NCBI GenBank assembly: GCA_000004985.1
Contig: GG738876.1
DNA: 64,000 bases
Source: Naegleria gruberi
Taxonomy: Eukaryota
Reading direction: 5' to 3' (one strand)
Part shown: in pieces, positions 1-64,000 of the stretch
Layout of the letters: the number at the start of each line of letters is the position of its first letter
Numbering within the stretch: the first letter of the stretch is position 1
Program-made: the position numbers and the translations under genes
The notes under the pieces: generated by a model
Database searches by the model: none
Told to the model about the DNA's origin: nothing
Seen by the model: the letters and a program-made list of their open reading frames with translations, nothing else

Positions 1-3000
1 TGATAATTCTCACAGAATCTTCCTTATCATAGGTAGTGACACAGAGTTTGAAATCTGGAAGAACTAGCTCTCTTTGAGAAGGTTGTGGTCTTTCCTTTTG
101 AAGATCCCATTTCTTTGGTGGTTCCTTCTTCTTTCTGTCCATTGTAGAGGAAGTACCATTGGCAGAGTTGACCTTCATGAAAGAGATGAGTTCATTTCTT
201 CCTTCTGAGATTACACATTCTGGGAATTGAGTTTGTGTATCATCAGTAAAGTAGATGAGACGAATTTGATTATCTTTGAATGGATAATTAATATCATCTT
301 CATCTTCATTATCCTTACTCTTGACACCATTTCTCATATTATTAATCTCATCTTCTAAAAGGGAAGAAAAGACATTCTGTTCGAAATTGCCAGTAGTTTG
401 GCAGAGAGATTCAAGATCAGAAACTTTCTTGAGTTGATTTTGAAGTACATTACGTTTCTCCTTAGTATGCCAATTGTGACAAAAGTGAATCTTGAGAACA
501 TTCTTCTCAGAATAACTATAGTCCACCAACATTCCAACGACATCACCTGAATAGTAACGTTGATTGTTAATTTCAAAACAGTGATGACAGCTGCCACTTG
601 GCCAAATGAAATTATCATAATGAGAAGGATTGAAATCTTTTGGTGCATCTGAATTATCAGATCCAGTAAAGTGAATATTTGGAACAATTCCAACACCAAG
701 ATTGATTCCTCCAATCTTTTCTACATAGAATTCAAAGTAGTATAAATTATTTGGAGTAAAGATTTGTTCACTTGTGGCATTTCTCCATCTGTAATCATTA
801 GGTGATTTCTTATTATCAGTTTCCATTAGTCTACTGATACAAGTATTATAAAGTACAGAATTCTTGGTAATGTCATTCTCTTTGGCAAGACCAGAAATAT
901 TTAACATGTTAGAGTCCTCACTGCAGGCATTCTTTGGACTGACTTGGAAAATTGGGAGTAAATAGTTAGGATTTAAATCAAATCTTGCAGGAATTGAATG
1001 CAAGTAGTGGTATGAATATTGCCACCACACTAATTCTTCCTGAACTGGAGGGTTGGAAATGAAAAAGTTTGCATTACTTCCAGAATTTTGTACAGCTCCA
1101 GTGGCTTGGAAGGATCCCATATTTTCATCGATTGCAAGATTGGAGAATTCAGAAGCATTTGAAATGTTGAGCATTCCTTGCAACCAATCACCAAGTTTGG
1201 CAATTTTAGAAGTTGGACAATCAGAACCACCATTCAATTGTTTAGAATAGATGGCATTCAGTAATTTCTTATCTACAGGTGGTTCAAGACAATCAGTTCT
1301 TGGAATATTGAAATAGGATTCACATATTAATTTCCAAAAATGAACATTCTTGAAATAGTTATGATACATGTAATTATTTACAAAACAAATTGAGAAAATT
1401 CCATATCTTGTCTGACTCATATATTGATATTCATCATCCATACTATCTTTGGAAGAAATGGAAATTCTGCTTGGATTAGGTTTAGAAGATTCCATCAAAT
1501 TCTTGACGAATCTCTTTTTCAAAAATTGATTATGTACAGATTGTTTAGCTTCGGTATGTAACTTTTTCAAATACTTTTCTCTAATATTCCAATAGGTATT
1601 ATATTCATGACACAACTCATCTTGATGAGGAATGAAAGTAATGATATGAAGAATCATTTCAAAAGGCAAGTCAATCAGTGATGGTTCATCATTATTAGCA
1701 GTAGAAGTAGTAGAATAACCAACAAATTGTTTGACGTCTCCATTAAACCTCGACAAGTGTGTCAGTGAAGAATGACTAGAACTATGAGTTAATGTCGTTG
1801 TCATATTTTTCTCGTCCAATACCATCATCTCTTTCATATTGATGGTTGGACTGTTGACCATCATTTGATGATCATAATTTACAGCATATTGGTGTTGATG
1901 GAAAGTTGATGATAACCTATTATTATTATTGGTATTTTGTTGTTGTTGCTTGTTCTGAGGAAGCATTTCAATGAATCCAAGAGGATGTACCTCATTGGGG
2001 AAGTAGTGATTAATAATTGTATTACCCATACTTGTTGTTGTTGTGTTTGTTTCAAAGATAGTACTATTGGTATCAGTTATTGTACAGGTTGTTAGTTGAG
2101 AATCAATGATTCTACTTGGATCCTCTTCCTGATGATTACTTTTAAAAGTGCAATAACTACTATTCTTGTAGGCAAAATTGGCAGGAGCAATAGAATCTTC
2201 TCCCAAAGAAGCACTAGGAGTTAAAGTTGAATCTTCTTTGACAGCAATAGCGAAGGAGGAATGGTCTTGTTTTTTCTTATTGATGTTAATATTAATAACA
2301 TCAGCACCACAACAGTCAAACCTCTTATCAGGATTCTCTTGTTGTTGTTCGTCGTTTAGATTTTGATCAGGTAGTGAAAATTGGTGTTTTTGGAAAGGTT
2401 GATACGATAATGGTTCCTCGCTGTTTGGAGATGATAATGTCTCTTCAGAATAATTGATCTTGTTACCTTGTTGATCATAAAGAACTGTTGTAGTGGCTGA
2501 ATAAAAACCATGATGGTGGTTAGTTTTTGACAGAGTATTAATTTGGTTGGATTTCTCGATTTTAGTAGAGACACTTGTCAAATCACTTAGAATACAAAGC
2601 TTGTTAAAGGACTCGGTATGTTCTTTGACTTGTTGTTGAGAACTGGCAGTAGTAGAATCATCATTGTAAACAGGAGTGCAGCACAAAAATTGATTAAGGG
2701 ATTTTAAGTGCGATTTACAGTGTTTTTCCTCCTCAATCAAATTTGTGGCGCCATTTTGCATGTTAACGGAAGATTGCTTTGAGGATTTGAATGATGAGCA
2801 AATTGCAGCAATATCTTTGGTGGAGAAGGTTTGTTGTCTGTGATGATAATCATTATTATTATTCGGATGTTGTGTGTATTCATCTGGGTATTCATCTAAT
2901 TGCATTGAATCTTCCTTATGATTATTATTATGGAGTGTTTGAGCTGAAATATTTGAACCTTCATCGAGTGCTATCATATTATCTTCATAATTTTGTGGTT

Positions 3001-3214
3001 CGACCAGAACTGTTGAATGATGGCTAGTAGTGGCTGCAGTCAGCCGAGGGGAATAATACAATGCAGCTTGTTCAATCTGTATGGATGATGCTAATGGTGT
3101 CGGTGAGGCAACCATCATTAGAGTTGTAGATGATTCAGTAGTACTACTTCTGCTAAATTCACCACACAGAGGTGATGTGTACGATGCTGTATTGTTATCA
3201 GAGAAGATGGTCAT
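1..3214 (-). CDS. F-box/SPRY-domain protein, N/Q-rich, 3-prime-truncated by the window edge (more than 1070 codons; ATG at 3214, upstream in-frame TAG at 3269-3271)
   Basis: I reverse-complemented and translated 3214 to 1 by hand and found one open frame. It starts MTIFSDNNTAS. It contains an F-box-like motif (LPFEMILHIITFIPHQDEL). Near the C-terminal part there is a SPRY/B30.2-like block (YYFEFYVEKIGGINLGVGIVPNIHFTG...YYSGDVVGMLVDYSYSEKNVLKIHFCHNWH). The ORF track omits it because it runs off the window. The track ORFs 355..714, 1030..1233, 1053..1250, 2178..2366, 2356..2574 and 2791..3027 are wrong-frame or antisense overlaps of it. Confidence 0.55.
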   Translation of the reverse strand, partial: MTIFSDNNTASYTSPLCGEFSRSSTTESSTTLMMVASPTPLASSIQIEQAALYYSPRLTAATTSHHSTVLVEPQNYEDNMIALDEGSNISAQTLHNNNHKEDSMQLDEYPDEYTQHPNNNNDYHHRQQTFSTKDIAAICSSFKSSKQSSVNMQNGATNLIEEEKHCKSHLKSLNQFLCCTPVYNDDSTTASSQQQVKEHTESFNKLCILSDLTSVSTKIEKSNQINTLSKTNHHHGFYSATTTVLYDQQGNKINYSEETLSSPNSEEPLSYQPFQKHQFSLPDQNLNDEQQQENPDKRFDCCGADVINININKKKQDHSSFAIAVKEDSTLTPSASLGEDSIAPANFAYKNSSYCTFKSNHQEEDPSRIIDSQLTTCTITDTNSTIFETNTTTTSMGNTIINHYFPNEVHPLGFIEMLPQNKQQQQNTNNNNRLSSTFHQHQYAVNYDHQMMVNSPTINMKEMMVLDEKNMTTTLTHSSSHSSLTHLSRFNGDVKQFVGYSTTSTANNDEPSLIDLPFEMILHIITFIPHQDELCHEYNTYWNIREKYLKKLHTEAKQSVHNQFLKKRFVKNLMESSKPNPSRISISSKDSMDDEYQYMSQTRYGIFSICFVNNYMYHNYFKNVHFWKLICESYFNIPRTDCLEPPVDKKLLNAIYSKQLNGGSDCPTSKIAKLGDWLQGMLNISNASEFSNLAIDENMGSFQATGAVQNSGSNANFFISNPPVQEELVWWQYSYHYLHSIPARFDLNPNYLLPIFQVSPKNACSEDSNMLNISGLAKENDITKNSVLYNTCISRLMETDNKKSPNDYRWRNATSEQIFTPNNLYYFEFYVEKIGGINLGVGIVPNIHFTGSDNSDAPKDFNPSHYDNFIWPSGSCHHCFEINNQRYYSGDVVGMLVDYSYSEKNVLKIHFCHNWHTKEKRNVLQNQLKKVSDLESLCQTTGNFEQNVFSSLLEDEINNMRNGVKSKDNEDEDDINYPFKDNQIRLIYFTDDTQTQFPECVISEGRNELISFMKVNSANGTSSTMDRKKKEPPKKWDLQKERPQPSQRELVLPDFKLCVTTYDKEDSVRII

Positions 3215-3324
3215 TTGGTTTTTTCTAAATGAATGTTGTGCTGGTGTGGTGTGAGTGTGAATGCACTTCTAGGAGAATTGGAGAGGATTTGGATTTACAG
3301 TAAAATGCACAAAATTCTAATGGA

Positions 3325-3345
3325 CAGATTTGGTTTCGAAATCTG
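3325..3345. other. Perfect 7-bp hairpin CAGATTT-ggtttcg-AAATCTG in the intergenic region 3-prime of the tubulin gene and 5-prime of the F-box gene
   Basis: Inverted repeat read directly from the sequence. It superficially resembles a tRNA T-arm (GGTTTCGAA), but no cloverleaf can be built around it. Confidence 0.4.
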
Positions 3346-3714
3346 TGTTATTGTTGGAGTGAGTGTTAGTGATGATACAAAGATCAGTCAGTTGATATTC
3401 TTTTGATATTCTTTTTTACTTGGAGAAAGAAGAATGGGATTCGAATGCATCTTTTTGAACAACGGTGAGCAGTTGTTGTCATCTGTTTTCGTGTGACAGT
3501 TATTAATAATCCAATTGCCAAATGAGATTTATTTCATTACCTGTAACTGAATGAAATGAGTAATGATATAAAGGATGATAATCATTGATAAAAAGGGTAA
3601 ATTCATTCTAAATCATATCAGGGCGATAGCTAGTCCATTTCAGGATTAATACCATATCAATAGAATGGCTAGCTATCTCTTTGTTCCAACTTTCTAAAAT
3701 ATCCGCAATTAATA

Positions 3715-5106
3715 TTACATATGTTGATAATCGTACAATATTTGCTCTGTTCTCATAAACATCTCTTCCATTTCTACCTTTCCAACATGGTGTTTCTCGT
3801 AGTGGTGAGTGTACGCCTTTGCATTAAACATTTGGAATGCTTTGGAAATTACCTTATCTAATTGAGGCACAATTGACTGACAATTACTCATTAAGAATGC
3901 AGTTTTCTCAAATCCATTAAATCCTGCTGGATTCTCATTAATATTAATTTTCATAGCTTCCCTTGGATTGATGTAGGATGAGTAAATTTTACTGTTGAAA
4001 AATGGATTGACAAGTTCTGCTTGGATTCCTCCAACTTCTTTTCCTCTCAAAATCATTAAATTGGTTATTGATTTGTTGATCATTGAGTCCCATCTTCTAT
4101 CAGATAAATTCACTTTCCAATTAATACATTCCTCAATAGGAGCATCCGCAATAAGCATTTGATGTAAATGCTTCATTAATCCTTCCCATCTAAAAACACT
4201 ATAATCTTTGCTTTTTGCTGACATGTGTGGTATTATTCTCGAATTTATAATCTTGTAAGCTGGATGCGAGCAAAGGTGTTGGATTGGATCATACAATAGT
4301 TGGCATGCATTATCAGCACAAGTAATTGGAGAGCTAGGTAAAGCTAAGCAACTCATATGGTCAGCAATGACAGTATTCATGTCATTGAATGAAGGACTTT
4401 CTATTCCCATCAATCTTTTACAAGTTAAAAACAATTGGTCATTTTTGAAACAGTAAATACTATCAGAAATTTCATATAATTTCTGTAGTGTGAGCAGAGT
4501 ATTATAATTCTGTACAATGACTTCTCCTGCCTCGTGAGGCCAAACAACTTGGTTCATGAGTAATGAATGAGGAAATTCATCTCTCAAAGTTTGAGAAATA
4601 TGACAACCCATTCCAGAACCAGTTCCACCAGCCATACTTTGCAGAAGAACAAATCCTGATAAACAATCACACAACTCTGCTTCCTTTCTCACTTTTTCCA
4701 AAATTGAATCTCCACAATTAGGTCCATGTACATTAAATCCATATGCCCAATTATTAGCACTTCCTGATTGTTGATGATAAACATTATTTGTATCATATTC
4801 AAATAATTGATTTTCATGCTTCCGATTTGCTGTATTCAATGTATTGTGTATTACTTTCGGTTCCATATCAATCAATAAGGCTCTTGCAATCATTGGATCG
4901 GAAGGATTTTTTGTATTGGGTCTAAAGAAACAATCCATAGCAGAGTCTCCGAAAGGTAAATAACGTTCCTCATTCACTACAAACTTGTCCCCAGCAACAA
5001 CTCTATTCAATCTATTTTGTATGAGTTGGGATGATAAATTCTGAAAAAACGAAAGCCCAACTTGATTACCACATTGGCCAATTTGGAGTGTTATCACATT
5101 GCTCAT
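3715..5106 (-). CDS. delta-tubulin (tubulin superfamily, TUBD1-like), single exon, 463 aa
   Basis: Tubulin GTP-binding loops GQCGNQVG and GGTGSGMG are present. Segments align closely with human delta-tubulin rather than alpha, beta or gamma. Matching segments: MSNVITLQIGQCGNQ; ARALLIDMEPKVIHNTLN; NNWAYGFNVHGP; FVLLQSMAGGTGSGMG; MNQVVWPHEAGEVIVQNYNTLLTL. ATG at 5106, TAA at 3715-3717. Confidence 0.75.
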   Translation of the reverse strand: MSNVITLQIGQCGNQVGLSFFQNLSSQLIQNRLNRVVAGDKFVVNEERYLPFGDSAMDCFFRPNTKNPSDPMIARALLIDMEPKVIHNTLNTANRKHENQLFEYDTNNVYHQQSGSANNWAYGFNVHGPNCGDSILEKVRKEAELCDCLSGFVLLQSMAGGTGSGMGCHISQTLRDEFPHSLLMNQVVWPHEAGEVIVQNYNTLLTLQKLYEISDSIYCFKNDQLFLTCKRLMGIESPSFNDMNTVIADHMSCLALPSSPITCADNACQLLYDPIQHLCSHPAYKIINSRIIPHMSAKSKDYSVFRWEGLMKHLHQMLIADAPIEECINWKVNLSDRRWDSMINKSITNLMILRGKEVGGIQAELVNPFFNSKIYSSYINPREAMKININENPAGFNGFEKTAFLMSNCQSIVPQLDKVISKAFQMFNAKAYTHHYEKHHVGKVEMEEMFMRTEQILYDYQHM

Positions 5107-5178
5107 ATTTTTTTTTAAATTATTTAGTAAAAGAATTTACAATTTTGTATTTTGAAATTAAGAATTAAGAATTTTTTA

Positions 5179-6273
5179 TTAATTAAATATTAAGAGTTTT
5201 AATAGCCTCTTGATTTTATGATTTTTTAAAAATTCATGAGCTAGTAATTTTAATTCATTAAAACTTTTACAACTTTGATTAAAAATAATAATAGAAGAAA
5301 ATAAACCAATAAATTGTTGTTCCATAAATGAATCATGACCAAAATAAATATCCATCTCAGTTTGTAAATAACTATCATCATTACATAAAAGTAATTCATT
5401 ATCAATAAAAGATAAATCAAAATAATATTCAACTCCATTTAATAGACACAATATTTCTCTATTATTATTATTATTATTATTAATTATTAAATGTTTATAA
5501 ATAAATCTCCGAGGTTCAATAGATTCAATGATGGATTTTGGATTATTATTATAGGATATCCAAATATCATTCCATTCACCTTCTTTTAATGGATTAAATG
5601 AAGTATTATTATTATTAAATGAATTAATTAAATTATTATTATTTAAATTATTATCATCATTTAAATTATTAATTGCATGATTAAATGATATATTATTATT
5701 AAATGAAAAATAATCTTTTGAATTATTTAATGTAATTGAATCTATATCAAGTTTAAACCATTTACTTCCTCTTCCAAAACATAGAATACATTGACCACTT
5801 CCTCTTTCAATAAATAATCTTAATAATATTGTAAATCCAGTATAATTAAATAAATGTTCAGGTGCAACTATGGGTCCAACTTTAGGTCGATAAGTTGAAT
5901 ATTCTCCATCAAGTATTGAACCAATTTCTGGATGAATAAATTCTTCATTTTGATAAATATAGGATCTGTAATCAATTCGTTGTTGATCTGTTGTGTGATA
6001 TTTTAATGATTTTGGATATTCATGTAATAGACTATTATTGGAATGTTTAGGAGAATCAATAAATAAATTAAAATCTGAACTATTCACATCAGTTAGTAAT
6101 GATTGAAACCAAAAATTCATTTCACTATGTTTTTTAGATAGCTTTTCTTTTAATCCTGTTGATAATGGATTCATTGTTGATTCGGAATGATGAAAATCAA
6201 TTAATATTAAATTGACCATTTTTTTTGATTGATGAAATTGAAACATCAAAAGTAATGAACATGATAAGTGCAT
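5179..6273 (-). CDS. hypothetical Asn-rich protein; compositional outlier with AT-rich codons
   Basis: ORF 5179..6279 in the track starts on ATT. The first true ATG is two codons in (MHLSCS...). Long poly-N runs are encoded by (AAT)n and (ATT)n. No recognisable domain. It could be a fast-evolving orphan gene. Confidence 0.35.
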   Translation of the reverse strand: MHLSCSLLLMFQFHQSKKMVNLILIDFHHSESTMNPLSTGLKEKLSKKHSEMNFWFQSLLTDVNSSDFNLFIDSPKHSNNSLLHEYPKSLKYHTTDQQRIDYRSYIYQNEEFIHPEIGSILDGEYSTYRPKVGPIVAPEHLFNYTGFTILLRLFIERGSGQCILCFGRGSKWFKLDIDSITLNNSKDYFSFNNNISFNHAINNLNDDNNLNNNNLINSFNNNNTSFNPLKEGEWNDIWISYNNNPKSIIESIEPRRFIYKHLIINNNNNNNREILCLLNGVEYYFDLSFIDNELLLCNDDSYLQTEMDIYFGHDSFMEQQFIGLFSSIIIFNQSCKSFNELKLLAHEFLKNHKIKRLLKLLIFN

Positions 6274-6499
6274 TATCAATATGTAATAAAGTGTAGTTTA
6301 ACAGCATTACAATTTGTAGTATAACCTCAACGATTTCCAAAATAAAATCTTTGTAAAAGTGATTTTTTTCCACTATTTACTGTACAATAGAATTAGGCAA
6401 GTATTTTTGTAAAAAACATCTTCTGGGACATGTGTTAGAAACCACAAAAAAATATTGCCACACTCTTGATCTGTGCACATCAAACATTTGACGAAGAAA

Positions 6500-8139
6500 A
6501 TGTGGGGACAAAGGAAAAAACCTGCTGCTGTTGAAAAAGCCAAGCCAATCCAAGTGAATCCAATTCATGCCGACAAGATTGTTCGACAAATTATTGCCAA
6601 ACACAATTGGCATGGTAAAATTGATAGAATGGATATTGTGAAGAAGTGGGAGAAGGAGAGTATGGACTCTGGCATTTCCAAATCTAGTTTTCTTGTGGCT
6701 ATGGATATTTTGAAAGATATCAAGGAGCTTTCACACACTCAAAAATCATGTTGTGGACACTGTGGTGCCACTCCTAAAAAGAGAGCATACACAGATCACA
6801 ATAGTGATAATGATGTGGATGAGAATGAAACTCTATTCGAAACAGCCAAGAAGAGGGATAAACCTGCTTCTGATCTTGAAGAACCAAAAAAGAAAAAGAA
6901 ATCTGAAGATGATGACGAAAATGACGAAGATGATGAAGATGATGAGGCATATTATTGGAGAAGTACCAAATTCTGTTTGTGTCCATGTGCTCATTGTGCA
7001 TTTGAAGAGAAACAAGTTGGTTTGAACATTTGTCACCAACAAGAAGATCTCATTCCAAAAGAATTAGCAGAAAGAGTCAAGAAACAATTTAGTGAATTGG
7101 TTGAGAATATTCCAGAGGATAAATATGATTGGCATCCTGGATCAAACCAACAGGTTTTGGATATTATTCATCCATCTCTCTATTGCTACTCTAAAAAGCA
7201 TAGCAAATTCAATGGAAAGTTTGAGGATGCAAAACAATTGGAGAAACAAATGGAAACAGCGAAAGTTGAAACACAATGGTTACCAACTGATTTTGAGATC
7301 CAAGAAAATGGAAAAGTCAAACCATTATCATATATTAACAATGTTGATCCAAAAAGTCAGAAAGAATTACAAGAAACCATTTGTGATGTATTGTCACGTT
7401 TCATTGAACCTGTCAAACAATTTATTCCAAAACTTAATGAAAAGAAGGTTCAAGTTATCATTAAGGCTGCTAATGTAATTGTTACACCTGAACAAGGTTT
7501 CTATCCAGGTGGTACATGGCACACTGAAGGTGACAGTGAGAATATTCTTGCCACTGGTATTTACTATTACGAATGTGAAAATGTGAAGGAAAGTGTATTG
7601 GAATTCAGAGCTTCATTGGATGAAGAGAATTTCTATGATATTGAACAGGATGGTGTTGAACAGGCCTGGAATGAATATGGTGTAAGTATTATTATTTCTT
7701 TGGATAATAACAAGTATTTCTATAGATTCATGACGGTGATCTTTTGCTTAAACATTTGGGTGGTGTAAAAACAACTGAAGGTAAATGCATTGTTTTCCCA
7801 AATCAACATCAACACAGAGTGAAGCATTTCTTCCCAAAGGATGCAACTAAGAATGCTGTTAGAAAAATCCTCGTCTTTTTCTTTGTTGATCCAAAAAAGC
7901 CAATAGTTTCTACATCTAACATTGATAATCAGAGAAGAGATGTAGCCATTTCAAGTGCTCTTCCACTTGCTAAGAAGATTACTTTCCCTGTTTTAATTGA
8001 ACATGTAATTCCATTCCTACCATTGATGACTAGAAAACAAGCTGAAGAGGAACGTGTCAAACTAATGGATCATAGAAAATTTAAAAGATCTAAGGATAAT
8101 GAAGAAGTGGAAAGACCTTTCTCGTTGTGTGAACATTAA
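6500..8139 (+). CDS. DUF4246-family protein (fungal-type), 2 exons: 6500..7681 and 7726..8139
   Basis: Conserved DUF4246 blocks: YDWHPGSNQQVLDIIHPSLY, HDGDLLKHLGGV, EGKCIVFPNQHQHRV, ILVFFFVDPKKP. Intron 7682..7725 is 44 nt, donor GTAAGT, acceptor TATAG, phase 0. Track ORF 6473 starts on GTG; the real ATG is at 6500 (context aaaATG). Confidence 0.7.
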
Positions 8140-8176
8140 CCTCCAACCAATTGACTTGAATGGAAATAAAAATCAT

Positions 8177-9634
8177 TTATTTACCTTCCATTTTGCTTTT
8201 CCAAGTATTAAGCCACATTTGCTTTAAATCCTTTTCTTGTTCTTCATTCGTTATCAAAATTGGATCACCATGAGCCATAACTACACCATTCCACTTCAGA
8301 TTTGTAATAAATTCCAAGCTTTTTTGAATCTTGTCACGTTCTGTGAATAATTTATCATCCACAAACGGAATATTCATTGTGTCTGCAAAATTAAAGAAAC
8401 GTGAATATTTGATGACGTAAGGCTCTAATTCTGGTTGCCTCAATCTGATAATTGCCTTTTCACGATTATTTTCATCTATTCTTTGATTTCCTTTGAGATT
8501 CATCATTAAATCACAAGAAACAATAAATCCAGATTTTCTATGATAAAGTAATGCCTCTTCAACACTAGTATCCAATCCTCTAAATCTAATAATATCAAAA
8601 TGACGAGAAACTAAATCCACAACTGGCTTTCTCAAATCCTTGGCCTGTTCCTTCTTTGAAACTCCAGCAAATCTTCCAAATTCCATAAATAATTCTGGAT
8701 CAATATTTACAACAGTATCTACTGAAATTTCCTTTCTAACAATCACATTCTTTCTTGCCTCCTCTTGGAATCTTTCCCTTGCATCCTTTTGACAAATGAA
8801 TAAAACTCTTGGTGCTGGAAGATTATCACGTGAAGGTTTGAAAACATATTCATAAAAGTAATCTCCAAAGAATTTGTGATGTTCATGATTTGGAAGGATA
8901 ACAACCATAGTATTTGATTTTGATTGACTGAGCAATCCATCCACATTCTTCTTTGTACTTTCATTCAAATGAGTTGGATTATAAACAACTATTAAGTTAG
9001 CATCCTTTTCTTCAACCTTTGCAATAAAACTATTACTGGAAATTGCCACCAAATCAGACATGCAAAAGTGATGTCTATTTGTATAGAGAGCATACTCTTC
9101 ATCATTACTTCCTTCCGAGCTTGTTAATAATTTCAAAGCACCATCATTAGCACTTTCATCAATCATTTCATGATATTTGGTATATTGTAATAAAAATCCA
9201 GTTGCCACAGCAAAGCAAATAGCAACATTCAACATTACTTTTGATTTTGGTCTTGGCTCTGCTTTTTCATTAGAATCCGATGATGATGATGATGAATTTT
9301 CCTCCTTCTTTTTCTGTGAATCTGAAGCCTTAAATTTCATAGGCTTTGTTGGAGTAGCTCCAACTCCTGTTCCTTTTAATAATACTCCTCCTCTTCCTGG
9401 TGAATTTCCATAGTTTGCTGCCCTATCCAAACTAGTATTATTACTTCCGTTAGATGCTGCTGTTGTTGATGATGATGGAGAATTTCTATTCAATAAATTA
9501 GAATGAAAACAATTCTTCTTATTAAAATTCGGAATGATGGATTGGATTACTAAATTATTTTGCTTTTTTCCAATCGGAGTGGAAATCAATGATTTTTTAG
9601 CAGCAGTACAACAATTATTCAAACATCGATGCAT
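8177..9634 (-). CDS. type II membrane protein with large C-terminal luminal domain; possible Golgi glycosyltransferase-like, family not recognised
   Basis: 485-aa ORF. S/N-rich cytosolic N-terminus, single TM helix (VMLNVAICFAVATGFLLQY), then a roughly 330-aa globular domain. ATG at 9634. Convergent with the DUF4246 gene, with a 37-nt gap between stop codons. Confidence 0.45.
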   Translation of the reverse strand: MHRCLNNCCTAAKKSLISTPIGKKQNNLVIQSIIPNFNKKNCFHSNLLNRNSPSSSTTAASNGSNNTSLDRAANYGNSPGRGGVLLKGTGVGATPTKPMKFKASDSQKKKEENSSSSSSDSNEKAEPRPKSKVMLNVAICFAVATGFLLQYTKYHEMIDESANDGALKLLTSSEGSNDEEYALYTNRHHFCMSDLVAISSNSFIAKVEEKDANLIVVYNPTHLNESTKKNVDGLLSQSKSNTMVVILPNHEHHKFFGDYFYEYVFKPSRDNLPAPRVLFICQKDARERFQEEARKNVIVRKEISVDTVVNIDPELFMEFGRFAGVSKKEQAKDLRKPVVDLVSRHFDIIRFRGLDTSVEEALLYHRKSGFIVSCDLMMNLKGNQRIDENNREKAIIRLRQPELEPYVIKYSRFFNFADTMNIPFVDDKLFTERDKIQKSLEFITNLKWNGVVMAHGDPILITNEEQEKDLKQMWLNTWKSKMEGK

Positions 9635-9790
9635 TTTTTTCTTCTTTTTCTCATCACTATTTAAATATTTTACAGTGTTAAATATATTGCTTAAATACAG
9701 TATTGGTTCTCAATAAGGAAACACTAATCCATCGAGTAATGTTATCTTTAATACAATTTCTCTAAAACTCCCCTAAAACGCGTAAAAAAA

Positions 9791-11602
9791 ATGTCCACAT
9801 TCTCCTCAACACTTTTCATTACTAGTTTTTCATCGACCTTTGAAGTCATTGTCGAATGTTCGATAGGTTTTATATTGACCAAATTGGGATTCATCAGTGC
9901 CGATAATGTTAGATTCCTATCCAAGATGTGGTTTAATTTATTTATTCCTTGTTTGTTTTTCAAGGATATGTCCACTTCCTTTTCTCTGGATTTACTTCAG
10001 AAATTATATTTAATTTTATTGTTTGGAGTGGTGAATCAAATTTTAGCAGTTGTGGTTGGGAAATTAGTGTTTAATAAGTGGACATTTAGGATTCTATTCG
10101 GACCTATTCGTTTTGTGTTGATGAAGGTTTTGAGCTTGTTCGGAAAGAGGAGTCAATTTGTTGAAAATATGGATAAGATGTCCAAGTGTGAAACTGATAT
10201 GTATACTGTGAGTTTCTTTTGCCATAATTCAGTATCATTGCCTTTGGTTTATTTGAGTGCATTGTGTTACTTGTCGACAACTTCTAGTGGAGGAGGAAAT
10301 TCATCTCATTCTCTCGATTTTATGAATTTAGCAACCGATTCAATGATGATTACTAGTACCAATGGAACTGTTGTGGATAATACTCCTGCATTTTACAAAT
10401 TAACATATTCGGAGGCTTATGAAAGGTCTATAACAGCTTTGAGTATTTTCATTGTTCCTGTTGAAATTATGTTTTACACTTTGGGAAGTTATGTATATAG
10501 CCATGGAGCTGAACAAATGAGAAAACAAATGAATGAACAATTGGAAAATCCAGAACCAACCACTACAGAAATGGTTTCAAATTTTGTAAATTTACATGAA
10601 GGAAATGAATCTGTTGTAGTTGCCAGTGAGGAACATCCTCAATCTTACAAACCAGAATTTAGTGAGGAAACCTTGCATCTCCAAGAGGAAGAAACTCCAT
10701 CTATTGAAGAAATGGAACCTGCCAACAATAATGAATCATCAATTAATCAAGAGAATTCTCCAATTGTTGAATCATCCACAACAGGAAATCAATCCAAATT
10801 ACACAAATTCAAAACCATTTCAAAGAATGTACTACTCTTCCTGTGGTTTAATATTATTTTGAATCCACCACTCACTGCCATCTTCCTTGCTTGCCTTATT
10901 TCAGTAATTAGTACTGATGTGAAAGATTTCCTTATTATTAATCCTCCACCTTTTGTTTCTACCATCAAACATCTTTGTTCTGTATTTGGTCAATCTGTTG
11001 CTCCTACATCTCTATTAATTTTAGGTGCAAATATTGCCGCTCAGGCATCTCCTCATGTGTTTGATGACGAAAAGAAAGATGACGATATTTCAAGCACAAC
11101 CAGTACTGAATCTTTGGATTTACAAGAAGTTGAAGTCATCCCAGTAGGTGAACGTATTAAGAGAAAGGTTTATCAAATTGGTCGTAAACTTAGAAGATTA
11201 TGTTTAGGATTCTTTTATGGAGTATTGAATACTTTCAAGATTAGAAAGTTGAATCCTGTTGCTCTCTTTTTCTCAATTATTATCAAACTTATAGTTTTCC
11301 CATTGCTTGGGGTTGGTTTAATGTACTTGACCAGAAGCTTATTCACAGATGCATTTGCCAATATTGATGACCCATTATTCTTTTTAGTTACATTGTTGCA
11401 ATTTGCAACACCACCAGCTATTGCTATTACAGCTCTTAGTAGTGTAAATGATAATTATGGTCAAGGAGAAACTTGCGAAATATTGTTATGGAGCTACCTT
11501 ATCACACCATTGACACTATCTCTATTTTGTTCATGGTTCTTGAAACTTTCATGTGAGTTGATTGTTAATCCGGAAGATGCCATGAGAGTGTGTAATATGT
11601 AA
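9791..11602 (+). CDS. membrane transport protein of the auxin efflux carrier / Mem_trans family (yeast Ecm3/YBR287W-like)
   Basis: 603 aa. N-terminal TM block FEVIVECSIGFILTKLGFISADNVRFLSKMWFNLFIPCLFF. C-terminal block TLLQFATPPAIAITALSSVNDNYGQGETCEILLWSYLITPLTL, typical of the PF03547 family. A long acidic central loop separates them. ATG at 9791 in context aaaaaaaATG. Confidence 0.7.
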   Translation: MSTFSSTLFITSFSSTFEVIVECSIGFILTKLGFISADNVRFLSKMWFNLFIPCLFFKDMSTSFSLDLLQKLYLILLFGVVNQILAVVVGKLVFNKWTFRILFGPIRFVLMKVLSLFGKRSQFVENMDKMSKCETDMYTVSFFCHNSVSLPLVYLSALCYLSTTSSGGGNSSHSLDFMNLATDSMMITSTNGTVVDNTPAFYKLTYSEAYERSITALSIFIVPVEIMFYTLGSYVYSHGAEQMRKQMNEQLENPEPTTTEMVSNFVNLHEGNESVVVASEEHPQSYKPEFSEETLHLQEEETPSIEEMEPANNNESSINQENSPIVESSTTGNQSKLHKFKTISKNVLLFLWFNIILNPPLTAIFLACLISVISTDVKDFLIINPPPFVSTIKHLCSVFGQSVAPTSLLILGANIAAQASPHVFDDEKKDDDISSTTSTESLDLQEVEVIPVGERIKRKVYQIGRKLRRLCLGFFYGVLNTFKIRKLNPVALFFSIIIKLIVFPLLGVGLMYLTRSLFTDAFANIDDPLFFLVTLLQFATPPAIAITALSSVNDNYGQGETCEILLWSYLITPLTLSLFCSWFLKLSCELIVNPEDAMRVCNM

Positions 11603-11651
11603 TTACAATTTTGCAGAGAATAAATTTTGAAACGGATAAAACTTTGACAAT

Positions 11652-12324
11652 TTACTTCTTTTCGAATAGTGTTTCACACTCAGCAGCAGTACAACAACAC
11701 AGAGCATTACAATAATTACAAACTAATCCACATTCAATATAGTAATTTCTCCAAGCATTTGGTCTGACCTTAATAACACGATGATTTGGACCATTCGATT
11801 GAGAAAGGGGTAAAGCTCCTCCACTTTCAGTCCAAACCTGAGTAATGAACCCCTTAGTATTTGAATCAGCTTTCAAAACTTGAGATTCCGACCATGAATG
11901 CATCTTTTTTCCAATACCCTTTCTTTGGAATTTTGGATGAACTGTTATAGCTTCACAAAAACCCAGCTCATCAAGAGGATATGAATATTCATGAGGTAAA
12001 AATTCCAAATAATAAATGTCACTATTTTTCCATTCATATTGTCAGGAATATTGTGGAAAATTCAAATCCTTACCTTGGTTGCCACATTTTAGGTGCATAG
12101 AAAATGTGAAATCCAACAGCTTGTCCATCAAATTCCTTCAATTCCTCTGTTTCATTTTCATTCCAATGATAAACAGCAACACACGATGTGACAATTCCCG
12201 ATGGTGTTGTTGAATGAGCCAATTTATCAGGTAAATCCTCTTCAAATCCGAAACCAATTTTAAATAATTCATCAACTTTTGGAAAATGTTTTTCCTCTAA
12301 CGCAACAATTTTAATTACTTCCAT
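11652..12324 (-). CDS. GNAT-family N-acetyltransferase, 2 exons: 12324..12074 and 12021..11652
   Basis: GNAT motif A is VHPKFQRKGIGKKM. The exon 1 ORF in the track (12070..12324) ends in a stop that lies inside the GTAAGG donor. Intron 12073..12022 is 52 nt, phase 2, with a CTGAC branch-like element. The junction reads ...KMWQP-S-DIYYLEFLPHEY. Confidence 0.65.
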
Positions 12325-12593
12325 CCTTTGATATTATTTAAATTATTTCTTGTGTGAATGAAAATGCAATAGTGTGAGAATCCTCTTGTTAATATTTTTT
12401 TTGAAGATTCTCCCAAACTTTCAGTTTTTGGTAATTGTTAAAGCTCCCCACAGATTACAATTCCCATAAAATATTTTCAATATTTTAATTATCTTTTGAA
12501 TTACTGTAAATTGGAGATTTAATTCGAATATTTGGTTTTGCAATTTAATTCTGAACTAATAAGATTGTCAATATACGATAGAGTACAATAAAT

Positions 12594-13641
12594 TTATAGC
12601 TGTGAGAGATGGAGAGCTCCTTTGATTCCTGCATGTTCACCATAAACAGAAGGCTTAATAATATTCTTGATACTTTCATTATTTATCATAACGTGATATC
12701 CATTCAATAGTTGAACTGTCTTTTCTCTAATCTTATCAAAGAGGATGCTTCTATTCATGATACCACCACCCATGACAATAACTTGACATGAGGAAATTAA
12801 AATTAAATTGACACACAAGTGTGCAAGATAGTGAGCTTCAATGTCCCAAATTTCATCATCATCAGATATGCTCTTTACATCATGAATGGAAATATTTCTT
12901 CTCTTTACAATTGAAGGTGAAGCTGCCTGTTAGAGTTTTATCATAATTCAATATTCCAAATTCTAATATCACTAACTTACCATTCCTTCCAAGCATCCTT
13001 CAGTGTGGAATGTACAAAATCCCTTAAAACCAGTTTCCATATCTCTTGGATGAAGTGGTGTATAAATATGTCCTGCCTCTGGATGCATCAAACCACTCAC
13101 TGTTGATCCATTAATTACCAATCCAACTCCAATTCCAGTACCAATTGTAACATATGCCAATGATTTAATTCCAGAACCTTTAACAAGTTGATATTCAGCC
13201 ATAGCTGGTCCATTAACATCAGTATCAAATTGAACATGTTTAACTTGTGGAAATTCTCTCTTGAAATACTCGACAATATTAAAACTTCTCCATGAAACTT
13301 TTGGAGTGGAAGGTAAAATACATCCAACATTCACATCAATAGGTCCGAAATTTGCAATTCCAATTCTCTTGATAATTCCACCCAATTCTGATTCCTTTTT
13401 AATGAGAAATTGTTTAATTGGTTCCATTGTCTCGTCTACAGTTTTAGTTTCCGTAATAAAAACATTTTCCATTGCATGTTCAATATTTAATCCAATAGCA
13501 ACCTTATATGAAGTACCTCTTTATATAACATTAGTATTCAAAGTAAATTAATTGATGATGATCAAGTTTACTGTAAATATTTAAAAATGATCAAAAGACA
13601 ACAAACCCTCCTTCAATTCCTACAATCAATTCGTTAGACAT
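12594..13641 (-). CDS. ROK-family sugar kinase (N-acetylglucosamine or N-acetylmannosamine kinase-like), 3 exons: 13641..13607, 13518..12981, 12926..12594
   Basis: Exon 1 encodes MSNELIVGIEGG. Splicing completes the ATP-binding GIEGGGTS motif, as in NAGK (GVEGGGT). The central ROK signature is LAYVTIGTGIGVGLVINGSTVSGLMHPEAGH. The zinc motif CTFHTEGCLEGM-AASP spans intron 2. Intron 1 is 88 nt with an unusual GTTTGT donor. Intron 2 is 54 nt, GTAAGT...CTCTAACAG. Confidence 0.65.
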
Positions 13642-13706
13642 TTTTTTGATTGTTGCAATGAAGATGATTATTCATCTATCAAAGCAAACAACCAAAAACA
13701 TTCAAG

Positions 13707-13726
13707 TTATTATTATTATTATTATT
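13707..13726. repeat. (TTA)n microsatellite, about 6.7 units, intergenic
   Basis: The run ttattattattattattatt can be read directly. It lies upstream of the ROK kinase gene. Confidence 0.85.
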
Positions 13727-13834
13727 GAAAATTGTTTATTTACACTCGGAAGCGAATTCTAAACGGATTATCATACAATAATCACAAAATGATCAAAGCC
13801 TTGGTTGTATTGATTGCAACAATGGAACCAAAAT

Positions 13835-14140
13835 TTAATCCTTCAACAATTGAGCAATGACATCGTGAGTGGAGGATGAGTTAGCCATAGCTGGACATCT
13901 ATTTTCCAAACCTTGAATGTGACCAACCTTTTCCTTCAAAGTCTTGAGGGTATGGATTTGAGTGAATGGACAACCGTGATTAGAGAATGCAGGACAGCCA
14001 GAGACAATTTGACCATGGTTTTCAATAAAGACCTTCTTTTCATCAGCAGTGAATGGGCATTCCTTAGCTTGTTCTTCTTCTGTTAATGAGAGGTGAGTCT
14101 TGAGTTTCAAAAGGACTTGTTCAATAGTTGGGGCAGACAT
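13835..14140 (-). CDS. small (101 aa) cysteine-rich protein with four CP[FA] motifs; function unknown
   Basis: Single ORF MSAPTIEQVLLKLKTHLSLTEEEQAKECPFTADEKK...GCPAFSNHGCPFTQ...NRCPAMANSS. The spacing of four Cys-Pro pairs suggests a metal-binding or redox fold. I recognise no family. Confidence 0.4.
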   Translation of the reverse strand: MSAPTIEQVLLKLKTHLSLTEEEQAKECPFTADEKKVFIENHGQIVSGCPAFSNHGCPFTQIHTLKTLKEKVGHIQGLENRCPAMANSSSTHDVIAQLLKD

Positions 14141-14472
14141 TGTTAGTTGATGTGTTGTTGTTGTTTTTTTGTTGTTGGTGAAGATCTTGAGTGATGTAAG
14201 ACGCGTTTTGAAGTGCTCTGAACAAAGACCAAAATAAAAAACAAATCACCGGATTGGTTGGAGCTTTACAACAAAAAAACCGACCAATCCGGAATTTTGT
14301 ATTTTTTACAAGATTCTGAATGTGTTTTGGTCCAAATAGACTTTGGATATCTAGTTATGTTTGATAGTGTGTGAGTTGCATCTACAGTGAATTTGTAGAT
14401 TCCAGCATTATGTAGTGTACGAATTGTTTTGAATCTGGATTTTTGATACAATGTATATTTTACAAAGATGTT

Positions 14473-16080
14473 TTATTCGAAAAATTCATCTTCATTCTGT
14501 AAGGAAAAGTTTTGGTACAGAGAACTATTATTGTTGTTATCCTCATCTGAAAAGATCTTGTCAAAATCTAGTTCGTCTGAATTATACTGGGATTGAGTTT
14601 GTTGGATTGTAGTATTGAGGGATTGATTTAAATTTTGTGGAGTAATTTCTCGGAACAGAGCTTCTAATGAAGGATCTTCAACTTCTCCAGATGAAATAAT
14701 GACAGATTGATCACCTCCAACATTAGATGGTTTCTTGTTATCCTCTTCTTTTCTTCTCATTAGTTCCTCTTTTTCCTTTTCCCAAGCTTGCTTTTCAAGT
14801 TCAAAAATTTTTCTTTGTACGAAAATGTCCTGCTCAATCGGTATGTACCTATCTAGTTCTCTAAAGATAACATCATTAACATGTTTTTCAGCAATTTTTG
14901 CTTGTTTTGAAAACTTTTCTGCTACACTCTTAATTTTTTCATCCCAATTTGGATCTTTCTTAATGGAATAGTAAAATGCTTCTTTGAATGGTTCTAATCT
15001 TTTAATCGAATCGTCTATCGAACGGAAAGGTGTCTTGTAATCAGGATCGAGAGCTAATTTCTTTTTATCCTTTTGGGAATACATATCATGATTTTGATTA
15101 GCATTGTTCATAGTAACAAATGAATTTCCTGGTTGGTTTGGATTAAAACCCTCAATCTTAGTGCCCACAACAGGTTCAGTTTTAAAAGGAGGATGACGTA
15201 CAGGGTTATTTACAGGGTTGTTTGCTAATATATTAATATTTGAAGACATATTCATAGTATTTGGTTGGGAGGATATTATTTGATTATTGGTTACAGGATT
15301 ATTTAAATTTAGCATACCATTTGGCGTTATAGTTGAGTTACCATTTTGATGTATTAGATTTGGAGGAGGTGTAGAGGCACTAGATGTTGGAGTAGATCGT
15401 TGAATTGAAGATGCTGAAGGTTGATGAATATTTACATGAGTAGTTGTAGTATTATTATTGTTTGGTGTAACATTCATATTCATAGCACCTGTATTTGATC
15501 CTTGTAATAAAGTTTGAATCAAGTTTGGATTCATGATTATAGCTTGCAACATTTGTGGTGTAATATTCACTCCACTACTGTGCAATGCTTGAAGTAATTG
15601 AAAAATTTGAGGATTGTTCTGTAATTGGAAGAGTAAAGGCATGAGTGTAGGATTACCTTGACTTGCTTGCATTAAAGCCATCAGCATACTATTTGGATTT
15701 CCTGATTGTGGATTGGTATTAGTATTGGGGGTATTGTTAACAGAAGGAATAACATTAGATGTTGTTGTTGTTGTTGATGTGGAAGTAGGAGTAGAAGCTC
15801 TAACAAGTCCCATCACGCCATTATTACTGTTGTTATTAGCAGATGTAGAGGGTGTGTTAAAGTTTCCTGTCATATTATTTTGTCCTCCTTGAAATCCAGC
15901 TAAATTTGATGGATTAATTCCCATCATTCCATTGCCCATACCTCCACTACTATTACCTCCTTGTTGATTCAACAACATGAAAGGATTTATCATACCTCCC
16001 ATTTGTTGTTGTTGTTGAAGAATTTGTTGTATTTGTAATTGACTTAGATTATTGTTGTTACCATTACCGTTTGGATTCAT
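14473..16080 (-). CDS. Asn/Gln/Thr-rich nuclear-type protein with a conserved about 130-aa C-terminal charged domain (unknown family)
   Basis: 535 aa. Starts MNPNGNGNNNN. Has poly-Q and poly-T tracts. The C-terminal block is KLALDPDYKTPFRSIDDSIKRLEPFKEAFYYSIKKDPNWDEKIKSVAEKFSKQAKIAEKHVNDVIFRELDRYIP. ATG at 16080. Confidence 0.5.
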   Translation of the reverse strand: MNPNGNGNNNNLSQLQIQQILQQQQQMGGMINPFMLLNQQGGNSSGGMGNGMMGINPSNLAGFQGGQNNMTGNFNTPSTSANNNSNNGVMGLVRASTPTSTSTTTTTSNVIPSVNNTPNTNTNPQSGNPNSMLMALMQASQGNPTLMPLLFQLQNNPQIFQLLQALHSSGVNITPQMLQAIIMNPNLIQTLLQGSNTGAMNMNVTPNNNNTTTTHVNIHQPSASSIQRSTPTSSASTPPPNLIHQNGNSTITPNGMLNLNNPVTNNQIISSQPNTMNMSSNINILANNPVNNPVRHPPFKTEPVVGTKIEGFNPNQPGNSFVTMNNANQNHDMYSQKDKKKLALDPDYKTPFRSIDDSIKRLEPFKEAFYYSIKKDPNWDEKIKSVAEKFSKQAKIAEKHVNDVIFRELDRYIPIEQDIFVQRKIFELEKQAWEKEKEELMRRKEEDNKKPSNVGGDQSVIISSGEVEDPSLEALFREITPQNLNQSLNTTIQQTQSQYNSDELDFDKIFSDEDNNNNSSLYQNFSLQNEDEFFE

Positions 16081-17229
16081 TTTTCATTGGATATTAGTAG
16101 TAGCTCGTATTGTTGTTGTTATTGTTGGAAATTAAAGATGATGATCAAAGTAAATAATGGTTATTGTTGGAATAAAAAACTAGTAATAAAAATAGTTATT
16201 GTATATAGAATAGGTGTAACAAAAACACTCTTTAGGAGAGTTGAGGACTGGTTCAATTGGTGTTAATGTTCAAACTCTTGTACTTTAGTGCCGATATTCT
16301 CTAAAAATAGGAATATTACTTTCACCCTTGTACGCGAAATAAAACTTAGGTTTAAATAGATTGAAGGAAAAGGTGCCGAGAAGTACTATCTAGTAACACT
16401 CAACATAAACCGCCAGATTAATAACAGTTATCAATCAACTTTTTAAATTGGTAACCACTCTTTTCTGACTCAAGATAATAAACTTGTTCACTATGTAAAA
16501 AAATCAGAGAAAAAAAGATCTATAAAACCAATTCCAATTATTATTTTCTGATGATGTTTTTAAAAACTTCCTTGCTGCCAAATAATAATGATGATGGCTA
16601 TTCTCTTTGACAAAAAATTGGAGGGAAGATTATTTTTTGCTTGGCCGTTTTTTTTAAAATATTAATATTAAAAATTAAATTGCATTTGTATCAGAAGCAC
16701 ACAAGTTGCTCTGGCTTGTCTTATTTTTCATCACCCAACAAGATTTCATAAACAACTGTTTAATCATCTTCGGAAGAAAATCTCATTTCCTGAACCTGAT
16801 ACTACCTTGTAATAATGTCCAATTAGAGTTCTGTTCCTTGTTTGTTTTTTTTTGAGAGATGAACGTTTTCTCGTAATGAAAGCTAGATTTTGGAAAAAAC
16901 GGACTGGTTTTGAATCCAAACAACAAGACAATCCGAGAGAAAAGTCCAATGCAATACCTACGGATGATTTTATGTGTATGCTTGGTGTTGTTTGTTCAAG
17001 ATCGGTGATGTGTACCTTTGCTCTCCGCATGTAGTCGACGACGTTATGCAAATGTGAGACCTGAATGTTGTTGTTTCGACTTGTTGGTAATTAAAGCTGA
17101 GATTGATTAAGATTTCACCTAGAATGCAACATTAGAATTTGTGGAGTTAGATGCAGGTGAAAATCTTGGGTTCAATCTCAAAACTTTGACACATTGGCGA
17201 GGAGTGCTGTTAAGCAGAGACATAAAAAC

Positions 17230-17990
17230 AAATTTTCAAACAGTAGACTGCACCCTTTGAAATGTACCCAGAAAATGCCAAATTCAAATTATATAACAAA
17301 ATAGCATCAAAAAACATCAAAATGTTAAAGAAACAATGACCCCCTAAAATACACAAACCGAATCATTGGAGCTATTCACCATTTGCAAATCTGTAGACTA
17401 AAAAGCAACATTTCTATGTGAATAGAACTGGCATTTTTACATCTCCAACTGAGAAAAGAGTTAATTGGCGAATAATTGGTAAGGAAACAATAATCTTTTA
17501 CAGATTCATTAAAGATCCAAAGAAAACAACCTTTCCTCAATAACAGTCGTTTCCCTTTTTACTGTTAGAATTGTCTAAAGCGAAATTAGATTCGAATCTC
17601 GAATAGAATGGCAAAGAAAATCTACAGAGGAAAAACTGAGCAAGGCTAAATGAAACCACAAAAAGTCTTCTTTTAAAAAAGGTACAAGACAAAACTAATC
17701 AATTAGTGAAACAACGCCCTATATTGGGCGAAATTAACGATTTGACTCGTTCCTGAAGCTGTCATTTTTGAAATCTGTAGATTGAGATGATAATTTTCGG
17801 CCCCTTAATTTCTATAGAAAGACTTCTCAATGCAAATCTGCTTGTAAGAAAATTGGCGTAATTTACAGAGATTGATATTTGTTGTCAGTTAACTGAATAC
17901 AAATGCCTCATAAAGAGCAATATTTTTACCATTTGTAAATTCTGAGCACAGGGTAATTTTTTTAGCTTTGAGAAAGGCCAAGCTGTCATC
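17230..17990. promoter_or_regulatory. cluster of about 5 degenerate copies of a TTTG[ACT]AAATCTGTAG-like motif upstream of the RWP-RK-like gene
   Basis: Copies: ctttgaaatgtaccc (17255), atttgcaaatctgtagac (17385), ttttgaaatctgtagattg (17768), aatgcaaatctgcttgtaag (17830), atttgtaaattctgagcac (17930). A reverse-orientation ctacaga lies at 17615. They sit within a 2-kb ORF-free block that is GC-richer than other intergenic DNA. Confidence 0.3.
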
Positions 17991-18126
17991 CTTCAATAAT
18001 CATTAAGTAGTTAATGAACCATCTTCAAGAAGCAATTAACACTTTAATACTGTGCGATAGGCTTCGTTGTTACCATTTCAAAATAAACCGAAGCCTCTGA
18101 ACCAACAAAACAACAGGTAAAAAAAT

Positions 18127-20919
18127 ATGTCTCTAAAGGAACCAATGACTTCTTGCGTTCCTGATGCTCTCCAAAGTGTATTGCCGTCATCTCATCAACA
18201 CAAAGCTGGTGATGGTATGATTTGTAATAGGAATGATATTGTTCCAAATTTCAATCATGTTCTTCAACAGGGAACAAGAACATGTGGCCAAATTTCTATC
18301 ATAGACAACAGTAAAAATTCAAACAAACATTTAAGTGAAGAGTTCCTACAACAACATCCAAAGTCCTTGTTTGGCATACATGCCAATAGTAATTTTCTTT
18401 ACTGTCATAATCAATTTGATGATGGTGCCAAAGAAATTACTTGTAACAATATGTTCAATAGACCAAACACATGTACAGAGACCCAAATAAGACAATCAAT
18501 AATCTCGAAGGAAATGGAGATGCATGACAACACAATGGACACTGCTCTTCCTCCATTACGATTTAACATAACTGACCTTAATGAATCAAATTCACCACAT
18601 TTGTCGAGATGCAGCCTACAGCAAAAAATTGAAGTATCCTTCACAAGTCAAAAGTTGAAAGATGAATCAAGAAGATCACCACCAACCTCACAAGGTGCAT
18701 CATCATGCATAACTAGGAATAATAGAGAACCAAATGCAAACTCTGACCTTGCATCTTTAAATATGGAAAGTTCAAACTACAGACCCCTACCTTACGAATA
18801 TGTTCCATCTGTACAGTCAAGCCTTAAATCAGAACCGCTAACAACCAAACATAACATTTACAGAGGAGGAAAAACAAATCTGTCACCACCTGATTTAGGT
18901 ATCACGACTAACAATGATACAACGCTCAATTCTCTAAGGTCGCCTCCCCAACGCCAACAACAACAAGACCAGCACCAAGAGCAAAATCATTCTTTGGGAA
19001 CTCGGGATGATCAGCAAGTAGTCAACGACACAAACAGAACCACCAAATATTCATTTCAACAAATGCAAAAACAACCACCTCTGGTAGAGATGAATCCTGT
19101 CGCTAGTGGTGGATCTTTTGCAACTAAGCAGCTTAGTACTCCTCCTACTCGTAACAACAACAACAATACAAGTACTCATAGTATGATGAGTCAGAGTAGT
19201 TGTACTCCAATTGCTTCTTCAAATCCTCTCTATTCATATAATCATCAACAATCCGCATCTCTTAATAACACTTGCCCACCACCTGCTAATTCATCAGCTC
19301 ATAATCCTCCTTACAGCAATAATAATTTGCTCATGGTATCACAACCACACCATAATTCCTACAGAAATCTTCCTTCAACAATATCACGTGCTTCAACAGC
19401 AACAGGATCAACACTCAGAGATCATGATACAGTGATACAAAGTTCAGCCTCTTCCCTACTACTCCTATCAGAACAAAAACAACCATCTTATATTGGTGGT
19501 GGTTTGATAGCTAATGATTCCGCTAGAAGTTTAGAAGCTGTTGCTGCTGTTCCTGTTGCCCAGGGCTGTACTAGTGAGAGAATCCCTACAACCCAATCAT
19601 CCTTGCATTATTCATCCATTCCACACTCTTCCTCTTCTTTACTGGGCAAAAAGCAAAGAATGACTTCAACAATAACTGCGAGTACTAATATTCCTCAATC
19701 ATCTTTGAACGCTCCTCAACAACCAACTAATCCTCTCTCCAATAATAATTCAATCAAACCTCACCAAACAACTAATATTAAGTTTCATCTCCTTGATGAT
19801 CCAAATCTTAAACAAGATGAGCATAGAAGCAATTTTGTAAGAATTGATGAGGAACAGATACGAAAAGTATTCCATCTTACTCAGAGACAAGCAGCTGCTT
19901 TTTTAGGAGTTAGTTTATCTACACTCAAAAGACGATTCTATGAAATGAGAGAAAGTTTAGGAATGGATAAGTGGCCTACTACAGCAAATGGTACTACAAC
20001 AATACCAGCAACACAAACTAGTGCATGTGTTGTTGGCCCAACCAATTCATCTTCGAGTAATTTGAGTAACAACAATGCAACTTCAAGAAATAATAAGGGG
20101 TCTAGAAAGAATTCTCTTCAATCTGATCAAACTTTGAATATTCCAACAACTCCTCTTACGAATTTGAATGATAATCATTCCTCCTATCATATTGATCCAT
20201 ATAACAATGCTTCCTCCCGTAGAACATCAGTAACTTCTCAAGACGAGTTTACTTATCAAAAAATTGGAACACCACATAATGGAAATTCCTCAATAATGAA
20301 TCAAAATAATCATTCTTCGTATTTACCTCAATCAACAAATAATCTCCCTGCTGTAAATATTTCACTTCCTCCAATAGTTACTTCCCCTTATTCTAACCCA
20401 ACTTCAAAACCCCAACTTCCAAACAATGATAGTCTCGACAATTTTCTTTCTAGGTATGCTCCTAAATCTTTCGATGATATTGCCCAAGATTCTGACAAGT
20501 GCCTTCCAGTTTCAACCACTTTAAAGAGAAGAACCAATGTTTTTGGGCAAGGTCATGATCCAATTCTTATTGCTAAAATGTTTTCTGAAGAGACAACAAC
20601 TAGTAATTCAAGAAAAAGATCCTATCCAAATATTTCTACAATTGAAAATAAGGAATTTGAGAAGGACAGTTACTCATCTCAATTACCAAGACATTCCAGT
20701 TTCAGTAGTCAAGGAAGTATGGATGGCTCATTTGAACCACCAAGAAAAGTCAACAAGGCATTCCCAATTAATAAGAGAGGAAGCACAGACGAAAATGCAG
20801 AACCAAAAACAAATAATCCATCCAACATGAGTTTTATCCTCAATGAAGGAGTTAAGGACCCAACTCATCTTGATAAGGAAGAATGGAATACACTAATGGA
20901 AGCATTTAAAAAACAATAA
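18127..20919 (+). CDS. large low-complexity protein with a C-terminal RWP-RK-like domain (KWP variant); putative transcription regulator
   Basis: 930 aa, single exon. The candidate domain is EEQIRKVFHLTQRQAAAFLGVSLSTLKRRFYEMRESLGMDKWP. Compare the RWP-RK core L..FHL...AA..LGV..T.LKR.CR..GI.RWP: this copy has a 4-aa insertion and K in place of R. The rest is S/T/N/Q/P-rich. Confidence 0.55.
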   Translation: MSLKEPMTSCVPDALQSVLPSSHQHKAGDGMICNRNDIVPNFNHVLQQGTRTCGQISIIDNSKNSNKHLSEEFLQQHPKSLFGIHANSNFLYCHNQFDDGAKEITCNNMFNRPNTCTETQIRQSIISKEMEMHDNTMDTALPPLRFNITDLNESNSPHLSRCSLQQKIEVSFTSQKLKDESRRSPPTSQGASSCITRNNREPNANSDLASLNMESSNYRPLPYEYVPSVQSSLKSEPLTTKHNIYRGGKTNLSPPDLGITTNNDTTLNSLRSPPQRQQQQDQHQEQNHSLGTRDDQQVVNDTNRTTKYSFQQMQKQPPLVEMNPVASGGSFATKQLSTPPTRNNNNNTSTHSMMSQSSCTPIASSNPLYSYNHQQSASLNNTCPPPANSSAHNPPYSNNNLLMVSQPHHNSYRNLPSTISRASTATGSTLRDHDTVIQSSASSLLLLSEQKQPSYIGGGLIANDSARSLEAVAAVPVAQGCTSERIPTTQSSLHYSSIPHSSSSLLGKKQRMTSTITASTNIPQSSLNAPQQPTNPLSNNNSIKPHQTTNIKFHLLDDPNLKQDEHRSNFVRIDEEQIRKVFHLTQRQAAAFLGVSLSTLKRRFYEMRESLGMDKWPTTANGTTTIPATQTSACVVGPTNSSSSNLSNNNATSRNNKGSRKNSLQSDQTLNIPTTPLTNLNDNHSSYHIDPYNNASSRRTSVTSQDEFTYQKIGTPHNGNSSIMNQNNHSSYLPQSTNNLPAVNISLPPIVTSPYSNPTSKPQLPNNDSLDNFLSRYAPKSFDDIAQDSDKCLPVSTTLKRRTNVFGQGHDPILIAKMFSEETTTSNSRKRSYPNISTIENKEFEKDSYSSQLPRHSSFSSQGSMDGSFEPPRKVNKAFPINKRGSTDENAEPKTNNPSNMSFILNEGVKDPTHLDKEEWNTLMEAFKKQ

Positions 20920-21163
20920 AGCATAATACGCTTTAATATATTTTGTTTTAATTCTTGTAATGATTCATTACAAAAAACAACACTCTTCAAAACCTACCTT
21001 TATTGAGGCGAAATTGTGGTATTACCCTGATTTGTAACTTTCATTTGAAGATGAAATTACCGTTTATCGGCGCCTTCAACAAAAATCAATAGCCAAAAAA
21101 AAACGTTACCTACAAGCAAAAAGACTCTCACAGTTGTAGACAACACGTTAAAGATTCTTTTTC

Positions 21164-23236
21164 ATGTCATCAACAATGAACAACAGCAACAGGGAGGAGG
21201 TAACGCCTCTGATACAGAACACTACTAGTGTAGTATCATCAACATCGATAAATAATGGCAATTATCAACAACAAGACACAACACTGATTAGGAGGAATGT
21301 ATCTCCTTCTACATTAAAAAGAGCTGATATTGGAAAAGACTATTATACAGACAATCATAGTAATCGCTCTAGCTCTAGTGATTTATCTAACCTCGAGAAA
21401 CAACCAATTTACAAAGCTAAAGGAACTAAAAAACAAAAATTTCTATTCCATTTCTTTAATATTTCATGCCCACTTTTCATTGTAGTACTGGTTGCTTTAG
21501 GACTGGGAGTGGGATTGATTTTTATACTGTCGAGGACACAAACTGAAGTACAACCAACTGGTACTAGGGCCGCTGTGGCAAGTGATAGTACGATTTGTTC
21601 CGAAATGGGATTGAAAGTCATAAAGGAAAAGAAAGGAAATGCTGTTGATGCAGCCATTGTAGTTGCTTTATGTTTGGGTGTCACTAGACCATTTGCTAGT
21701 GGAATAGGTGGAGGTGGATTTATTACTATTTTCATGAATGAAACAAAGACTGTGGATTTTATTAATTCAAGAGAAACTGCTCCTAGTGCTGCCAGTCAGG
21801 ATATGTATGAAAATAATTATGATGAAAGCGTATTTGGTGGAAAGTCCATTGCTGTTTATGGAGAAATTAGAGGATTACATACAGCTCACAAACTCTATGG
21901 TAAATTACCTTGGAAGGAGTTATTCACTGATGTTATCAATATTGCCAGAAATGGTTGGATTGTTGAGCCGTTGTTGGCTGTGCGATTATCACAGGATGAT
22001 ATTCTTAAATTCCCAACATTGGTACAATTTACAACCATTGGTTCTGATGGAAAGAGAAGAGTTTATCATGAAGGTGAATTAATTAAGAGAACTGATTTGG
22101 CAAATACTTTGGAGAAAATTGCTTCAGATGGTCCAAACATTCTCTATGAAGGTCCAATTGCTCAAAAGATTGTAGAAGAAATACAACAACAAGGTGGCAT
22201 TATTACATTGGATGATTTGAAGAACTATCAACCTGAAAGACCTTTCTATGATGAAAATCCAATTATTTCTCAAAAAGACATGACATTGGAATTGAATGAT
22301 TTTAAGGTGATTTTACCTCCACCACCATCTGCTGGACCTGTTATCAAGTTTATTTTGAGTATTTTGAATAATTTCAAGATTGGTGATAATTCACCAATGG
22401 GTCTTAACTATCACTATATTTTGGAAGCTTTGAAATTTGGATTTGGACATAGATCCAATCTAGGAGATGTTAATTTCTTACCTAAGGAAAATGTTACAAA
22501 ATATATCATTAATCAATTACTAAGTGATAGTTATGCCTCTAGTATTGCATCTGAGAGGGTTTCTCCATCAAGAACATTCCCATGGTCACATTATTATTCA
22601 GATAATTATGCACCTGTTAAGGATAAGGGTACATCCCATTTCTCTGTTATTGATGAAGATGGAAACTCTGTTGCCATGACCACTACAGTCAACCATAACT
22701 TTGGAAGTAAGGTTGCTAGTGCATCAACAGGTATTGTCTTTAATAACCAAATGAATGATTTCACAGTAGATCTTCACAAACCAAATCAATTCGGATTACC
22801 ACCATCTGCAGCTAATGTTATTGCTCCAGGCAAACGACCATTGAGCTCAATGTCACCTGCTATTTTCCTTGATAAGAGTGGAAATAGGGTCAAGTATATT
22901 ATTGGAGCTTCAGGAGGACCAACAATTATCAGTGCAATTATTGAAGTTTTTTATTCAATTGAAAAGTTTAAAGTCCAACCAAATCTCGCAGTTGCACTTC
23001 CAAGACTTCATGCTCAACCTGGTTCAGATGTAGTCAAAATGGAAGAGGGTTTCAATAGACAAGTTATCACTGCTCTACAAGAAAAGGGACATACCTTTGA
23101 ACCTGTTCAAATTCTTCCAGATGGCCATACTATAGGATGCTGTCAAGTCATTCAAGTTAGCAGCACTGAAAATGACCAAAATCTTTTCCTTCCTGGAACA
23201 GATCCAAGAAAATTAGGTAGTCCCGCTTGCTTTTAA
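21164..23236 (+). CDS. gamma-glutamyltranspeptidase (GGT, Ntn-hydrolase), type II membrane anchored
   Basis: 690 aa. N-terminal signal-anchor FHFFNISCPLFIVVLVALGLGVGLIF. Autocatalytic and catalytic region TSHFSVIDEDGNSVAMTTTVNHNFGSKV. PLSSMSPAIF and GASGGPTIISAI motifs are typical of GGT. Confidence 0.85.
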   Translation: MSSTMNNSNREEVTPLIQNTTSVVSSTSINNGNYQQQDTTLIRRNVSPSTLKRADIGKDYYTDNHSNRSSSSDLSNLEKQPIYKAKGTKKQKFLFHFFNISCPLFIVVLVALGLGVGLIFILSRTQTEVQPTGTRAAVASDSTICSEMGLKVIKEKKGNAVDAAIVVALCLGVTRPFASGIGGGGFITIFMNETKTVDFINSRETAPSAASQDMYENNYDESVFGGKSIAVYGEIRGLHTAHKLYGKLPWKELFTDVINIARNGWIVEPLLAVRLSQDDILKFPTLVQFTTIGSDGKRRVYHEGELIKRTDLANTLEKIASDGPNILYEGPIAQKIVEEIQQQGGIITLDDLKNYQPERPFYDENPIISQKDMTLELNDFKVILPPPPSAGPVIKFILSILNNFKIGDNSPMGLNYHYILEALKFGFGHRSNLGDVNFLPKENVTKYIINQLLSDSYASSIASERVSPSRTFPWSHYYSDNYAPVKDKGTSHFSVIDEDGNSVAMTTTVNHNFGSKVASASTGIVFNNQMNDFTVDLHKPNQFGLPPSAANVIAPGKRPLSSMSPAIFLDKSGNRVKYIIGASGGPTIISAIIEVFYSIEKFKVQPNLAVALPRLHAQPGSDVVKMEEGFNRQVITALQEKGHTFEPVQILPDGHTIGCCQVIQVSSTENDQNLFLPGTDPRKLGSPACF

Positions 23237-23803
23237 TAAATACCTTTTAAGGTGTATAGGATTCTTTATAATTTCTCATCTGGTCAGAGATTCCTCAATT
23301 GCACATTTGCAACACTCTTGTATTAGAAAGGAGAATATTGAATAAGGATGTTGTCGTTGTTTTCATTGAGATAGAGATTAGAATTTTATTTGTGAATGTA
23401 AAACAAGGTAATTTTAGAGTCAATAAGGATGAGTTGAAAGAGATAGAGCTACTATGCGATTGTATCTTGATTTTCATGGATCCTGATGGTTTATGAAAAA
23501 ACCGAACTGGTATTTTGAAAATTGACCAAATTCGAATGCATATCCCAAAACACATTATCTTTCGACATTAATGGTCCATTACATCAATTCAATAAATACG
23601 AATCAAAGTCTCGCTTTAAATTGTACTATCACAATCCATCAAAATGTGTGTTTTTTTAACGCGACACGAATTGGATCCCTACATGTAATTCCATCTCTTC
23701 ACTGGTTTAGATACCATTCAATTACGATTTTTGTGAGCCCACACCACTTGTTTCTATTGAGTTTTTTACCTTGTACAGTCGAAAAAAACACCACAACACA
23801 ATA

Positions 23804-25480
23804 ATGTTCCAATCTCAAATACCTTCTCAACAACTCTCAGCGATATGTATGAGAGAACAACAATCTCAACAGCCACAACAACATTATCCTAGAGATGCAT
23901 TAGAACTAAATCAACGATTCAAGGATCATCAACAATTTAAAGGTGATCATCCTTTTCATCACAAAGAGCTAGATTCATTAATTTATCAACAACCTCAACA
24001 ATACAATAAGGAAGATTTTGCTTTTCAAAACTCAGAAAACACTACAGCTCCATTAAATGTGATGGCAGTAATTTCAACAAGTTCCTCAATAGAACCAAGG
24101 TTAAGACTGGACATGTACAACAATGCATCTGGCCATTCCTCCTCGCAAGCGGCCACAGATTCAATCAAAATGGAAACAAAACAAGAGCTACCCATGCAGA
24201 TGCTCAATAAGGATAACAAAAATTCTCTCATAACCATGAGCACAACTCCCCATACTAATATTAACAGCAATAACCAACATGCAACTAATTTATTTCAACA
24301 TCATGTGAACATGCAGAATAATAACCATTCAGCTTCACCTATGAACCATCACCATTCTACAGATTCGATATCCTCACTCAATCATAATACTACAACATGT
24401 AAACAAAATTCTCAAAATTCCTCATGTCACATCCAACCATCCACTCAACAACAACCCTTCTTCCACAATTCACAGCCAATTAATCAAGAGACGCAACCAC
24501 AACAAAACACAGTTCAAGACAATTCAAAAAATAGGCCACAAAGGAGAAATAGTAACAGCTCCTGTTCTCCAAAGAAACGAACCACATTTGGGATGTCTAA
24601 TCATTATCAACAACAACATGTTGGTGGCACATCAGTAAGAGGTGATGGTGGCCAACAATCTTACATGCCATTTAATGCTTCTCCATCCAAATATAATAAC
24701 AATTTAAACACATCTACATGTGGTGAAATAATATCGAATAGCAATGGAACCACTTCTGAATATCATCAATTTATGAACAATAATTATTCATTGCAACAAC
24801 GAATTGAAACATCATCTCGATCAACAACTTCCCTACAAAATGTTTCTCCAATGCATGCTCAAAAGTCCGTGCAAGTTTCACCACCTCCATCTTCAAACAA
24901 CAGCACCACCACATTCAACATTCAACAGGAAAAGATTAAAAAACCAAGAAAAACCATCAAGAGAAAGTATCAATTCAAGAATGTCAAGTCAGGAGAGAAT
25001 GTTAGATCTAATTCCTCAAGTCCATCTTCTCCATCCTCCTCTCAGAATCAACATTCTAATGATTCTAAATGTAATTCCATTGAGACTGTATCCTATTATA
25101 CAACTACAGATGGAAAGGAATTGGATTTAACTGGCTATTATCAACATCAATTACAGTATACAACTTTTGATTTCTATAATAATTCATCAGTATCAATTGT
25201 AAAGGCAAATCCAACCTTTGATGTAAAGAGTTTCAAGAGGAGTGTTGATTCAATTTCAAAGGATGAATTACTCAGAGTTTTACATTTAACTCAACAACAG
25301 GCGAGTACAATATTGGGCTGCAGTGTTTCAACCATTAAAAGAAGATTTTATGGTTTGAGAAACGAGTTGGGTTTAACCAAGTGGCCAAATAATTACTTTG
25401 AATATAGTCATATGAAATTGTTTGAGGAGATTTATCCACTTTCCTTAAACTTTATTTTGAATAAGGGTGAGAGCAGATAG
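23804..25480 (+). CDS. paralogous low-complexity protein with C-terminal RWP-RK-like (KWP) domain
   Basis: The track ORF starts at a TTG at 23771; the first ATG is 23804 (MFQSQIPSQQ...). The C-terminal block is KDELLRVLHLTQQQASTILGCSVSTIKRRFYGLRNELGLTKWPNNYFEY. It is collinear with the domain of the 18127..20919 protein. Confidence 0.55.
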   Translation: MFQSQIPSQQLSAICMREQQSQQPQQHYPRDALELNQRFKDHQQFKGDHPFHHKELDSLIYQQPQQYNKEDFAFQNSENTTAPLNVMAVISTSSSIEPRLRLDMYNNASGHSSSQAATDSIKMETKQELPMQMLNKDNKNSLITMSTTPHTNINSNNQHATNLFQHHVNMQNNNHSASPMNHHHSTDSISSLNHNTTTCKQNSQNSSCHIQPSTQQQPFFHNSQPINQETQPQQNTVQDNSKNRPQRRNSNSSCSPKKRTTFGMSNHYQQQHVGGTSVRGDGGQQSYMPFNASPSKYNNNLNTSTCGEIISNSNGTTSEYHQFMNNNYSLQQRIETSSRSTTSLQNVSPMHAQKSVQVSPPPSSNNSTTTFNIQQEKIKKPRKTIKRKYQFKNVKSGENVRSNSSSPSSPSSSQNQHSNDSKCNSIETVSYYTTTDGKELDLTGYYQHQLQYTTFDFYNNSSVSIVKANPTFDVKSFKRSVDSISKDELLRVLHLTQQQASTILGCSVSTIKRRFYGLRNELGLTKWPNNYFEYSHMKLFEEIYPLSLNFILNKGESR

Positions 25481-25650
25481 CATGCTTTGCATGTGTTGAA
25501 TATTCAGATGTTAGTTTCGTTAACATCCATGCGTTACCTGAGCATGCATGATCATTATGCATGAGAACGACGTTGTATAGTGAATCTAAGATGCATGAGA
25601 TACTTGCATCATGTATGCAGGCTGAATCTCAAAATTAAGTTGGTTTGATT
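25481..25650. promoter_or_regulatory. (T)GCATG / CATGC-rich palindromic cluster in the shared 3-prime region of two convergent genes
   Basis: At least 8 copies of GCATG or TGCATG sit within about 140 bp, for example gcatgc, tgcatg, ccatgcg, gcatgcatgatcattatgcatg, gatgcatgag, gtatgcagg. The surrounding intergenic DNA lacks the motif. UGCAUG is a known RNA-binding-protein site class. Confidence 0.35.
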
Positions 25651-25898
25651 CTCATACTATAGGTCAGAGATATTCCAAAAAAAAAGAGTTCATTAAAGCC
25701 GTAATTTTCTAGAAATCGAAAAACCACATGTGGTTTTATACAATGAGCATGTCACCTGCTTATGGATAAATACTTGTCTTCAATACGAGTGAATCCTGCT
25801 TGTAAAGAAAAACTAATACCACTTCGGCATCAAGTGACTTTTTGATATTCATCCAGCACCAGGAAAGACTAAGAACCTTACAGATACAAATCACATAT

Positions 25899-28276
25899 TC
25901 ATTTACTCATATCAATGGAAATATCATCAGTGAGGGTTTGGGTGCTGTGTGTAGAGATAGATGAAATACTCTCTCTTATCTTTTTGATAGCAAAGTCTAG
26001 TAAACCAACGATTGGAAAATCAAGCCATATTTTCTCATCATTATTCATTTCGTTTGTCCATAGAATCAATCTTTGAAGGAGGAATGATTTTTCTTCACTA
26101 GAAATTTGGGATGGATTAGTAAGGCATTTGGAGAGCTCTTGCCTTAGTTCTATCCTCTCTTTATCACATGGTTCAATATAGATTGGTAAAGTGAGCATTG
26201 AGACAGACTCTCTAAATTGGTTTCCTAATTCAAAGTGTTGGACATAGTACCTTCTTGGTGAGTTAGAATCAATGGCCCAGTAAAGGGTATGCGTTCCCTC
26301 TAAGCCTTTGAGCTCAAAATTACCCATATTATCAAAGTGAATCTGTCCATCTTGGACTAGTTCTTTAAATTGCTCTAGTTCGTCTTTGAAAGTCGTAATA
26401 AAAGGAGTATCTTTAGGCAGACTATTGGTAGATGAAAGAGCTGTGGCGCGGTGCTTAATAAAACTTTGGACATCTGAACTGACATATACTCTACCACCAT
26501 GTGATTTGCTTTCAGTTCTTGCAGCTTGGTTGACTGCAGTGCCAAAGTAATCATATCTCTTGGTGGTTGGGTCAAATTGGGATTCAATTTCTTTTCCAAA
26601 GTGAACGCCCATTTTAACTCTTGGTCCTTTGTAAATAATTTCATTATTCCACTTGACTTCTTTCATGTCTGGAAATTCCAACATTTCAGGTGTCCAATGT
26701 CCTTTCAATAAGCCGTTTTGAATAGCAAAACAGCAACCTAGTGCTTCTATTGGATCATTGAATGCGATCATAAAACTGTCTGATTGGGTTTTCACTTCAT
26801 ATCCTTTAAACTTTCGAATATTTTCTCGCACTATTCTATGGTGAATGGCCAATACTTTCTTCATCAAATCTGAATCTAAAGTCCACATTAAGGATGAATT
26901 TTGTATGTGAGTGAAAACAATGCAAATAGGAGCTACTTTTGGAGCTAGACGATTTTCTCTCTTTCTAATCGAATTCTTTCTAACAACCCATCCAATCAAG
27001 AACACAAAAATTCCAACCAATAATATTGCAATAGTAAAACTGACAACACTGATGGAAATAATGAATTCGTTTCTCTTCTCAATTGGTAATACAGGCTCAG
27101 CAGTCCAAGCTTTCCACTTGGCTGTATTGTTTGGGTTTGATAACCACTTACAAGCAGCATCTTCTAAAGTCATTGAATTGTAAGCAACATATCCCATCAT
27201 GGTTACTTGATCTCTACCTCTATAATTCAAATTTTTAAGAAAGTTTTGAACACTTGAAGAGAGAGAAGAGACAGCACTCGTTTGGAGCTTACTATATGTT
27301 GACAAAGGGTAATCACAATCAACCAATCCATTGGCAATATTGTGAGCTGTATGACAGCTATCAGTAAATTGAGGAAGATAGATTCTAGATGGTGGATTAG
27401 GTCTACTGAATAATTGATGTGGAAACCAAAAATATGAAACCATCTCTTTTCGTTGTTGTTGAGCGTTTTGTAAATTTTCAATGAGATAGGTTTCAGTATC
27501 ATTATCAGGTGCATATTCCAACTGCAAATTCAACTTTAAATTCTTGATAATCTGATCATCATAATTCACCCAAGTTTTAGAGCCACTGACCATTCTTGTC
27601 ATGTTTGAAAGTCTAAAGTATCTGTAGTTATTTTGAACTGCATCCTTCATGAAATTTGGAATGAAAAACCCAATTTGGCCACTCGGACCCAAATCGCCAA
27701 TGTCTGTAATATGTTTACCATTAACCACATATTTTCTAAGATGAAAAGATTACTTGTTAGAAAGATCAGCGCATGCACTTACTTGTAATTTTCAAAGTTA
27801 GATAATTTCCAGTATTCTAACAACGCAATTGGACGTGTGGCTCCTTCCTTTTCCATAAGTTCCAAAGAATCCACAATATTTAGTTTTAAAATATCAACGC
27901 AAACTCCTAATTTTTCCTCGAGTATTATTGTTGCAAGAGCATTATTCATCGAGCTCGCCAGCCAATTATTTTCAATAAGAGTTATTCTTGGTGAAAAAGA
28001 GGAACAGTGGCTTGAAGATGCATCTTCAGGTAGACAACTGGCAACTGTTTTTCTAGTCGACGAAATATGTTGATACTGATGGGTTTGCATGTTTTCCAAT
28101 GGCGATCCACTCACAAAATAATAAGTTTCGTAATCGTGATTGTCAAGCTTATCAGCACCAATAAACATGCTAATAACAAATACAAAAAGTATTAATTTTG
28201 TGATAATGGATAATCTGGACCGTTTCCAATAATGTAATCCAACAAAACTACTACTACTAATATTCCTCGTAATCAT
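25899..28276 (-). CDS. receptor-type class III adenylyl cyclase, paralog 1: signal peptide, about 390-aa extracellular domain, 1 TM, catalytic domain; 2 exons 28276(or 28516)..27783 and 27735..25899
   Basis: The catalytic domain shows the adenine-specifying Lys in KGYEVKTQSDSFM and Asp in KRYDYFGTAVNQAARTES, which suggests ATP rather than GTP specificity. TM helix is FTIAILLVGIFVFLIGWVV. Exon 1 carries a hydrophobic signal-like segment (LSIITKLILFVFVISMFIGA). Intron 27782..27736 is 47 nt, GTAAGT...CTTAG, phase 2, with a CTAAC branch. The junction reads ...LEYWKLSNFENY-K-KYVVNGKHITDIGDLGP. The start codon is ambiguous: in-frame ATGs lie at 28516, 28276 and others. Confidence 0.7.
26590..26990. 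repeat. about 400-bp segment nearly identical at nucleotide level to 31160..31560 in the paralogous cyclase gene
   Basis: One run is 100% identical: ctcttggtcctttgtaaataatttcattattccacttgacttctttcatgtctggaaattccaacatttcaggtgtccaat, at 26616..26698 versus 31187..31269. The flanks are about 90% identical. The rest of the two genes is much more diverged. This fits gene conversion between tandem paralogs. Confidence 0.6.
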
Positions 28277-28835
28277 AATATTCAATATAAAATAGCAAAT
28301 CCACCACATAATTCTCGAATCAAACATGATAAAATCACAATATGAAATTTCATCCATTTGTATTTCAAACTTTCTTTGATTAATCGTGTATTCATCATCT
28401 CCTACTTCTTGTTCATTCCGTCTTCCCTCCAGAAGCAGCATTAATACGTTGTTGTTGCCAGCACAAGTTGTATCGGAAAGAACATGTTTGCCCATTTTTT
28501 TTCGTTCTCTCGTCATGTAAGATCGTGATGCCTAGCCTTATCTTCTTTTTTATACCAAATCCAGCTTGCGCGCCAAAGATTCTCTCATTACAGCGAATTT
28601 AGAGAGTTTCATTAAGGAAATGATGCAATAGAATATTGTGTTATTTATTTGTAATGGATTATATTCTATCATCTCCCAGTGCAGTTCTTCGACATTTCGT
28701 TTATATTGAATTGAAAGAAGTATTTATGCTTGAAGTATAGATAACTTACAATTTTGTAACTTTTAAATTCTGAATGAGTTGAGTAATGTTGTGATCGAAA
28801 ATGAACTTTTTTTCTAAAAATAAAAATATAAAAAA

Positions 28836-30368
28836 ATGGCATCAAAATCATCAAAAGAAACAAGAGGTTCCCATGTTGATGCAATCAGAGAAGAATTAGA
28901 ACAAGGCAAGGGACGTGATAATTTGATCGGTAAAGAATTTATTAAAAATAATAACAGAAATTATTTGGAATCTGGGTTAAAAACAAATATTAGACCCTTG
29001 ACAGAAAGTGATGATTATGAAATTTATTTTAGCGGCAAATCAACGAATGGCGCATTATTGACAGGATCAACGGAACCAAAGCAATTGGATGGGTTTGAAA
29101 AGTTTACAAAATATGATAGTGATAATGCAAAGAAATTATCAATCCCGAAAGATCAAGCTTTGAAATTTATTGATATTGGACTACAATTTACAGTGATAAT
29201 GACAACTAGGAATGAAGCTTTTTTATATGGAGACTTTGTATATGGATCAAGTTCGGCTTCTATTAATCCTCTTGGAAGGCAATTATCAATTCTAATGACG
29301 CTCACACCAGAAGTTAAACTTAATTATTTCCCTGATGAACCTGTTGCCATGTTGTGTGGAGAACAATTTGTTGCAGTATTGGATAGCTGTAATAGATTGT
29401 GGTATTGTGGTATTGAAAAGTTTGGAACTGCTAATAGTAGTTGTACTTATGATTTTGTGGAAATTGGATTGAAAAAATATTTGGAGACTGAATTTGTTGA
29501 TGAACCTACACATATCACTCACTTTAGAGTTGGAGGAAGACACTTGTGTTTTTGTATTAATAATAGGACTATTATTTCAACAGGTAAGTGACAATTCTTT
29601 CCATTTCATTCGAATACTCATATTATTCAAAGGTGCAAACTATTATGGACAGGTAGGTCATTAGCTTTAAATTAAATACTCAATCCAAAAGTTGGGAATT
29701 ATAAACACACCAGATTTGACACCACCAGTTCCCCCAAGTACTGTACTGACTGTTGCTAGTACACTTTCTCGCTATACATTCGTTAAAACTTGGAATGCAG
29801 ATGGAAAGTATAGAGTAAGAGACGTTGCTTGTTCTGGAAATATGACAGCTATTCTAACAGGTAAGCTCTAATCATAACACCCAAATTTTAACATTAATTA
29901 TTAGAATGTGGAAAATTATTTAAAACCTCTAATGCAGCTATTGCATCTGAGTCAATTGAATCAGTTGTTCTGGATGGATTTTCACTTACTACCATCTCTG
30001 GTAATTGGACTCATATTCTGGCACATACAAGCAAAAACCAAATGATGGGCGTTACGGATAATCATGTTACTGAATTCTTTAGCGAATCTCCTCTAAAGAA
30101 TTGTGATAATTTACACATCTCAACAGGAACCAATTCTAACAATACCTATTTTATTTACTCAAATAATGAATTATATGAACCACATAATCCAAAGGCAGTT
30201 CTCAAATCTTCCCTACCAATAGTTGTTTGTAAATTGACCTCTGAAGCAACTATGGTTTTATGTATGAATTTTAAGAGCAACAAGTCAATTCTTGCAATGA
30301 AACGAAACCTTCTCCAATGTACAGTATCACAAGGGCTATCAGATGTTCTAATCAATGCCCAACAATAA
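28836..30368 (+). CDS. RCC1-repeat-like protein, 4 exons: 28836..29583, 29633..29652 (20-nt micro-exon), 29692..29860, 29905..30368
   Basis: Splicing produces an RCC1 signature: ...NNRTIISTG|ANYYGQ|LGIINTPDL.... Introns are 49, 39 and 44 nt (donors GTAAGT, GTAGGT, GTAAGC). An alternative in-frame acceptor at 29937 would give a 77-nt last intron. The gene lies between the two tandem cyclase paralogs on the opposite strand. Confidence 0.5.
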
Positions 30369-30370
30369 AT

Positions 30371-32832
30371 TTATGCTCCAGATTGAATCAATTCTTCAGG
30401 GCATGACATTACTGCGATAGAACTAGAAGAAGAAAGCGACTCTTTTCTACAGGGTTGAGCGACACTATTTCGTCTTTTCCTGTTATCTGGACGGATAATT
30501 GTATCTTCATATGCATATTCTTTGTTATCTGAAACAATGTTATCCATTTCAGCAGGAAGATAATGAGAGATGACAATTGGTATGAGATGCTTCAATTCCA
30601 ATTCAGTCCATGCATCCTTTTCTTCTTCGGTATCATTATTCCACAATACAAGCCTATGCAGAAGTTTACTCTTCTCATTTTCATTCCATTTCGATGGATC
30701 ACTTATACATGATGCACACGATTGTTTCAATTCCATTCGTTCCTTATCAATTTTCTCTCTCAACAATGGAACTGATAATCCAGAGTCAATTCTAACATGA
30801 GGCAACAATTCGAATTGTTGAATGTAGGAAGTTCGAGGGGAAGTTGTATCCATAATCCAAAACAAAGTGTGATTACCTTCCAATCCTTTCAAAATAAAGT
30901 TTCCCATATTTTCGAATTGGATTTTTCCAGAGTAAAGCAATTGTTTGAATTGAAAGATTGGATCCTTATGAATGGGAAACCCCTTATCCATGCAAATATT
31001 GCAACGAGAAGCTCCTCCCATTTGATGCTTTAGGTGGTCGTGAATATTTGAGCAAATGTAAATTCTTCCTCCTTGAGCTTGATTTTCAGTTCTAGATGCT
31101 TGGTTGACCGTCGTGCCAAAGTAATCATATCTCTTGGTGGTTGGATCAAAATGAGCTTCCACTTCACTGCCATAATGAAGGCCCATTCTAACTCTTGGTC
31201 CTTTGTAAATAATTTCATTATTCCACTTGACTTCTTTCATGTCTGGAAATTCCAACATTTCAGGTGTCCAATTTCCTTTCAACAAATCATTCTGAATAGC
31301 AAAACAACAACCAATTGCTTCTATTGGGTCACTGAAGGCAATCATAAAGCTGTCTGATTGAGTTTTCACTTCATATCCTTTAAACTTTCGAATATTGTCT
31401 CGAACAATTTTGTGATGAATGGTAACAACTTTCTTCATCAAATCTGAATCCAAAGTCCACAACAGTGAAGCATTCTGAATATGAGTGAAAACAATGCAAA
31501 TAGGTGGTGCTTTTGGGGCCAATCTATTTTCTCTCTTTCTAATCGAATTCTTTCGAATGCAAAATCCACAGCAAAAAACACAAAAACCAATTAGTATAAT
31601 AGCAAGTGTAAACCCCACAACAGTCATTGAAATAATAAAGGCATTACTCTTCTCCGGTTGAAAAGGTGGCTCTGAAATCCAACTCTTCCATCTCTCTGTA
31701 TTATTGCCTTTCAAAATCCAAGTACAGGCAGCATCCTCTTTCGACATTTTATCATACGAAACTAAGCCTAACAGTTCAATCTGGTCAGCATTCGTCAGTT
31801 TCATCCTTTCCAAAAAGTTTTGCACTTTTTCAGGAAAACTCAACACTGCCCTAGTTTGCAGTTTACTGTAAGTAGTCATGGCAAAATCACAATCCACCAA
31901 ATTATTCTCCACATTGTGAGGTGATACACATTCTGCAGTAAATGGTGGAAGTGTCACACGTTGTGGAGCATTAGGTCTACTGAATAATTGATGAGGTGTG
32001 AAAAAGTAGGAAACCAGCTGCTTTCTCTCCCGTTCTGCATTTCTCAACTCTTGAATCAGAAACTTCTCAGTGTAATTCTGAGGAGGATATTCCAAAACGA
32101 GATTCAATTTCAGATTTTTAATAACCTGCTCATCAAAGTTGACCCAAGTTTTTGCTCCACTAATGTAACGTGTAGCATTCACTGTACGATAGTATCGATA
32201 ATTCAAGCTCAGTGGATTATCTATAGCCATCCAATTAGGAATATACCATCCAACTTGTCCTAATGGACCTAAATCTCCAATATCCATTACATTTCGTCCA
32301 TTTAACACATACTTTCTAAAACATTTCAATAAGAAACATTCAATTATTATTCCACCATTCCAGAAAACAATCCAAAAATCAATCACAGTTTAATTATTTA
32401 TCAAGTAAAAATTGAGATTTCTTACCTGTAAACATCCAAATGATTTAACTTCCAAAATTCTAACAAGACGTAGGGAACCTCATCTCCTCTACTCTCCATC
32501 ACTCTAAGAGATTCATCCACGCCATATTCCTCAACATCGACACATACTCCAAGTACTTCCTCGAGGAAAACTTTTGCTATTTGAATGTTCATCGTTGTTG
32601 CTAACCAATTATATTGGATTAGTTTAATTCTGGGCGAAAGTGGTGTGCATGCAGTTCCTGAGGCGGTATGAAGTGAAGGAAGGCATGATGATGATGTTGA
32701 ATATGATGTTGGTGAAACATGTTGTTGGTTTGATGGTTTAGAATGTGCAAACAAGATGACTAAACACAAGACTAAACTCAATCGAAAGAAGTAACGAAAT
32801 AGAAGGGAATAATTGCGTCGCCGTTTCTTCAT
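30371..32832 (-). CDS. receptor-type class III adenylyl cyclase, paralog 2; 2 exons 32832..32426 and 32315..30371
   Basis: Signal peptide MKKRRRNYSLLFRYFFRLSLVLCLVILFAHS. The probable start at 32832 is internal to track ORF 32422..33132. Same architecture and same intron position and phase as paralog 1. Intron 32425..32316 is 110 nt, GTAAGA...TTTTAG. The junction reads ...LEFWKLNHLDVY-R-KYVLNGRNVMDIGDLGP. Catalytic motifs: KGYEVKTQSDSFMIAF and RYDYFGTTVNQASRTE. Confidence 0.7.
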
Positions 32833-33994
32833 TGTTTCTTTTCTCAAAAACCACACAAACAACCAATACAGTACCAACTCCAGTTTGGATTCGTTCAGTT
32901 TCCCTTTATCTATATTAGGACATGAGACATATAAATATTGAGGACCAAGTTTCCTCCACATGTTGAGAGATTCTATCCCGCATGTTGGGATCCATGTCTT
33001 CTCATTTCGTACAAAATTATTAAGGCCTACGACGTTTAGTGATTGCTTGTTCTGTACAGTTTCATTTGAGGAAATAGATATTGATAAAAAAGATGAGAAG
33101 GATAGTAATTGATCACAAGATAATAGTTTCATTTGTGCAAGTGATGATAAAGGTAATTACTAGAGCTGGTTTCGGATTGGTTGGTTTCGAATAATATTGG
33201 TTAACAGATGTAAGTTGATGATGATAAAATAACCTGTGTGCTATCATGTTATCTGGTTTCGGCAGTTTTTTAAATGATTATTGTGTTCTATCTTTCTAAT
33301 AATTATTGTGATCAATTTCGAATACACATGTATTATCAGAAACGTACGTTACTATTTTGAACTCTCTACGAAAGTAATAGGCAGTTAATGGCAAGACATT
33401 ATGACAATCATTTGATTGAAAAAGCAAGAATAGTTTCAGTTTCCAATAATGAAATCTGCAAATCGTACAAGTTCATTCTCTCTGATTTTCAAAAGACCTT
33501 TTCAATAATCAAATCTTCCAAAATCAACACGTTCCCCTTACAACCCGAACCATTAAGCTTTTCAAGTTTTTTATCCATACTTTCGAATTTTCTTTCGAAT
33601 TTAATTTCTTATTAAGAAGCACAAGAGACCATTGTATTTTTCCAAAACAACACTTTAAATAAAACTTTTCTTTTTCACTTTTGGCTATTGGGAGTAATTT
33701 CACAAACCACTCTCTATTTGTCGATTTACAACAATATCCAAAATTCTCATCCAACACTATTAATATTTTTTTACAAACACTTGAAAAAATGTTTGAAAAA
33801 ATGTTATGAAAATTTTCTCAAATCTCTTTCGATTGATTTAGTAATTAATTGTTAAATTTATTGAAATTCAACCTTTTTAAAAAGACAAGCGAAGTTATTG
33901 GTCTTGCTTGTTCATAGATGGCATATGCACGTAAAGTTGTCACAACTCGATACCAAATTAAACAACTGCAAGATTTCGAATAAGATTAAAAAAA

Positions 33995-36900
33995 ATGTCA
34001 CTACTCAATGCCAGTGATTTTTCTGATGGAATTCCTTCGCCGATTCATACACCAAAATCTAACAAGGAGATAGTCTTTCCGAATGGTGATTCTGGTATGC
34101 TAACGCCTCTTCAAGATGATTCGAATGTACTTTCAGAAGATTCGAATAATATTTCTTCTTCAAATTCTTCACCTTCTATTGCTATTATCAAGAATGGATC
34201 ACATGAAGAGGATTTAAAAGATGATATCAAGATTTATTCATCATCACCTGTTCCTGCACTTGCCCTGTCAAAATTAATGAAAAATCATCAGGAAGAATCT
34301 ATCCGAAACATTTCCAATAATTATCCAAATAATAATAACAATAACAACACTCTTCAAACAACACCAAACAGTAGCCGAAGTACTCATTCCACTCTCTCAA
34401 ATGGTTCTTCCACCATCATGATGGGAAATACTTCACAAAGAACACTTTCTCCCATTTATCATTCTCTTCACAATGCTTCGTCTACCTATTCGAATGTTAA
34501 TCACAGTCAGCAGCATAATTTAAACTCGAGTCGTTCCAACAATTCTTCGTCAGGTTCAAGATTTCTTTCACCCCAAACTCCAAGAAGATTTAATCATTAT
34601 CCAATGTATCGATCAACTTCGACACCAATCATTTCTCCAAGGTACAATCCACAAATGGTTTCTCCACGTGTCATGATGAATACAAGTTTACATAGTGGAT
34701 TAAACTCTGCTAGATCGAATAGAATGATTTCCATGCAGCAACAACAGTTCAATTCATCAGCAGCAGCAGCAGCATCAGCAGACGAAACTTCATTGAGTGA
34801 AATAGTGCAGATGAGTATTGATGAGGAAGGTACTTATCCTTCATTTGGATTCTTATTGGATACGTTGTGTGAGAGACAGTTTGATAGAGTTGTGAAGGGA
34901 GTTCACACAATTATCGATGATTCTGAGAGGGAAATTGAACAATTGAAAATGTGGATTGAAAAGAATGTGGAAGAAATTGATTATCTGAATCAAGTGAAAG
35001 ATAGTTTAATGGTTCAGTATCAGGAATTAACGAGAGAGATGGATAGAGAAAGACAAACTCTATTGATTAAGAGTAAGGAGAATGAAAATCTCAAATTTGA
35101 GCTGGAAATGAAGAGTATGGAAATTAAGAATGTTGAAAGACAGTTAATGACCAATAAGAATCAAAATTCTGAATTGAATGATAGAATTGAACAAGTGGAA
35201 AAGGAACTAAAGCAAAAAGAAAGACAAATTAATTCCACAAATAATAATTTAATCGAATCAGAGGAGAAATTGAAATCCAAATTGAATGAAATCTCCTCAC
35301 TGAATAACAAGATTGAAATGTACACTTTAGAAACGAGCGAACTCAAACTTGCAAAGGAAAAGTTAGAGAAACAAATTGAAACTCTGAGAAATGAGGTCAA
35401 AACTCTCAAGAGTAATAATGAAGGATACGTGACAATTATCGATCAACAAAACAAGACAATCAATAGAGTTAATGCCAATCTGAAAGAGAAGCAATCAGAG
35501 CTGGAAGAAAAAGATAATGAAAAACAAGATTTATACAATCAAATGGTCATTCTCAAGAGAAATTTCACAGAGAAGGAAAATTCATTGGTTGACTCTCAAA
35601 GTGATTTGGTCAAAATGAAGAGAAAGTTTGAAGATCAGGCACGAGAATTTGAATCATATCGACAAGAGATGAAACAGGAAATGGAAAAGTATCACACCCT
35701 TGTTTCTGATCATCAACAATCAAAGATGAATGAATTAGAAAAGGATCAAGTATTGAAAAAGCATGCAACACTGTTGGAACAATTTGAAGCTTTGCAATTG
35801 AAACATAACAGTTCAGTGTATGATTTACATGAAACCAGACGTGAAAGTCAAGAATATCAAAGAACAAACGAATCCCAAAAGAAGGACATTGAGAAATTGT
35901 TAAAGAGAATTAAGGAACAGGACGATGAAAAATTACAACTCGAAGAGAGGATCAAATGGTTAGAGAGTAACTCTCTCGAGCAAAAGAGCTCCATATCCAA
36001 ACTTCATAAGGAAAATGAAGAGCTCGAGAGTACCGTGTATGGCCTGAAAAAGGATATCAAGATAAGAGAACAAGTATTGGCAGATAAGGATAATGAAATT
36101 TCGCAAAAGGAAAAGGAAATTCAACTCTCCACTGATATTGCCAAAGAAAAAGATTTGGAAATTGAAAAATCTCAAGAAAAGAACCTTTCTCTCCAAAAGC
36201 AAATCGAGCAACTTGATACACAAGTCAAACAATTAACTGGTGATGTTTCAGATCTGAATGAAGAATGTGAAATGTTGAGAAAATATATTTCAGAAGAGAA
36301 GAGTTTCATTCTAGAATCAGATCCAACTCTCAAATTAGTATTACTCATGAAGCAAGAAGGTTTCCCAATTGATGAGTCATACGTTGATAAAATTAGAGGA
36401 AGAAGCATATTCAATTTATTGAGAATGGGAGTTGGTGCTTACAATGTTAGAGTTGGAGATGATGGAAATGGACAAATTGATAGTGAGAGAAGAAAGGAAG
36501 AAACCTTCTTTGCTGAAAAGGCACTCTCTAAATGGTTGCAAAATTTACTTCCTGAAGATTACAATCCTGAACAGAATTTGTATGAAAATATTGCTGATGG
36601 TTTCATGTTGTGTAGAATGATCGATACATTATTTAAGGAAGTTCAGCCTTGCGATCATATTAGAGTAGATAATGCTCTTATTAGAAATCAAAGATCAGAT
36701 TCTGATAACTTGGCAGTTTATTTGGATTATTGTAAAAAGTTAGAATTGAAGAGCTATTTTGAACCTGATATGCTATTCAAAGTTAAAGAAGCCTTTCATG
36801 GTATTCCATCTCTAGCACAAGATTCCATGATAATGGCAAGAGAAAGAGCCTTGATTGTTTCTAATATTGCACAAATATTCGAATTGAATATTAAATGCAA

Positions 36901-37696
36901 CATGTCACCAAGAAAGAAAGAAGAAATACTCGGAAAACTTTTTAATGCAAAACTGGAAAGAGATGCTAATTCACCAATTCTACCAAGATCCAGATCTTCA
37001 TCTGTCAACTCATCTAGAAGTGGTGGTATACGTCCATCAAAAAGAAATAGCATTGCCTTAACTAACTTTTCTATAGCTGTTTCTCCTTCACCACGTATGA
37101 ATGAGGGAATTACACCAAAATCAGCTCGATTTGCAAAAGACATGTTTGAATCTCCAACGATTGGAAACAAAACTCCACCTACTATTCCCTATCTCAAACC
37201 GTTCACATCAAATATGGATTGTCTTTCTCAAGTTTCATCGCCACTCAGTAATGTAACAACTGAGGATGATATTTGGTTGGAACACATGTTAGAAGATATG
37301 AAAATTACACCTTCATCACCTGCAGAATCCAAATTTCAACTCAAATATTATTTGAACAGAGCTGGATCATACTTTGCAAGTGAAGAGCAAAGAGATGAAT
37401 TCATGTCACTTTTGAGAACATTCAAGTTTTTACAAATTGATTTATCAGATTGTCAAAAGTTTGTCAATGAGAAGGAGATTGTTGAAATATTGACAAGATT
37501 GTGTGAAAATAGACATGCATTAAGATTGGATCTGAGTGGATATTGTCTAAAGCCTTACATTAGTCTTGTTGAAAAGTATCTTGCATCTAAAACAGCCATC
37601 AAATATTTGATAATGAAAGACTGTGGATTTAGTGAGGAAGAAAAATCTTCATTGAAACGAGTTGCAAAGACCTTTGACATTTTGACAGATCTGTAA
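33995..37696 (+). CDS. large (1233 aa) coiled-coil protein with a calponin-homology (CH)-like domain and a C-terminal leucine-rich region
   Basis: The N-terminus is S/N-rich. About 520 aa of heptad-rich coiled coil follow (KLKSKLNEISSLNNKIEMYTLETSELKLAKEKLEKQIETLRNEVKTLK...). CH-like block: FAEKALSKWLQNLLPEDYNPEQNLYENIADGFMLCRMIDTLFKE. C-terminal region: LRLDLSGYCLKPYISLVEKYL. ATG at 33995 in context aaaaaaaATG. Confidence 0.6.
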   Translation: MSLLNASDFSDGIPSPIHTPKSNKEIVFPNGDSGMLTPLQDDSNVLSEDSNNISSSNSSPSIAIIKNGSHEEDLKDDIKIYSSSPVPALALSKLMKNHQEESIRNISNNYPNNNNNNNTLQTTPNSSRSTHSTLSNGSSTIMMGNTSQRTLSPIYHSLHNASSTYSNVNHSQQHNLNSSRSNNSSSGSRFLSPQTPRRFNHYPMYRSTSTPIISPRYNPQMVSPRVMMNTSLHSGLNSARSNRMISMQQQQFNSSAAAAASADETSLSEIVQMSIDEEGTYPSFGFLLDTLCERQFDRVVKGVHTIIDDSEREIEQLKMWIEKNVEEIDYLNQVKDSLMVQYQELTREMDRERQTLLIKSKENENLKFELEMKSMEIKNVERQLMTNKNQNSELNDRIEQVEKELKQKERQINSTNNNLIESEEKLKSKLNEISSLNNKIEMYTLETSELKLAKEKLEKQIETLRNEVKTLKSNNEGYVTIIDQQNKTINRVNANLKEKQSELEEKDNEKQDLYNQMVILKRNFTEKENSLVDSQSDLVKMKRKFEDQAREFESYRQEMKQEMEKYHTLVSDHQQSKMNELEKDQVLKKHATLLEQFEALQLKHNSSVYDLHETRRESQEYQRTNESQKKDIEKLLKRIKEQDDEKLQLEERIKWLESNSLEQKSSISKLHKENEELESTVYGLKKDIKIREQVLADKDNEISQKEKEIQLSTDIAKEKDLEIEKSQEKNLSLQKQIEQLDTQVKQLTGDVSDLNEECEMLRKYISEEKSFILESDPTLKLVLLMKQEGFPIDESYVDKIRGRSIFNLLRMGVGAYNVRVGDDGNGQIDSERRKEETFFAEKALSKWLQNLLPEDYNPEQNLYENIADGFMLCRMIDTLFKEVQPCDHIRVDNALIRNQRSDSDNLAVYLDYCKKLELKSYFEPDMLFKVKEAFHGIPSLAQDSMIMARERALIVSNIAQIFELNIKCNMSPRKKEEILGKLFNAKLERDANSPILPRSRSSSVNSSRSGGIRPSKRNSIALTNFSIAVSPSPRMNEGITPKSARFAKDMFESPTIGNKTPPTIPYLKPFTSNMDCLSQVSSPLSNVTTEDDIWLEHMLEDMKITPSSPAESKFQLKYYLNRAGSYFASEEQRDEFMSLLRTFKFLQIDLSDCQKFVNEKEIVEILTRLCENRHALRLDLSGYCLKPYISLVEKYLASKTAIKYLIMKDCGFSEEEKSSLKRVAKTFDILTDL

Positions 37697-37713
37697 TAAA
37701 TATTAGTGTATTA

Positions 37714-40179
37714 TTACTTAGTCTTTTTTGGTGTTGATTTCTTTTTTCCTCTTCCTGGACTTTTCTTGGTCTTTGATTTAGATTTTGGAGTGGAAGGTTC
37801 CTCTTTTGGTTCTTCTTTGCTTTCAGTTTCTTCCTTTACAGGTGTGGAAGGCTCTTCTTTTTTCTCTGCCATTTGCTCTTCCTTAATTTCTTCCTTCTCC
37901 TTTTTTTCCACCTTCTTTTCTTTTTTTGGTGTTGCTTTCTTTTTCTTAGTTTCTTTCTTAGGAGTACTCTTCTTTTTTGGAGATTTCTTTGGCTTTTTTT
38001 CCTCCTCTTCTTCTGTTTGATACTCTTCCTCATCTTCATCAGGAAGTTCTAGATTTTCAAAGTCAACTGGAGCCTCTTTCTTTGCTGCTCTCTTTCTCTT
38101 TTTTTCAGGTTGTACATTCTGTGAAAATATTGTTGGATAGGTCATGAAAAGAATATTTGAGAGTGCGTTAGAAAGCCATTCTTGCTCTGGATCCAGGTCA
38201 CTTGCTTTCTTAGAGTTCAACTTGGTAAATTTATCCTTCAACAGACCAGAGATTATTGTATCAAAAAGAATATGATTGTTAAATGTTGGTGTACATTCTT
38301 CCGTTAATAATTTTTCAAAACTATTTTCAATCAGCTCAGAAATATCTACTAATGGGAAATAATATGAAAATACCTTCTTGATATTTTCAACATTTTCACT
38401 ATAATTATAGATATCAGGTACAATGGTAAGCTCATACTGCTTCAGAGGTAATTTTCGAAGTAATGAAATTTTCTCCTTGAGATAGACTTTTGGAAGTGTT
38501 GTAGATCTTCTTGGTCTTGAAGATGTTGAAGTTTCAACCTCTGTTCCAGCTGTCTCTGTAAATGTTCTTCCTATTAAAACTCTAGAAACTCCCTCCTCTG
38601 CATGTTTCGAAAAATATTGAATAGCATCCATTACTGGTTCAATGATTGGCTGATAACTAGATGATCCGTTTCCACTCAATAACTCGCTTCCATTTCCAGA
38701 ACTATTACCGAAAATATTTGAGAAAACATTATGTGAATAATAAGATGCCTCAGGTACTTGCGTTTGACATCCATCATGATCGAAACGTGACTTGTATATA
38801 TACAAAAACTTAGAGTGATCCACCAATTCTTGAATTTGATCAAATACTAGATTAATATTTACACTTTCACTCTTTTGTGAGTGTCCAATAAGATAATCAG
38901 TCAAATATTGGCAAAATTGTTGTGATGTAAACTTGGTATTAACATTAGATAGAATAGTTGTATAAATTTTAGAAAGTGAAGTATTTTCAAACTTTCTAAA
39001 AAGATAATAATCCATTGGAGATGCATCACCTTGTTCTTCCAAATCTTCTTTAGATAAATTTTCTTCTGGTTTTTTTTGCCTTGTACTTCTTCTCGTGTTA
39101 GTGGATTCTGTTGGAGTAGTTGGGCTTGATTCAAGTAATTTCTTACGATCTTTCTTCATCTGTAAATATGCCAACAGATCAAACATGTGCACATATATTA
39201 AGAGTAAAAAGCTTCTCCTAACAATATAGAAATTTTTGCAATGCTCAGTCGGATTCATGTACATTGGTTTCTCTTTACCACTCTTGGTGGCAGATCCAAA
39301 CTTTTGAAGTAAATTCTCGTAGAATGTTTCATGTACTAAATTTTGTGCTTTTGGATAATGTTTAAATCCTGCTTTTCCAATTAAACTTTTTGATCCTTTT
39401 GGGCTAGAAGCACTAAACTTATTTCCAACATAAAAATTACCACTCACAGATTGATGTCTTCTTTCAAATTCTCTCATGTCTATAGCAAAATCAAAGTAGA
39501 GTAAATATGAATCTCCAGAAAGAAGAGAATCTAATATGAACTTTGTTTTTCCTGCTGCTTCATCCTGTATAAGAACGTGAGCTTTTGATTTGTTTGATTC
39601 CACTAATTTTTTGAATGCCTCAGGACTAAGAGATTGATCTGATTTGTCATCAAATAATGCTCGACTTTTCTTTTTCTCTGGTTCGGTTGTATCTTGCTCT
39701 TTTCTAAATGTTGCTCCCATGAGCATATCAACTTCTCCAACATTCGAATAATTATTTTCTATAGGACATGATAAGAACATGTTAGAATTGGTTGTTTTGT
39801 CAATTGGAAGAGTAGCTTCGGATAATGATTTTTGTGAACTTTTCCATCTCAAATATTCAACTTTAAGTTGTGCAATATGTGATGCTAGAATGGATTGAAT
39901 ATTACCCTCTATAGTTGAGCTTGCAAAGTCTAATGAAATACAAGATGCATTGTCTGAGTCATTTGTCTTCGGACTTGGTGCGAATTGTGTTTTTAAAGTA
40001 TTAGATAAAAGTAGGCTAGATTGCTTCTTTTTTTGCTTTTGAATAGAGTTTCTCATCTTTAATAATACATTCCACTTGGCTGATTGATCATCCGATGATG
40101 AAGATTCCTTTTTAGTTTCCTTCTCATTGTTTTTCTTTGATCCACCATCTATTAGTTTTACAATAAATTTAGTTGTCAT
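37714..40179 (-). CDS. Lys/Glu-rich probable nuclear protein with histone-H1-like SPKK/TPKK C-terminal tail; family not recognised
   Basis: Track ORF 37714..40182 starts on GTG; the ATG is at 40179. The C-terminal 120 aa read KKSPKKKSTPKKETKKKKATPKKEKK...TPKSKSKTKKSPGRGKKKSTPKKTK. Its stop is only 17 nt from the stop of the convergent 33995..37696 gene. Confidence 0.5.
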   Translation of the reverse strand: MTTKFIVKLIDGGSKKNNEKETKKESSSSDDQSAKWNVLLKMRNSIQKQKKKQSSLLLSNTLKTQFAPSPKTNDSDNASCISLDFASSTIEGNIQSILASHIAQLKVEYLRWKSSQKSLSEATLPIDKTTNSNMFLSCPIENNYSNVGEVDMLMGATFRKEQDTTEPEKKKSRALFDDKSDQSLSPEAFKKLVESNKSKAHVLIQDEAAGKTKFILDSLLSGDSYLLYFDFAIDMREFERRHQSVSGNFYVGNKFSASSPKGSKSLIGKAGFKHYPKAQNLVHETFYENLLQKFGSATKSGKEKPMYMNPTEHCKNFYIVRRSFLLLIYVHMFDLLAYLQMKKDRKKLLESSPTTPTESTNTRRSTRQKKPEENLSKEDLEEQGDASPMDYYLFRKFENTSLSKIYTTILSNVNTKFTSQQFCQYLTDYLIGHSQKSESVNINLVFDQIQELVDHSKFLYIYKSRFDHDGCQTQVPEASYYSHNVFSNIFGNSSGNGSELLSGNGSSSYQPIIEPVMDAIQYFSKHAEEGVSRVLIGRTFTETAGTEVETSTSSRPRRSTTLPKVYLKEKISLLRKLPLKQYELTIVPDIYNYSENVENIKKVFSYYFPLVDISELIENSFEKLLTEECTPTFNNHILFDTIISGLLKDKFTKLNSKKASDLDPEQEWLSNALSNILFMTYPTIFSQNVQPEKKRKRAAKKEAPVDFENLELPDEDEEEYQTEEEEEKKPKKSPKKKSTPKKETKKKKATPKKEKKVEKKEKEEIKEEQMAEKKEEPSTPVKEETESKEEPKEEPSTPKSKSKTKKSPGRGKKKSTPKKTK

Positions 40180-40613
40180 CACACATGATGATAAATGTTC
40201 AATTAATCACAATTTTAATGATGAAAAAAACAAACCCTTCTTTGAAGATCTTGTTGCAGGCATTTTTTTGGCGGTAATTGTTCTTACCCATTTCCTCTAA
40301 AAGCTGGAAACATAAAAATATTCCAAATACACTTTTCAGCCTTGGTTATTCCGTAACTTGAAGAGCCTAACAAAATTGGATTGAATTTTATTGTCTTGTT
40401 CATTATCAAATTAAGCAAATTTCAAACTCAGCATGTACAATTAATCGAAAATAAAACTAAAATATTCTCAAGTGTGATGAGTGCTTGGGAGAATATTTTT
40501 AGGTTTTAAAGAGATCCAAAATTTTATTGTTTAAAAAAAACTTAACACAACAACAACTAGCAGCATTTCGGAACCTTCTATTATCAAGAAGTAAATTTAA
40601 TAATAACAACAAC

Positions 40614-43600
40614 ATGGAAGAAGAGTATCAAAATTCAAATCAAATAGAAGAGGAAGAAGAAGAAGAAACAACTGAACAAATTTTGGAAGAAATCGCCGAA
40701 GGTGATGATATTGATGATGATGATGAATTGTTGCAACAATCATTACTTCCAACAAAGAAACATCACGATATTTCCATCCAATCACTTGACCAAATTAAAC
40801 AAATTATATCTTTTAATCAATATGATTTAATTGATGCTAAAGGAGGTTTAGATTTGGTTATTGTTAATGGCGATCAATTAGTAGCACACTTTTTAAGAGA
40901 CTCCTTCGGAAGAAATGAATCTAATGAAAGTCTTTATAGATTGGATTGGTTAAAACATGGTGGTCAACTTCTTCACCTGACATACCTTGTTGAAACATTC
41001 GTTAAAAACTTGTTGGATCGTGATATGAGAATTGATATTGTCTTTTTTGAAGATATTAGAACAAGTCAATGTATCAAATCATCATTCTTGTTGAATTTGG
41101 CTTATGAAATTCATCAAGATTTAGGAATTTCTTTCCAATCATTAGCTTACAGCTTTTTGGTTGCCAAACAAGCTATTTCATCACAATTGAAGAAAATTTC
41201 CGAGAATTATTCCAAGTCAGATGTTTTTACTGTTACTTTCCTCAACGATACATGGTACAAATCAAGTAATTGGGAAAATCTTATCACAAAGAGAAAACCA
41301 TCATTTATTATTTCAACATTGGCACAAAATTCGATCATTGACGAACTTTTCTGTACAGAGACTGTCCTTGTAAGACAAGTAATTTTGACCTATGATTTAT
41401 GTTTTTACGGAAATACTGTAATTGGTTTCTGTTCAGCTGTTAGAGATAACATGACAAACTCTTACAAATTGAGAGAAGTTGAATTGTTTTTGGAAAAAAA
41501 TTTCTCTGAAGAAAGGTCAGAAAATGTATTCAAATTGACTTCTCAAATTGGGCTTGCAGCTGAAAAACATTTCTCAGAAATTAAATCAAATATTGAGCAA
41601 ATTATTTCAAAGGAGCTCTCGGATTCATCTCTTACCAAAAAGGTTTCTGTGTCAAGTTTAACCCTTTCAGCCATTGCCTCCATTGATTCTCTCTCTGAAC
41701 AAACAACTCCAAATGCATTGGCTCTCTCAAAGATATTTATTCTCACTAATATTATTCAAAACATTATTCCACTCAAAGACAGAGCACAACATATTGAAGA
41801 CGTTTCCTTGGATACATCATTAATCTCATTCCAAGAAAAAATTTTGACATCCCTTTACCACTCTCTCAAGCAAACAAACATTGAAGATAATTTATATGAT
41901 CTTTTGGACTTTAGATTGTTTTTGAAGGTTCTGACTATTTTATTGAGCTCAGGAGTTGCTCAAAAACTTGAAAATAATTCATCAGATGATCACCTTTTAG
42001 CAGAACTTTTACCAAAAGAGCTTCAGAATCTATTTAAATCCTTGGTGTCTCTATTGACAACATCAAAGTCAACCAAGGATGCCTCATGGTGGGAAAAGGT
42101 ATTAAATCCTTTAGTTTCAAAAAGATCAGAAACTGAGGATTACAAACCAAGACATCCTGAGTGTCTTTTAAGAGAGATTCTACCATTAAATCAAGATGTA
42201 ATCAATGGATTGGTATCTGGCGTAAATATTACTCTTCCTCACAAATCTGAAAAGATAATTACTGAACAAGCTCCTGTTAAAGAAGAACCTAAACCAGAAA
42301 TTGTAGAAGAAGCACAAGATGGATTGGAAGATTGGGAAAAGGAAGACTGGCTTCAGGAAGAACAAGTTGAGGAAGTTGTCGAAGTTAAAGAAGAACAAGA
42401 AATACTCACAGAAGAAGAAGCTAAGGAACTCAGTTTTGAAAGATGTTTCCCTGTGAGAGAACAAGAAGTCAACTATTCCCAAAAGAAGGACGTCGAAGAA
42501 CAAATTCCAAACGATTTTTCTGGACCAAAGAGTGAATGGGAAAAGATCAAGGTACAAGAAGCTCAAAAGAGATTGCACAGATACTCCGAATCAATGAGGG
42601 CTTTATCCGATAAGAAGGTTATTGAAAATGCTAAATCATCAGGTGTTGTAGCTGAAGAAGTCAAACCTGTCGAACAAACAAAGGGTGGAAAACCAGCTAA
42701 ACCTAATAAGAAGGAAGAAAAACAAGCAACTCCAGCTGCATCAGCAGCTCCTTCAACAAAGGTTAGATTGATGATGATTGAATCTAACACAAAGAAACGT
42801 GAAAAGGAAATTAATGAACTTACTGGAAAATTGTCTGAATACCAACAAAAATTCAGCGAATATAACAATAAGGCCGACGAATTGAAAGAACACGGAGGAA
42901 AGATTGAACAATATGAATCATTGACCAAATTATTGTTGGAAGGTATTTTCAAGGATATTAGACTTGTACAAAATATTCAAGCTACTGAAGGTGGTAGCTC
43001 TGCAAATAAGAAGAGTGCCAGTAGTAGTTCTGAAAGTTTCACAGCTGCTACTTTGTTACTAGAACAAAGAACAACTTGTGAAAATTTGTGGGTTCAACTT
43101 TCTATCCTCAGGCTTCAATTTATGACAAGAAAGTTGTTACTTGAAAGACAAGATCTTCAAACCTCTTTGAGAAGAACTCAATCATCTGCTCCAAAGAAGG
43201 GCGTTAAATTCCTTAGTTTTGACGAAGAGCCATCCGAAGACTCCAAAGAAAAGAAAGACGATAAGAAGAAAGGTGCCCTCAAGGAAGCAAACCCTAATGC
43301 AATTCCACAAATTGACAACTTGTCTGGAGGTGCTGACTTGGATTTATCTTTGTACTGGGAGCCTTTTGAACTTACCAATAGGATCTACGAAATTGTTACA
43401 CAATTGATTAATGATTCCTACATTTCAGAATTGTCTGTGGCAACATCAGCATCCCAAGAAAAGGATAAAAAACCAACAAAGGCTGCTGCCAAAAAGCCTG
43501 CAAAGGGGGACAAGAAGGGTGAAAAAGTTAAACCAATCTCAAAGATTGATCTCAAAGATGTCATTCAAACCTTGATCAATTTCATGTGTGATTTGGGCTT

Positions 43601-46600
43601 TGTTAAATTTGCAAGCAGAATTTCTGAAAAATTCAATCAAGGAGAAATTACTTTTGGTTCTCTTATCAAGGATAATTTGATGCAACAATTAGAAGTTGAA
43701 TCTCTTCCTGCTGAAACTGTCAATGTTAAAGATTCTGTCAACGATAAGCCTGAATCAGCTGAATTCCAACTTCTCTATAACAATGCAATTATTGATTCTG
43801 CCACAAATATTGAAATTCCTCCAGCTGAAATTCCAGAGACTGTAACCATTGACTCTAAGGGAGCCAAGCCAAAGGGACATCCTAAGAAGGAAAAGCCTTC
43901 TCGTACCAGAAAGGATGAAAAGGCAACAACAGAAGAAGAATCAACAACAGATGAACCTTCTACACCTATTTCTCAAAATTATGTTATACCAACGGCTAAA
44001 TCTCTTGGTTTCACACCAGATCCTTGGCAAGAGAATATGATTTTATCAATTTTACAAAATAAGTCAATCCTGGTTAGTGCTCCAACCAGTTCTGGTAAGA
44101 CATTTATTGCATTCTTTGCCATGGAAAAGGTTTTGAGGGAATCTGATGATTCTATCATTGTTTATTGCTGTCCAACAAAGGCCTTGGTAAATCAAGCTTA
44201 TGCTGAAGTTTATAGTAGATTCCAAAAGGTTTACAACAATACTTCACCTTATGGTGTTTCCAGTATGTTGGGAATGTACACTGCTGACGAAAAGATTAAC
44301 GTAACTACATGTCAAGTACTCGTCACTGTTCCACAATCTTTAGAACATTTGATGACCAGTCCAGAAAATCTAGAATGGAAGAGAAGAATGAAGTACATCA
44401 TCCTCGACGAAATTCACTGTATCAACGAATCATCATCCAGTGGTCAAGTTTGGGAACATGTTTTGAGTCTTCTTGAATGTCCATTTATTGCCCTCAGTGC
44501 CTCTATTGGTAATCCAAAGGAATTCGCAGATTGGTTGAATGAAAATTACAACAAGGAAATTGTAAGCCACATCACTTACTTGAACGATCAACAACAAGGT
44601 GTAGACTTGGTTGTTCACGACGAAAGACCTCGTCCATTAGAATTCTATAACTATGATAGTTCTGCAGATAGATTCACCGAAATCCATCCAATGGCCACAC
44701 TTAATCCAAATTCTATTGATACTGTTTCTTTCTCATTGATTCAAAACTTCTCTCCTCTCCAATGTCTTACTCTTTTCAAGGTTGCTACAGCAATCAAAAC
44801 CTCATTCAAGGAGCAAGGAAAGCCAATCTCTACTGCTATTGAAAAATTCTTGGCTACTTTCAATCCAGATTCATACTTTAATAACTTTGGACTTTTCAAG
44901 AGACAACAATTCTCTAGTTATGGCAAGACTATGAAGGAAGAATTAATCAAACTCTCAACTGAAACTGAGAATCATGAATTCTTGTTAGGTATTATTAGAA
45001 CCTTGTTGAAGGATGTTAGTTTAAGTTTTGACAACATGGAAGGAGATTACAAGTCTCAACAATCAATTTCAGACAATGTTTCTGAATCGGATGCTGCTTC
45101 TACTACATCTAGTAAGGTTATTTCTAGACACAAGTTCGGTTCAGATGGTTGGTTGAAGGACAATATTATTCAATTGGTTACTAGATTGGCAGAAGAAAAG
45201 CTAACTCCTTCAATCTTCTTTAGCTTTGATAGAACTATGTGTGATTATTTACTCAAAAAGATTTCCACCCATCTCCGTACAGCCCGTGCCAATTCACAAC
45301 TTGGTAACTATTTCCATCTCTATTCATCTAGCTTGGAAAAGGTTAGATCTGAAAAGGAAATTCGTTACAGTTTACAAAGTATTGAACAATTCGGAACTAA
45401 AATTCCAATCGAACTTAAGGAAGGTTTAGAAGTTGGTGTTGCTGTCCATCACCACAGTTGCCCAAGTGAATATCTCACTGAAGTTGAAAGACTTTTCAGA
45501 TTGAGATGTTTACCTGTTGTCATTTCTACTTCTACTTTAGCTCTTGGTATTCACATGCCTTGTAAGACTGTAGTCATGGTTGGTCACTCAATTTACTTGA
45601 CCACGACAATGTTCCAACAATGTGCTGGTCGTTCTGGTCGTAGAGGTTACGATGTCAAGGGTAGAGTTGTTCTCTATGGTATTCCTCAAGTTACAGCCAA
45701 CAGATTGCTCTCTGGTGTTACTCCAAAGATCAAGGGTGCTATGGGTTTAAGAGCTAATTTCTTGTTAAAGATGCTTACTCTCCTCAATAGGGCTAAATCC
45801 GATGACACCAAATATCAAATTGTAGCTGACGATCTTTCTCGTTTGGTAAACAAGAAGATTTTCTATCTTGGACAAATTTTGGAAAATTCTGAACTCCAAA
45901 ACAAATTGTGCTTTAGATTTATTTTAGACTTTTTGAGAAGAAACAATTACATTCAAGAAGATGGTACTTTGGGAGAGTTCTCCTTGCTCGCCAATAGTCT
46001 TTTCTATTATGAACCAGCTAATTTCTTATTCATTCATTTGTTAAAGACTGGCGCCATCAACACTTATTTGCAAAAGTGGAAAGATGTTTTGGACGAATCA
46101 TCAATGAGACCTGAAGAAAAGGTTGAATTATTAGGTGAAAAATTATTAATCTTGTTGAACTTGCTTTTCGAAGCCAGAAAATTATCTCATTGGGATCTTT
46201 CTCCATACAAATTGGAAAATTATTATTCCAATGACACTTTGGAAATTATTACCAGTGGTAAGGCTGCTCTTAATAGCAAGACAGATATTTCCTCAGAAAA
46301 TGTCTTATCTCAATTGAATGACTACAATAGAATTGTTCTCAAGGAATTTGCAACATTTGTAGTATCTTATTGCAAGAATTATCAAAAGGAAACTGTTGAT
46401 AATGTTCTTCCATTATCTAATATTGCCTTCCCTCATGAAGAAAGCTATCTCGAACAACTTTATCAAGAATCCAGTCTCTGCAAGTCTCTCAATGAAAGTA
46501 AGCTCAAGTATTATGGTACTAGCAGCTTTGTTGCTATCAGTGGTAATGATGACATGTTTACTAGTGTTTCTCAATTACTCAATTGCCGTAATCAGAATGT

Positions 46601-47054
46601 AATTTTGGATGTATCATTGTTGCCATATCTTGACCTTGTAGAAAAGATTTCTCAAAAGGCTAGTTTGTCCCTCAGCTCATATGCTGTTGAATTCTTGAGA
46701 AATGGTCAAAAGAGACAAGTATCAACTGATTGCGACTTCCCTTCACTTTCTCTTTGCTTCAATTCTCTTAAGAATGTTGATAGAGTTTTAGGTCAAGCTC
46801 TTTACAATATCCATTTGTTCATGAATATTAAGAATGGTGCAAACAATGATTTATTCCTCTCTACTCTTACCAAATTACGTACCAGATTCCATGACCGTGT
46901 CACTGGAGGTAAGAAGACAAGAAAAAAGCTCAAGATGTTGAAGACTATCAATGTAGAAATGGACGATTTGGAAATGGTAAACTCCAAAGGAAAATTGAAA
47001 AATGTATCCAAATCTACAAAGAAAGACTCAGTAACCAAAGATCCATCACTGTAA
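40614..47054 (+). CDS. SF2 DExH-box helicase of the DDX60 / Ski2-like type (2147 aa)
   Basis: The helicase core lies in the C-terminal half. Motif I LVSAPTSSGKTF, Ia CPTKALVNQ, II ILDEIHCINE, III LSASIGNP, VI QCAGRSGRRGYDVKGRVVLYG. The N-terminal half is acidic and low-complexity. The track start 40527 is a TTG; the first ATG is 40614 (MEEEYQNSNQ). Confidence 0.7.
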   Translation: MEEEYQNSNQIEEEEEEETTEQILEEIAEGDDIDDDDELLQQSLLPTKKHHDISIQSLDQIKQIISFNQYDLIDAKGGLDLVIVNGDQLVAHFLRDSFGRNESNESLYRLDWLKHGGQLLHLTYLVETFVKNLLDRDMRIDIVFFEDIRTSQCIKSSFLLNLAYEIHQDLGISFQSLAYSFLVAKQAISSQLKKISENYSKSDVFTVTFLNDTWYKSSNWENLITKRKPSFIISTLAQNSIIDELFCTETVLVRQVILTYDLCFYGNTVIGFCSAVRDNMTNSYKLREVELFLEKNFSEERSENVFKLTSQIGLAAEKHFSEIKSNIEQIISKELSDSSLTKKVSVSSLTLSAIASIDSLSEQTTPNALALSKIFILTNIIQNIIPLKDRAQHIEDVSLDTSLISFQEKILTSLYHSLKQTNIEDNLYDLLDFRLFLKVLTILLSSGVAQKLENNSSDDHLLAELLPKELQNLFKSLVSLLTTSKSTKDASWWEKVLNPLVSKRSETEDYKPRHPECLLREILPLNQDVINGLVSGVNITLPHKSEKIITEQAPVKEEPKPEIVEEAQDGLEDWEKEDWLQEEQVEEVVEVKEEQEILTEEEAKELSFERCFPVREQEVNYSQKKDVEEQIPNDFSGPKSEWEKIKVQEAQKRLHRYSESMRALSDKKVIENAKSSGVVAEEVKPVEQTKGGKPAKPNKKEEKQATPAASAAPSTKVRLMMIESNTKKREKEINELTGKLSEYQQKFSEYNNKADELKEHGGKIEQYESLTKLLLEGIFKDIRLVQNIQATEGGSSANKKSASSSSESFTAATLLLEQRTTCENLWVQLSILRLQFMTRKLLLERQDLQTSLRRTQSSAPKKGVKFLSFDEEPSEDSKEKKDDKKKGALKEANPNAIPQIDNLSGGADLDLSLYWEPFELTNRIYEIVTQLINDSYISELSVATSASQEKDKKPTKAAAKKPAKGDKKGEKVKPISKIDLKDVIQTLINFMCDLGFVKFASRISEKFNQGEITFGSLIKDNLMQQLEVESLPAETVNVKDSVNDKPESAEFQLLYNNAIIDSATNIEIPPAEIPETVTIDSKGAKPKGHPKKEKPSRTRKDEKATTEEESTTDEPSTPISQNYVIPTAKSLGFTPDPWQENMILSILQNKSILVSAPTSSGKTFIAFFAMEKVLRESDDSIIVYCCPTKALVNQAYAEVYSRFQKVYNNTSPYGVSSMLGMYTADEKINVTTCQVLVTVPQSLEHLMTSPENLEWKRRMKYIILDEIHCINESSSSGQVWEHVLSLLECPFIALSASIGNPKEFADWLNENYNKEIVSHITYLNDQQQGVDLVVHDERPRPLEFYNYDSSADRFTEIHPMATLNPNSIDTVSFSLIQNFSPLQCLTLFKVATAIKTSFKEQGKPISTAIEKFLATFNPDSYFNNFGLFKRQQFSSYGKTMKEELIKLSTETENHEFLLGIIRTLLKDVSLSFDNMEGDYKSQQSISDNVSESDAASTTSSKVISRHKFGSDGWLKDNIIQLVTRLAEEKLTPSIFFSFDRTMCDYLLKKISTHLRTARANSQLGNYFHLYSSSLEKVRSEKEIRYSLQSIEQFGTKIPIELKEGLEVGVAVHHHSCPSEYLTEVERLFRLRCLPVVISTSTLALGIHMPCKTVVMVGHSIYLTTTMFQQCAGRSGRRGYDVKGRVVLYGIPQVTANRLLSGVTPKIKGAMGLRANFLLKMLTLLNRAKSDDTKYQIVADDLSRLVNKKIFYLGQILENSELQNKLCFRFILDFLRRNNYIQEDGTLGEFSLLANSLFYYEPANFLFIHLLKTGAINTYLQKWKDVLDESSMRPEEKVELLGEKLLILLNLLFEARKLSHWDLSPYKLENYYSNDTLEIITSGKAALNSKTDISSENVLSQLNDYNRIVLKEFATFVVSYCKNYQKETVDNVLPLSNIAFPHEESYLEQLYQESSLCKSLNESKLKYYGTSSFVAISGNDDMFTSVSQLLNCRNQNVILDVSLLPYLDLVEKISQKASLSLSSYAVEFLRNGQKRQVSTDCDFPSLSLCFNSLKNVDRVLGQALYNIHLFMNIKNGANNDLFLSTLTKLRTRFHDRVTGGKKTRKKLKMLKTINVEMDDLEMVNSKGKLKNVSKSTKKDSVTKDPSL

Positions 47055-47135
47055 ATGCTGGTTCAATAATAAATTTACATTTATTTTGTTTCAAAATTGT
47101 TCGAAAATATTTACACCTCTCTTTTGTGTTTTAAA

Positions 47136-49127
47136 TTATAATAAATAATTGGAAAAGTAATTATCTAAATCGTGAGCCAAAGTTTGAATGGAAGTTTCAA
47201 GATTTTGACCAGTTTTTGCACTACATTCGAAAAATTTGACTGCATCAATCCTGTCACAATCATCTACAGAAGAAATTGAATTTCCTGTTAGACTGTTATC
47301 CTCAAAACTTGCTGCAACATTGGTATTTGAAAGAGCCCCAAGATCATTCTTGAATGATTTCAATTCATTATTAGATTTGTCATCAAAAACATTAGCAACC
47401 TTTTGAGGTATGGTGGTTGGAGAAGGAGATGATGAGATGGCATTCAAAATACTTCTGTTCATAGCTCTTGCAAACTCAAGACCTTGAATAAAGTCAACAC
47501 TTCGTTCACAGTCAAGATCAGTCTTATTTCCAAGTAAAACAATTTTAACATGTGGTAGATAGTGGTTCTTAATTAATTGAGGAAGCACTTGAGTGTTCCA
47601 TAATTGCTTCAGCCTTTCAAAGCTAGAAACTGAATTGATAGAATAAACACAGATAATACATTGAATATCTTTCAAGTATTCTCTGAAAAGTGATTCTTCC
47701 TGATAACTACTGAATCCCATATCCCAAAATTGAAGTTGAATTTTGTGTTTGTTAGTGAACAAAATACTTCCTTGTGGACTTGTGGATGTCATGTGAGGAG
47801 AAGCTGCCGTCAAGCTATTAGCTTGTGTTTTTGCTGTATGATCAATAAATCTGGTTGTAAACTCCAAACCAACTGTTCTTCTTGTTGAACTAGAGAATGT
47901 ATTTCCTTCAAATCTTGACAGACATGAACTTTTACCAACTTCTCCATCTCCAATAAAAACAACTTTAAAAAGTAATGTTGTATCTGAGTCAACTTGATTC
48001 TTTGAATTTGATTTTGATGTTTTCACCTTATTCACTTTAGGCAAATTGTTTGGAATAGCAAACCAAGAATTTGTACCAGAGCTCAAATCCAAACTATTAG
48101 GTGGAAGTGTACTAGATTTTTCCTTTTGTGGATGCTTTCTAATAGTACCAGTTTCTTGTTGAATCTTGGCAAATTGTTGAACAGAATCCAATGATTCATC
48201 TTCATCAGAAATGTCCATATCTTCCTCTTCAGATTCATCAGATTCTTCCAATTTAACAATCAAGTTACTGGATGATGGCTTTTTAAAATCAGAGATTTGT
48301 TGTTTCTTTGAATCAATCACTGGCTTTTTTTCATTAAAACTCAACATTGAAGTGCTCGAAGTAACCTCTAAATGGCTTGGTTGTTGATATTCTGAGAGTG
48401 TCCTTCTTGATGCTCCTTGCTTTCTCTTCATTGACTCCATATGTTGTTTAATTTGTTGCTGTTGTAAACTTAATGTCAACAATGAAGGAGATGAAGGAAC
48501 ATGATGATGGTGATGTCCATGACTACTCGTACTATTGCTTGATACTAAAGACCCCAGTGCTGGATTAATTCCTTTCATAATACTAGAATATTTCACAGCT
48601 GATGAATAGGATGAATTAGCAAGGGATGATATTTTCAATGATTCTAAGTCACCATTCGTTGGATGATTTAGAGAAACATGATGATTGGATGGATGTTGAT
48701 CATCGGAATCATGTTCCATCTCAGCTGTATTGACAATATCCTCGTAATAATAGTAATTTGTTCTTGGACTATTACTTGGTGAATTTTCAAACGAAGCTGC
48801 TAATTCGTCTTGTCTTGACTTTGAAAACTTTCTGGTTAAACTCTTCTTTGAACGATTCTTCTTCTTTCTCTTTTGATTCTTCTTTGGAGAGGTCGGATCA
48901 TGATCCTCTTCAGAGCTACTATGTACGGAATGTTGATTCCGAAGACTTGATGTTACTGATGCTACAGTATTGCTATTGGTTTTTCCATGTAAACTAATGT
49001 TAATAGATTCTAGGGTTGTATTTTGTAAATTAGAGTTTGATATTGAATGACGTTCCTCATCATCCTCCAGTGGATGATTCGTATGATGATCATCTACAGT
49101 ATCAGCAGAAGAGCAACACAATCCCAT
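47136..49127 (-). CDS. atypical Ras-superfamily small GTPase with long low-complexity N-terminal extension and N-terminal MGLCCS acylation motif
   Basis: C-terminal GTPase domain: G1 GDGEVGKSS, G4 GNKTD, G5 ECSAK. G3 is degenerate (WDMGFSSYQEE instead of WDTAGQE). There is no CaaX box (the protein ends SNYLL). The N-terminus MGLCCS fits Gly2 myristoylation plus Cys palmitoylation. Confidence 0.6.
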   Translation of the reverse strand: MGLCCSSADTVDDHHTNHPLEDDEERHSISNSNLQNTTLESINISLHGKTNSNTVASVTSSLRNQHSVHSSSEEDHDPTSPKKNQKRKKKNRSKKSLTRKFSKSRQDELAASFENSPSNSPRTNYYYYEDIVNTAEMEHDSDDQHPSNHHVSLNHPTNGDLESLKISSLANSSYSSAVKYSSIMKGINPALGSLVSSNSTSSHGHHHHHVPSSPSLLTLSLQQQQIKQHMESMKRKQGASRRTLSEYQQPSHLEVTSSTSMLSFNEKKPVIDSKKQQISDFKKPSSSNLIVKLEESDESEEEDMDISDEDESLDSVQQFAKIQQETGTIRKHPQKEKSSTLPPNSLDLSSGTNSWFAIPNNLPKVNKVKTSKSNSKNQVDSDTTLLFKVVFIGDGEVGKSSCLSRFEGNTFSSSTRRTVGLEFTTRFIDHTAKTQANSLTAASPHMTSTSPQGSILFTNKHKIQLQFWDMGFSSYQEESLFREYLKDIQCIICVYSINSVSSFERLKQLWNTQVLPQLIKNHYLPHVKIVLLGNKTDLDCERSVDFIQGLEFARAMNRSILNAISSSPSPTTIPQKVANVFDDKSNNELKSFKNDLGALSNTNVAASFEDNSLTGNSISSVDDCDRIDAVKFFECSAKTGQNLETSIQTLAHDLDNYFSNYLL

Positions 49128-50309
49128 TATAATGTTGTTGTTATTATATGATGATGATGATATTTAAATTACACTATATTCAAGAAGCTTAATTATTACT
49201 AATATTATTATTATTATTATACATATGAGTTATTGTTGTTAATGATTATATTATATACAAATTATTAATAATAATTTCAAAATATTGAGAGAAATTATTC
49301 TTCTTCTCTTTCAAATTGTTATGAAAATTCCAATCAATTTTTGGACCACCAACAAGTAAAACTACCACACGTGTTGATATATAATTGCAATAGGTCTCTC
49401 AAGAGTTTTCTAAAGCAAATAATAAATTGTGTCGTCGTCGTAACTTTTTGTATTTTCCACCGAGGTGCAACAAATAGGGAAACGTGTTGAAAAAGTAGGT
49501 TTTTTCCTTTGCAATTTGTTTCAAACAAATGGGTATCTTCTTTGAGAACAAATAAAGAAATATAACTGTAAATTGCAGAAGAGAAGCGACCACAAATAGA
49601 ATTGAAACAGTTGTGCAAGAGGAATGTTTGAAACAATGTGCAGTACACTGTAATGATGATACTGATCGGTTGCTGTTGGTCGATGATAATAAAAAACCAA
49701 ATCAAAATGAAGGTGTGATGCAATCAATAGTGGTCGTTGAGTGTCAAGTCAATCGGAGCTTCCTAGGCAGAGCTCCTTTATGCACTTTTTTTATTGTGAT
49801 TGGGGAAGTACTCCTTCCAATATGAATGTGAGAAATTAACGTGTAAATGCTCTTTTTAGTGAAGGAGCAAATCGGTATCTTATTGTGTGAATTAGTGAGA
49901 AATTGGAATTGAGGTAATAGATTTTAGCTGAATGAGTGATACGTGTCCATCCACACTTAATGTCTTCCAATTAGAAAGGCACTAAGAACATGAAATATTT
50001 CTTCTTCGGCCGATGCTACTCCTGAATTATTGCATCCTATCCTACTCCCAAAGTTCTTCCACCAATTAATAATATAAAATTAATACGCAACACCATGGCT
50101 TTAGGAATCTTAAATATGTTCATGGTATTTACAATGATTTTTGGATCCAGGATTTCGAAACTCGTACCGTATCATCATCACCATATTATTAATATTAATA
50201 TTGAAAATTACTAAATGGAAAATTATTAAAATTAATTTTGGCAATTTAAAAAAAATTTTCTCAACACTTGGATAGGAGAGGATTTTTTGTATTATTCGGA
50301 ACAATCATT

Positions 50310-51371
50310 ATGTTTGAAAATATTGATTCTGGTTTATTAACAGCTGGATTTCTTGCTGGTACAACCCTCTTGTTGGGTTATTTGATGGGTAAATCTGATG
50401 ATAATAGTAGTGAAATTAAGAAATCAATGACAAAGGAGGAAATTGAAGATATGCTTTCAAAAGCTACCAAGGAAATTGAATCCGGATTGGTTGGAGCTTC
50501 CGATAAAACAACACAAAAGTTGAATGCTCTCAAGCAACTTGTAAAATGTGTTTATGATCTTTATGATATTAGTTACACTGAAAGCTTACCAATTAATCAA
50601 GGAGTTGATTGTGAATGTGCATATGGTTTTAAACGTGAGGAATTTAAAGATCCACAAGACAAACTTGTTGGTAGAATTACACCACATAATTCATTATTAT
50701 TATTCTTAACAAATGTTCGTGCTACTGAATGGGAAGCAAATGCTGAAGAAACTCAATTCCCAATGATTGGTAAGGCAACAACTCTTTTAAAGAAGAAGAA
50801 GATAAAAATCAGTATTGCTGAAGCTTATGATGGAGAAAAGATTGAAGGAAATACATTTATCATGATACCTGAACAAATCAAATTTACAAATGTTGTAGAT
50901 GAAGTTGAATTGGAAAAGCTTGTAACATTTGCAATGAGTGGACAAACTAGCAGTGCAGAAGTTGATGTATCTAAAATAGAGAGAAATGTTAAACAAAGTA
51001 CTATTATGATTTGTTGTCACCATCAAAGAGATCAAAGATGTGGATATTGTGGACCAAGATTATATGAAGCTTTCCGTGATTTCTGTATTCAAAATCAAAT
51101 TGATATTGTTTTAAGAAGAGTTAACCATTTAGGAGGACACAAATATGCTGGAAACGTTGTCATTGTTTACCAAAATAAGAAAATGCAAAAATTACCATGG
51201 TTTGTTGATTGGTACGGATATGTAGATTTGAAGGATGTAGAAAGATTAATGTATGCCCATTTTGATTTCACAGAAAATCCTCAACCTTCATACAGAGTTG
51301 TTAAGGATTTATGGAAAGGTAGACCATCAATGAATAAGGATATGTTTGAAAAGTTTTTAATGATGCAATAG
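50310..51371 (+). CDS. sucrase/ferredoxin-like family protein (yeast Apd1/Aim32-type thioredoxin-like ferredoxin)
   Basis: Conserved Cys/His ligand motifs are present: CCHHQRDQRCGYCGPRLYEAF and VNHLGGHKYAGNVVIV. The track start 50268 is TTG; the first ATG is 50310 (MFENIDSGLL...), with a hydrophobic N-terminus. Confidence 0.75.
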   Translation: MFENIDSGLLTAGFLAGTTLLLGYLMGKSDDNSSEIKKSMTKEEIEDMLSKATKEIESGLVGASDKTTQKLNALKQLVKCVYDLYDISYTESLPINQGVDCECAYGFKREEFKDPQDKLVGRITPHNSLLLFLTNVRATEWEANAEETQFPMIGKATTLLKKKKIKISIAEAYDGEKIEGNTFIMIPEQIKFTNVVDEVELEKLVTFAMSGQTSSAEVDVSKIERNVKQSTIMICCHHQRDQRCGYCGPRLYEAFRDFCIQNQIDIVLRRVNHLGGHKYAGNVVIVYQNKKMQKLPWFVDWYGYVDLKDVERLMYAHFDFTENPQPSYRVVKDLWKGRPSMNKDMFEKFLMMQ

Positions 51372-51716
51372 GCCTAACTTTGTACAGTATTATCGAAAAT
51401 AAAAAGATTATTTATGACAACCATGCTTTGACGTTTAAATTTTGTCATTTGTCACCGATTGGCGCACTCAACAGAAAAAAATACACAACCTCACACACTT
51501 CTCCATTCATCAATATTTGCTACACTTTCTATTTCCTGTACATTATATCATATCAGTAACAATAGTATATTATTCCTAATAGTAGTAGTAGTCGAGAGTA
51601 GTGATCATCATCTCCATAACACAACTGCATCATCGTGACGACACGTTCACCACACTTTCATTATCAATAGATATATATAATTTATCAACACATCTTTACT
51701 CTTTATTAGCATCAAT

Positions 51717-54611
51717 ATGAGTTCAGCAGCGAGTAGAAAGAGACAAAAGATTTTCGAAGAAATTATTGAAACAGAAGAGGAATATGTTAACAATTTGGAA
51801 ATTCTTAGTGTAGTCTATGAGAAACCACTACAAGAAAAAGGAGAAGAAGTTGGTTGTTCCAAATCTCTTCATATTAAAGTATTCAATGATTTGGGTCCGA
51901 TTCGTAAGTTATTTCTTTCAGTGTTCGGTGTGTGCGAATTAGAATCCTTGTTTCGAATATGTAATTTTTTAAAATAATTATTGGAATAATGTTGTTTCGT
52001 TCACAGGTATTACAAATGGAAGATTATTGGCCGATTTGAAAAAGCTCATGGAAGAGGAAAAACAAACAGGAAAGAAACCAGAACAAACAATTGGTGAAAT
52101 CTTTTTGAGATATGCACCATTCATGAAGAGTTACACAACCTATTGTAATCAATATAATAATATTGCTACAGCATTGAGAGTTGCCAAGTAGGTATTTAAT
52201 TTTTTTCTTTATAGAAATACTAATCAATTATTTTTCCAGAAAGGAACATCCAGAATTGGATAAATTCTTAACATCTCAACAAAAGAGTGGATTGCATGGA
52301 GTCAATAATAGAGCACTCAATTCGTTCCTTATTTTACCAGTTCAGAGAATTCCAAGATACAAGATGCTTCTTTCAGAACTTTTATCAAAAACTTCTCAAT
52401 ATCACAAGGATTTTGCCTCTCTCACTGAGGCCTTAAAAGCAGTTTCAGATATTGCTGATTATGTCAATGAGAAAATTAGAGCATATGAGAGTGAGGAACG
52501 TCTCGTTTCTCTCTTTACTCTCTTTGAGGATGATATGAAAATGGATGGAATTGATGAAAAGGAACTTAAGGAAAAACATACTAGAAAATTCCAATGTGAA
52601 GTTTTGAAAAATGTAAAATTCTTTTCCTATTCGAAGCATTTGAAATTGCAAAAAGTCAACTTGTACTTGTTTAATGATTTAATTCTAGTCAGTATTCCTC
52701 CACCTCCAGTAGTTCCGTATGTATTTTCTCTAACTGTTAACATTATTCTAACATTCTAATTTATATAGACAAACCGATGAAAAGAAAAAGGTAAAGGAAG
52801 AAGAACCAGTTCAAGAAAAGTACTTGTGCAGAATTCATTTAGATTCATCACCATATCCTTGGCTTAGAGATATTGCAGATAAATTCATTCCTGAATTGTC
52901 TTTAGGTATGGGTTCATTTGGCTTTGATTCTCAAATGGCAAGAGTAAGAAACACACTCTCCACCCCAACAAGTCCAGCATATGGTGGAAGTGGTCATTTA
53001 TTATCAACTCCATCTACTGCATCAGTTGGTGGAATTCTCGTGGGAAGTCACACCTCCCTCGTTGTACCATCCAATGATAAGGATAGAAGAGCTAGCACAG
53101 ATTCTCTATCATCTACTAATTCATCATTTTCTATTTTTGATAATTTGGAAATTGTTGGTCTGAATAATGCATTCCAAGTAATTGCTCATGATGATGTCTA
53201 TGTATTTGATTTTCCAGATTTTGATATGAAGGTCAAGTACATTACACAAATAACTGATAATATTCACGAGTATGCAAAGAATGCAACTTCATTAGAGTAT
53301 GCCATTGTACACAACAGTGGACTCATTCCTTATCCATTCTATACTAATTTGTCCTATCTCACTCAAAAGTTAGCCAATGAGGAAAGGAGGAAGAGTAAGA
53401 GATCAAATTCTGGAGGTGCCAATAAGTTGAATCAAGATTCTCCAACTCTTCAATCATCCTCATCTCAACAAACTGAACCAAAGAAGAAGGGAGGATTTTT
53501 AAGATTTTTCAAGAGTAAGAAACATTTAGGTGGTGAAAATACAGAAAAAACCAAATATAATGATGTTGAATTGGATCCAAATGAGATTAATCCTGATGAA
53601 ATTCCAAAAGTATCATCATCAGATATTCCATCTGAATCTCGTCTCGAAGTAGTGAAGGGAAGAGATCTCGAAGAGAGATTCTACATTGCTCAAGCCATGA
53701 ATACATATAGACCTCACCGATTCTTCAATGGTAAAGGAGTTGGCCAAACAGATTCACAAGGTGTCATGTCATTCCATCGTGGAGATGTTTTGATTGTTTT
53801 TGAGAAACCAAATACTGATTTTGTTTTGGTCAAGAAGGCAGGTTTAAATAGTGATCCAGATAGAAAGCAAAAGATTTTAGAAAGTTACATTCCTAGAGAT
53901 TTTGAAACATTGAAAATCCTCATGAATACTCAAAGAAATCGTGAAGGAATCAATGCTGGAGATCCACCAGCAGTCAAACAATTGAGAAGAATCAAGCACA
54001 GTTTTATTCAAATCAGAGATTTAAATAATGAATTGTTAGAATACTACAGCTCCAGTTCTTCTAAAGATATGGCAGTCAATGTTAGAAACAGCACTTCGAC
54101 ACTCATTAACAATAATAAGGGAGATGATTTAATTCAAAAGATGGACTTGTTATCACTCTTTGAAGCAAGTGAACAAAAGAAAAAGACAACATCTTCATCT
54201 AATTTCGAAAAGGATCAAGTATTGAGTAAGGTCAGTGCCAGAAAATCCCTTTCATCCATTTTCGGAACCGATAGCACAAAGGGTTATGCCAATGATGAGG
54301 AAGAGAGTTTGTTCAGAAATTTGATCAATCTCTACGAAGAATGGAATGAAGTGGGTCTCGTTCCTGTTAAATATATTGAAGAATTCAAATCCACCTCAAC
54401 AAGCTCAAAACTTGCCAAATTAATTGAATGGAGAAATGAACAAGAAGACAGAAAGGTAAGAAACTTTGTCATTAAAAAGAAAAAACCAACCAAGGCCGTC
54501 GAAGTTGATGATTTGGGAATAAGCTGTAGTATTGCTGTTTCAGGCATTCCAAGAATTGATACTATTAATGAAAAGGAAGTTGCTGCCATTATCAAGAAAT
54601 CTAAGAAATAA
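51717..54611 (+). CDS. Dbl-homology (DH) RhoGEF, 4 exons: 51717..51903, 52007..52187, 52240..52716, 52769..54611
   Basis: DH domain blocks: RKRQKIFEEIIETEEEYVNNLEIL, LRYAPFMKSYTTYCNQY, LNSFLILPVQRIPRYKMLLSELL. Introns are 103, 52 and 52 nt, with donors GTAAGT, GTAGGT, GTATGT and phases 1, 2, 2. An ATACTAAT branch lies in intron 2. The track splits the gene into ORFs 51717..51977, 52181..52759 and 52824..54611. Confidence 0.7.
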
Positions 54612-54716
54612 AGTCTTAAGTTATATTGTCAATATATCAAGAAAAATACCAATGTTATGTATAACAATTAACACAGTTGAACTTACAAATATTTTTTAAT
54701 ATTTTTAGCTCATTCC

Positions 54717-55651
54717 TTAATGCAAATTAAGATTGTTAATTCCATTGAAGGATCTTCGTCCTACTTTATACACAAGCTTCCTTTCCAAAGCATAAATCTT
54801 CGCTTTACGGGAGCTGTAATTGTCGTCAAATAAATGCAAAATTCTCTTTTTTGAATTTCGGTCCAGACAACCTAAAAAAGCAGCCAATTCTACAAACCTC
54901 TCATATAGGCATTGGATCCTCAATCATAGTTGCACAACTCGCTTGTTGATGAAGAAGGTGGAAATTTAAAGGTTTGCAATCTCTTGTGTAGCTCTATTGA
55001 TGAATGGTTTTCTGAGAAGGACTTTTTCAATACAAAGGTCTTCTTCATCAAATGTTGATGGAATTTATCTTGAGGGAGCGATTTCTCAATAGTAACGATT
55101 GAAGGAAGTTTGAGATAGTGAGGTTCTCTTCTTCCTTTTGGTGTTTCATCAGGTTCTTCTCTGTTGATTAACTTGTTTGTTTGAATATCAGTGAGCTGAA
55201 GACAACTCTCACTCTTACACGATTTCAAACTAGAGAGGGATAATCTTTCCTTAAATTTCACTGGTATAATTACTTCTATATTTTCACAGGTGGATTCAGG
55301 AATCAATGATTCTTCTTCCTCTTCTTCATCTTCAATTGTTGCTTCTGAAAATCTGTTACTACTTAATTCGAGTGAGGAATTTGATTTGGTTAGTGTTGAT
55401 GAATGTTGAATGGATGGTTGTGGAGAGTTGTTGTTGATAGTGGCAGAAGTCTCATCGATGACCTCTCCAAGAATCGACAATGATCTCGAATGCACCAAAT
55501 GCTGCGAGGCCTCATATTCTATGTTATCCAAAGACATTCTTCTCACATTGAGATATTCAGGTGGAAGTGATAGTGCTTGCATAATCAATGAAAATAAATT
55601 GCTGAGAAGGGTCAAAATTGTGAAAACATATTCCTTAGTGGTTTGTATCAT
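54717..55651 (-). CDS. hypothetical Ser-rich acidic protein; ORFs 54920..55651 and 54717..54923 probably belong to one gene joined by an unresolved short intron
   Basis: The two minus-strand ORFs abut with a +1 frame offset at about 54920. No recognisable domain. Contains an acidic run EDEEEEEES. Confidence 0.3.
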
Positions 55652-55865
55652 CTTGATCTGGTGTGAGGTGTAGAATGAATATTCTTGATGAGATTTTAAA
55701 GGAGAATTAATGGTAGTTAGGTTTTGCTCTTTTTTTTATATTGAGAGAGAGGGCAAACATTGCTCGGCGGTCTTGTCCTCAATGTTCAACACGATTCGAG
55801 TCCTCAATATGTACATTCGGCTACACATTTAAGGAAGGTAAATACTTCGATATTAAGACTATCCT

Positions 55866-55872
55866 TATAAAA
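55866..55872 (+). promoter_or_regulatory. TATAAAA box inside a GC-richer, ORF-free block (55700..56050)
   Basis: The sequence tccTTATAAAAGGaaggg is canonical. It lies about 420 nt upstream of the NO66-like gene ATG. It could drive a long 5-prime UTR or an unannotated ncRNA. Confidence 0.3.
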
Positions 55873-56287
55873 GGAAGGGTTGGGAAGCTTTTTGGTGAGC
55901 TGGAGGCGCTGTGAGGAAATTTATATTGAGAATATGGCTCGGTTGTGTTCTTGTAGATAGCTAGGTTGGAGAATTTGTGTTTGGTGGTGCGCTGGGTTAT
56001 TCACCATTGTGATCATGAGAAGAATCCTTGTATCTTGTTCTGTCGTGGGATTATATTTGTATATTGATTCATTTATGAAACCTTAAATTATACAAGTAAT
56101 TCCTATTGATAGAAATTGCTGTTAGTGAACTCTGTGAAGAATCAGCATTTTTCATTTATCAAAGTCCTATCAATGTTTGCATAAAGGCAATCCTTCGGAG
56201 GCAATTAGGCTGTAGATGATACCAAAGAGCACTTGAATTTTGTTCAAATTTGAATAAAAAAATGTTGAATAATAAATATCGAAAAAA

Positions 56288-57916
56288 ATGAAAAGAGGTG
56301 CAGCCCCAGTTTCCGAAAGATTATTGAAAAAGGTCAAACAAGGTAGTGGTAAGACTGCTACAAGTGGTGAAGAGAAGAAGAAGGCATCATCTTCATCAAG
56401 TGCTGAAAAAAAAGTTGAAATACAATATTGTAATGTACCATTGATGATTGAACCAGAATCGGAGGAAGAAGAACCAATTCTTCAACCAGCTGAAATTAAA
56501 AAGGAACAACTTGTGATGAAGCATACACCAAAGGATGGTATTGAATTGATGAAAAATCCAAAATCTAATGATTCCAGAGCTCAAGGAAAGTCAGTATTAG
56601 ACTGGGTTTATGCACCAATAGATATGGATAAATTATATCAAGAATTCGTAGAGAAGAGAGTTTTGGTAATCAGAAGAAATGAAGTATATCCAGATTACTA
56701 CAAGGGATTATACAGTTTGGATGAAATTAAGAAAACTCTTGTGGATCATGAACTTAGATATTCTTACGATTTGGATTTGGCTCTCTATAGAAATGGACGT
56801 CGTTTCACATTGAATCCTAATAAGGATGATGTTGCTGATCCAACATTAGTATGGGATTTATATGAAAATGAAAAGTGTTCCATTAGAATGTTGAGACCAC
56901 AAGAACACTCTGATGTCTTGTTGTCTTTATTGTGTCATTTTGAAGAATATTTCGGTCAAGGAGCTGGTTTGAATGCTTATTTAACACCTGCTGGTTCTCA
57001 AGGATTTGCTCCTCATTACGATGATATTGAAGCTTTCCTCATTCAATTGGAAGGTGAAAAGCATTGGAAGATTTACAGACCTCTTGAAAATCAACAATAT
57101 TTGGATAGATTCAGTTCCAAGAATTTCACTCAAGAAGAAGTTGCAGGATTTGAATGCTTTGAAATCTTGTTAAAACCTGGTGATATGTTATATGTTCCAA
57201 AGGGTGTTATTCACCAAGCTGTCACATCACAAGATCAGCACTCCCTCCACATTACTGTTTCCACTTCACATTTGATGAGTTGGACTGATTACTTGGAAAA
57301 GGCCCTTCCTTTGGCTCTCCAAATGGCTACAGAAAATCATGTTGACTTGAGAACAGCTCTACCAAAAGACTTTAAAGAATACATGGGAACTAATATTGCT
57401 GAATGTGAGGATCCAAGAAGAGAGGAATTCATTTTAAAGTGTTCTGAAATGGTTGGTCTTGTTATGAACTCAATTCCTATGGATCAAGCTGCAGATGAAA
57501 TGGTCAAGAAATTCATGCATGATAGACATGTGTCGAGTGGTCTTTCAATTTTGAGAGAAAAATCAAATAAGGATCAACAAATTAGTGAGGCAACTGTTTC
57601 AAAGTTGAAGGTCAGACTTGCCACTGCTAACACTGCTCACATTGTTATTGATAATTTATCGGAGGAGAAATCTGAAAACCAAGAAGAGGAAGAAGAAGTC
57701 TTTTCAATTATTTATTCATCTCAAAATACCAGAGTTTACCATGAAGTTGAACTCCAACATTTGGACTTGGACGGAATCTTCTTGGAAGCTGTTCAAACCA
57801 TTTTTACTGCCTATCCAAAGAGTGTCAAGGTTGCTGATCTTCCAAACCTTTCAGATGAAGAAAAGGTCATGTTGATCGAACAATTAGTGGGAGAAAAAAT
57901 TGTTGAACTTGCTTAA
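56288..57916 (+). CDS. JmjC/cupin ribosomal oxygenase of the NO66/MINA53 (RIOX) type
   Basis: The Fe(II)-binding HxD...H facial triad is present (HYD and a distal His). Close match to human NO66 core: YLTPAGSQGFAPHYDDIEAFLIQLEGEKHWKIYRP ... DMLYVPKGVIHQAVTSQDQHSLHITVS. 542 aa, single exon, basic N-terminal tail. Confidence 0.8.
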   Translation: MKRGAAPVSERLLKKVKQGSGKTATSGEEKKKASSSSSAEKKVEIQYCNVPLMIEPESEEEEPILQPAEIKKEQLVMKHTPKDGIELMKNPKSNDSRAQGKSVLDWVYAPIDMDKLYQEFVEKRVLVIRRNEVYPDYYKGLYSLDEIKKTLVDHELRYSYDLDLALYRNGRRFTLNPNKDDVADPTLVWDLYENEKCSIRMLRPQEHSDVLLSLLCHFEEYFGQGAGLNAYLTPAGSQGFAPHYDDIEAFLIQLEGEKHWKIYRPLENQQYLDRFSSKNFTQEEVAGFECFEILLKPGDMLYVPKGVIHQAVTSQDQHSLHITVSTSHLMSWTDYLEKALPLALQMATENHVDLRTALPKDFKEYMGTNIAECEDPRREEFILKCSEMVGLVMNSIPMDQAADEMVKKFMHDRHVSSGLSILREKSNKDQQISEATVSKLKVRLATANTAHIVIDNLSEEKSENQEEEEEVFSIIYSSQNTRVYHEVELQHLDLDGIFLEAVQTIFTAYPKSVKVADLPNLSDEEKVMLIEQLVGEKIVELA

Positions 57917-57929
57917 TTAAATAATTTAT

Positions 57930-58815
57930 TTACCACTTTAGTTCAACACCGTCATATTGTAAGAATTTACCATTCTGAGTTTCGGGTTTGAACTCATCAA
58001 TTAGACTTTTAATTGATGGACCTACATCGTCAACAGATAATGGAGCTCTTTCTCCACCTAAAATAATAAAATTAAATACTATTCGAATAATTACTAACCT
58101 GTGTCCGTTTTAACCCAACCTTAAATAATTAAGAATTAAATAAAATTAAAATAACTGAATAATACCAACCAGGATGAATGCAAAAACAGTAAACTCCTTC
58201 CAACTCTATACTAATCATTTTTGTTAACATATTCAATGCTGCCTTTGATGTACAATAGCTCACTCTCTTTCTTGGCCTATTTGTCCTATTAATACTGGCC
58301 ATACCACTCGAAATATTGGCAATAATTGCATCATTTTCAAAACATTGATTATTATACAAATGTTGCATCATTAGCATTGGTCCAATACAGTTAGTTTCAT
58401 ATACAGACAGCATCCCTTCTTTGGTAGCATTTTGGAGATTTTCAAATCGATCCAAGGAATAAGTTCCTGCATTATTTATCAGTACTTTGAATTTAACAGA
58501 ATCCCTTCTTTTTTCAACATAATTCTTAATAGTCTCCTCCTTTGAAACATCAATCATATCAATATCCAAACGACTCGGATACTTTTCCAATAATTCATTC
58601 AATTTCGTAGCATTTTCTGGATTTCTACAAGTGGCAAATACTTTTTTAGTTTCATCCTTCAAAAATAATTCCACCAATTTTAATCCACTAAATATTCGTA
58701 TGAACATGTCATTAACATTCCACACACTCACACTGATTACCTACATTCCTTTCGAACATCCAGTAATCAGAATATTTTCCAAAGCCCGTGATGAGTGACT
58801 TAGTAGTTGACTCAT
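57930..58815 (-). CDS. short-chain dehydrogenase/reductase (C-factor-like SDR), 4 exons: 58815..58745, 58687..58170, 58119..58099 (21-nt micro-exon), 58057..57930
   Basis: Splicing restores the canonical motifs. These are TGCSKG|IGLKLVELFL (Rossmann TGxxxGIG across intron 1, 57 nt, GTAGGT), NNAG and YCTSKAALN. The C-terminus reads IHPG|GWVKTDT|GGERAPLSVDDVGPSIKSLI...GKFLQYDGVELKW. Track ORF 58129..58731 reads through intron 2 into a false stop. The true stop at 57930 is only 13 nt from the stop of the convergent NO66-like gene. Confidence 0.7.
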
Positions 58816-59159
58816 TTTTTTCTCAAACTCTTCCGATTGGTTCTTTTGTCGTGTTTGATAACGAAGACTCTAGTTTACAACGTGAATAACATCAAGCCTC
58901 ATCAATAGAAACATTTCATTTTGATGGGTGTATTCGTTCCTTATTGTTTTCCATAAACATCAAGTTTGTTATCCACTTTCTGATGTTGTACAATAAATTC
59001 TCTTTGCATTTCGATCATAACTAGAATGCTATTTTTATATTAAAAAAATCAAAAAACAAATAACACGTTTCAAGTCCACTCAGACTTGAAAAAGAGTTTC
59101 ATTTGGTTCAAACCGATAATAACAATATTTCAGCCCCACAGGGTTTTGTATTATATAAT

Positions 59160-60044
59160 ATGTTCGCAGGATTTAATATCAAGGAGGATTATTTGAGTGA
59201 TGAGGAATCAAGTATGCATGTAAATAATAATCAGCAGACTACTACATCATCATCAATTGAAAGTCTTGTTGCCGATGATGAATTATTGTCATCAGAAGGC
59301 TCTAGAAACGTTGTGGTGATAAATAATAATATTAGTACACAAGAAGATGAAGATTCGTTCATTCTCATTACAAATTATAATACATCAAATCAAGAAGAAA
59401 ATCAAAATGCTAGTACTATGGCAACTAGTAGCATGACCGAATTGCCAACAACACAAGAAATTACCGAGTCGTATCATAACAAAGTTAGTACAGGATTCAT
59501 TGCCGAATCAGTTACTGCACATGAGGAAATTGTCGAGTTTCATGCAACCATGGATCAATCATATCAAAATGAACAGCCGTTTGAGAATATGACACAATCT
59601 TTCATGGCACATGAAACTTCAGTAACATCACAAACTCGTGAGCCTTTGAGTATTTTAGCAAGTGAAGAAATTGATACAGATGATTCATCAGCATCAAGTT
59701 CTCCAGTACTTTTAATCGAGGAAGGAGATCAAGTAATTGAATCTCAACAAGATGTTGTCGAAACTGTTGAGGAAACCAGACAGGTATTCGATGAAACTCT
59801 ATCCAATTCAAATGAAGAAACTATTCTAGGAACTGTTCTCTCTCAAGAAACATCTAATGATTCTGTTGTCCAATCAGAAGACAACAATAACACCACTTGT
59901 ACTACCATTAATGAGGTTGGAATTGCCAATTTTTTAGCCCAAATCAGCCCAGGAAACCCAAGATTTAATTTCTTGGTGCAAGCAGGAGTGATCGCCTGTC
60001 TTTCCGTATTTGTTTTCAGTTTATTCGAGATTGTTTGTAATTAA
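59160..60044 (+). CDS. acidic Ser/Thr/Glu-rich protein with a single C-terminal transmembrane segment (tail-anchored topology)
   Basis: The track start 59103 is TTG; the first ATG is 59160. The C-terminal hydrophobic segment is FLVQAGVIACLSVFVFSLFEIV, followed by CN and the stop. No recognisable domain. Confidence 0.45.
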   Translation: MFAGFNIKEDYLSDEESSMHVNNNQQTTTSSSIESLVADDELLSSEGSRNVVVINNNISTQEDEDSFILITNYNTSNQEENQNASTMATSSMTELPTTQEITESYHNKVSTGFIAESVTAHEEIVEFHATMDQSYQNEQPFENMTQSFMAHETSVTSQTREPLSILASEEIDTDDSSASSSPVLLIEEGDQVIESQQDVVETVEETRQVFDETLSNSNEETILGTVLSQETSNDSVVQSEDNNNTTCTTINEVGIANFLAQISPGNPRFNFLVQAGVIACLSVFVFSLFEIVCN

Positions 60045-60073
60045 TAAATAAGTAAAGTTTATAAGAAATTAGA

Positions 60074-62440
60074 CTACCTCTTTATTTTCTTAATGGCAGC
60101 TGATTTGAGAACTACAACATCAGTAGTGACTCCAAATGTTCTACTCGAAAGCTTTGAAAGTTTCTTTCCACCAGAATCGTATCTACAAAATACATCAACC
60201 ACATCCTCGGTAAGGAATTTTGGCCCTTTTCCAATGATTTTCTTAACCAGTATTTGGTCAGATCTCTTTTCAATATTTGGTGACTCTGAACGAGAGGAAT
60301 TGTCTGTCCTGTTACTGTCTGTAGTTGAAGTGCTACTGCCAACGTTTGCATTAAGGCCATCAGTTACGACAACATAGAGAGCTCTGAAAGCTGGAACATT
60401 AACCTCTCTAACAAGTATTATCATTTGGTTTGTATCTTCGTATTCTTTCATGGCCTCAAACACATCTTCTCGTTCCTTCTTATTTACCTCGCCTGCTAAT
60501 GTTAAATGGATAAGAGCATTCTTTATCAGCAGTTTGTTCGTCTTATTTGGTTGTTTCATATTTTTCAAAATCATTCCATTTTCGGCTGTCTTTGCTTCTG
60601 TTGAAATTGGTTGGGGTTTCTCTTTCTTTTTGGTTTCCTCAATTTTCTCTATCTTTTGCTTTCTAACCTCTAAGAATTTCTTATTCCTCATTTCCATTTG
60701 CTTTTTCATATCAGCAGTATTTTCAAATTCATCAGGGAGAATCTCAATAACTTCCTTCTTTTTAGGTTTCGTGGTGGCTATTGTTGCTCTTGGAGACTCT
60801 TTCACTCTGATGGTTTCAACACTCTTCTCTGGGGACTCAGACTTTTTCATATCTCTGACAGTTTTCTTCTCTGGTTTTTGCTCTGTAGGGGTTGGAGTTT
60901 GTTGTTTCTTTGAGGAAATGAAATCTTTCAAAGCTTCTGATTTTGCTCTTTCAATTTCTTGCTCAATTCTTTCCTGAAGTACAATTTTCCCTTCTTCTAT
61001 CATTCTCTGTTGTTCTAAGAGTTGCATTCGTAGTAAATGATTTTGTTTCTTAATTTTATCCATATCATTTTCTGAAATTGACTCGTTAAGGTTGATATTG
61101 GGTTTTGGAATTTCCAAAACTTTGGAAACTCTTAAAGGTTGGTCTGTTGGTGTTTTGAGCTTCTTTGAAGAGTGATCTAATCCAACAACACTTTGAGAAA
61201 CTTGATTCGCCTTGTATTGTTTGAAGAGAGAAATACTCTGAAGAATGTTTTCTTTCATGTCAGAAGACTGATGCTTCATTTCTTCGTTGCGTGTAGTAAC
61301 AACGGTTGGTAAATTGTCTTGATGTTTTTCAACACTTCTATGTACATGGTTGGTTTGAAGTTCATCTTCAGCATCATCTTGAACCTCTGTTTCCAACTCC
61401 TCTAAATCCTTATAACCATCTCCTTCTTCATCATCAGTCCCTTCAATTTCAGTTTTAATTGTGTTGGCAAGTGAGGACTCTTCAGAAATGACCTTTTCAG
61501 AGAACGATTGTTTAAGCATACTCTTGGTCATTGAATTGGAGGGAGGTAACACAGCTTCATCTATTTCCTCATCAATATGCTCTTTCTCTTCAGCAAGCTC
61601 ATCTGTTTCACTGTCATCCTCGCTTCCATACGCAATTGAGTTTTGGTGTTGAGTGGAATACCTCATATCTTCTGCGATACTAGTTCTAATGGAGCTCCTA
61701 GCTATAGATGAACTGCTGGAATTTCTTGCATTTAAATTATTAGTTGACCTGGTTACTTCACGTACTTGAAAGTCTGTTTCTTCTTCCTGATTCTCTTCCT
61801 CTTCTTCCTCATCCTGCACCTCTTCAGACTCCTTGAATTCATCGGTTTCCTCTTCTTGATCCTCATCTTGAGATTCTTCATTGTATTCTTGGTGATCCTC
61901 TTCTGTTTCTTCATTGTATTCTTCCTTATTCTCTTCCTCATCTTCCTGCTTCTCGTCTTGTTGCTCATTTTCATAATCAGAGCACTCCATTTCTTCTTCC
62001 TCTTCTTCCTCATCTACCTCCTGTTGGGTTTGATGTTCTGGCAATGTTGATTCCGAAATACTATATGAACATGTCAAATCAGCTTGATATCTCTGGGGAA
62101 ATGAGTTCATATTTGTATTCTTAATAGCAGATAATGAAACAAGAGAGTCATTAACTAAGCATATCCTTGGATTAACACTTTGACCCTTTGAGGAGGAATT
62201 GTTTTTTGTTTGTTGTTGTAAATTTTCATTAGACTTTTTTGAGTTTTTGTACATTTGGGCATAACTTCCACCACCCTTGGCAGGTGACTTGGAGATTGTA
62301 TCAACCTTAACCACAGTTGTTACAGAGGCTAATAAATCCTCTGGAGCGTGTTCATCTTCCCCTTCGGAAGATAGATCCTTATAGCTATCTTCATCATCTT
62401 CCTCTTCAATAATGTAATTCTGTTTTTCTATTCTACTCAT
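60074..62440 (-). CDS. CAMSAP/patronin-family protein with C-terminal CKK domain (microtubule minus-end binding)
   Basis: The C-terminal about 130 aa read KTNKLLIKNALIHLTLAGEVNKKEREDVFEAMKEYEDTNQMIILVREVNVPAFRALYVVVTDG...IIGKGPKFLTEDVVDVFCRYDSGGKKLSKLSSRTFGVTTDVVVL. They match the CKK consensus (NAI..VCLAG.VN, FLILFRD..FRALY, G.GP..I, YKYDS). The remainder is acidic E/D/K low complexity. The overlapping track ORFs 60093..60377, 60450..60977, 61753..62013 and 61766..62050 are alternative-frame artefacts. Confidence 0.6.
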   Translation of the reverse strand: MSRIEKQNYIIEEEDDEDSYKDLSSEGEDEHAPEDLLASVTTVVKVDTISKSPAKGGGSYAQMYKNSKKSNENLQQQTKNNSSSKGQSVNPRICLVNDSLVSLSAIKNTNMNSFPQRYQADLTCSYSISESTLPEHQTQQEVDEEEEEEEMECSDYENEQQDEKQEDEEENKEEYNEETEEDHQEYNEESQDEDQEEETDEFKESEEVQDEEEEEENQEEETDFQVREVTRSTNNLNARNSSSSSIARSSIRTSIAEDMRYSTQHQNSIAYGSEDDSETDELAEEKEHIDEEIDEAVLPPSNSMTKSMLKQSFSEKVISEESSLANTIKTEIEGTDDEEGDGYKDLEELETEVQDDAEDELQTNHVHRSVEKHQDNLPTVVTTRNEEMKHQSSDMKENILQSISLFKQYKANQVSQSVVGLDHSSKKLKTPTDQPLRVSKVLEIPKPNINLNESISENDMDKIKKQNHLLRMQLLEQQRMIEEGKIVLQERIEQEIERAKSEALKDFISSKKQQTPTPTEQKPEKKTVRDMKKSESPEKSVETIRVKESPRATIATTKPKKKEVIEILPDEFENTADMKKQMEMRNKKFLEVRKQKIEKIEETKKKEKPQPISTEAKTAENGMILKNMKQPNKTNKLLIKNALIHLTLAGEVNKKEREDVFEAMKEYEDTNQMIILVREVNVPAFRALYVVVTDGLNANVGSSTSTTDSNRTDNSSRSESPNIEKRSDQILVKKIIGKGPKFLTEDVVDVFCRYDSGGKKLSKLSSRTFGVTTDVVVLKSAAIKKIKR

Positions 62441-62666
62441 CTCCTATTTTTACTAAATAAATTGTATGTATGATTTTAATTAAATTTTTTCTCTGAAGAG
62501 AAAGGGATTGATAGATTTTGGAGAGGAATTGAAAAATTGTTTCCTTCTCCTATCGGTTTCGATCAATTTTTTTAAAGTGTAGTTGGTTGGCGCTAACTCG
62601 TTTTCGCGCCAAATCTTTTTTAAATTAAAAAACCAAAAAATAGGTTTTTAGAAAAAGTTAAAAAAA

Positions 62667-64000
62667 ATGTCCAACAACGAAAATGATGCTATTGAAATTG
62701 ATTTAATGGAAGACGATGATGAAGAAGACGAAGAAGAAGAAGAGGAAATAAAAATTGCCAATAATGAGGAGATAATCCTTTCCGATGATGAAGAGGAAGA
62801 CGATGATGACGATATGGAGGATGAAGACGCAAAGTTTATAGTAGAGGAAACAGCAGAAGGCATACCGGAACAAATCCAAGATCCGATGATGGTTGTTGCA
62901 GATTTATTGAATGAAGAACAAACAGACCTTCAAAAGGATAATGAAGAAACAGAAGTGGAAACTGAAACTAATCAACCTCAAACCGAAACTAAGTCATTGA
63001 GTCTTGCTGCTCAAGTAGCTGTTTATTTGAAAGGAACGCAAAATATTGTAGTTGAAAAAGAAGAGTCAATTGCAAAAAGTATATATTGCACTGCTCTGTC
63101 TTATCATTCTAAACGTGATTATGATAGAGCCATCGATTATTATTTCAAAGTTTTGAAACGTGAATTCGTGGATCAAGCTCTTGTAGATCCGTTACAAAAA
63201 GAATTTTTTGAAATCAAACAAAACACATTCATTTATTTGAAATATTTGTCTCTTAAAAACCTTGGAGCTATTTTCCTTGCCAAGAAGAATTATTCAGATG
63301 CATCAATTTCCCTTGCAAAAGCTCTCACTATTGAAGATAAGGATACGTCCTTATGGTATGATTATGGTGTGGCTTGTTTTAAAAATAATGATCATGCAGC
63401 TGCCAAATTAGCACTGGAAAAAACTATAATACTCAATCCTAATCACTACCCAGCCTTTAACTTGCTTTTAGAGTTGTCATACATTGTTGGTGATATTGAG
63501 GGATGTGATTCTGTTTCCAAAGATATTTTGAAATTAAGCAGTGACCACAAGGTAGCCAATTTTGTTCAAAAAGAAATTCACCCAAGCCCATATCATCTGC
63601 TTTTCTTTCAAAACACAGCTCTAAGCAATTCTCTCTATAAGGGATGGTGTAATTATTGTATACCCGAAGATGAGAAAGATGAAACACACAAATGCCTTGT
63701 TAAAATATCAGAACTTGATTGGAAATTTATTTGTACAAAATTACTGAAAATTTATGCTTACATGAAGTCTGATTGCGAGATATTGATTATGTATGAGGAG
63801 AAGGATATCATAGCAGAGACGAATGAAACAACCGATGAAGTAGTAGAGGAAACAGTTGTTGATGAGCCAAAAGCACAAGAGTCACTGAGAAGATTTAAAC
63901 GAAAGAGATATGATCTAGGAGTTCCTCTGTAAGTATTTAAGAATAATTATTGTACTAACATTTTCAAGTTCAAAAAAGCCAAAAACTTTAGCAGGAACTC
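62667..64000 (+). CDS. CABIN1/Hir3-like TPR protein (HIRA histone-chaperone complex subunit), 5-prime part only: exon 1 62667..63928, exon 2 starts 63969 and runs off the window
   Basis: An acidic N-terminus is followed by TPR-like helices. These align with the human CABIN1 N-terminus (NLGAIFLAKKNYSDASISLAKALTIEDKDTSLWYDYG versus [51 protein letters not shown] versus NPDHWPCLDNLITVL). The terminal TAA of the track ORF lies inside the GTAAGT donor. Intron 63929..63968 is 40 nt, with a TACTAAC branch 9 nt before the AAG acceptor. Confidence 0.6.

Follow-up and report, generated by a model that had tools for sequence, protein, structure and literature searches.

The 64-kb stretch of DNA analysed here (the window) is part of a 396,977-bp nuclear scaffold of Naegleria gruberi NEG-M, whose genome was reportedly published in 2010, as judged from the exact match of nine of its ORFs, full length and at 100% identity, to proteins of that strain that all lie on this one contig (a tubulin, a CKK-domain protein and seven more). 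We hold it to be highly probable that the window contains the N. gruberi delta-tubulin gene, with a likely role in basal bodies, and a gene whose CKK domain has a solved structure, and that the two are neighbours by chance. The locus is already known and offers nothing new: the delta-tubulin is catalogued, the CKK domain has a cryo-EM structure, and Naegleria delta-tubulin, epsilon-tubulin and SAS-6 are all in the literature (PMC4819266; PMC9081340). Its value is one of calibration, as two divergent proteins were classed correctly from raw sequence while weak 'fungal' cues were over-read.

The tubulin gene and its class

The tubulin gene, NAEGRDRAFT_69007, occupies positions 3715..5106 on the minus strand as an intron-less, single-exon ORF that runs from ATG to stop and encodes 463 amino acids plus the stop. 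Its product matches the NEG-M protein at 100% identity and 100% coverage over 463 aa, and this protein is named 'Tubulin delta chain' in UniRef and 'hypothetical protein' in NCBI. The Pfam family Tubulin (PF00091; E=4e-46; 158 bits, with the cut-off at 33) assigns the ORF to the tubulin superfamily, within which classes such as alpha, gamma and delta are indistinguishable by Pfam. Pfam Tubulin_C was not matched by this protein or by the other delta-tubulins listed, and an NCBIfam search with the key proteins returned no match. The protein has a GQCGNQ loop near its N-terminus and the nucleotide-binding signature AGGTGSG at aa 159-165, and residues G10-Q11-C12-G13 and G160-G161-T162-G163-S164-G165 are invariant across an alignment of 40 delta-tubulin sequences. 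Alignments further reveal a delta-type insertion at approximately aa 320-345 and the absence of an acidic C-terminal tail. When the AlphaFold2 model (pLDDT 93.5, pTM 0.92) was compared with the PDB using Foldseek, the structures recovered were beta-tubulins, aligned over the full length (about 470 columns) at TM 0.78-0.85, and the predicted structure comprises the complete two-domain tubulin fold with its GTPase and intermediate/C-terminal domains.

Named proteins among the best 120 homologues are without exception delta-tubulins, with 38-43% identity and 100% of the query covered. The nearest matches outside N. gruberi all come from heteroloboseans (N. lovaniensis, 72%; Willaertia, 59%; Acrasis, 41%), and delta-tubulins beyond the protein's own family share 31-44% identity with it, those of animals, oomycetes and amoebozoans reaching 38-44% over the full length. 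Identity to the other classes is 24-26% for epsilon, 27% for human gamma, 25% for beta and 21% for alpha. A neighbour-joining tree (405 columns, 300 bootstraps), built with references for alpha, beta, gamma and delta as well as epsilon, places the protein within a delta clade at 100% bootstrap with the four other classes outside; the epsilon clade is likewise recovered at 100% bootstrap, and a tree of 126 sequences agrees in topology. The best 150 representatives of 50%-identity clusters also belong entirely to the delta family and so contain no outgroups; they form a single family that a long stem separates from epsilon and gamma, and the functionally named members sampled from them are all 'tubulin delta' (8/8), the others having blank names. 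The human alpha, beta and gamma outgroup sequences were accepted only after comparison with the PDB, where gamma is identical to 7QJ0 residue by residue (100%) and beta and alpha are matched over their full length at 1030 and 1053 bits, respectively; an epsilon probe served only to fetch real epsilon-tubulins. Judged from these sequence comparisons, the protein belongs to delta and not to alpha, beta, gamma or epsilon; the original prediction had proposed delta rather than gamma.

Vertebrate delta-tubulin, too, has the delta-specific blocks and the insertion. Xenopus and gibbon delta-tubulins are 40-42% identical to the Naegleria protein over the full length, and the model-organism delta-tubulins (Chlamydomonas UNI3, human TUBD1 and Xenopus tubd1) form one clade with it at 100% bootstrap. 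Shared between them are the NQVVWP and GEVIVQNYN motifs, the MLIA.A..EE.INW insertion and the lack of an acidic C-terminal tail. The Naegleria protein differs in a longer H1-S2 loop (approximately aa 30-49), which is predicted to form a beta-hairpin.

The separation of delta from zeta/eta, classes that stand outside the trees, rests on the names of the best matches and on the literature. Assignment of the gene to zeta/eta, delta's sister class, would be consistent with the observation that delta and zeta always form one well-supported common group (PMC4202323), with trees built here without a zeta reference, and with a 2024 preprint containing gene trees that names a Naegleria 'eta-tubulin' and never delta (10.1101/2024.01.08.573270). 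Several lines of evidence, however, make this assignment very unlikely. None of the best 120 matches is named zeta or eta, and amphibians, Xenopus for example, which also have zeta, are represented among them by their delta-tubulins; the best 150 representatives constitute one family with no deep split, their sampled names pointing uniformly to delta; and the UniRef name and two Naegleria reviews agree, the latter listing delta, as a single gene, and not zeta (PMC4819266; PMC9081340). A divergent gamma-tubulin, for which one might cite the lack of class resolution in Pfam and an identity to human gamma slightly above that to beta and epsilon, has a negligible probability and is refuted by the 38-44% full-length identity to delta-tubulins, by the position of gamma outside the delta clade in the neighbour-joining tree, which rules out this identity for the ORF, and by the presence of a separate gamma-tubulin gene in Naegleria (PMC4819266; PMC9081340).

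Delta-tubulin and the basal bodies of Naegleria

Delta- and epsilon-tubulin, together with TEDC, function in triplet microtubules (PMC11896610; PMC11156431), and both the localisation of delta-tubulin to centrioles or basal bodies and its requirement for triplets have been demonstrated in human cells, with the same inferred elsewhere (PMC11156431; PMC11896610). As expected by the original prediction, the source organism builds basal bodies with triplet microtubules (PMC4819266), and genes for epsilon-tubulin and SAS-6 are likewise present in its genome (PMC4819266; PMC9081340), the epsilon-tubulin gene being absent from the 64-kb window. Naegleria delta- and epsilon-tubulin have been predicted to be basal-body proteins from their induction during differentiation (PMC4819266). 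Possession of triplet basal bodies and of epsilon-tubulin is common to Naegleria and the model organisms; unlike in the latter, the Naegleria basal bodies arise de novo, without a pre-existing centriole. Naegleria is a good system in which to study how centrioles assemble de novo.

The ORF at 3715..5106 supplies the single delta-tubulin of N. gruberi. Delta-tubulin is non-canonical and cooperates with epsilon-tubulin in Chlamydomonas, Paramecium and human cells (in humans together with TEDC1 and TEDC2). There it is required to make or maintain both the triplet microtubules and the internal architecture of basal bodies and centrioles. Naegleria amoebae lack centrioles and, on becoming flagellates, build two canonical triplet basal bodies de novo, with delta- and epsilon-tubulin among the genes induced at the flagellate stage. 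We therefore propose, from orthology and published expression, that the gene most likely acts in the assembly of triplet basal bodies during the amoeba-to-flagellate switch.

Naegleria amoebae divide without centrioles. The 2024 preprint reports that Naegleria 'epsilon- and eta-tubulin' are upregulated in differentiation and in mitosis, with delta unmentioned (10.1101/2024.01.08.573270), and this 'eta-tubulin' may be the delta-tubulin gene under a different name or a sign of a role beyond basal bodies. If it is the 3715..5106 gene, a delta-class tubulin would be induced both in mitosis and in flagellate differentiation, and one could envisage a centriole-independent role of a ZED-module tubulin at an acentriolar spindle. 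In a similar way, the divergent microtubules of Naegleria itself might be the only ones whose minus ends the CKK protein recognizes. We regard these ideas as unlikely. Neither the spindle role nor the idea of native minus ends was derived from the sequence of the window.

The CKK-domain gene and its distance from the tubulin gene

The second microtubule-related gene lies at 60074..62440 on the minus strand, where a 788-aa ORF exactly matches NAEGRDRAFT_50049 of N. gruberi NEG-M (XP_002675779.1; UniProt D2VJG4). A CKK domain had been recognized here from the sequence alone, and it is real: the profile search places Pfam CAMSAP_CKK (PF08683; E=2.5e-20; 73 bits, with the cut-off at 27) at aa 629-776, corresponding to 60113..60556 on the minus strand. 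The preceding N-terminal region of about 620 aa is acidic and of low complexity, and at E<=0.01 no Pfam family besides CAMSAP_CKK is found across all 788 aa, with neither a CAMSAP CH nor a CC1 domain. Because CKK is the sole Pfam family over this length, 'CKK-domain protein' is a better description of the product than CAMSAP orthologue.

The domain has itself been studied. Residues 621-788 are 100% identical to chain W of PDB entries 6QUY/6QVE, 'CKK domain protein [Naegleria gruberi]', and the NgCKK construct comprised residues 612-C of XM_002675733.1, the same gene model (Atherton et al. 2019, PMC6868217); NgCKK is therefore the window protein's own domain and differs from it in nothing. Cryo-EM located NgCKK at the intradimer junction of tubulin, with a protofilament on either side (6QUY/6QVE; PMC6868217), and in TIRF experiments it decorated the whole lattice of mammalian microtubules with no preference for minus ends (PMC6868217). 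Minus-end preference, the defining activity of CAMSAPs, is thus reported to be lacking for this domain in vitro on mammalian microtubules (PMC6868217).

Comparison with metazoan CAMSAP/Patronin proteins reveals both likeness and divergence. The CKK fold and the intradimer, inter-protofilament binding site are common to human CAMSAP1 and the Naegleria protein, and the human and mouse CAMSAP CKK structures are matched by the 788-aa sequence. The match to the human CAMSAP1 CKK (E=6.6e-10) comes in two pieces, aa 626-694 and aa 732-778. Relative to the human domain, the Naegleria one is broken up by some 37 inserted residues rich in Ser/Thr (aa 695-731). In contrast to metazoan CAMSAPs, NgCKK has a shifted footprint, does not induce protofilament skew and, on mammalian microtubules, shows no minus-end preference (PMC6868217), and the Naegleria protein does not share the metazoan architecture, in which a CH domain at the N-terminus is combined with CAMSAP coiled-coil regions. 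When the CKK domain was used to search for homologues, only the protein itself came back, a result without bearing on the distribution of CKK or on its reported absence from fungi.

The proximity of the two genes, 55 kb apart, is most simply a coincidence. That they form a functionally linked, co-regulated neighbourhood of microtubule genes is suggested by the microtubule-related nature of both and by a gene for a CH-domain coiled-coil protein (33995..37696) that lies between them, yet more than 20 unrelated genes also occupy the interval, among them those for gamma-glutamyltranspeptidase, a helicase, a JmjC protein and cyclases. As a rough estimate, Naegleria has several hundred cytoskeletal or flagellar genes, and two or three of them among the roughly 30 genes of the window would be unremarkable. 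We regard linkage as very unlikely and retain chance as the explanation.

Source lineage and the remaining genes

The original prediction placed the window in an opisthokont-like microbe with centrioles, its examples being a chytrid-like, zoosporic fungus and a related protist. The part of this inference that concerned triplet basal bodies was right, while the opisthokont or fungal placement was wrong, as N. gruberi is a heterolobosean amoeboflagellate (Discoba; Heterolobosea) that a Naegleria paper separates by over 1.5 billion years from the lineage of animals and fungi. A flagellated source organism, DUF4246 and Suc_Fer-like domains, and short introns whose donors read GTAAGT and whose branch sites are of the CTAAC type would all be compatible with an opisthokont origin, but that origin retains scarcely any probability and is refuted by the nine ORFs identical to N. 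gruberi proteins. The tubulins nearest to this one after N. gruberi (N. lovaniensis, Willaertia and Acrasis) are again heterolobosean. Chytridiomycota, moreover, are reported to lack delta-tubulin while having epsilon plus zeta (PMC4202323), and therefore the chytrid example is disfavoured by its own key marker: the presence of delta-tubulin argues against Chytridiomycota.

The features that had been taken as fungal-type did not prove specific to that lineage. Two of the proposed proteins were found as described, namely a DUF4246 ORF at 6473..7768 on the plus strand (PF14033, E=2.8e-43) and an ORF of the sucrase/ferredoxin-like (Suc_Fer-like, Apd1/Aim32) family at 50268..51371 on the plus strand (PF06999, E=1.9e-28). 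The third, a Hir3/CABIN1-like protein, could not be confirmed: the ORF at 62667..63932 on the plus strand is the first exon of a TPR-repeat protein gene that continues past the end of the window, and its product matches generic TPR families and designed TPR proteins in the PDB with nothing specific to Hir3/CABIN1, so this identity was dropped. The window also encodes two RWP-RK proteins and two adenylate/guanylate cyclases, which carry no fungal signal. DUF4246, Suc_Fer-like domains and CTAAC-type branch sites in short introns are no basis for assigning a genome to the fungi.

Yeast-like short introns with TACTAAC branch points had also been proposed, and this claim survives in part. Short introns of the form GTAAGT...CTAAC...AG do occur, as exemplified by a 47-nt intron (GTAAGT...TTCTAAC...TTAG) at 27736..27782 on the minus strand that joins two exons of an adenylate/guanylate cyclase gene and is flanked by the ORFs 25899..27728 and 27779..28516. 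The TACTAAC signature itself was rejected as being at chance frequency, with four exact copies in the window compared with 4.66 expected, one of them in coding sequence and one in a plausible intron. The TPR gene has a putative short intron on the plus strand with GTAAGT from 63929, TACTAAC at 63953..63959 and a first AG at 63968..63969. The combined GTAAGT..CTAAC..AG pattern gave two matches compared with 0.67 expected, and at least two were obtained in 15 of 100 shuffles, which is not significant.

A literature search on DUF4246 found no paper. The DUF4246 ORF at 6473..7768 opens with GTG, and an upstream exon is therefore likely.

Class, name and fold of the window tubulin

The tubulin gene at 3715..5106 (-) is one unbroken ATG-to-stop ORF of 463 aa that contains a Pfam tubulin/FtsZ GTPase domain (E=4e-46) and matches N. 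gruberi NAEGRDRAFT_69007 at 100% identity and 100% coverage, with the UniRef name 'Tubulin delta chain'. After N. gruberi, the closest homologues track organismal relatedness, from N. lovaniensis (72% identity) through Willaertia magna (59%) to Acrasis kona (41%, 'tubulin delta'). Wherever a protein among the best 120 homologues carries a name, that name is delta-tubulin; these proteins align over the full query at 38-43% identity and are drawn from molluscs, annelids, hemichordates, vertebrates, oomycetes and amoebozoans. An exhaustive HMMER search across 1.84 billion cluster representatives yielded 432 proteins with E<=1e-30. The top 150 of these, none scoring below 199 bits, group as a single star-like family whose long stem sets it apart from epsilon and gamma, and every functionally named member sampled from this family is 'tubulin delta'.

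A tubulin phylogeny had been proposed as a check on the original prediction of delta- rather than gamma-tubulin. We built a neighbor-joining tree (405 columns, Kimura distances, 300 bootstraps) using as outgroups vertebrate epsilon-tubulins fetched with a probe sequence and human gamma, beta and alpha, the gamma being 100% identical to PDB entry 7QJ0 and the beta and alpha giving full-length top matches in the PDB. Within this delta, epsilon, gamma, beta and alpha sampling, a delta clade that takes in the window protein has 100% support, the epsilon sequences likewise form a clade (100%), and gamma, beta and alpha fall outside, upholding delta over these four classes. Pairwise identities agree, at 31-44% to delta-tubulins outside Naegleriidae versus 24-26% to epsilon, 27% to gamma, 25% to beta and 21% to alpha, and the alignment shows blocks found only in delta (NQVVWP, GEVIVQNYN, an insertion around MLIA.A..EE.INW, and KAY.HQY).

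The name given to this protein in the literature may be less uniform. A 2024 preprint that classified tubulins by gene trees and never names delta describes Naegleria 'epsilon- and eta-tubulin' as up in differentiation and mitosis (bioRxiv 10.1101/2024.01.08.573270), two Naegleria reviews list one gamma, one delta and one epsilon gene each (PMC4819266, PMC9081340), and Findeisen et al. folded eta into zeta (PMC4202323). In a survey of names, no zeta or eta was seen among the best 120 homologues, Xenopus hits included, which indirectly suggests delta rather than its sister class zeta/eta; Xenopus zeta-tubulin serves other authors as a zeta reference (bioRxiv 2025.01.03.631223). The 'eta-tubulin' of the preprint may be a further Naegleria gene or NAEGRDRAFT_69007 under another label. 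In the latter case, a tubulin of the ZED module (the zeta-, epsilon- and delta-tubulin set tied to triplet-microtubule centrioles and basal bodies) would be induced in acentriolar mitosis, which would be mildly interesting. The possible naming conflict is a literature question, however, and no property of the window sequence.

No delta-tubulin structure was present when the PDB was searched with the window tubulin, the top sequence matches being beta-tubulins (~143 bits over the N-terminal 250 residues). An AlphaFold2 model generated from a 40-sequence alignment (mean pLDDT 93.5, pTM 0.92) superimposes over its full length on solved beta-tubulins with TM 0.78-0.85 at 24-26% identity. The alignment indicates that the acidic C-terminal tail is absent. 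The H1-S2 loop (aa ~30-49), which makes lateral contacts in alpha/beta-tubulin, is extended compared with the delta-tubulins of vertebrates and Acrasis, and a beta-hairpin is predicted there (strands 30-38 and 41-49, pLDDT ~83-85). Only 72 AT-rich bases (5107..5178) separate the ATG from the stop of the upstream ORF (5179..6279, -), which leaves room for no more than a very short promoter and 5' UTR unless these overlap the neighboring gene.

Source organism and the fungal-type cues

Ten further window ORFs were looked up by exact sequence, and seven of them, the CKK protein included, are N. gruberi NEG-M proteins that all lie on one 396,977-bp contig; the other three are probably multi-exon or mis-started. 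With the tubulin included, these eight exact full-length protein matches leave no realistic alternative to an N. gruberi origin. Since Naegleria is a discoban (Eukaryota; Discoba; Heterolobosea; Naegleriidae), the opisthokont-like, for example chytrid-like, microbe that had been proposed is contradicted, and the closest-genome comparison suggested for it leads to a heterolobosean. The chytrid example also clashes with the marker on which it relied, as delta-tubulin is reported missing from Chytridiomycota, where epsilon and zeta are kept (PMC4202323, PMC10056924, bioRxiv 2025.01.03.631223); the ZED module is complete in other zoosporic fungal clades (bioRxiv 2025.01.03.631223). The expectation of an organism with triplet basal bodies did hold. 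In Naegleria flagellates, two basal bodies that have cartwheels and triplet microtubules are made de novo. SAS-6 and the gamma-, delta- and epsilon-tubulins are all encoded in the genome (epsilon and SAS-6 were among the genes named in the original prediction for a genome-wide check), and delta and epsilon belong to the set of genes induced ahead of basal-body assembly (PMC4819266, PMC9081340). The observation of delta-tubulin plus a CKK protein is therefore confirmed and its interpretation partly supported. The locus is already known: its genome has been published, its delta-tubulin is listed, and the structure of its CKK domain has been solved.

The cues that had looked fungal fared unevenly. 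DUF4246 is present at 6473..7768 (+; E=2.8e-43), as is the Suc_Fer-like domain of the Apd1/Aim32-like protein at 50268..51371 (+; E=1.9e-28), while the supposed Hir3/CABIN1-like protein at 62667..63932 (+) gave only generic TPR matches in Pfam, NCBIfam and the PDB. Short introns with CTAAC-type branch sites and GTAAGT or GTATTT donors do occur, at 27736..27782 (-), about 52720 (+) and 63929 (+). The yeast-like TACTAAC signature does not stand out, with four exact copies in the window versus 4.66 expected, one (6092) within coding sequence and another (63953) within a plausible 41-nt intron, and a composite donor/branch-site pattern showed no significant enrichment in the window. A CTAAC-like branch site reflects U2 snRNA pairing and is, to our knowledge, not a fungal trait.

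The CKK protein and the proposed role of delta-tubulin

The CKK protein (60074..62440, -; 788 aa; NAEGRDRAFT_50049, XP_002675779.1) was correctly recognized: in the profile search that had been suggested, CAMSAP_CKK is its sole Pfam family (E=2.5e-20, aa 629-776), and over residues 621-788 it matches chain W of PDB entries 6QUY and 6QVE ('CKK domain protein [Naegleria gruberi]') at 100% identity. This C-terminal domain, NgCKK, was studied by Atherton et al. (2019) as residues 612-C of XM_002675733.1; it adopts the CKK fold, binds at the intradimer junction between protofilaments, decorates the entire lattice of mammalian microtubules with no minus-end preference, and does not induce protofilament skew (PMC6868217). 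CKK domains were previously known from N. gruberi and Phytophthora, and the domain has been proposed for the last eukaryotic common ancestor (PMC6868217). A Ser/Thr-rich stretch of low complexity, ~37 residues long (aa 695-731), interrupts the Naegleria CKK relative to human CAMSAP1, and unlike animal CAMSAPs the protein has no CH or coiled-coil modules in Pfam. Its N-terminal ~620 aa are extremely acidic, with long E/D runs and no recognizable domain. The protein behaves as a CKK-type microtubule binder, lattice-binding in vitro, yet is no full CAMSAP/Patronin orthologue.

When NgCKK (60077..60637, -) was used as query in a word-indexed search of 5.8 billion proteins, it found zero relatives, not even in other Naegleria species, in contrast to the delta-tubulin query, which recovers the N. 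lovaniensis protein (72% identity). Fast evolution of the domain or limited sensitivity of the search would account for this. We see no reason to attach functional meaning to the 55-kb linkage of the delta-tubulin and CKK genes.

Judging from orthology, the window delta-tubulin would act with epsilon-tubulin to establish or stabilize the triplet microtubules and inner architecture of basal bodies, presumably those that form in the amoeba-to-flagellate switch. Human cells without delta- or epsilon-tubulin make triplet-less centrioles that then disintegrate, and human delta, epsilon, TEDC1 and TEDC2 physically interact with one another (PMC11896610, PMC11156431). By orthology we infer that Naegleria delta-tubulin would localize to basal bodies and be required there; for the Naegleria protein itself, the literature covers presence and induction only (PMC4819266, PMC9081340).

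Other genes in the window

The remaining genes, a DEAD-box helicase described below among them, carry no fungal signal; they include two RWP-RK proteins, two adenylate/guanylate cyclases, a gamma-glutamyltranspeptidase, a ROK-family fragment, GLTSCR1, a JmjC/RIOX protein, a CH-domain coiled-coil protein, a Ras/Roc GTPase and a RhoGEF. RWP-RK proteins bind DNA and are familiar chiefly from plants, algae and slime moulds, and so do not fit a fungal reading. Its two members (18127..20919, + and 23771..25480, +) lie either side of the gamma-glutamyltranspeptidase gene (21164..23236) and are alike only across the 45-residue RWP-RK motif (53% identity). The cyclases, tandem paralogues at 25899..28516 (-) and 30371..33132 (-), are 59% identical over 586 aa and have GTAAG donors at the same codon position (GTAAGT after LLEYWKLSNFENYK, GTAAGA after LLEFWKLNHLDVYR), which looks like a tandem duplication with the intron retained. 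A 2175-aa ORF at 40527..47054 (+) has DEAD and Helicase_C domains and also weakly matches the PIN-like domain of DDX60, an antiviral helicase that interferon induces in animals. The 166-aa ORF at 12972..13472 (-) matches the mostly bacterial ROK family of sugar kinases and repressors (E=8e-26) and is probably a single exon of a Naegleria sugar kinase gene.

What the first reader, a model, noticed from the sequence alone, without database searches (positions are those of the whole stretch)
18127..25480. Two paralogous low-complexity proteins sharing a divergent RWP-RK-like (KWP) C-terminal domain, flanking a GGT gene
The proteins at 18127..20919 and 23804..25480 are unrelated over most of their length. 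Both end in the same roughly 50-aa block: HLTQ(R/Q)QA(A/S)..LG(V/C)S(L/V)ST(L/I)KRRFY..R..LG(M/L)(D/T)KWP. This resembles the RWP-RK DNA-binding domain of plant NIN-like and algal MID/MTD regulators and slime-mould proteins. It has a 4-residue insertion before the tryptophan and Lys in place of Arg in the RWP triplet. If it is a true RWP-RK derivative, it defines a variant subfamily. The genes are likely developmental or nitrogen-response transcription regulators. The first copy sits behind an unusually long (2 kb) ORF-free upstream region.
Basis: partly seen in the sequence, partly recalled or inferred. Interest (0 to 1): 0.65.

Follow-up and report, generated by a model that had tools for sequence, protein, structure and literature searches.

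The report
Divergent RWP-RK transcription-factor genes in Naegleria
The two genes encode Naegleria gruberi proteins whose shared block is a real but divergent RWP-RK DNA-binding domain; databases already label them as such, and they belong to a large amoeba-specific branch of the family with a lengthened third helix, no 'RK' motif and an undescribed extra tail motif.

Summary
The window is Naegleria gruberi. The two ORFs are NAEGRDRAFT_58387 (930 aa) and NAEGRDRAFT_80184 (558 aa). UniRef already names both 'RWP-RK domain-containing protein'.

The shared block is real: 24/45 identical, E=8e-15, and nothing else aligns. It matches Pfam RWP-RK as best family. Protein 1 scores 32.7 bits, above the 29.3 cut-off. 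Protein 2 scores 24-29 bits, just below.

The 4-residue insertion and the Lys before Trp-Pro are confirmed. Four points were missed or wrong:
- In protein 1 the block is internal (residues 573-617 of 930), not C-terminal.
- The 'RK' half of RWPxRK is absent in both proteins.
- Lys is not fixed in the clade (K 32, R 13, other 8 of 53 representatives).
- A second conserved motif, (Y)P(M/L)SLxFILN, lies 17 aa after WP in protein 2 and 281 aa after it in protein 1.

The 13-residue-spacer form was found only in Naegleria and Willaertia. It is nested in a heterolobosean 'KRRFY' class that passes Pfam's threshold.

AlphaFold models give a three-helix HTH, with helix 3 at 15 residues against 10 in the short-spacer class.

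A 2021 paper's supplement already counts 39 RWP-RK proteins in N. gruberi. This is a modest variant of a known family. Function is untested.

The parts
16081..18126 (.). ORF-free divergent spacer between the GLTSCR1-domain gene (minus strand, ends at 16080) and protein 1. It is presumably promoter and 5' UTR.
   Evidence: It has no ORF over 95 aa and no tRNA or Rfam match. It is the largest gap in the window. A long spacer at the same position also exists in N. fowleri (2.8 kb) and N. lovaniensis (5.9 kb). It shares no DNA similarity with them.
18127..20919 (+). Protein 1 gene, NAEGRDRAFT_58387, 930 aa. It is mostly low-complexity sequence rich in S, T, N and Q.
   Evidence: It is 100% identical to the public protein, which UniRef names 'RWP-RK domain-containing protein'. 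Orthologues occur in N. fowleri, N. lovaniensis, Willaertia magna and one metagenome.
19780..19977 (+). Protein 1 conserved core, residues 552-617: KFHLLDDP...HRSNFVRIDEEQIRKVFHLTQRQAAAFLGVSLSTLKRRFYEMRESLGMDKWP. This is the three-helix HTH of RWP-RK type, ending in KWP.
   Evidence: Pfam PF02042 scores 32.7 bits (cut-off 29.3) over residues 574-618. Nearly every residue is invariant across five orthologues, while the flanks do not align.
19948..19959 (+). The 4-residue insertion in protein 1 (R608-L611, RESL) relative to canonical and short-spacer RWP-RK domains.
   Evidence: The hhalign gap falls directly after RRFYE(L/M). The spacer is 13 residues against 9. Position within helix 3 is inferred from the P2-like model, where helix 3 is 15 residues against 10 in the short class.
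20821..20916 (+). Protein 1 C-terminal module, residues 899-930: SNMSFILNEGVKDPTHLDKEEWNTLMEAFKKQ. It is the displaced second half of the heterolobosean domain.
   Evidence: It is conserved in all orthologues. HMMER matches positions 72-82 of the P2-like profile here as a separate fragment. It aligns with the module that directly follows WP in short-spacer relatives. It has no Pfam match.
21164..23236 (+). Gamma-glutamyltranspeptidase gene. It is an unrelated neighbour and not part of the feature.
   Evidence: PF01019 matches at E=2e-145. The gene sits beside the P1 orthologue in N. lovaniensis but not in N. fowleri.
23804..25480 (+). Protein 2 gene, NAEGRDRAFT_80184, 558 aa. It is low-complexity apart from the C-terminal domain.
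   Evidence: It is 100% identical to the public protein, which UniRef names 'RWP-RK domain-containing protein'. The closest relative found is another N. gruberi gene, NAEGRDRAFT_74996 (66% identity over the domain).
25253..25387 (+). Protein 2 HTH core, residues 484-528: ISKDELLRVLHLTQQQASTILGCSVSTIKRRFYGLRNELGLTKWP. The insertion is R519-L522 (nt 25358-25369).
   Evidence: PF02042 scores 24.3 bits full length and 28.7 bits as an isolated domain. AlphaFold2 on a 35-sequence alignment gives pLDDT 88-92 over this core, with helices at model residues 14-20, 25-32 and 36-50.
25433..25462 (+). Protein 2 YPLSLNFILN motif, residues 544-553. It starts 15 residues after WP, and the stop codon comes 5 codons later.
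   Evidence: The motif occurs in 42 of 54 long-spacer representatives within 40 aa of WP, against 1.2 expected from shuffles. P73 and N81 are invariant in alignment A3.

Best explanation
Both genes encode nuclear sequence-specific DNA-binding regulators of the RWP-RK superfamily. They belong to a lineage-specific expansion in heterolobosean amoebae.

Shown here:
- The shared block folds as a three-helix helix-turn-helix.
- Helix 3 (S-T-L/I-K-R-R-F-Y...) carries the invariant Lys-Arg.
- The 4-residue insertion lengthens helix 3 from about 10 to about 15 residues before the Trp-Pro turn.
- The canonical Arg-Lys after Trp-Pro is missing.
- A second conserved module (hydrophobic-x-F-I-L-N, then about 8 residues, then L-D-x3-hydrophobic-x2-L-x2-A-F) is contiguous with the HTH in related short-spacer proteins.
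- Protein 2 keeps only the FILN part of that module, 17 residues after WP.
- Protein 1 keeps the whole module, but about 280 residues of rapidly evolving low-complexity sequence separate it from the HTH.

Inferred, not shown:
- Helix 3 is the DNA-recognition helix, and these proteins bind DNA.
- The FILN module packs back on the HTH or mediates dimerisation or partner binding.
- The low-complexity regions serve as activation or scaffold regions.
- The long upstream spacer of protein 1 is regulatory DNA.

The two genes are old paralogues from different subgroups ('LGVS...YEMR' against 'LGCS...YELK'). Their adjacency around the GGT gene is specific to N. gruberi.
For: Identity:
- Both proteins are 100% identical to N. 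gruberi entries.

Family:
- PF02042 is the top Pfam hit for both proteins and for 35 of 35 relatives.
- The short-spacer relatives score 35-49 bits against a 29.3 cut-off.
- They link to the long-spacer profile at hhalign E=6.7e-30 with one 4-column gap.

Clade:
- An exhaustive HMMER search of 1.84 billion representatives gave 219 hits at E<=0.001.
- The best 57 hits are the long-spacer form. Of the 53 whose motif could be read, all have a 13-residue spacer; the hits below them have 9-11.
- Every named long-spacer hit is Naegleria gruberi, N. fowleri, N. lovaniensis or Willaertia magna.
- Named short-spacer hits are Naegleria, Willaertia, Sawyeria and Acrasis.

Fold:
- The AlphaFold2 models have pLDDT of about 90 over the HTH. 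Helix 3 spans model residues 36-50 in the long class and 34-43 in the short class.
- All top PDB fold and sequence neighbours are HTH DNA-binding domains: NtrC/Fis type, GerE/LuxR, LysR and sigma region 4.

Constraint:
- P1 orthologues conserve only the HTH block and the C-terminal module. Everything else is unalignable.

Module:
- It is strongly enriched after WP: 42/54 long-spacer and 21/61 short-spacer proteins, against 1.2 and 0.4 in shuffles.
- HMMER splits P1's profile match into the two halves.

Literature:
- RWP-RK is the third-largest DNA-binding-domain family in Naegleria: 39 proteins in N. gruberi and 26-27 in N. fowleri.
- The N. fowleri orthologue of P1 is listed there as RWP-RK (PMC8296547 supplement).
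Against: - No DNA-binding, localisation or expression data exist for either protein.
- The defining RWPxRK signature is only half present. The Arg is Lys, and within the clade it is also Q, H, S, T or A. The RK pair is absent, so DNA-contact chemistry may differ or be lost.
- P2 is below Pfam's gathering score on its own.
- The model tail that holds the FILN motif has low confidence (pLDDT 55-65), so its packing is unknown.
- Foldseek matches to the PDB are all non-significant (best E=0.49).
Confidence: 0.78

Rival explanations
1. These are degenerate RWP-RK domains that no longer bind DNA. Having lost the basic RK pair and often the Arg before Trp-Pro, they would act as partners or antagonists of canonical RWP-RK factors, which Naegleria also has. 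Binding would go through the FILN module, in the way Id-type HLH proteins act.
For: - RK is absent in both proteins.
- The position before WP varies within the clade: K, R, Q, H, S, T or A.
- Canonical RWPYRK proteins coexist in N. fowleri.
- A conserved extra motif of unknown role is present.
Against: - The helix-3 Lys-Arg and the surrounding S-T-L-K-R-R-F are invariant or nearly so across the clade. That is the pattern expected of a functional recognition helix.
- Basic residues precede helix 1.
- The short-spacer relatives carry the same FILN module while keeping basic tails after WP, so the module is not a replacement for DNA binding.
Confidence: 0.12
2. The block is a generic helix-turn-helix of another origin, for example a Fis/NtrC-type or Xre-type HTH acquired from bacteria. 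On this view it only resembles RWP-RK by convergence.
For: - The best solved-structure sequence match is an NtrC-family Fis-type HTH (4l5e, E=0.003).
- There are weak Pfam hits to Xre-like HTH, sigma-70 region 4 and HTH_8.
- Some metagenomic relatives are auto-named 'NtrC family response regulator', 'YiaG' or 'AraC-like'.
Against: - All those families score below their cut-offs, and RWP-RK scores highest in every protein tested.
- The Trp-Pro after helix 3 is invariant.
- An unbroken series runs from canonical RWPYRK through short-spacer KRRFY to the long-spacer form within the same genus.
Confidence: 0.05
3. The similarity is a by-product of a recent local duplication. The two genes would be a tandem pair with one copy decaying, so the 'variant' features are drift rather than a conserved subfamily.
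For: - The two genes lie 2.9 kb apart on the same strand.
- N. fowleri also has two P2-like genes flanking an unrelated gene.
Against: - The two domains are only 53% identical and fall in different subgroups. P1's domain is about 95-100% conserved with its orthologues in other species and in Willaertia.
- The syntenic loci in N. fowleri and N. lovaniensis have no second RWP-RK gene.
- Both ORFs are intact, and the spacer length is fixed at 13 in 53 representatives.
Confidence: 0.03

Closest known systems
Canonical RWP-RK transcription factors (Pfam PF02042): plant NIN/NLP and RKD, Chlamydomonas MID/NIT2
   Same: - The same domain family by profile search.
- The same helix 1, helix 2 and helix 3 order, with an L-G-(V/C)-S-x-(S/T)-T-L-K-R core and an invariant Trp-Pro after helix 3.
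- Single domain copy embedded in otherwise non-conserved protein.
   Different: - The spacer from KR to WP is 13 residues rather than 9.
- Helix 3 reads KRRFY instead of KRxCR.
- Lys replaces Arg before WP.
- There is no Arg-Lys after WP.
- No PB1 or GAF-like domain is present.
- An extra FILN...LD...AF module lies outside the Pfam model.
Short-spacer 'KRRFY' RWP-RK proteins of Heterolobosea (for example N. gruberi NAEGRDRAFT_70437, Acrasis kona AKO1_011786, and Willaertia and Sawyeria proteins)
   Same: - The closest relatives: hhalign E=6.7e-30.
- The same STLKRRFY helix 3.
- The same FILN-type module after WP.
- The same taxonomic group.
   Different: - They have a 9-11-residue spacer and mostly Arg before WP.
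- Tyr and a basic stretch follow WP.
- They pass the Pfam cut-off.
- Their helix 3 is about 5 residues shorter in the model.
Naegleria RWP-RK catalogue in Herman et al. 2021 (PMC8296547, Additional File 5)
   Same: It lists the N. fowleri orthologue of protein 1 and several P2-like domains as RWP-RK, and counts 39 such proteins in N. gruberi.
   Different: - It is a Pfam-based count only.
- The held text of the paper and its supplements does not mention the insertion, the missing RK or the FILN module.
- Its main text discusses one up-regulated canonical-type gene (RWPYRR), which is not an orthologue of either window gene.
Bacterial Fis/NtrC-type HTH (Pfam HTH_8; PDB 4l5e)
   Same: It is the best sequence match among solved structures (E=0.003) and a compact three-helix HTH.
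   Different: - It scores below the family cut-off.
- It has no Trp-Pro element.
- This is resemblance of fold class, not membership.

Membership tests
RWP-RK domain (Pfam PF02042) | Match to the family profile at or above the curated gathering score (29.3 bits) | tested here: met
   - Protein 1 scores 32.7 bits, E=7e-8.
- Protein 2 alone does not reach the cut-off: 24.3 bits full length and 28.7 bits as an isolated domain.
- Protein 2 is tied to threshold-passing relatives by hhalign at E=6.7e-30.
RWP-RK domain (Pfam PF02042) | RWPxRK signature motif | tested here: not met
   - P1 reads KWPTTA and P2 reads KWPNNY.
- Only Trp-Pro is kept.
- The Pfam alignment stops at model position 43 of 49, before the RK positions.
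- No long-spacer member has RK after WP.
RWP-RK domain (Pfam PF02042) | Canonical spacing of 9 residues between the helix-3 Lys-Arg and Trp-Pro | tested here: not met
   The spacing is 13 residues in both proteins and in all 53 long-spacer representatives whose motif could be read. hhalign shows a single 4-column gap.
RWP-RK domain (Pfam PF02042) | Helical helix-turn-helix fold | tested here: met
   The AlphaFold2 model has three helices with pLDDT 88-92. All top PDB neighbours are HTH DNA-binding domains, although their E-values are not significant.
RWP-RK domain (Pfam PF02042) | Sequence-specific DNA binding and transcriptional regulation | not testable with these tools
   No experimental data were found for any heterolobosean member. 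A search for 'RWP-RK' plus 'Naegleria' returned 3 papers, none functional.
NIN-like protein (NLP) subfamily | C-terminal PB1 domain and N-terminal GAF-like region flanking the RWP-RK domain | tested here: not met
   Neither protein has a PB1 or GAF Pfam match at E<=1.
RKD / MID subfamily | Short protein with a C-terminal canonical RWPxRK domain, grouping with RKD/MID in phylogeny | not tested
   - Protein 2 has a C-terminal domain, but the motif and spacing differ.
- No cross-kingdom tree was built.
- The best hits are all heterolobosean.
Fis/NtrC-type HTH (Pfam PF02954 HTH_8) | Match at or above the gathering score (22 bits) | tested here: not met
   There is no HTH_8 hit for P1 or P2 at E<=1. 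Relatives score 13-17 bits.

The most novel reading that the evidence does not exclude
The heterolobosean 'KRRFY' RWP-RK proteins carry an undescribed bipartite domain: an HTH plus a FILN...LD...AF module. The two halves must come together to bind DNA or to oligomerise. In protein 1 they do so across about 280 residues of disordered linker, which would make it a naturally split DNA-binding domain. This clade is about half of the third-largest transcription-factor family in Naegleria. It could supply regulators of the amoeba's life-cycle switches (amoeba to flagellate, encystment, or the never-observed sexual cycle), in parallel with MID and RKD roles in algal and plant gamete identity.
Probability: 0.15. 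Interest if true: 0.55.

Novelty: new variant of a known kind. Interest (0 to 1): 0.3.

Why it matters
RWP-RK factors are usually treated as plant and algal regulators of nitrate signalling and gamete identity. Their presence and large expansion in Heterolobosea appears in the literature only as a supplementary count.

This work shows that about half of the Naegleria set forms a distinct branch. That branch has a longer third helix (the presumed recognition helix), no RK pair and an extra conserved module. The result gives a concrete handle for three things:
- Asking which parts of the RWPxRK signature are needed for DNA binding.
- Improving profile models. Protein 2 and many relatives fall below Pfam's threshold and are named only 'predicted protein'.
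- Choosing candidates when Naegleria differentiation or pathogenicity regulators are sought.

This refines what is known about an existing family. It does not identify a new kind of system.

Tried and rejected
1. Full-length searches of the 5.8-billion-protein index returned only the query proteins, because low-complexity words swamped the candidates. The two-sequence domain alignment returned nothing there. The exhaustive HMMER search was what worked.

2. I tested whether the P1-GGT-P2 arrangement is conserved. It is not. N. lovaniensis has P1-GGT and N. fowleri has P1 only, and neither has a second RWP-RK gene there.

3. I looked for conserved non-coding sequence in the 2 kb upstream spacer. 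N. gruberi shares nothing detectable with N. fowleri or N. lovaniensis. The 287-aa gene called in the N. lovaniensis spacer has no counterpart in the window.

4. I tested whether protein 2's early stop hides a relic or a missed exon of the LD...AF helix. An in-frame 'HALHVL' directly after the TAG looked suggestive, and a GGTGAG sits at the last codons. A profile of the module scores the read-through at -2.4 bits, and no downstream frame encodes the helix. Rejected.

5. I asked whether the RWP-RK gene up-regulated in mouse-passaged N. fowleri is the P1 orthologue. It is not. It is a canonical RWPYRR-type protein.

6. The Foldseek search of the PDB gave no significant match (best E=0.49). No RWP-RK chain appears among PDB sequence matches, so there is no solved reference structure to compare with.

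7. Look-ups of the N. gruberi paralogues P0007 and P0008 in the contig index found nothing on record.

8. One literature search with broad taxon terms returned only irrelevant papers.

Full report
**What is there**

The region holds three co-oriented intact ORFs:
- 18127..20919, 930 aa ('protein 1').
- 21164..23236, a gamma-glutamyltranspeptidase (PF01019, E=2e-145).
- 23804..25480, 558 aa ('protein 2').

Proteins 1 and 2 are 100% identical to Naegleria gruberi NAEGRDRAFT_58387 and NAEGRDRAFT_80184. UniRef already calls both 'RWP-RK domain-containing protein'. The window is therefore from the heterolobosean amoeboflagellate N. gruberi, not from a slime mould or alga.

**Check of the observation**

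BLASTP of the two proteins aligns a single ungapped block, P1 573-617 against P2 484-528. It is 24/45 identical with E=8e-15, and nothing else is significant. A profile scan of the six-frame translation finds no further copy in the 64 kb.

In protein 1 the block is internal, with 313 residues after it, so it is not C-terminal.

The 2,046-bp ORF-free stretch upstream of protein 1 (16081-18126) is real. It is the largest gap between long ORFs in the window and has no tRNA or Rfam hit.

**Is it RWP-RK?**

- Pfam PF02042 is the best family for both proteins. P1 scores 32.7 bits, above the 29.3 gathering score. P2 scores 24.3 bits, or 28.7 bits as an isolated domain, just below.
- All other HTH families are far below their cut-offs.
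- An exhaustive HMMER search of 1.84 billion representative proteins, using the two-sequence domain profile, gave 219 hits at E<=0.001.
- Reading the motif in the best 150 shows a clean split. The top 57 are the long-spacer form. Of these, 53 could be read and all have exactly 13 residues between the helix-3 Lys-Arg and Trp-Pro. Below them the spacer is 9-11, and 9 is the canonical value.
- The short-spacer proteins share the helix-3 sequence STLKRRFY and pass the Pfam threshold comfortably at 35-49 bits.
- A profile of 35 long-spacer domains aligns to a profile of 42 short-spacer domains with probability 99.8% and E=6.7e-30. There is a single 4-column gap immediately after RRFYEL.

Homology to RWP-RK is therefore secure, and the 4-residue insertion is confirmed and placed.

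**What differs from the canonical domain**

- Spacer: 13 residues, not 9.
- Helix 3: AlphaFold2 on the family alignments gives a three-helix HTH with pLDDT of about 90. Helix 3 is 15 residues in the long-spacer class and 10 in the short-spacer class. The insertion therefore adds about one and a half turns to helix 3 rather than enlarging the loop.
- Residue before Trp-Pro: Lys in both window proteins, but not fixed in the clade (K 32, R 13, Q 4, H/S/T/A one each). 'KWP' is a tendency, not a signature.
- Missing RK: the Arg-Lys pair that gives the family the second half of its name is absent (KWPTTANG, KWPNNYFE). The Pfam alignment stops at model position 43 of 49.

**A second conserved element**

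The small FILN(E/K)G match seen in BLAST is part of a strongly conserved motif.
- In P2-like proteins, YP(M/L)S(L/M)xFILN follows Trp-Pro after 17-19 residues. It is present in 42 of 54 long-spacer proteins, against 1.2 expected from shuffles.
- In the short-spacer class the equivalent (K/R)(K/R)x-hydrophobic-x-(Y/F)-I-L-N follows after 11-14 residues. It continues into x7-10-L-D-x3-hydrophobic-x2-L-x2-A-F. An example is KKRTVKYILNTKNKPTKLLDPHTIHTLALAFK. It occurs in 21 of 61 proteins against 0.4 expected.
- Protein 1 carries the whole module at its extreme C-terminus (residues 899-930, SNMSFILNEGVKDPTHLDKEEWNTLMEAFKKQ), 281 residues after Trp-Pro. HMMER splits its match to the P2-like profile into these two pieces.
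- In the alignment of P1 with its orthologues from N. fowleri, N. lovaniensis, Willaertia magna and one metagenome, the HTH block (with a short KFHLLDDP lead-in) and this C-terminal module are essentially the only conserved parts. The HTH block is nearly invariant.
- Protein 2 stops five codons after FILN and lacks the last helix. I found no relic or missed exon downstream.
- The module has no Pfam match.
- Its structure in the model is low-confidence (pLDDT 55-65), so whether it packs on the HTH or serves dimerisation is inference only.

**Taxonomic range and family context**

- Every long-spacer hit that carries a name is from N. gruberi, N. fowleri, N. lovaniensis or Willaertia magna.
- Named short-spacer hits are from Naegleria, Willaertia, Sawyeria and Acrasis.
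- Most other hits are unnamed metagenome or transcriptome fragments, so these limits are provisional.
- Herman et al. 2021 (PMC8296547) list RWP-RK as the third most numerous DNA-binding-domain family in Naegleria, with 39 proteins in N. gruberi and 26-27 in N. fowleri strains.
- Their table includes the N. fowleri orthologue of protein 1 and several P2-like domains. It also includes canonical RWPYRK proteins from the same genome.
- String counts in that table (KRRF plus KRKF 45, RWPY 45, KWP 20, across three strains and isoforms) suggest that about half of the family is of the KRRFY class.
- The one RWP-RK gene discussed in their main text, as up-regulated after mouse passage, is a canonical RWPYRR type and not an orthologue of either window gene.
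- I found no paper that describes the insertion, the loss of RK or the FILN module.

**Genomic context**

- The P1 orthologues in N. fowleri and N. lovaniensis keep the divergently oriented GLTSCR1-domain gene upstream. They also keep a long spacer: 2.8 kb, and 5.9 kb with one unsupported 287-aa gene call.
- A long upstream region is thus a conserved property of this gene, consistent with complex regulation. No sequence similarity to the N. gruberi spacer is detectable.
- GGT follows P1 in N. lovaniensis but not in N. fowleri. Neither species has a second RWP-RK gene there.
- P1 and P2 belong to different subgroups ('LGVS...YEMR' and 'LGCS...YELK'; 53% identity). P2's nearest relative found is another N. 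gruberi gene.
- They are old paralogues that happen to be neighbours in this species, not a tandem pair.

**Most likely mechanism**

- Shown: family membership by profile; an HTH fold with an extended helix 3; strong purifying selection on the HTH and the C-terminal module amid fast-evolving low-complexity sequence.
- Inferred: these are nuclear transcription factors that read DNA with helix 3, where the invariant K-R-R sits. The FILN/LD...AF module is a family-specific accessory element for intramolecular packing or partner binding. The S/T/N/Q-rich regions are disordered effector regions.
- Main rival (about 0.12): loss of RK has turned them into non-DNA-binding modulators of canonical RWP-RK proteins.
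- Minor rivals: convergence from another HTH family, or drift after a recent duplication. Both are poorly supported.

**Verdict**

The assignment is already in public databases, and the family's expansion in Naegleria has been counted in print.

What is new here is descriptive:
- A discrete Naegleria/Willaertia subclade with a 4-residue-longer helix 3 and no RK.
- An accompanying conserved C-terminal module that is split off by about 280 residues in protein 1 and truncated in protein 2.

This is a modest variant of a known family (interest about 0.3).

Noticed in passing
L001 7185-7940 and L002 4125-4845 (N. fowleri and N. lovaniensis, directly upstream of the GLTSCR1-domain gene start; the equivalent of window 16081-16900): An approximately 800-bp block is 71% identical between the two species and has no ORF longer than about 80 aa. 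The rest of the spacer does not align, and N. gruberi shows no match. It could be a conserved 5' UTR, a promoter or a non-coding RNA of the GLTSCR1 gene.
   Followed up: partly
L001 12262-12459, compared with L002 12558-14663 and window 21164-23236: The gamma-glutamyltranspeptidase gene lies next to the protein 1 orthologue in N. gruberi and N. lovaniensis. It is absent from the syntenic position in the pathogen N. fowleri, where the MFS/PTR2 transporter gene follows directly.
   Followed up: no
window 20506-20565 (protein 1 residues ~794-813, LPVSTTLKRRTNVFGQG): This is a second, weak match to helix 3 of the short-spacer RWP-RK profile inside protein 1's low-complexity tail. It is not conserved in the orthologues, so it is chance or a decayed internal repeat.
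   Followed up: partly
L003 6001-7192 and 9957-10583 (N. fowleri): Two P2-like RWP-RK genes flank an unrelated uracil-DNA-glycosylase gene. This is the same layout of two RWP-RK genes around an unrelated gene as in the window, and it suggests that family members tend to sit in loose local clusters.
   Followed up: no
window 25899-27728 (-) and 30371-32386 (-): These are two paralogous adenylate/guanylate cyclase catalytic-domain genes (PF00211, E=6.5e-20 and 1.4e-20). Each has an upstream ORF on the same strand that may be a further exon (27779-28516 and 32422-33132).
   Followed up: no
window 25462-25500: Protein 2's last codons read AAT AAG GGT GAG AGC AGA TAG, containing a GGTGAG that resembles a splice donor. 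The in-frame peptide after the stop begins HALHVL. Neither a missed exon nor a relic of the LD...AF helix is supported. Many P2-like relatives also end within 2-9 residues of FILN.
   Followed up: yes
window 14473-16080 (-): The neighbouring gene encodes a Q/N-rich protein with a GLTSCR1 domain of the BRD4-interacting, SWI/SNF-associated type (PF15249, E=2e-19). Its pairing with the protein 1 gene across a long divergent spacer is conserved in three Naegleria species.
   Followed up: partly

What the first reader, a model, noticed from the sequence alone, without database searches (positions are those of the whole stretch)
25899..33132. Tandem pair of receptor-type adenylyl cyclases with solute-binding-protein-like ectodomains, sharing an identical intron position, with an RCC1-like gene between them
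Two minus-strand genes (25899..28276 and 30371..32832) encode the same architecture. Each has a signal peptide, an extracellular domain of about 390 aa, one TM helix and a class III cyclase domain. Both catalytic domains carry the Lys (KGYEVKTQSDSFM) and Asp (RYDYFGT) that specify ATP in class III enzymes, so I call them adenylyl rather than guanylyl cyclases. The conserved ectodomain start (SPRITLIENNWLASSMNNALATIILEEKLGVCVDI / SPRIKLIQYNWLATTMNIQIAKVFLEEVLGVCVDV) looks to me like the N-terminal strand-helix of type-2 periplasmic solute-binding proteins (NMT1/SsuA-like). That would make these ligand-gated cAMP generators. Both genes are split at exactly the same codon by a phase-2 intron (…EYWKLSNFENY|K|KYVV… and …EFWKLNHLDVY|R|KYVL…). 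A recent local duplication explains this. A 4-exon RCC1-like gene lies on the opposite strand between the copies.
Basis: partly seen in the sequence, partly recalled or inferred. Interest (0 to 1): 0.7.

Follow-up and report, generated by a model that had tools for sequence, protein, structure and literature searches.

The report
Betaine-sensor-type receptor cyclase gene pair
Two neighbouring Naegleria gruberi genes encode membrane receptors that join an outside domain of the bacterial betaine/choline-binding type to an inside cAMP-forming domain that lacks one normally essential metal-binding residue, so they probably need a partner to make cAMP.

Summary
The window is Naegleria gruberi. Two minus-strand genes (A 25899-28276, B 30371-32832; 58% identical) each encode an N-terminal hydrophobic leader, a solute-binding ectodomain, one TM helix, a class III cyclase domain and a helical C-terminal region. 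Both have one GT..AG phase-2 intron in the same codon. A divergent four-exon RCC1-like gene lies between them.

The interpretation needs three corrections.

1. The ectodomain is OpuAC/ProX family, not NMT1/SsuA. Its best structural matches are TmoX, DmpX, OpuAC and ChoX, and it keeps their four-sided aromatic box. The ligand is therefore probably a quaternary-ammonium or sulfonium compound.

2. The ATP-specifying Lys/Asp and the Asn/Arg are canonical, but the first metal-binding Asp is His in both genes. It is His or Ser in all 11 members of this Naegleria clade and Asp in every other relative examined. A sister Naegleria clade keeps both Asp but has lost Arg (plus Asp and Asn in N. gruberi). 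This points to C1/C2-like heterodimers rather than self-sufficient cAMP generators.

3. The intron is ancestral: it is also present in N. fowleri and N. lovaniensis homologues. The tandem duplication is specific to the N. gruberi lineage but old.

Orthologues already carry OpuAC + cyclase annotation automatically, and no member has been characterised. This is a new variant of the receptor-cyclase kind, of moderate interest.

The parts
25899..27735 (-). Gene A exon 2 (includes stop codon). Encodes the C-terminal two thirds of the ectodomain, the TM helix, the cyclase domain and the C-terminal region.
   Evidence: No protein record for this gene exists in the 5.8-billion-protein collection.
27736..27782 (-). 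Gene A intron: 47 nt, GT..AG, phase 2, within the codon after ...SNFENY.
   Evidence: Same codon and phase in gene B and in the N. fowleri and N. lovaniensis homologues.
27783..28276 (-). Gene A exon 1: hydrophobic leader (aa 20-42) and the first lobe of the OpuAC-type ectodomain. The start codon is uncertain because the ORF stays open to 28516.
27138..27988 (-). Gene A OpuAC/ProX-type solute-binding ectodomain (aa 97-364; the span includes the intron).
   Evidence: Pfam OpuAC over profile positions 2-256 of 257, 18.7 bits, just under the 21.2 cut-off. The family-level profile finds bacterial ProX-type proteins at E 1e-40 to 1e-51. Coordinates.
26973..27071 (-). Gene A transmembrane helix (aa 387-419), followed by the basic stretch RKNSIRKRENR.
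   Evidence: Hydropathy scan. Coordinates.
26226..26969 (-). Gene A class III cyclase homology domain (aa 421-668).
   Evidence: Pfam Guanylate_cyc 71.4 bits. Alignment.
26907..26909 (-). Gene A His441 codon, at the position of the first metal-binding Asp.
28836..30368 (+). Intervening four-exon gene (exons 28836-29583, 29633-29652, 29692-29860, 29905-30368; 466 aa). It is a divergent RCC1-like beta-propeller protein. It is not part of the cyclase system as far as can be told.
30371..32315 (-). Gene B exon 2 (includes stop codon).
   Evidence: The public model P0001 (638 aa) covers only part of this exon.
32316..32425 (-). Gene B intron: 110 nt, GT..AG, phase 2, within the codon after ...NHLDVY.
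32426..32832 (-). Gene B exon 1: signal-peptide-like leader (MKKRRRNYSLLFRYFFRLSLVLCLVILFAHS) and the first lobe of the ectodomain.
31715..32631 (-). Gene B OpuAC/ProX-type ectodomain (aa 68-336; the span includes the intron). Aromatic-box residues are W76, W127, W193 and F241.
   Evidence: Pfam OpuAC 25.5 bits, above the 21.2 cut-off. PDB 4xz6 at E 5e-9. Residue mapping.
31550..31648 (-). Gene B transmembrane helix (aa 359-391).
30800..31549 (-). Gene B class III cyclase homology domain (aa 392-641). Carries K453, D457, D533, N540 and R544.
   Evidence: Pfam 73.6 bits. PDB 1fx2/1fx4 at E 4e-27. AF2 pLDDT is mostly above 95 across this stretch, and Foldseek's top hits are 1fx4 and 1fx2.
31481..31483 (-). 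Gene B His414 codon, at the position of the first metal-binding Asp.
30527..30772 (-). Gene B conserved helical C-terminal region (aa 651-732). No Pfam family. A disordered tail follows at 30374-30526.
   Evidence: no Pfam hit. (helices 260-341 of the model, pLDDT about 75-94). The motifs ...YIxQFE... and ...PSxxxExEKSxLLxR... are conserved across the family.

Best explanation
A and B are lineage-specific tandem paralogues of a Discoba family of single-pass receptor-type class III cyclases.

Shown:
- Each protein has a leader, one extracellular Venus-flytrap domain of the OpuAC/ProX solute-binding family, one TM helix and a trypanosome-type cyclase homology domain, followed by a conserved helical C-terminal region.
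- The ectodomain keeps the four-sided aromatic box that OpuAC-family proteins use to cage a trimethylammonium or dimethylsulfonium head group.
- It lacks the TMAO-specific Glu of TmoX.
- The cyclase domain carries the ATP-type Lys/Asp, the second metal Asp and the transition-state Asn/Arg. The first metal-binding Asp is His.

Inferred:
- The ligand is a quaternary-ammonium-type small molecule (betaine, choline, carnitine or similar). Its exact identity is unknown, and it probably differs between A and B.
- Ligand-induced closure or re-packing of the ectodomains changes the pairing of the cytosolic cyclase domains, as proposed for trypanosome receptor cyclases and animal receptor guanylyl cyclases.
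- Because the metal site is incomplete, A and B most likely act as the substrate-binding ('C2-like') half of an asymmetric dimer. A partner that keeps both Asp residues would supply the metal-binding half.
- The best candidate partner is the sister OpuAC-cyclase clade (N. gruberi EFC37151.1 = P0008). It keeps both Asp but has lost the residues that A and B retain.
- The product would be cAMP.
For: Organism and family:
- P0001 is 100% identical and named Naegleria gruberi.
- Homologues in N. fowleri, N. lovaniensis, Willaertia magna, Entosiphon sulcatum and an MMETSP transcript carry OpuAC + Guanylate_cyc.

Ectodomain:
- Pfam OpuAC matches over its full length.
- PDB sequence hits are 4xz6 (TmoX) and 7yle (DmpX).
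- The family profile retrieves about 60 stand-alone ProX-type binding proteins at E 1e-25 to 1e-51 with about 90% coverage.
- The AF2 model of the N. fowleri homologue's ectodomain has pLDDT 92.9.
- Foldseek ranks 1-38 are all betaine, choline, TMAO, DMSP, carnitine or ergothioneine binders.
- TmoX box residues W55/W102/W177/W222 (PMC8918994) align to W/W/W/F in B and W/W/W/W in A. They are aromatic almost throughout the family.
- TmoX E131 aligns to V or I, and F106 to H, N or R.

Cyclase domain:
- Best PDB matches by sequence and by fold are the T. brucei receptor cyclases 1fx2 and 1fx4.
- Catalytic table: all clade I members have H or S at the first metal position, with K, D, D, N, R conserved.
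- Clade II keeps D and D but has R->K. N. gruberi P0008 also has D->E and N->H.
- Outgroup OpuAC-cyclases and 26 further Discoba-type cyclases have the canonical Asp at the first metal position; 24 of those 26 are canonical at all positions, and two distant ones have Ala for the specificity Lys.
- Clade I has 100% bootstrap support and clade II is its sister.

Established knowledge:
- In class III cyclases one chain gives the two Asp and the other gives K/D/N/R. Mammalian C1/C2 and sGC alpha/beta are heterodimers with complementary losses. PMC8815786 states this principle for tmAC.
Against: - No biochemical or expression data exist for any family member.
- The ligand class rests on conserved aromatic residues and fold only. 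The polar residues that pick the ligand tail are not conserved with any characterised protein.
- The structure model is of the N. fowleri homologue, because the spliced N. gruberi sequence could not be submitted. Pocket geometry could not be measured.
- The complementary degeneration in clade II is strong only in N. gruberi P0008. N. fowleri P0160 has only Arg->Lys, which may still allow some activity.
- No evidence of physical pairing was obtainable.
- His can coordinate Mn2+ or Zn2+, so residual homodimer activity is not excluded.
Confidence: 0.5

Rival explanations
1. A and B are self-sufficient homodimeric adenylyl cyclases. The His replaces Asp as a metal ligand, perhaps shifting metal preference towards Mn2+, so ligand binding directly gates cAMP synthesis by the homodimer.
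For: All other catalytic residues are canonical and strictly conserved across 11 clade members. His is a competent ligand for transition metals (general chemistry). The closest characterised relatives, the T. brucei receptor cyclases, act as homodimers (PMC6027212).
Against: The same position is Ser in a sub-clade (P0006, P0156, P0157), and Ser is a poor metal ligand. This suggests the position is no longer used for metal binding. Every other related cyclase examined keeps Asp. From established knowledge, replacing this Asp in studied class III enzymes strongly reduces activity.
Confidence: 0.22
2. A and B are catalytically dead pseudo-cyclase receptors. They signal by scaffolding, by nucleotide binding without turnover, or by titrating active cyclase partners (dominant-negative regulation).
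For: An invariant metal ligand is lost in the whole clade. The family is expanded, and Naegleria species carry many cyclase genes ('at least 81', PMC9928731), which leaves room for regulatory pseudo-enzymes.
Against: K, the second Asp, the specificity Asp, Asn and Arg are all retained in 11 sequences that are otherwise only about 45-60% identical. That pattern is not expected if catalysis were abandoned.
Confidence: 0.15
3. The ectodomain is an NMT1/SsuA-like binding domain for sulfonates, nitrate or thiamine-precursor-like ligands.
For: It belongs to the same broad type-2 periplasmic-binding-protein superfamily. SsuA does appear among distant fold matches (rank 49).
Against: There is no NMT1 or SBP_bac_3 Pfam hit at E<=1, while OpuAC matches end to end. 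The PDB sequence search finds only OpuAC-family proteins. Foldseek gives TM 0.38 for SsuA against 0.64-0.67 for TmoX and DmpX. The Trp box typical of betaine binders is conserved.
Confidence: 0.03

Closest known systems
Trypanosomatid receptor-type adenylyl cyclases (ESAG4/GRESAG4; structures 1fx2, 1fx4)
   Same: Both are Discoba proteins with an extracellular Venus-flytrap sensor, a single TM helix, a cytosolic class III domain and a family-specific C-terminal region of about 110-140 aa. They are the best sequence match (E 4e-27) and best fold match for the catalytic domain. The alignment runs through the trypanosome insertion between the two halves of the domain. Their ligands are likewise unknown.
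   Different: Trypanosome enzymes have a roughly 90 kDa ectodomain with two VFT domains (PMC6027212; the type-1, LivJ-like assignment is from my own knowledge) and a fully canonical catalytic set (FTDIE). A and B have one roughly 35 kDa type-2 OpuAC domain and His in place of the first metal Asp.
Bacterial OpuAC/ProX-family solute-binding proteins (TmoX 4xz6, DmpX 7yle, OpuAC 3l6h, ChoX 2reg, ProX 1r9l)
   Same: Same fold and same Pfam family. The aromatic box for the onium head group is conserved, as is a Cys pair.
   Different: The bacterial proteins are soluble or lipid-anchored partners of ABC importers. Here the domain is covalently joined through a TM helix to a cyclase. The polar ligand-tail contacts (TmoX Glu131, Phe106) are replaced.
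Mammalian membrane adenylyl cyclase C1/C2 and soluble guanylyl cyclase alpha/beta pseudo-heterodimers
   Same: The pattern of complementary loss is the same. One chain lacks a metal ligand and keeps K/D/N/R (clade I, including A and B). A related chain keeps both Asp and loses Arg, with or without Asp and Asn (clade II). From memory, mammalian C2 domains carry Ser at this position (FASI), as in P0006-type proteins.
   Different: The origin is independent and the two halves are separate single-pass receptor proteins. Clade I still keeps the second metal Asp. Pairing is untested.
Class C GPCRs and other eukaryotic receptors with OpuAC ectodomains
   Same: The same OpuAC-type module serves as the extracellular sensor. 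OpuAC+7tm_3 was reported by Krishnan 2012 (PMC3251606) and de Mendoza 2014 (PMC3971589). This work also found it joined to PDEase_I, to kinase + guanylyl cyclase, and to TRP-like channels.
   Different: The output module differs. I found no paper describing the cyclase fusion.
Animal receptor guanylyl cyclases (ANP receptor type)
   Same: VFT ectodomain, single TM and class III cyclase, with dimer-based activation (PMC6027212).
   Different: The animal receptors have a type-1 ANF_receptor ectodomain, a kinase-homology domain and GTP-specific Glu/Cys residues. A and B have none of these.

Membership tests
Class III nucleotidyl cyclase (Pfam PF00211) | Profile match above the curated threshold, and the cyclase homology fold | tested here: met
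   71.4 and 73.6 bits against a cut-off of 21.9. The AF2 model is confident over the domain. The Foldseek top 50 are all class III cyclases.
Class III nucleotidyl cyclase (Pfam PF00211) | Two metal-binding Asp residues (F-x-D-I... and ...G-D-x-F/Y) | tested here: not met
   The first Asp is His (A H441, B H414) and the second is present (A D484, B D457). Based on alignment to 1fx2/1fx4 and to about 40 relatives.
Class III nucleotidyl cyclase (Pfam PF00211) | ATP-specifying Lys and Asp (guanylyl cyclases have Glu and Cys/Ser) | tested here: met
   K453/D533 in B and K480/D560 in A align with the Lys and Asp of the T. brucei adenylyl cyclases.
Class III nucleotidyl cyclase (Pfam PF00211) | Transition-state Asn and Arg | tested here: met
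   N540/R544 in B and N567/R571 in A.
Class III nucleotidyl cyclase (Pfam PF00211) | Measured cyclase activity and nucleotide preference | not testable with these tools
   Needs an enzyme assay.
Trypanosomatid-type receptor adenylyl cyclase | Type I topology: extracellular N-terminal sensor, one TM, cytosolic catalytic domain plus C-terminal extension | tested here: met
   Hydropathy shows one leader and one TM, with a basic stretch on the cytosolic side. A C-terminal helical region is present.
Trypanosomatid-type receptor adenylyl cyclase | Large ectodomain with two VFT domains (PMC6027212; I take these to be type-1, LivJ-like, from my own knowledge) | tested here: not met
   There is a single OpuAC (type-2) domain of about 270-300 aa and no ANF_receptor or Peripla_BP_6 hit.
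OpuAC/ProX solute-binding family (Pfam PF04069) | Profile match above the curated threshold | tested here: met
   B scores 25.5 bits against a cut-off of 21.2. A alone scores 18.7, just below, but over the full profile. The family profile hits ProX-type proteins at E down to 3e-51. PDB 4xz6 at E 5e-9.
OpuAC/ProX solute-binding family (Pfam PF04069) | Two-lobe type-2 binding-protein fold closest to betaine/choline binders | tested here: met
   AF2 pLDDT 92.9 for the N. fowleri homologue's ectodomain. Foldseek ranks 1-38 are all OpuAC-family proteins.
OpuAC/ProX solute-binding family (Pfam PF04069) | Aromatic box of three or four Trp/Tyr/Phe residues for the onium head group | tested here: met
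   The positions of TmoX W55, W102, W177 and W222 are W, W, W, W in A and W, W, W, F in B. The 3D arrangement could not be measured.
OpuAC/ProX solute-binding family (Pfam PF04069) | Works with an ABC importer | tested here: not met
   The domain is fused in one reading frame to a TM helix and a cyclase. No ABC transporter gene lies among the neighbours scanned.
   No Pfam hit at E<=1. SsuA 2x26 is at Foldseek rank 49 with TM 0.38.
RCC1-like repeat proteins (intervening gene) | RCC1 repeat or RLD profile above threshold | tested here: inconclusive
   WD40_RLD E 1.4e-14 but 54.7 bits against a cut-off of 150. RCC1 17.6 bits against 21.7. RPGR RCC1-like domain at E 1e-4.

The most novel reading that the evidence does not exclude
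Naegleria has independently evolved an obligate asymmetric receptor cyclase. Several ligand-diversified 'C2-like' OpuAC receptors (clade I, including A and B; 2 to 4 or more per species) would each pair with one 'C1-like' OpuAC co-receptor (clade II, apparently one per species). The single active site would then form only across two different betaine/choline-type sensors. This would be a coincidence or co-receptor detector for quaternary-amine metabolites from prey, osmolytes or host. The N. fowleri orthologues could be relevant to choline or acetylcholine sensing in tissue.
Probability: 0.25. Interest if true: 0.75.

Novelty: new variant of a known kind. Interest (0 to 1): 0.5.

Why it matters
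Ligands of protist receptor cyclases are unknown even for the long-studied trypanosome enzymes.

This ectodomain belongs to a family whose ligand chemistry is well understood and cheap to screen: betaines, choline, carnitine, TMAO, DMSP and ergothioneine. This Naegleria family is therefore one of the most tractable places to show a defined small molecule switching a eukaryotic receptor cyclase.

The clade-wide loss of one metal-binding Asp, with reciprocal losses in the sister clade, offers a fresh and independent case of class III cyclases evolving from homodimers to complementary heterodimers. It is testable with a handful of constructs.

The work also corrects public gene models. B's record lacks exon 1, and so lacks its signal peptide and half of the sensor domain. 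A has no protein record at all.

Orthologues exist in the pathogen N. fowleri.

Tried and rejected
- The look-up of encoding contigs on P0001 found no record, so the public N. gruberi gene context could not be read.

I used exon-wise fragments plus the N. fowleri and N. lovaniensis homologues instead. The ectodomain model is therefore of N. fowleri P0002, not of A or B.

- The first tree script timed out. It was replaced by a numpy/NJ version. This is neighbour-joining only, with no likelihood tree.

- The C-terminal region has no Pfam family. The fold search of the intracellular model returned only cyclase-domain matches, so that region remains unassigned.

- Literature searches found no paper on OpuAC-cyclase fusions or on Naegleria receptor cyclases. 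The N. gruberi genome paper is not held.

- A search for a link to acetylcholine chemotaxis in N. fowleri gave nothing usable.

- Considered and rejected: guanylyl cyclase (no Glu/Cys at the specificity positions), pseudogenes (both reading frames are intact and conserved), and a third copy in the window (tblastn finds only two).

Full report
**What is there**

The window is AT-rich eukaryotic DNA (GC about 0.34). A 638-aa 'predicted protein [Naegleria gruberi]' matches it at 100% identity, so the window is Naegleria gruberi.

Two minus-strand genes fit the description.
- Gene A: exon 1 is 27783..28276, exon 2 is 25899..27735, and the 47-nt GT..AG intron is 27736..27782.
- Gene B: exon 1 is 32426..32832, exon 2 is 30371..32315, and the 110-nt GT..AG intron is 32316..32425.

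In both genes the intron splits the codon after a conserved Tyr in phase 2 (...NFENY-K|KYVV and ...HLDVY-R|KYVL). The spliced products are 776 and 783 aa and are 58% identical over 675 aa. tblastn finds only these two copies in the window.

**Architecture**

Pfam gives Guanylate_cyc at 71 and 74 bits. It also gives OpuAC (PF04069) over essentially the whole 257-position profile: B scores 25.5 bits, above the curated cut-off, and A scores 18.7, just below it.

A hydropathy scan shows one N-terminal hydrophobic segment and one strong TM segment (A 387-419, B 359-391). Each TM is followed by RKNSIRKRENR, so the cyclase is cytosolic.

An AF2 model of B's intracellular part is confident over the cyclase domain. 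It shows a further helical region (model residues 260-341, = B aa 651-732) and then a disordered tail. That helical region has no Pfam family.

**Ectodomain**

- The only PDB sequence matches are 4xz6 (E 5e-9) and 7yle. These are TmoX with TMAO and DmpX with DMSP.
- A profile of the Naegleria ectodomains retrieves about 60 stand-alone 'glycine betaine/proline transport system substrate-binding proteins' at E 1e-25 to 3e-51 over about 90% of the length.
- An exhaustive profile search finds 704 relatives, 41 of them at E<=1e-30.
- The AF2 model of the ectodomain of N. fowleri P0002 has pLDDT 92.9.
- Its 38 best PDB neighbours are all betaine, choline, TMAO, DMSP, carnitine or ergothioneine binders. 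SsuA appears only at rank 49 with TM 0.38.

The TmoX pocket is W55, W102, F106, E131, W177, F220 and W222 (PMC8918994). My residue count through the HMMER alignment reproduces each residue type, which validates the numbering.

In B these positions are W, W, H, V, W, Y, F. In A they are W, W, N, I, W, Y, W.

The four-sided aromatic box for an onium head group is therefore kept. The Glu that hydrogen-bonds the TMAO oxygen is not.

I infer a quaternary-ammonium or sulfonium ligand of unknown identity. The lining residues that differ between A and B suggest the two have diverged in specificity.

**Cyclase domain**

The best PDB hits by sequence (E 4e-27) and by fold are the T. brucei receptor adenylyl cyclases GRESAG4.1 and 4.3.

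The Asn/Arg pair (VNQAxR) and the second metal Asp are also present.

However, FTHIQN aligns to FTDIE. The first of the two metal-binding Asp residues is His in both genes (A H441, codon 26907-26909; B H414, codon 31481-31483).

This is not a sequencing accident:
- Eight members have His: A, B, N. fowleri P0002, P0004 and P0237, and N. lovaniensis P0003 and P0005.
- P0006, P0007, P0156 and P0157 have Ser.
- The more distant OpuAC-cyclases have Asp. These are Willaertia P0010, Entosiphon P0068, MMETSP P0159 and environmental P0014, P0015 and P0020.
- So do 26 further Discoba-type cyclases.

**Phylogeny and the complementary clade**

The tree is neighbour-joining on 618 columns with 200 bootstraps.
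- A and B are sisters (100%).
- Together with the N. fowleri and N. lovaniensis paralogues they form clade I (100%).
- The sister group (90%) contains N. gruberi P0008 (EFC37151.1, 'adenylate cyclase'), N. fowleri P0160 and environmental P0014.

Clade I has lost only the first metal Asp.

In the sister group, P0008 and P0160 keep both Asp but have Arg->Lys at the transition-state position. P0008 additionally has Asp->Glu and Asn->His.

In class III cyclases one chain supplies the two Asp and the other supplies Lys, Asp, Asn and Arg. Heterodimeric enzymes such as mammalian C1/C2 show exactly this reciprocal degeneration. This is established knowledge, and the principle is stated in PMC8815786.

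Two observations make a 'C2-like' role in an asymmetric dimer the best reading. Clade I strictly retains K/D/D/N/R across sequences that are only 45-60% identical. The lost position varies between His and Ser.

This is inference. A His-based metal site or a pseudo-enzyme role remain possible.

**Intron and duplication**

N. lovaniensis P0005 (locus L001) and N. fowleri P0002 (L002) each have a single intron. With GT..AG ends it lies in phase 2 in the same codon (...SDY-R|KYVQ and ...DEF-R|DYVQ). The shared intron is therefore ancestral to clade I and is not evidence of recency.

A and B arose by a duplication specific to the N. gruberi lineage. The other species expanded independently.

The A/B duplication is old. 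Amino-acid identity is 58%. At four-fold degenerate sites within identical residues, 39% are identical in the ectodomain and 63% in the cyclase domain, against 30% expected by chance.

The CH-domain gene next to B (33995..37696) is orthologous to the gene beside N. fowleri P0002 (44% identity over 946 aa). The locus is therefore syntenic with that paralogue.

**Gene between the copies**

A four-exon plus-strand model gives 466 aa (28836-29583, 29633-29652, 29692-29860, 29905-30368). It has weak RCC1-like similarity:
- WD40_RLD at E 1.4e-14, but below Pfam's cut-off.
- RPGR RCC1-like domain at E 1e-4.

Nothing links it functionally to the cyclases.

**Comparison with what is known**

The general kind is known: Venus-flytrap ectodomain, one TM and a class III cyclase. 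Examples are trypanosome receptor adenylyl cyclases, whose ligands are still unknown, and animal receptor guanylyl cyclases (PMC6027212).

OpuAC domains on eukaryotic class C GPCRs have been reported (PMC3251606, PMC3971589).

Orthologues of A and B in N. fowleri and N. lovaniensis are automatically annotated with OpuAC + Guanylate_cyc. One metagenome protein is even named 'class 3 adenylate cyclase/ABC-type proline/glycine betaine transport system'.

I found no paper describing the OpuAC-cyclase fusion, its aromatic box or its metal-site change.

The public N. gruberi models are deficient. P0001 starts at MDIGDL inside exon 2 and so lacks the leader and the first lobe of the sensor. Gene A's product is absent from the 5.8-billion-protein collection; its best hit is P0001 at 60%.

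**Verdict**

The genes are real, intact, tandem receptor-type cyclase genes with an OpuAC-family sensor.

Calling them adenylyl-type by specificity residues is justified. Calling them self-sufficient ligand-gated cAMP generators is not, because one metal ligand is missing.

Novelty: a new variant of a known kind. Interest is moderate (0.5). The family offers a tractable ligand class and a testable heterodimer hypothesis, but everything beyond domain assignment is inference.

Noticed in passing
window 30371-32832 and 25899-28276: The public annotation is deficient. The N. gruberi record for gene B (P0001, 638 aa) begins at an internal Met of exon 2, so it misses exon 1, the signal peptide and the first lobe of the OpuAC domain. 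Gene A has no protein record at all in the 5.8-billion-protein collection.
   Followed up: yes
P0012, P0028, P0032, P0042, P0022, P0041: Relatives of this OpuAC ectodomain are fused to other outputs in distant eukaryotes. Examples: class C GPCR 7tm_3 (Hondaea), cAMP phosphodiesterase PDEase_I (Mastigella, Pelomyxa), kinase-homology + guanylyl cyclase (Chromosphaera), and a TRP-like channel (P0022, metagenome). In my searches only the GPCR fusion turned up in the literature.
   Followed up: partly
window 25899-28276 versus 30371-32832: Synonymous divergence between A and B is uneven. At four-fold sites, 39% are identical in the ectodomain and 63% in the cyclase domain, with 49 sites in each. 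This could reflect an old gene-conversion event between the tandem copies or codon constraint.
   Followed up: partly
window 30366-30373: The stop codon of the RCC1-like gene (ends at 30368, plus strand) and the stop codon of gene B (30371-30373, minus strand) are 2 bp apart. The 3' ends of the two convergent transcripts must therefore overlap.
   Followed up: no
window 29633-29652: The RCC1-like gene model needs a 20-nt micro-exon encoding (G)ANYYGQ, flanked by introns of 49 and 39 nt. It restores the RCC1 GxNxxGQLG motif, but no transcript supports it.
   Followed up: no
window 18127-20919 and 23771-25480 (+): Two long N/Q-rich ORFs each end in a weak RWP-RK DNA-binding domain (32.7 and 24.3 bits). 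They flank a gamma-glutamyltranspeptidase gene (21164-23236).
   Followed up: partly
window 33995-37696 (+); L002 2135-4930: The coiled-coil CH-domain gene next to B is orthologous to the gene next to N. fowleri P0002 (44% identity). The cyclase locus is therefore syntenic between the species, although N. fowleri has no tandem second copy there.
   Followed up: yes
P0156 (N. lovaniensis) and P0008 (N. gruberi): Some public family members carry long N-terminal extensions: an F-box-like domain in P0156, and about 370 extra residues in P0008. These look like gene-model fusions with an upstream gene. An F-box gene lies directly upstream of the paralogue P0005 in L001.
   Followed up: no

What the first reader, a model, noticed from the sequence alone, without database searches (positions are those of the whole stretch)
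26590..26990. Gene-conversion-like patch of near-identical nucleotide sequence between the two cyclase paralogs
About 400 bp covering the TM/juxtamembrane region and the N-terminal half of the catalytic domain is about 90% identical between 26590..26990 and 31160..31560. One stretch of 83 bp is 100% identical (26616..26698 = 31187..31269). The ectodomains and C-terminal tails of the same genes are only about 50-60% identical at protein level. Such a sharp local jump in identity is the footprint of recent gene conversion between tandem paralogs, not of purifying selection alone. It also creates spurious conserved alternative-frame ORFs in the track (26375..26644/31030..31218 and 26526..26711/31073..31357).
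Basis: seen in the sequence. Interest (0 to 1): 0.55.

Follow-up and report, generated by a model that had tools for sequence, protein, structure and literature searches.

The report
Gene-conversion patch between tandem Naegleria cyclases
Two neighbouring receptor-type cyclase genes of the amoeba Naegleria gruberi, otherwise diverged to saturation at silent sites, share a roughly 480-bp catalytic-domain segment with far fewer silent differences and an 84-bp stretch with none, which is an ordinary case of one gene copy overwriting part of the other.

Summary
The window is Naegleria gruberi. Gene B is NAEGRDRAFT_69019, and A is its tandem paralog 4,574 bp away on the same strand. 26590-26990 is 85.8% identical to 31164-31564, not about 90%. 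The exact run is 84 bp (26615-26698 = 31189-31272). Elsewhere in the exon identity is 48-62%.

Silent sites decide the question. A-B dS is about 2 or not computable in the ectodomain and tail, 0.5-0.9 in the patch flanks, and 0 in the core. Codon identity at conserved residues is 44% outside the patch, 72% in the flanks and 23/23 in the core. Saturated comparisons to N. fowleri and N. lovaniensis orthologs give about 50% everywhere. The N. fowleri-N. lovaniensis ortholog pairs and two unlinked N. fowleri paralogs show no silent-site dip there. No RNA structure or Rfam family was found.

The best explanation is interlocus gene conversion: an older, mosaic homogenisation over about 26511-26990, and a much younger tract of at least 84 bp. 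Protein-level constraint also contributes a large share of the identity jump. This is a new instance of a textbook process and of low interest. No genome close enough for a tree-based confirmation was found.

The parts
25899..27735 (-). Gene A, large 3' exon. It encodes the C-terminal part of the OpuAC-like ectodomain, the TM helix (26982-27065), the class III cyclase domain and the tail. The stop codon is included.
   Evidence: ORF. Pfam PF00211 E = 6.5e-20, aa 265-430. The AG acceptor at 27737-27736 was read.
27736..27782 (-). Gene A intron: GT..AG, 47 nt, phase 2 (inferred).
   Evidence: Sequence read. Splicing joins ...ENYK to KYVVNGKH in frame, at the position homologous to the intron of B.
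27783..28516 (-). Gene A upstream exon: N-terminal hydrophobic segment and the first part of the ectodomain. The 5' limit is uncertain.
   Evidence: ORF. Its last 87 residues are 47% identical to the corresponding exon of B.
30371..32315 (-). Gene B (NAEGRDRAFT_69019, XP_002675774.1), large 3' exon, with the same architecture as A.
   Evidence: 100% identical over 638 aa to P0001. Pfam PF00211 E = 1.4e-20 and weak OpuAC. Acceptor read.
32316..32425 (-). Gene B intron: GT..AG, 110 nt, phase 2 (inferred).
   Evidence: There is no nucleotide similarity to the intron of A.
32426..33132 (-). Gene B upstream exon, which is missing from the public 638-aa protein model.
26511..26990 (-). Homogenised patch in A, running from the juxtamembrane segment through most of the cyclase domain. 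Silent divergence is reduced and mosaic.
   Evidence: Maximum-scoring segment 26511-26828, with 72/86 identical codons. Patch minus core is 72/100 against 91/207 outside, p = 5e-6. dS is 0.90 and 0.52 against 2 or more outside. Runs test p = 0.012.
31085..31564 (-). Homogenised patch in B, the counterpart of 26511-26990 at offset 4574.
   Evidence: D1, spacing 4574.
26615..26698 (-). Core in A: 84 bp identical to B, encoding WTPEMLEFPDMKEVKWNNEIIYKGPRV. It is bounded by nonsynonymous differences at 26699 (His/Asn) and 26614 (Lys/Arg).
   Evidence: There are 0 differences at 14 synonymous sites, and 7/7 fourfold sites are identical.
31189..31272 (-). Core in B: 84 bp identical to A.
27312..27419 (-). 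Possible second, older conversion tract in the ectodomain. Its counterpart is 31886-31993.
   Evidence: 20/23 identical codons at conserved residues. A segment score this high occurred in 40 of 5000 null simulations. It overlaps repeat finder family D2.
28836..30368 (+). RCC1-like gene fragments (ORFs 28836-29591 and 30042-30368) lying between the two paralogs on the opposite strand.
   Evidence: Pfam WD40_RLD E = 1.8e-6 for the first ORF.

Best explanation
A and B are old, same-strand tandem paralogs in Naegleria gruberi. Each encodes a receptor-type class III cyclase with an OpuAC-like ectodomain, one TM helix and a GRESAG4-like catalytic domain. They arose by a lineage-specific duplication of the gene orthologous to N. 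fowleri FDP41_001624 and N. lovaniensis C9374_007416.

After silent sites had saturated, non-reciprocal homologous recombination (interlocus gene conversion) copied sequence between the two genes. This is most simply explained as repair of a break in one copy using the other copy, 4.6 kb away, as template. It happened in the one segment that protein-level constraint had kept similar enough to pair.

At least two ages of event are visible:
- Older or repeated short tracts give a mosaic across about 26511-26990, with dS 0.5-0.9.
- One much younger tract of at least 84 bp (26615-26698) has dS 0.

Shown here: the non-uniform silent divergence, its specificity to the A-B pair, and the internal position of the patch between diverged sequence on both sides. 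Inferred: the recombination mechanism, the number of events and their direction.
For: **Silent divergence by region**
- Identity profile and dS by region are. dS is 2.04 in the ectodomain plus TM and not computable in the tail. It is 0.90 in the 5' flank, 0.52 in the 3' flank and 0 in the core.
- Fourfold-site identity is 16/45 in the ectodomain and 5/20 in the tail. It is 17/23 and 6/8 in the flanks and 7/7 in the core.

**Codon identity at conserved residues**
- Core 23/23. The run of 27 identical codons was reached in 0 of 20,000 global shuffles and 193 of 20,000 within-patch shuffles.
- The 5' flank is 56/80 against a saturated baseline of 0.507, p = 3.6e-4.

**Controls**
- A or B against N. 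fowleri/N. lovaniensis orthologs gives about 0.5 codon identity in every region.
- Nf-Nl ortholog pairs have core dS of 1.0 and 2.0, which is not reduced.
- Unlinked N. fowleri paralogs give 0.48-0.55 everywhere, despite 69-82% protein identity in this domain.
- The core peptide is only 54-68% identical to the N. fowleri/N. lovaniensis orthologs, so it is not an unusually constrained peptide.

**Structure of the locus**
- The patch is flanked on both sides by diverged coding sequence. Introns and intergenic DNA share nothing. This excludes a recent whole-gene duplication or a single unequal crossover.
- A CH-domain neighbour gene links the locus to the N. fowleri and N. lovaniensis loci.

**Other**
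- Naegleria encodes the recombination and mismatch-repair genes needed (PMC9928731).
- No RNA family or stable fold was found in the core.
Against: - No genome close enough to N. gruberi was found, so the classical tree-incongruence test could not be run.
- A and B are each other's closest relatives in every region, so only branch lengths differ, not topology.
- The core has only about 14 synonymous sites. Its separation from the already elevated flanks rests on p of about 0.01.
- There is no GC3 rise in the patch, so no GC-biased-conversion signature.
- Part of the protein-level excess similarity could reflect less saturation in a slow region rather than a younger age.
- The assembly itself could not be checked against reads.
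Confidence: 0.82

Rival explanations
1. No exchange occurred. Strong purifying selection on the catalytic domain, plus codon-usage preference at conserved residues, by itself produces the high nucleotide identity.
For: pN is 0.076 in the 5' flank against 0.29-0.38 outside, so protein constraint does account for a large share of the raw identity jump. The genome is AT-rich with biased codon use, which gives a baseline of about 50% codon identity even at saturation.
Against: Equally or more conserved comparisons across the same domain stay at the baseline of about 0.5 codon identity. These are A or B against orthologs, and N. fowleri paralog against paralog. A-B gives 72/100 and 23/23 there. The core peptide is not especially conserved among orthologs.
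Confidence: 0.07
2. The 84-bp core, perhaps with its flanks, carries a nucleotide-level function specific to N. gruberi. Examples are a small-RNA target, an RNA structure, an internal regulatory element or an antisense product. Under this view it is held identical in both genes by selection.
For: The run is bounded on both sides by amino-acid-changing differences. Short alternative-frame ORFs overlap it in both copies.
Against: Fold z-scores range from -0.18 to +0.45 on both strands and in both copies. There was no Rfam match at E up to 1. The N. fowleri/N. lovaniensis orthologs show no silent-site conservation in the core, with dS 1.0 and 2.0. The overlapping ORFs are 61-94 aa, low-complexity, and are expected whenever the DNA is identical.
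Confidence: 0.05
3. Assembly or consensus artefact. Reads from the two similar segments were mixed, creating a falsely identical stretch.
For: None from these tools. It is a generic risk for paralogs about 85% identical.
Against: The surrounding 400 bp keeps 57 paralog-specific differences at a constant offset with no indels. A collapse would be expected to affect the whole similar block or to break the contig, not to yield a clean in-frame 84 bp.
Confidence: 0.03

Closest known systems
Interlocus (ectopic) gene conversion between tandem paralogs, as described for globin, tubulin, opsin and many other duplicated genes (established knowledge)
   Same: An internal tract of sharply reduced silent divergence lies between two linked, same-orientation paralogs. 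It is flanked by anciently diverged sequence and sits in the most conserved, and so most pairing-competent, part of the genes. The tract length is tens to hundreds of bp.
   Different: There is no GC-biased signature. The donor and direction are unknown. No population or sister-species data were available to show the tree switch.
Trypanosoma brucei receptor-type adenylate cyclases GRESAG 4.1 / 4.3 (PDB 1FX2, 1FX4)
   Same: These are the best solved-structure matches to the catalytic region of A, E = 3e-26. The overall plan is the same: an extracellular binding-protein-like domain, one TM helix and a single class III catalytic domain. The motifs KTxxDSFMIA and DY(F/Y)G..N.AARTES are shared. The 84-bp core falls in the segment where the trypanosome enzymes carry a longer insertion. 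From memory, Bieger and Essen 2001 called this the delta-subdomain; this was not checked here.
   Different: The first metal-binding Asp of FTDIESST is His in A and B (FTHIQNSS/AS). The ectodomain here matches OpuAC (PF04069) in the orthologs. The insertion is shorter. No enzymatic data exist.
N. fowleri FDP41_001624 and N. lovaniensis C9374_007416 (syntenic orthologs)
   Same: The domain architecture is the same (PF04069 + PF00211). A CH-domain gene lies next to the cyclase on the opposite strand.
   Different: They are single-copy at that locus in the fetched regions. They are 45-47% identical to A. They show no silent-site dip in the core.

Membership tests
Interlocus gene-conversion tract | Two paralogous copies exist in one genome that could act as donor and acceptor. 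| tested here: met
   A and B lie 4,574 bp apart on the same strand and are 58% identical over the large exon.
Interlocus gene-conversion tract | Silent-site divergence is locally much lower than in the rest of the gene pair. | tested here: met
   dS is 0 in the core and 0.5-0.9 in the flanks, against 2 or more, or not computable, outside.
Interlocus gene-conversion tract | The tract is internal, with diverged sequence on both sides, so it is not a single crossover or a young whole-gene duplicate. | tested here: met
   Identity is 48% 3' of the patch and 62% 5' of it. Introns and intergenic DNA are unrelated.
Interlocus gene-conversion tract | The low silent divergence is not shared by orthologs or other paralogs, so it is not sequence-level constraint. 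| tested here: met
   The Nf-Nl ortholog pairs and the unlinked N. fowleri paralog pair show baseline or higher divergence in the core.
Interlocus gene-conversion tract | Tree incongruence: inside the tract the paralogs of one species group together, while outside it orthologs group together. | not testable with these tools
   No species that split after the duplication was found. The nearest homologs are 44-47% identical.
Interlocus gene-conversion tract | GC-biased signature (raised GC3) in converted sequence. This is frequent but not obligatory. | tested here: not met
   GC3 is 0.29-0.32 in the 5' flank and core, against 0.30-0.33 outside. Only the 28-codon 3' flank is higher, at 0.39-0.43.
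Class III nucleotidyl cyclase, receptor type (GRESAG4-like) | Cyclase homology domain (Pfam PF00211) above the gathering score. | tested here: met
   71.9 and 74.1 bits against a cut-off of 21.9. PDB best hits are 1FX4 and 1FX2.
Class III nucleotidyl cyclase, receptor type (GRESAG4-like) | Both metal-binding aspartates are present. | tested here: not met
   The first Asp (FTDIESST in 1FX2/1FX4) aligns to His in A and B. The second (GDSFM) is kept as SDSFM.
Class III nucleotidyl cyclase, receptor type (GRESAG4-like) | Extracellular ligand-binding domain followed by a single TM helix, then the catalytic domain. | tested here: met
   A hydrophobic 28-residue segment lies at 26982-27065, between the ectodomain and the cyclase domain. 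OpuAC is weak in B but precomputed for the orthologs.
Class III nucleotidyl cyclase, receptor type (GRESAG4-like) | Cyclase activity and substrate (ATP or GTP). | not testable with these tools
   Only alignment-based hints are available: the Lys of VKT and the Asp of DYFG are conserved.

The most novel reading that the evidence does not exclude
The 84-bp identity is not just a passive conversion scar. Under this reading it is either a nucleotide-level element kept identical in both receptor cyclase genes, for example a shared small-RNA or regulatory target. Or it marks a recurrent, selected exchange hotspot that shuffles catalytic-domain segments among Naegleria's very large cyclase family, in the way trypanosome surface-gene families build mosaics.
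Probability: 0.05. Interest if true: 0.5.

Novelty: new member of a known kind. Interest (0 to 1): 0.2.

Why it matters
This is a clean, quantified example of interlocus gene conversion in a heterolobosean, a lineage where recombination is mostly inferred from gene inventories. It has two practical consequences. First, trees and divergence dates for Naegleria's expanded cyclase family will be misleading if catalytic-domain segments are included without checking for conversion. Second, conserved alternative-frame ORFs in such patches should not be read as genes. It does not reveal a new mechanism.

Tried and rejected
- **Closer relatives.** I looked for N. gruberi-clade sequence for a tree test. 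The protein search gave nothing closer than 47% apart from gene B itself. Two metagenome scans, one by peptide patterns and one with a 31-mer of the core, found nothing. Exact-product look-ups for A, B and P0001 found nothing.
- **RNA explanations.** Rfam at E up to 1 gave no match over 25800-33200. Folding of the core and flanks on both strands gave z-scores near 0.
- **Protein-distance ratio.** Protein identity, A-B against the outgroups, was compared by region; my own rough correction of those figures suggests a younger patch. I do not rely on it, because saturation in the fast regions inflates the ratio there.
- **Nei-Gojobori pS above 1 in windows.** This shows the method breaks down at saturation. 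I therefore used codon identity at conserved residues, with empirical saturated baselines.
- **GC-biased conversion signature.** Absent.
- **Literature.** No paper was found that describes conversion among Naegleria cyclases.

Full report
**What the locus is.** The window is Naegleria gruberi nuclear DNA. The ORF at 30371-32386 (minus strand) is 100% identical over 638 residues to the public protein NAEGRDRAFT_69019 / XP_002675774.1. Two minus-strand genes share the same structure.
- Gene A has a large 3' exon at 25899-27735 and an upstream exon ending at 27783.
- Gene B has a large 3' exon at 30371-32315 and an upstream exon ending at 32426.
- Each has a GT..AG phase-2 intron at the homologous codon, 47 nt in A and 110 nt in B. 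I read the splice sites from the sequence, so they are inferred.
- Both carry a class III cyclase domain (PF00211, E about 1e-20).
- A 28-residue hydrophobic helix precedes the cyclase domain (26982-27065 in A).
- The ectodomain matches the OpuAC substrate-binding fold in the orthologs and weakly in B.
- The closest solved structures are the Trypanosoma brucei receptor adenylate cyclases GRESAG 4.3 and 4.1 (E = 3e-26).
- An RCC1-like gene lies between A and B on the other strand.

**Age and origin of the pair.** A CH-domain gene lies next to B on the opposite strand. The same arrangement is seen beside N. fowleri FDP41_001624 and N. lovaniensis C9374_007416, with an alcohol-dehydrogenase gene in between in those species. 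A and B are closer to each other (58% over the large exon) than to any homolog found (47% or less). They are therefore a tandem duplication in the N. gruberi lineage. The duplication is old. Introns and intergenic DNA share nothing; the only direct repeats at the 4,574-bp spacing lie inside the large exon. Silent sites outside the patch are saturated (see below).

**Checking the observation.** The two large exons align without indels at a constant offset of 4,574 bp through the region.
- The longest identical run is 84 bp, 26615-26698 = 31189-31272. The next longest runs are 35, 32 and 29 bp, all inside the patch.
- Identity over 26590-26990 is 344/401 = 85.8%. It is 48% at 25902-26499 and 62% at 27101-27728.
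- The TM helix is essentially outside the patch and is only 50% identical at protein level.
- The patch extends 3' to about 26511, so it covers most of the catalytic domain.
- The alternative-frame ORFs cited exist at exactly those coordinates.

The A-B results by region:

| Region | dS (Nei-Gojobori) | Fourfold sites identical |
|---|---|---|
| Ectodomain + TM | 2.04 | 16/45 |
| 5' flank, 26699-26990 | 0.90 | 17/23 |
| Core, 26615-26698 | 0.00 (14 synonymous sites) | 7/7 |
| 3' flank, 26531-26614 | 0.52 | 6/8 |
| Tail | not computable (pS 0.85) | 5/20 |

That estimator misbehaves at saturation, giving window pS above 1. I therefore also scored a simpler quantity: whether A and B use the same codon at columns where they share a degenerate amino acid. 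The A-B results:

| Region | Same codon |
|---|---|
| Ectodomain + TM | 66/131 (0.50) |
| 5' flank | 56/80 (0.70) |
| Core | 23/23 |
| 3' flank | 15/19 (0.79) |
| Tail | 25/74 (0.34) |

The empirical saturated baseline is A or B against three outgroup genes: the N. fowleri and N. lovaniensis orthologs and the Naegleria sp. contig (L002). From the counts, it pools to 0.507 in the 5' flank (183/361) and 0.504 in the 3' flank (59/117), and lies between 0.36 and 0.64 in the individual comparisons.
- The 5' flank exceeds its baseline with p = 3.6e-4, and the 3' flank with p = 0.011.
- Patch minus core (72/100) differs from outside (91/207) with Fisher p = 5e-6.
- The run of 27 consecutive identical codons (26607-26708) was never reached in 20,000 shuffles of all sites. 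It was reached in 193 of 20,000 shuffles restricted to the patch.
- The core is therefore probably a separate, younger event nested in an already homogenised zone.
- Identical and non-identical codons are clustered within the 5' flank (runs test p = 0.012; ectodomain and tail not significant). This fits several short tracts or patchy repair, not one uniform age.

**Controls against nucleotide-level constraint.**
- The N. fowleri/N. lovaniensis ortholog pairs have roughly uniform dS of 0.5-1.0. In the core their dS is 1.04 and 2.03, which is not reduced.
- Two unlinked N. fowleri paralogs are 69-82% identical in protein across this domain. They show baseline codon identity of 0.48-0.55 everywhere. 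Conservation of this domain does not by itself raise silent identity.
- The core peptide is only 54-68% identical to the N. fowleri/N. lovaniensis orthologs. The adjacent 3' flank is similarly conserved among orthologs but only 71% identical between A and B.
- No Rfam family matched at E up to 1.
- The core and its flanks fold no better than shuffles on either strand (z from -0.18 to +0.45).

**Mechanism.** The best-supported reading is interlocus gene conversion between two directly oriented paralogs 4.6 kb apart. A break in one copy would be repaired from the other, leaving a short non-reciprocal patch. An internal patch with diverged sequence on both sides excludes a single unequal crossover or a recent whole-gene duplication. 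The location makes sense. Only the catalytic domain, held similar by protein-level selection (pN 0.08 against 0.29-0.38), still offers the uninterrupted identity that recombination needs, so homogenisation there reinforces itself. Naegleria genomes encode the recombination and mismatch-repair genes required (PMC9928731).

As a rough calibration, codon identity in the flanks (0.70-0.79) is comparable to that between N. fowleri and N. lovaniensis orthologs (0.52-0.78). The older events are therefore about as old as that species split, and the core is much younger. The number of events, their direction and the repair pathway are inferred, not shown. No GC3 rise accompanies the patch.

**What remains open.** The classical confirmation could not be run. 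That test needs trees that switch from paralogs together inside the tract to orthologs together outside it. Nothing closer than 44-47% identity was found in the protein database, the assemblies or the metagenomes. An N. gruberi-specific RNA-level function of the core cannot be formally excluded. The assembly could not be checked against reads.

**Comparison with known things, and novelty.** This is a standard footprint of ectopic gene conversion as known from many tandem gene families. The genes are GRESAG4-like receptor cyclases, one of the large cyclase families reported for Naegleria: at least 81 cyclases across the genus (PMC9928731). I found no paper describing conversion among them. It is a new instance of a known process and mainly of practical relevance for phylogenies and annotation, so interest is low.

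Noticed in passing
window 26898-26915 (A) and 31472-31489 (B); L001, L004, L005, L006 orthologs: The first metal-binding aspartate of the class III cyclase motif is histidine in A, B and the N. fowleri/N. lovaniensis orthologs (FTHIQN). The trypanosome GRESAG4 motif is FTDIESST. The residue is serine in the Naegleria sp. contig L002 and aspartate in the environmental contig L007. These receptors may have altered metal use or be catalytically inactive.
   Followed up: partly
window 27312-27419 and 31886-31993: This is a second stretch, in the ectodomain, with 20/23 identical codons at conserved residues (about p = 0.008). It may be an older conversion tract.
   Followed up: partly
window 32426-33132 and 25899-28516: The public model of B (XP_002675774.1, 638 aa) starts at an internal Met. 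It omits the upstream exon that carries the N-terminal hydrophobic segment and the first part of the ectodomain. The homology search returned no protein corresponding to gene A, although its ORF is intact and under purifying selection.
   Followed up: partly
window 26614 and 26699: Both differences that bound the 84-bp identical run change the amino acid: Lys/Arg at 26614 and His/Asn at 26699. This may be chance, or selection may be keeping paralog-specific residues at the tract edges.
   Followed up: no
window 18127-20919 (+) and 23771-25480 (+): Two RWP-RK-domain ORFs flank a gamma-glutamyltranspeptidase gene (21164-23236). They are possibly another linked paralog pair.
   Followed up: no
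window 28836-30368 (+); L002 651-3260; L003 762-3371: An RCC1-like gene sits between A and B. In an unidentified Naegleria-like assembly (SRR29240419 / ERZ2098899) an RCC1-like gene also lies next to the homologous cyclase, but on the same strand as the cyclase.
   Followed up: no
window 26375-26644 (-), 26526-26711 (+), 31030-31218 (-), 31073-31357 (+): These are short alternative-frame ORFs (61-94 aa) that look conserved between the two loci. They overlap the homogenised DNA, have low-complexity products, and are mechanical by-products of the identity.
   Followed up: yes
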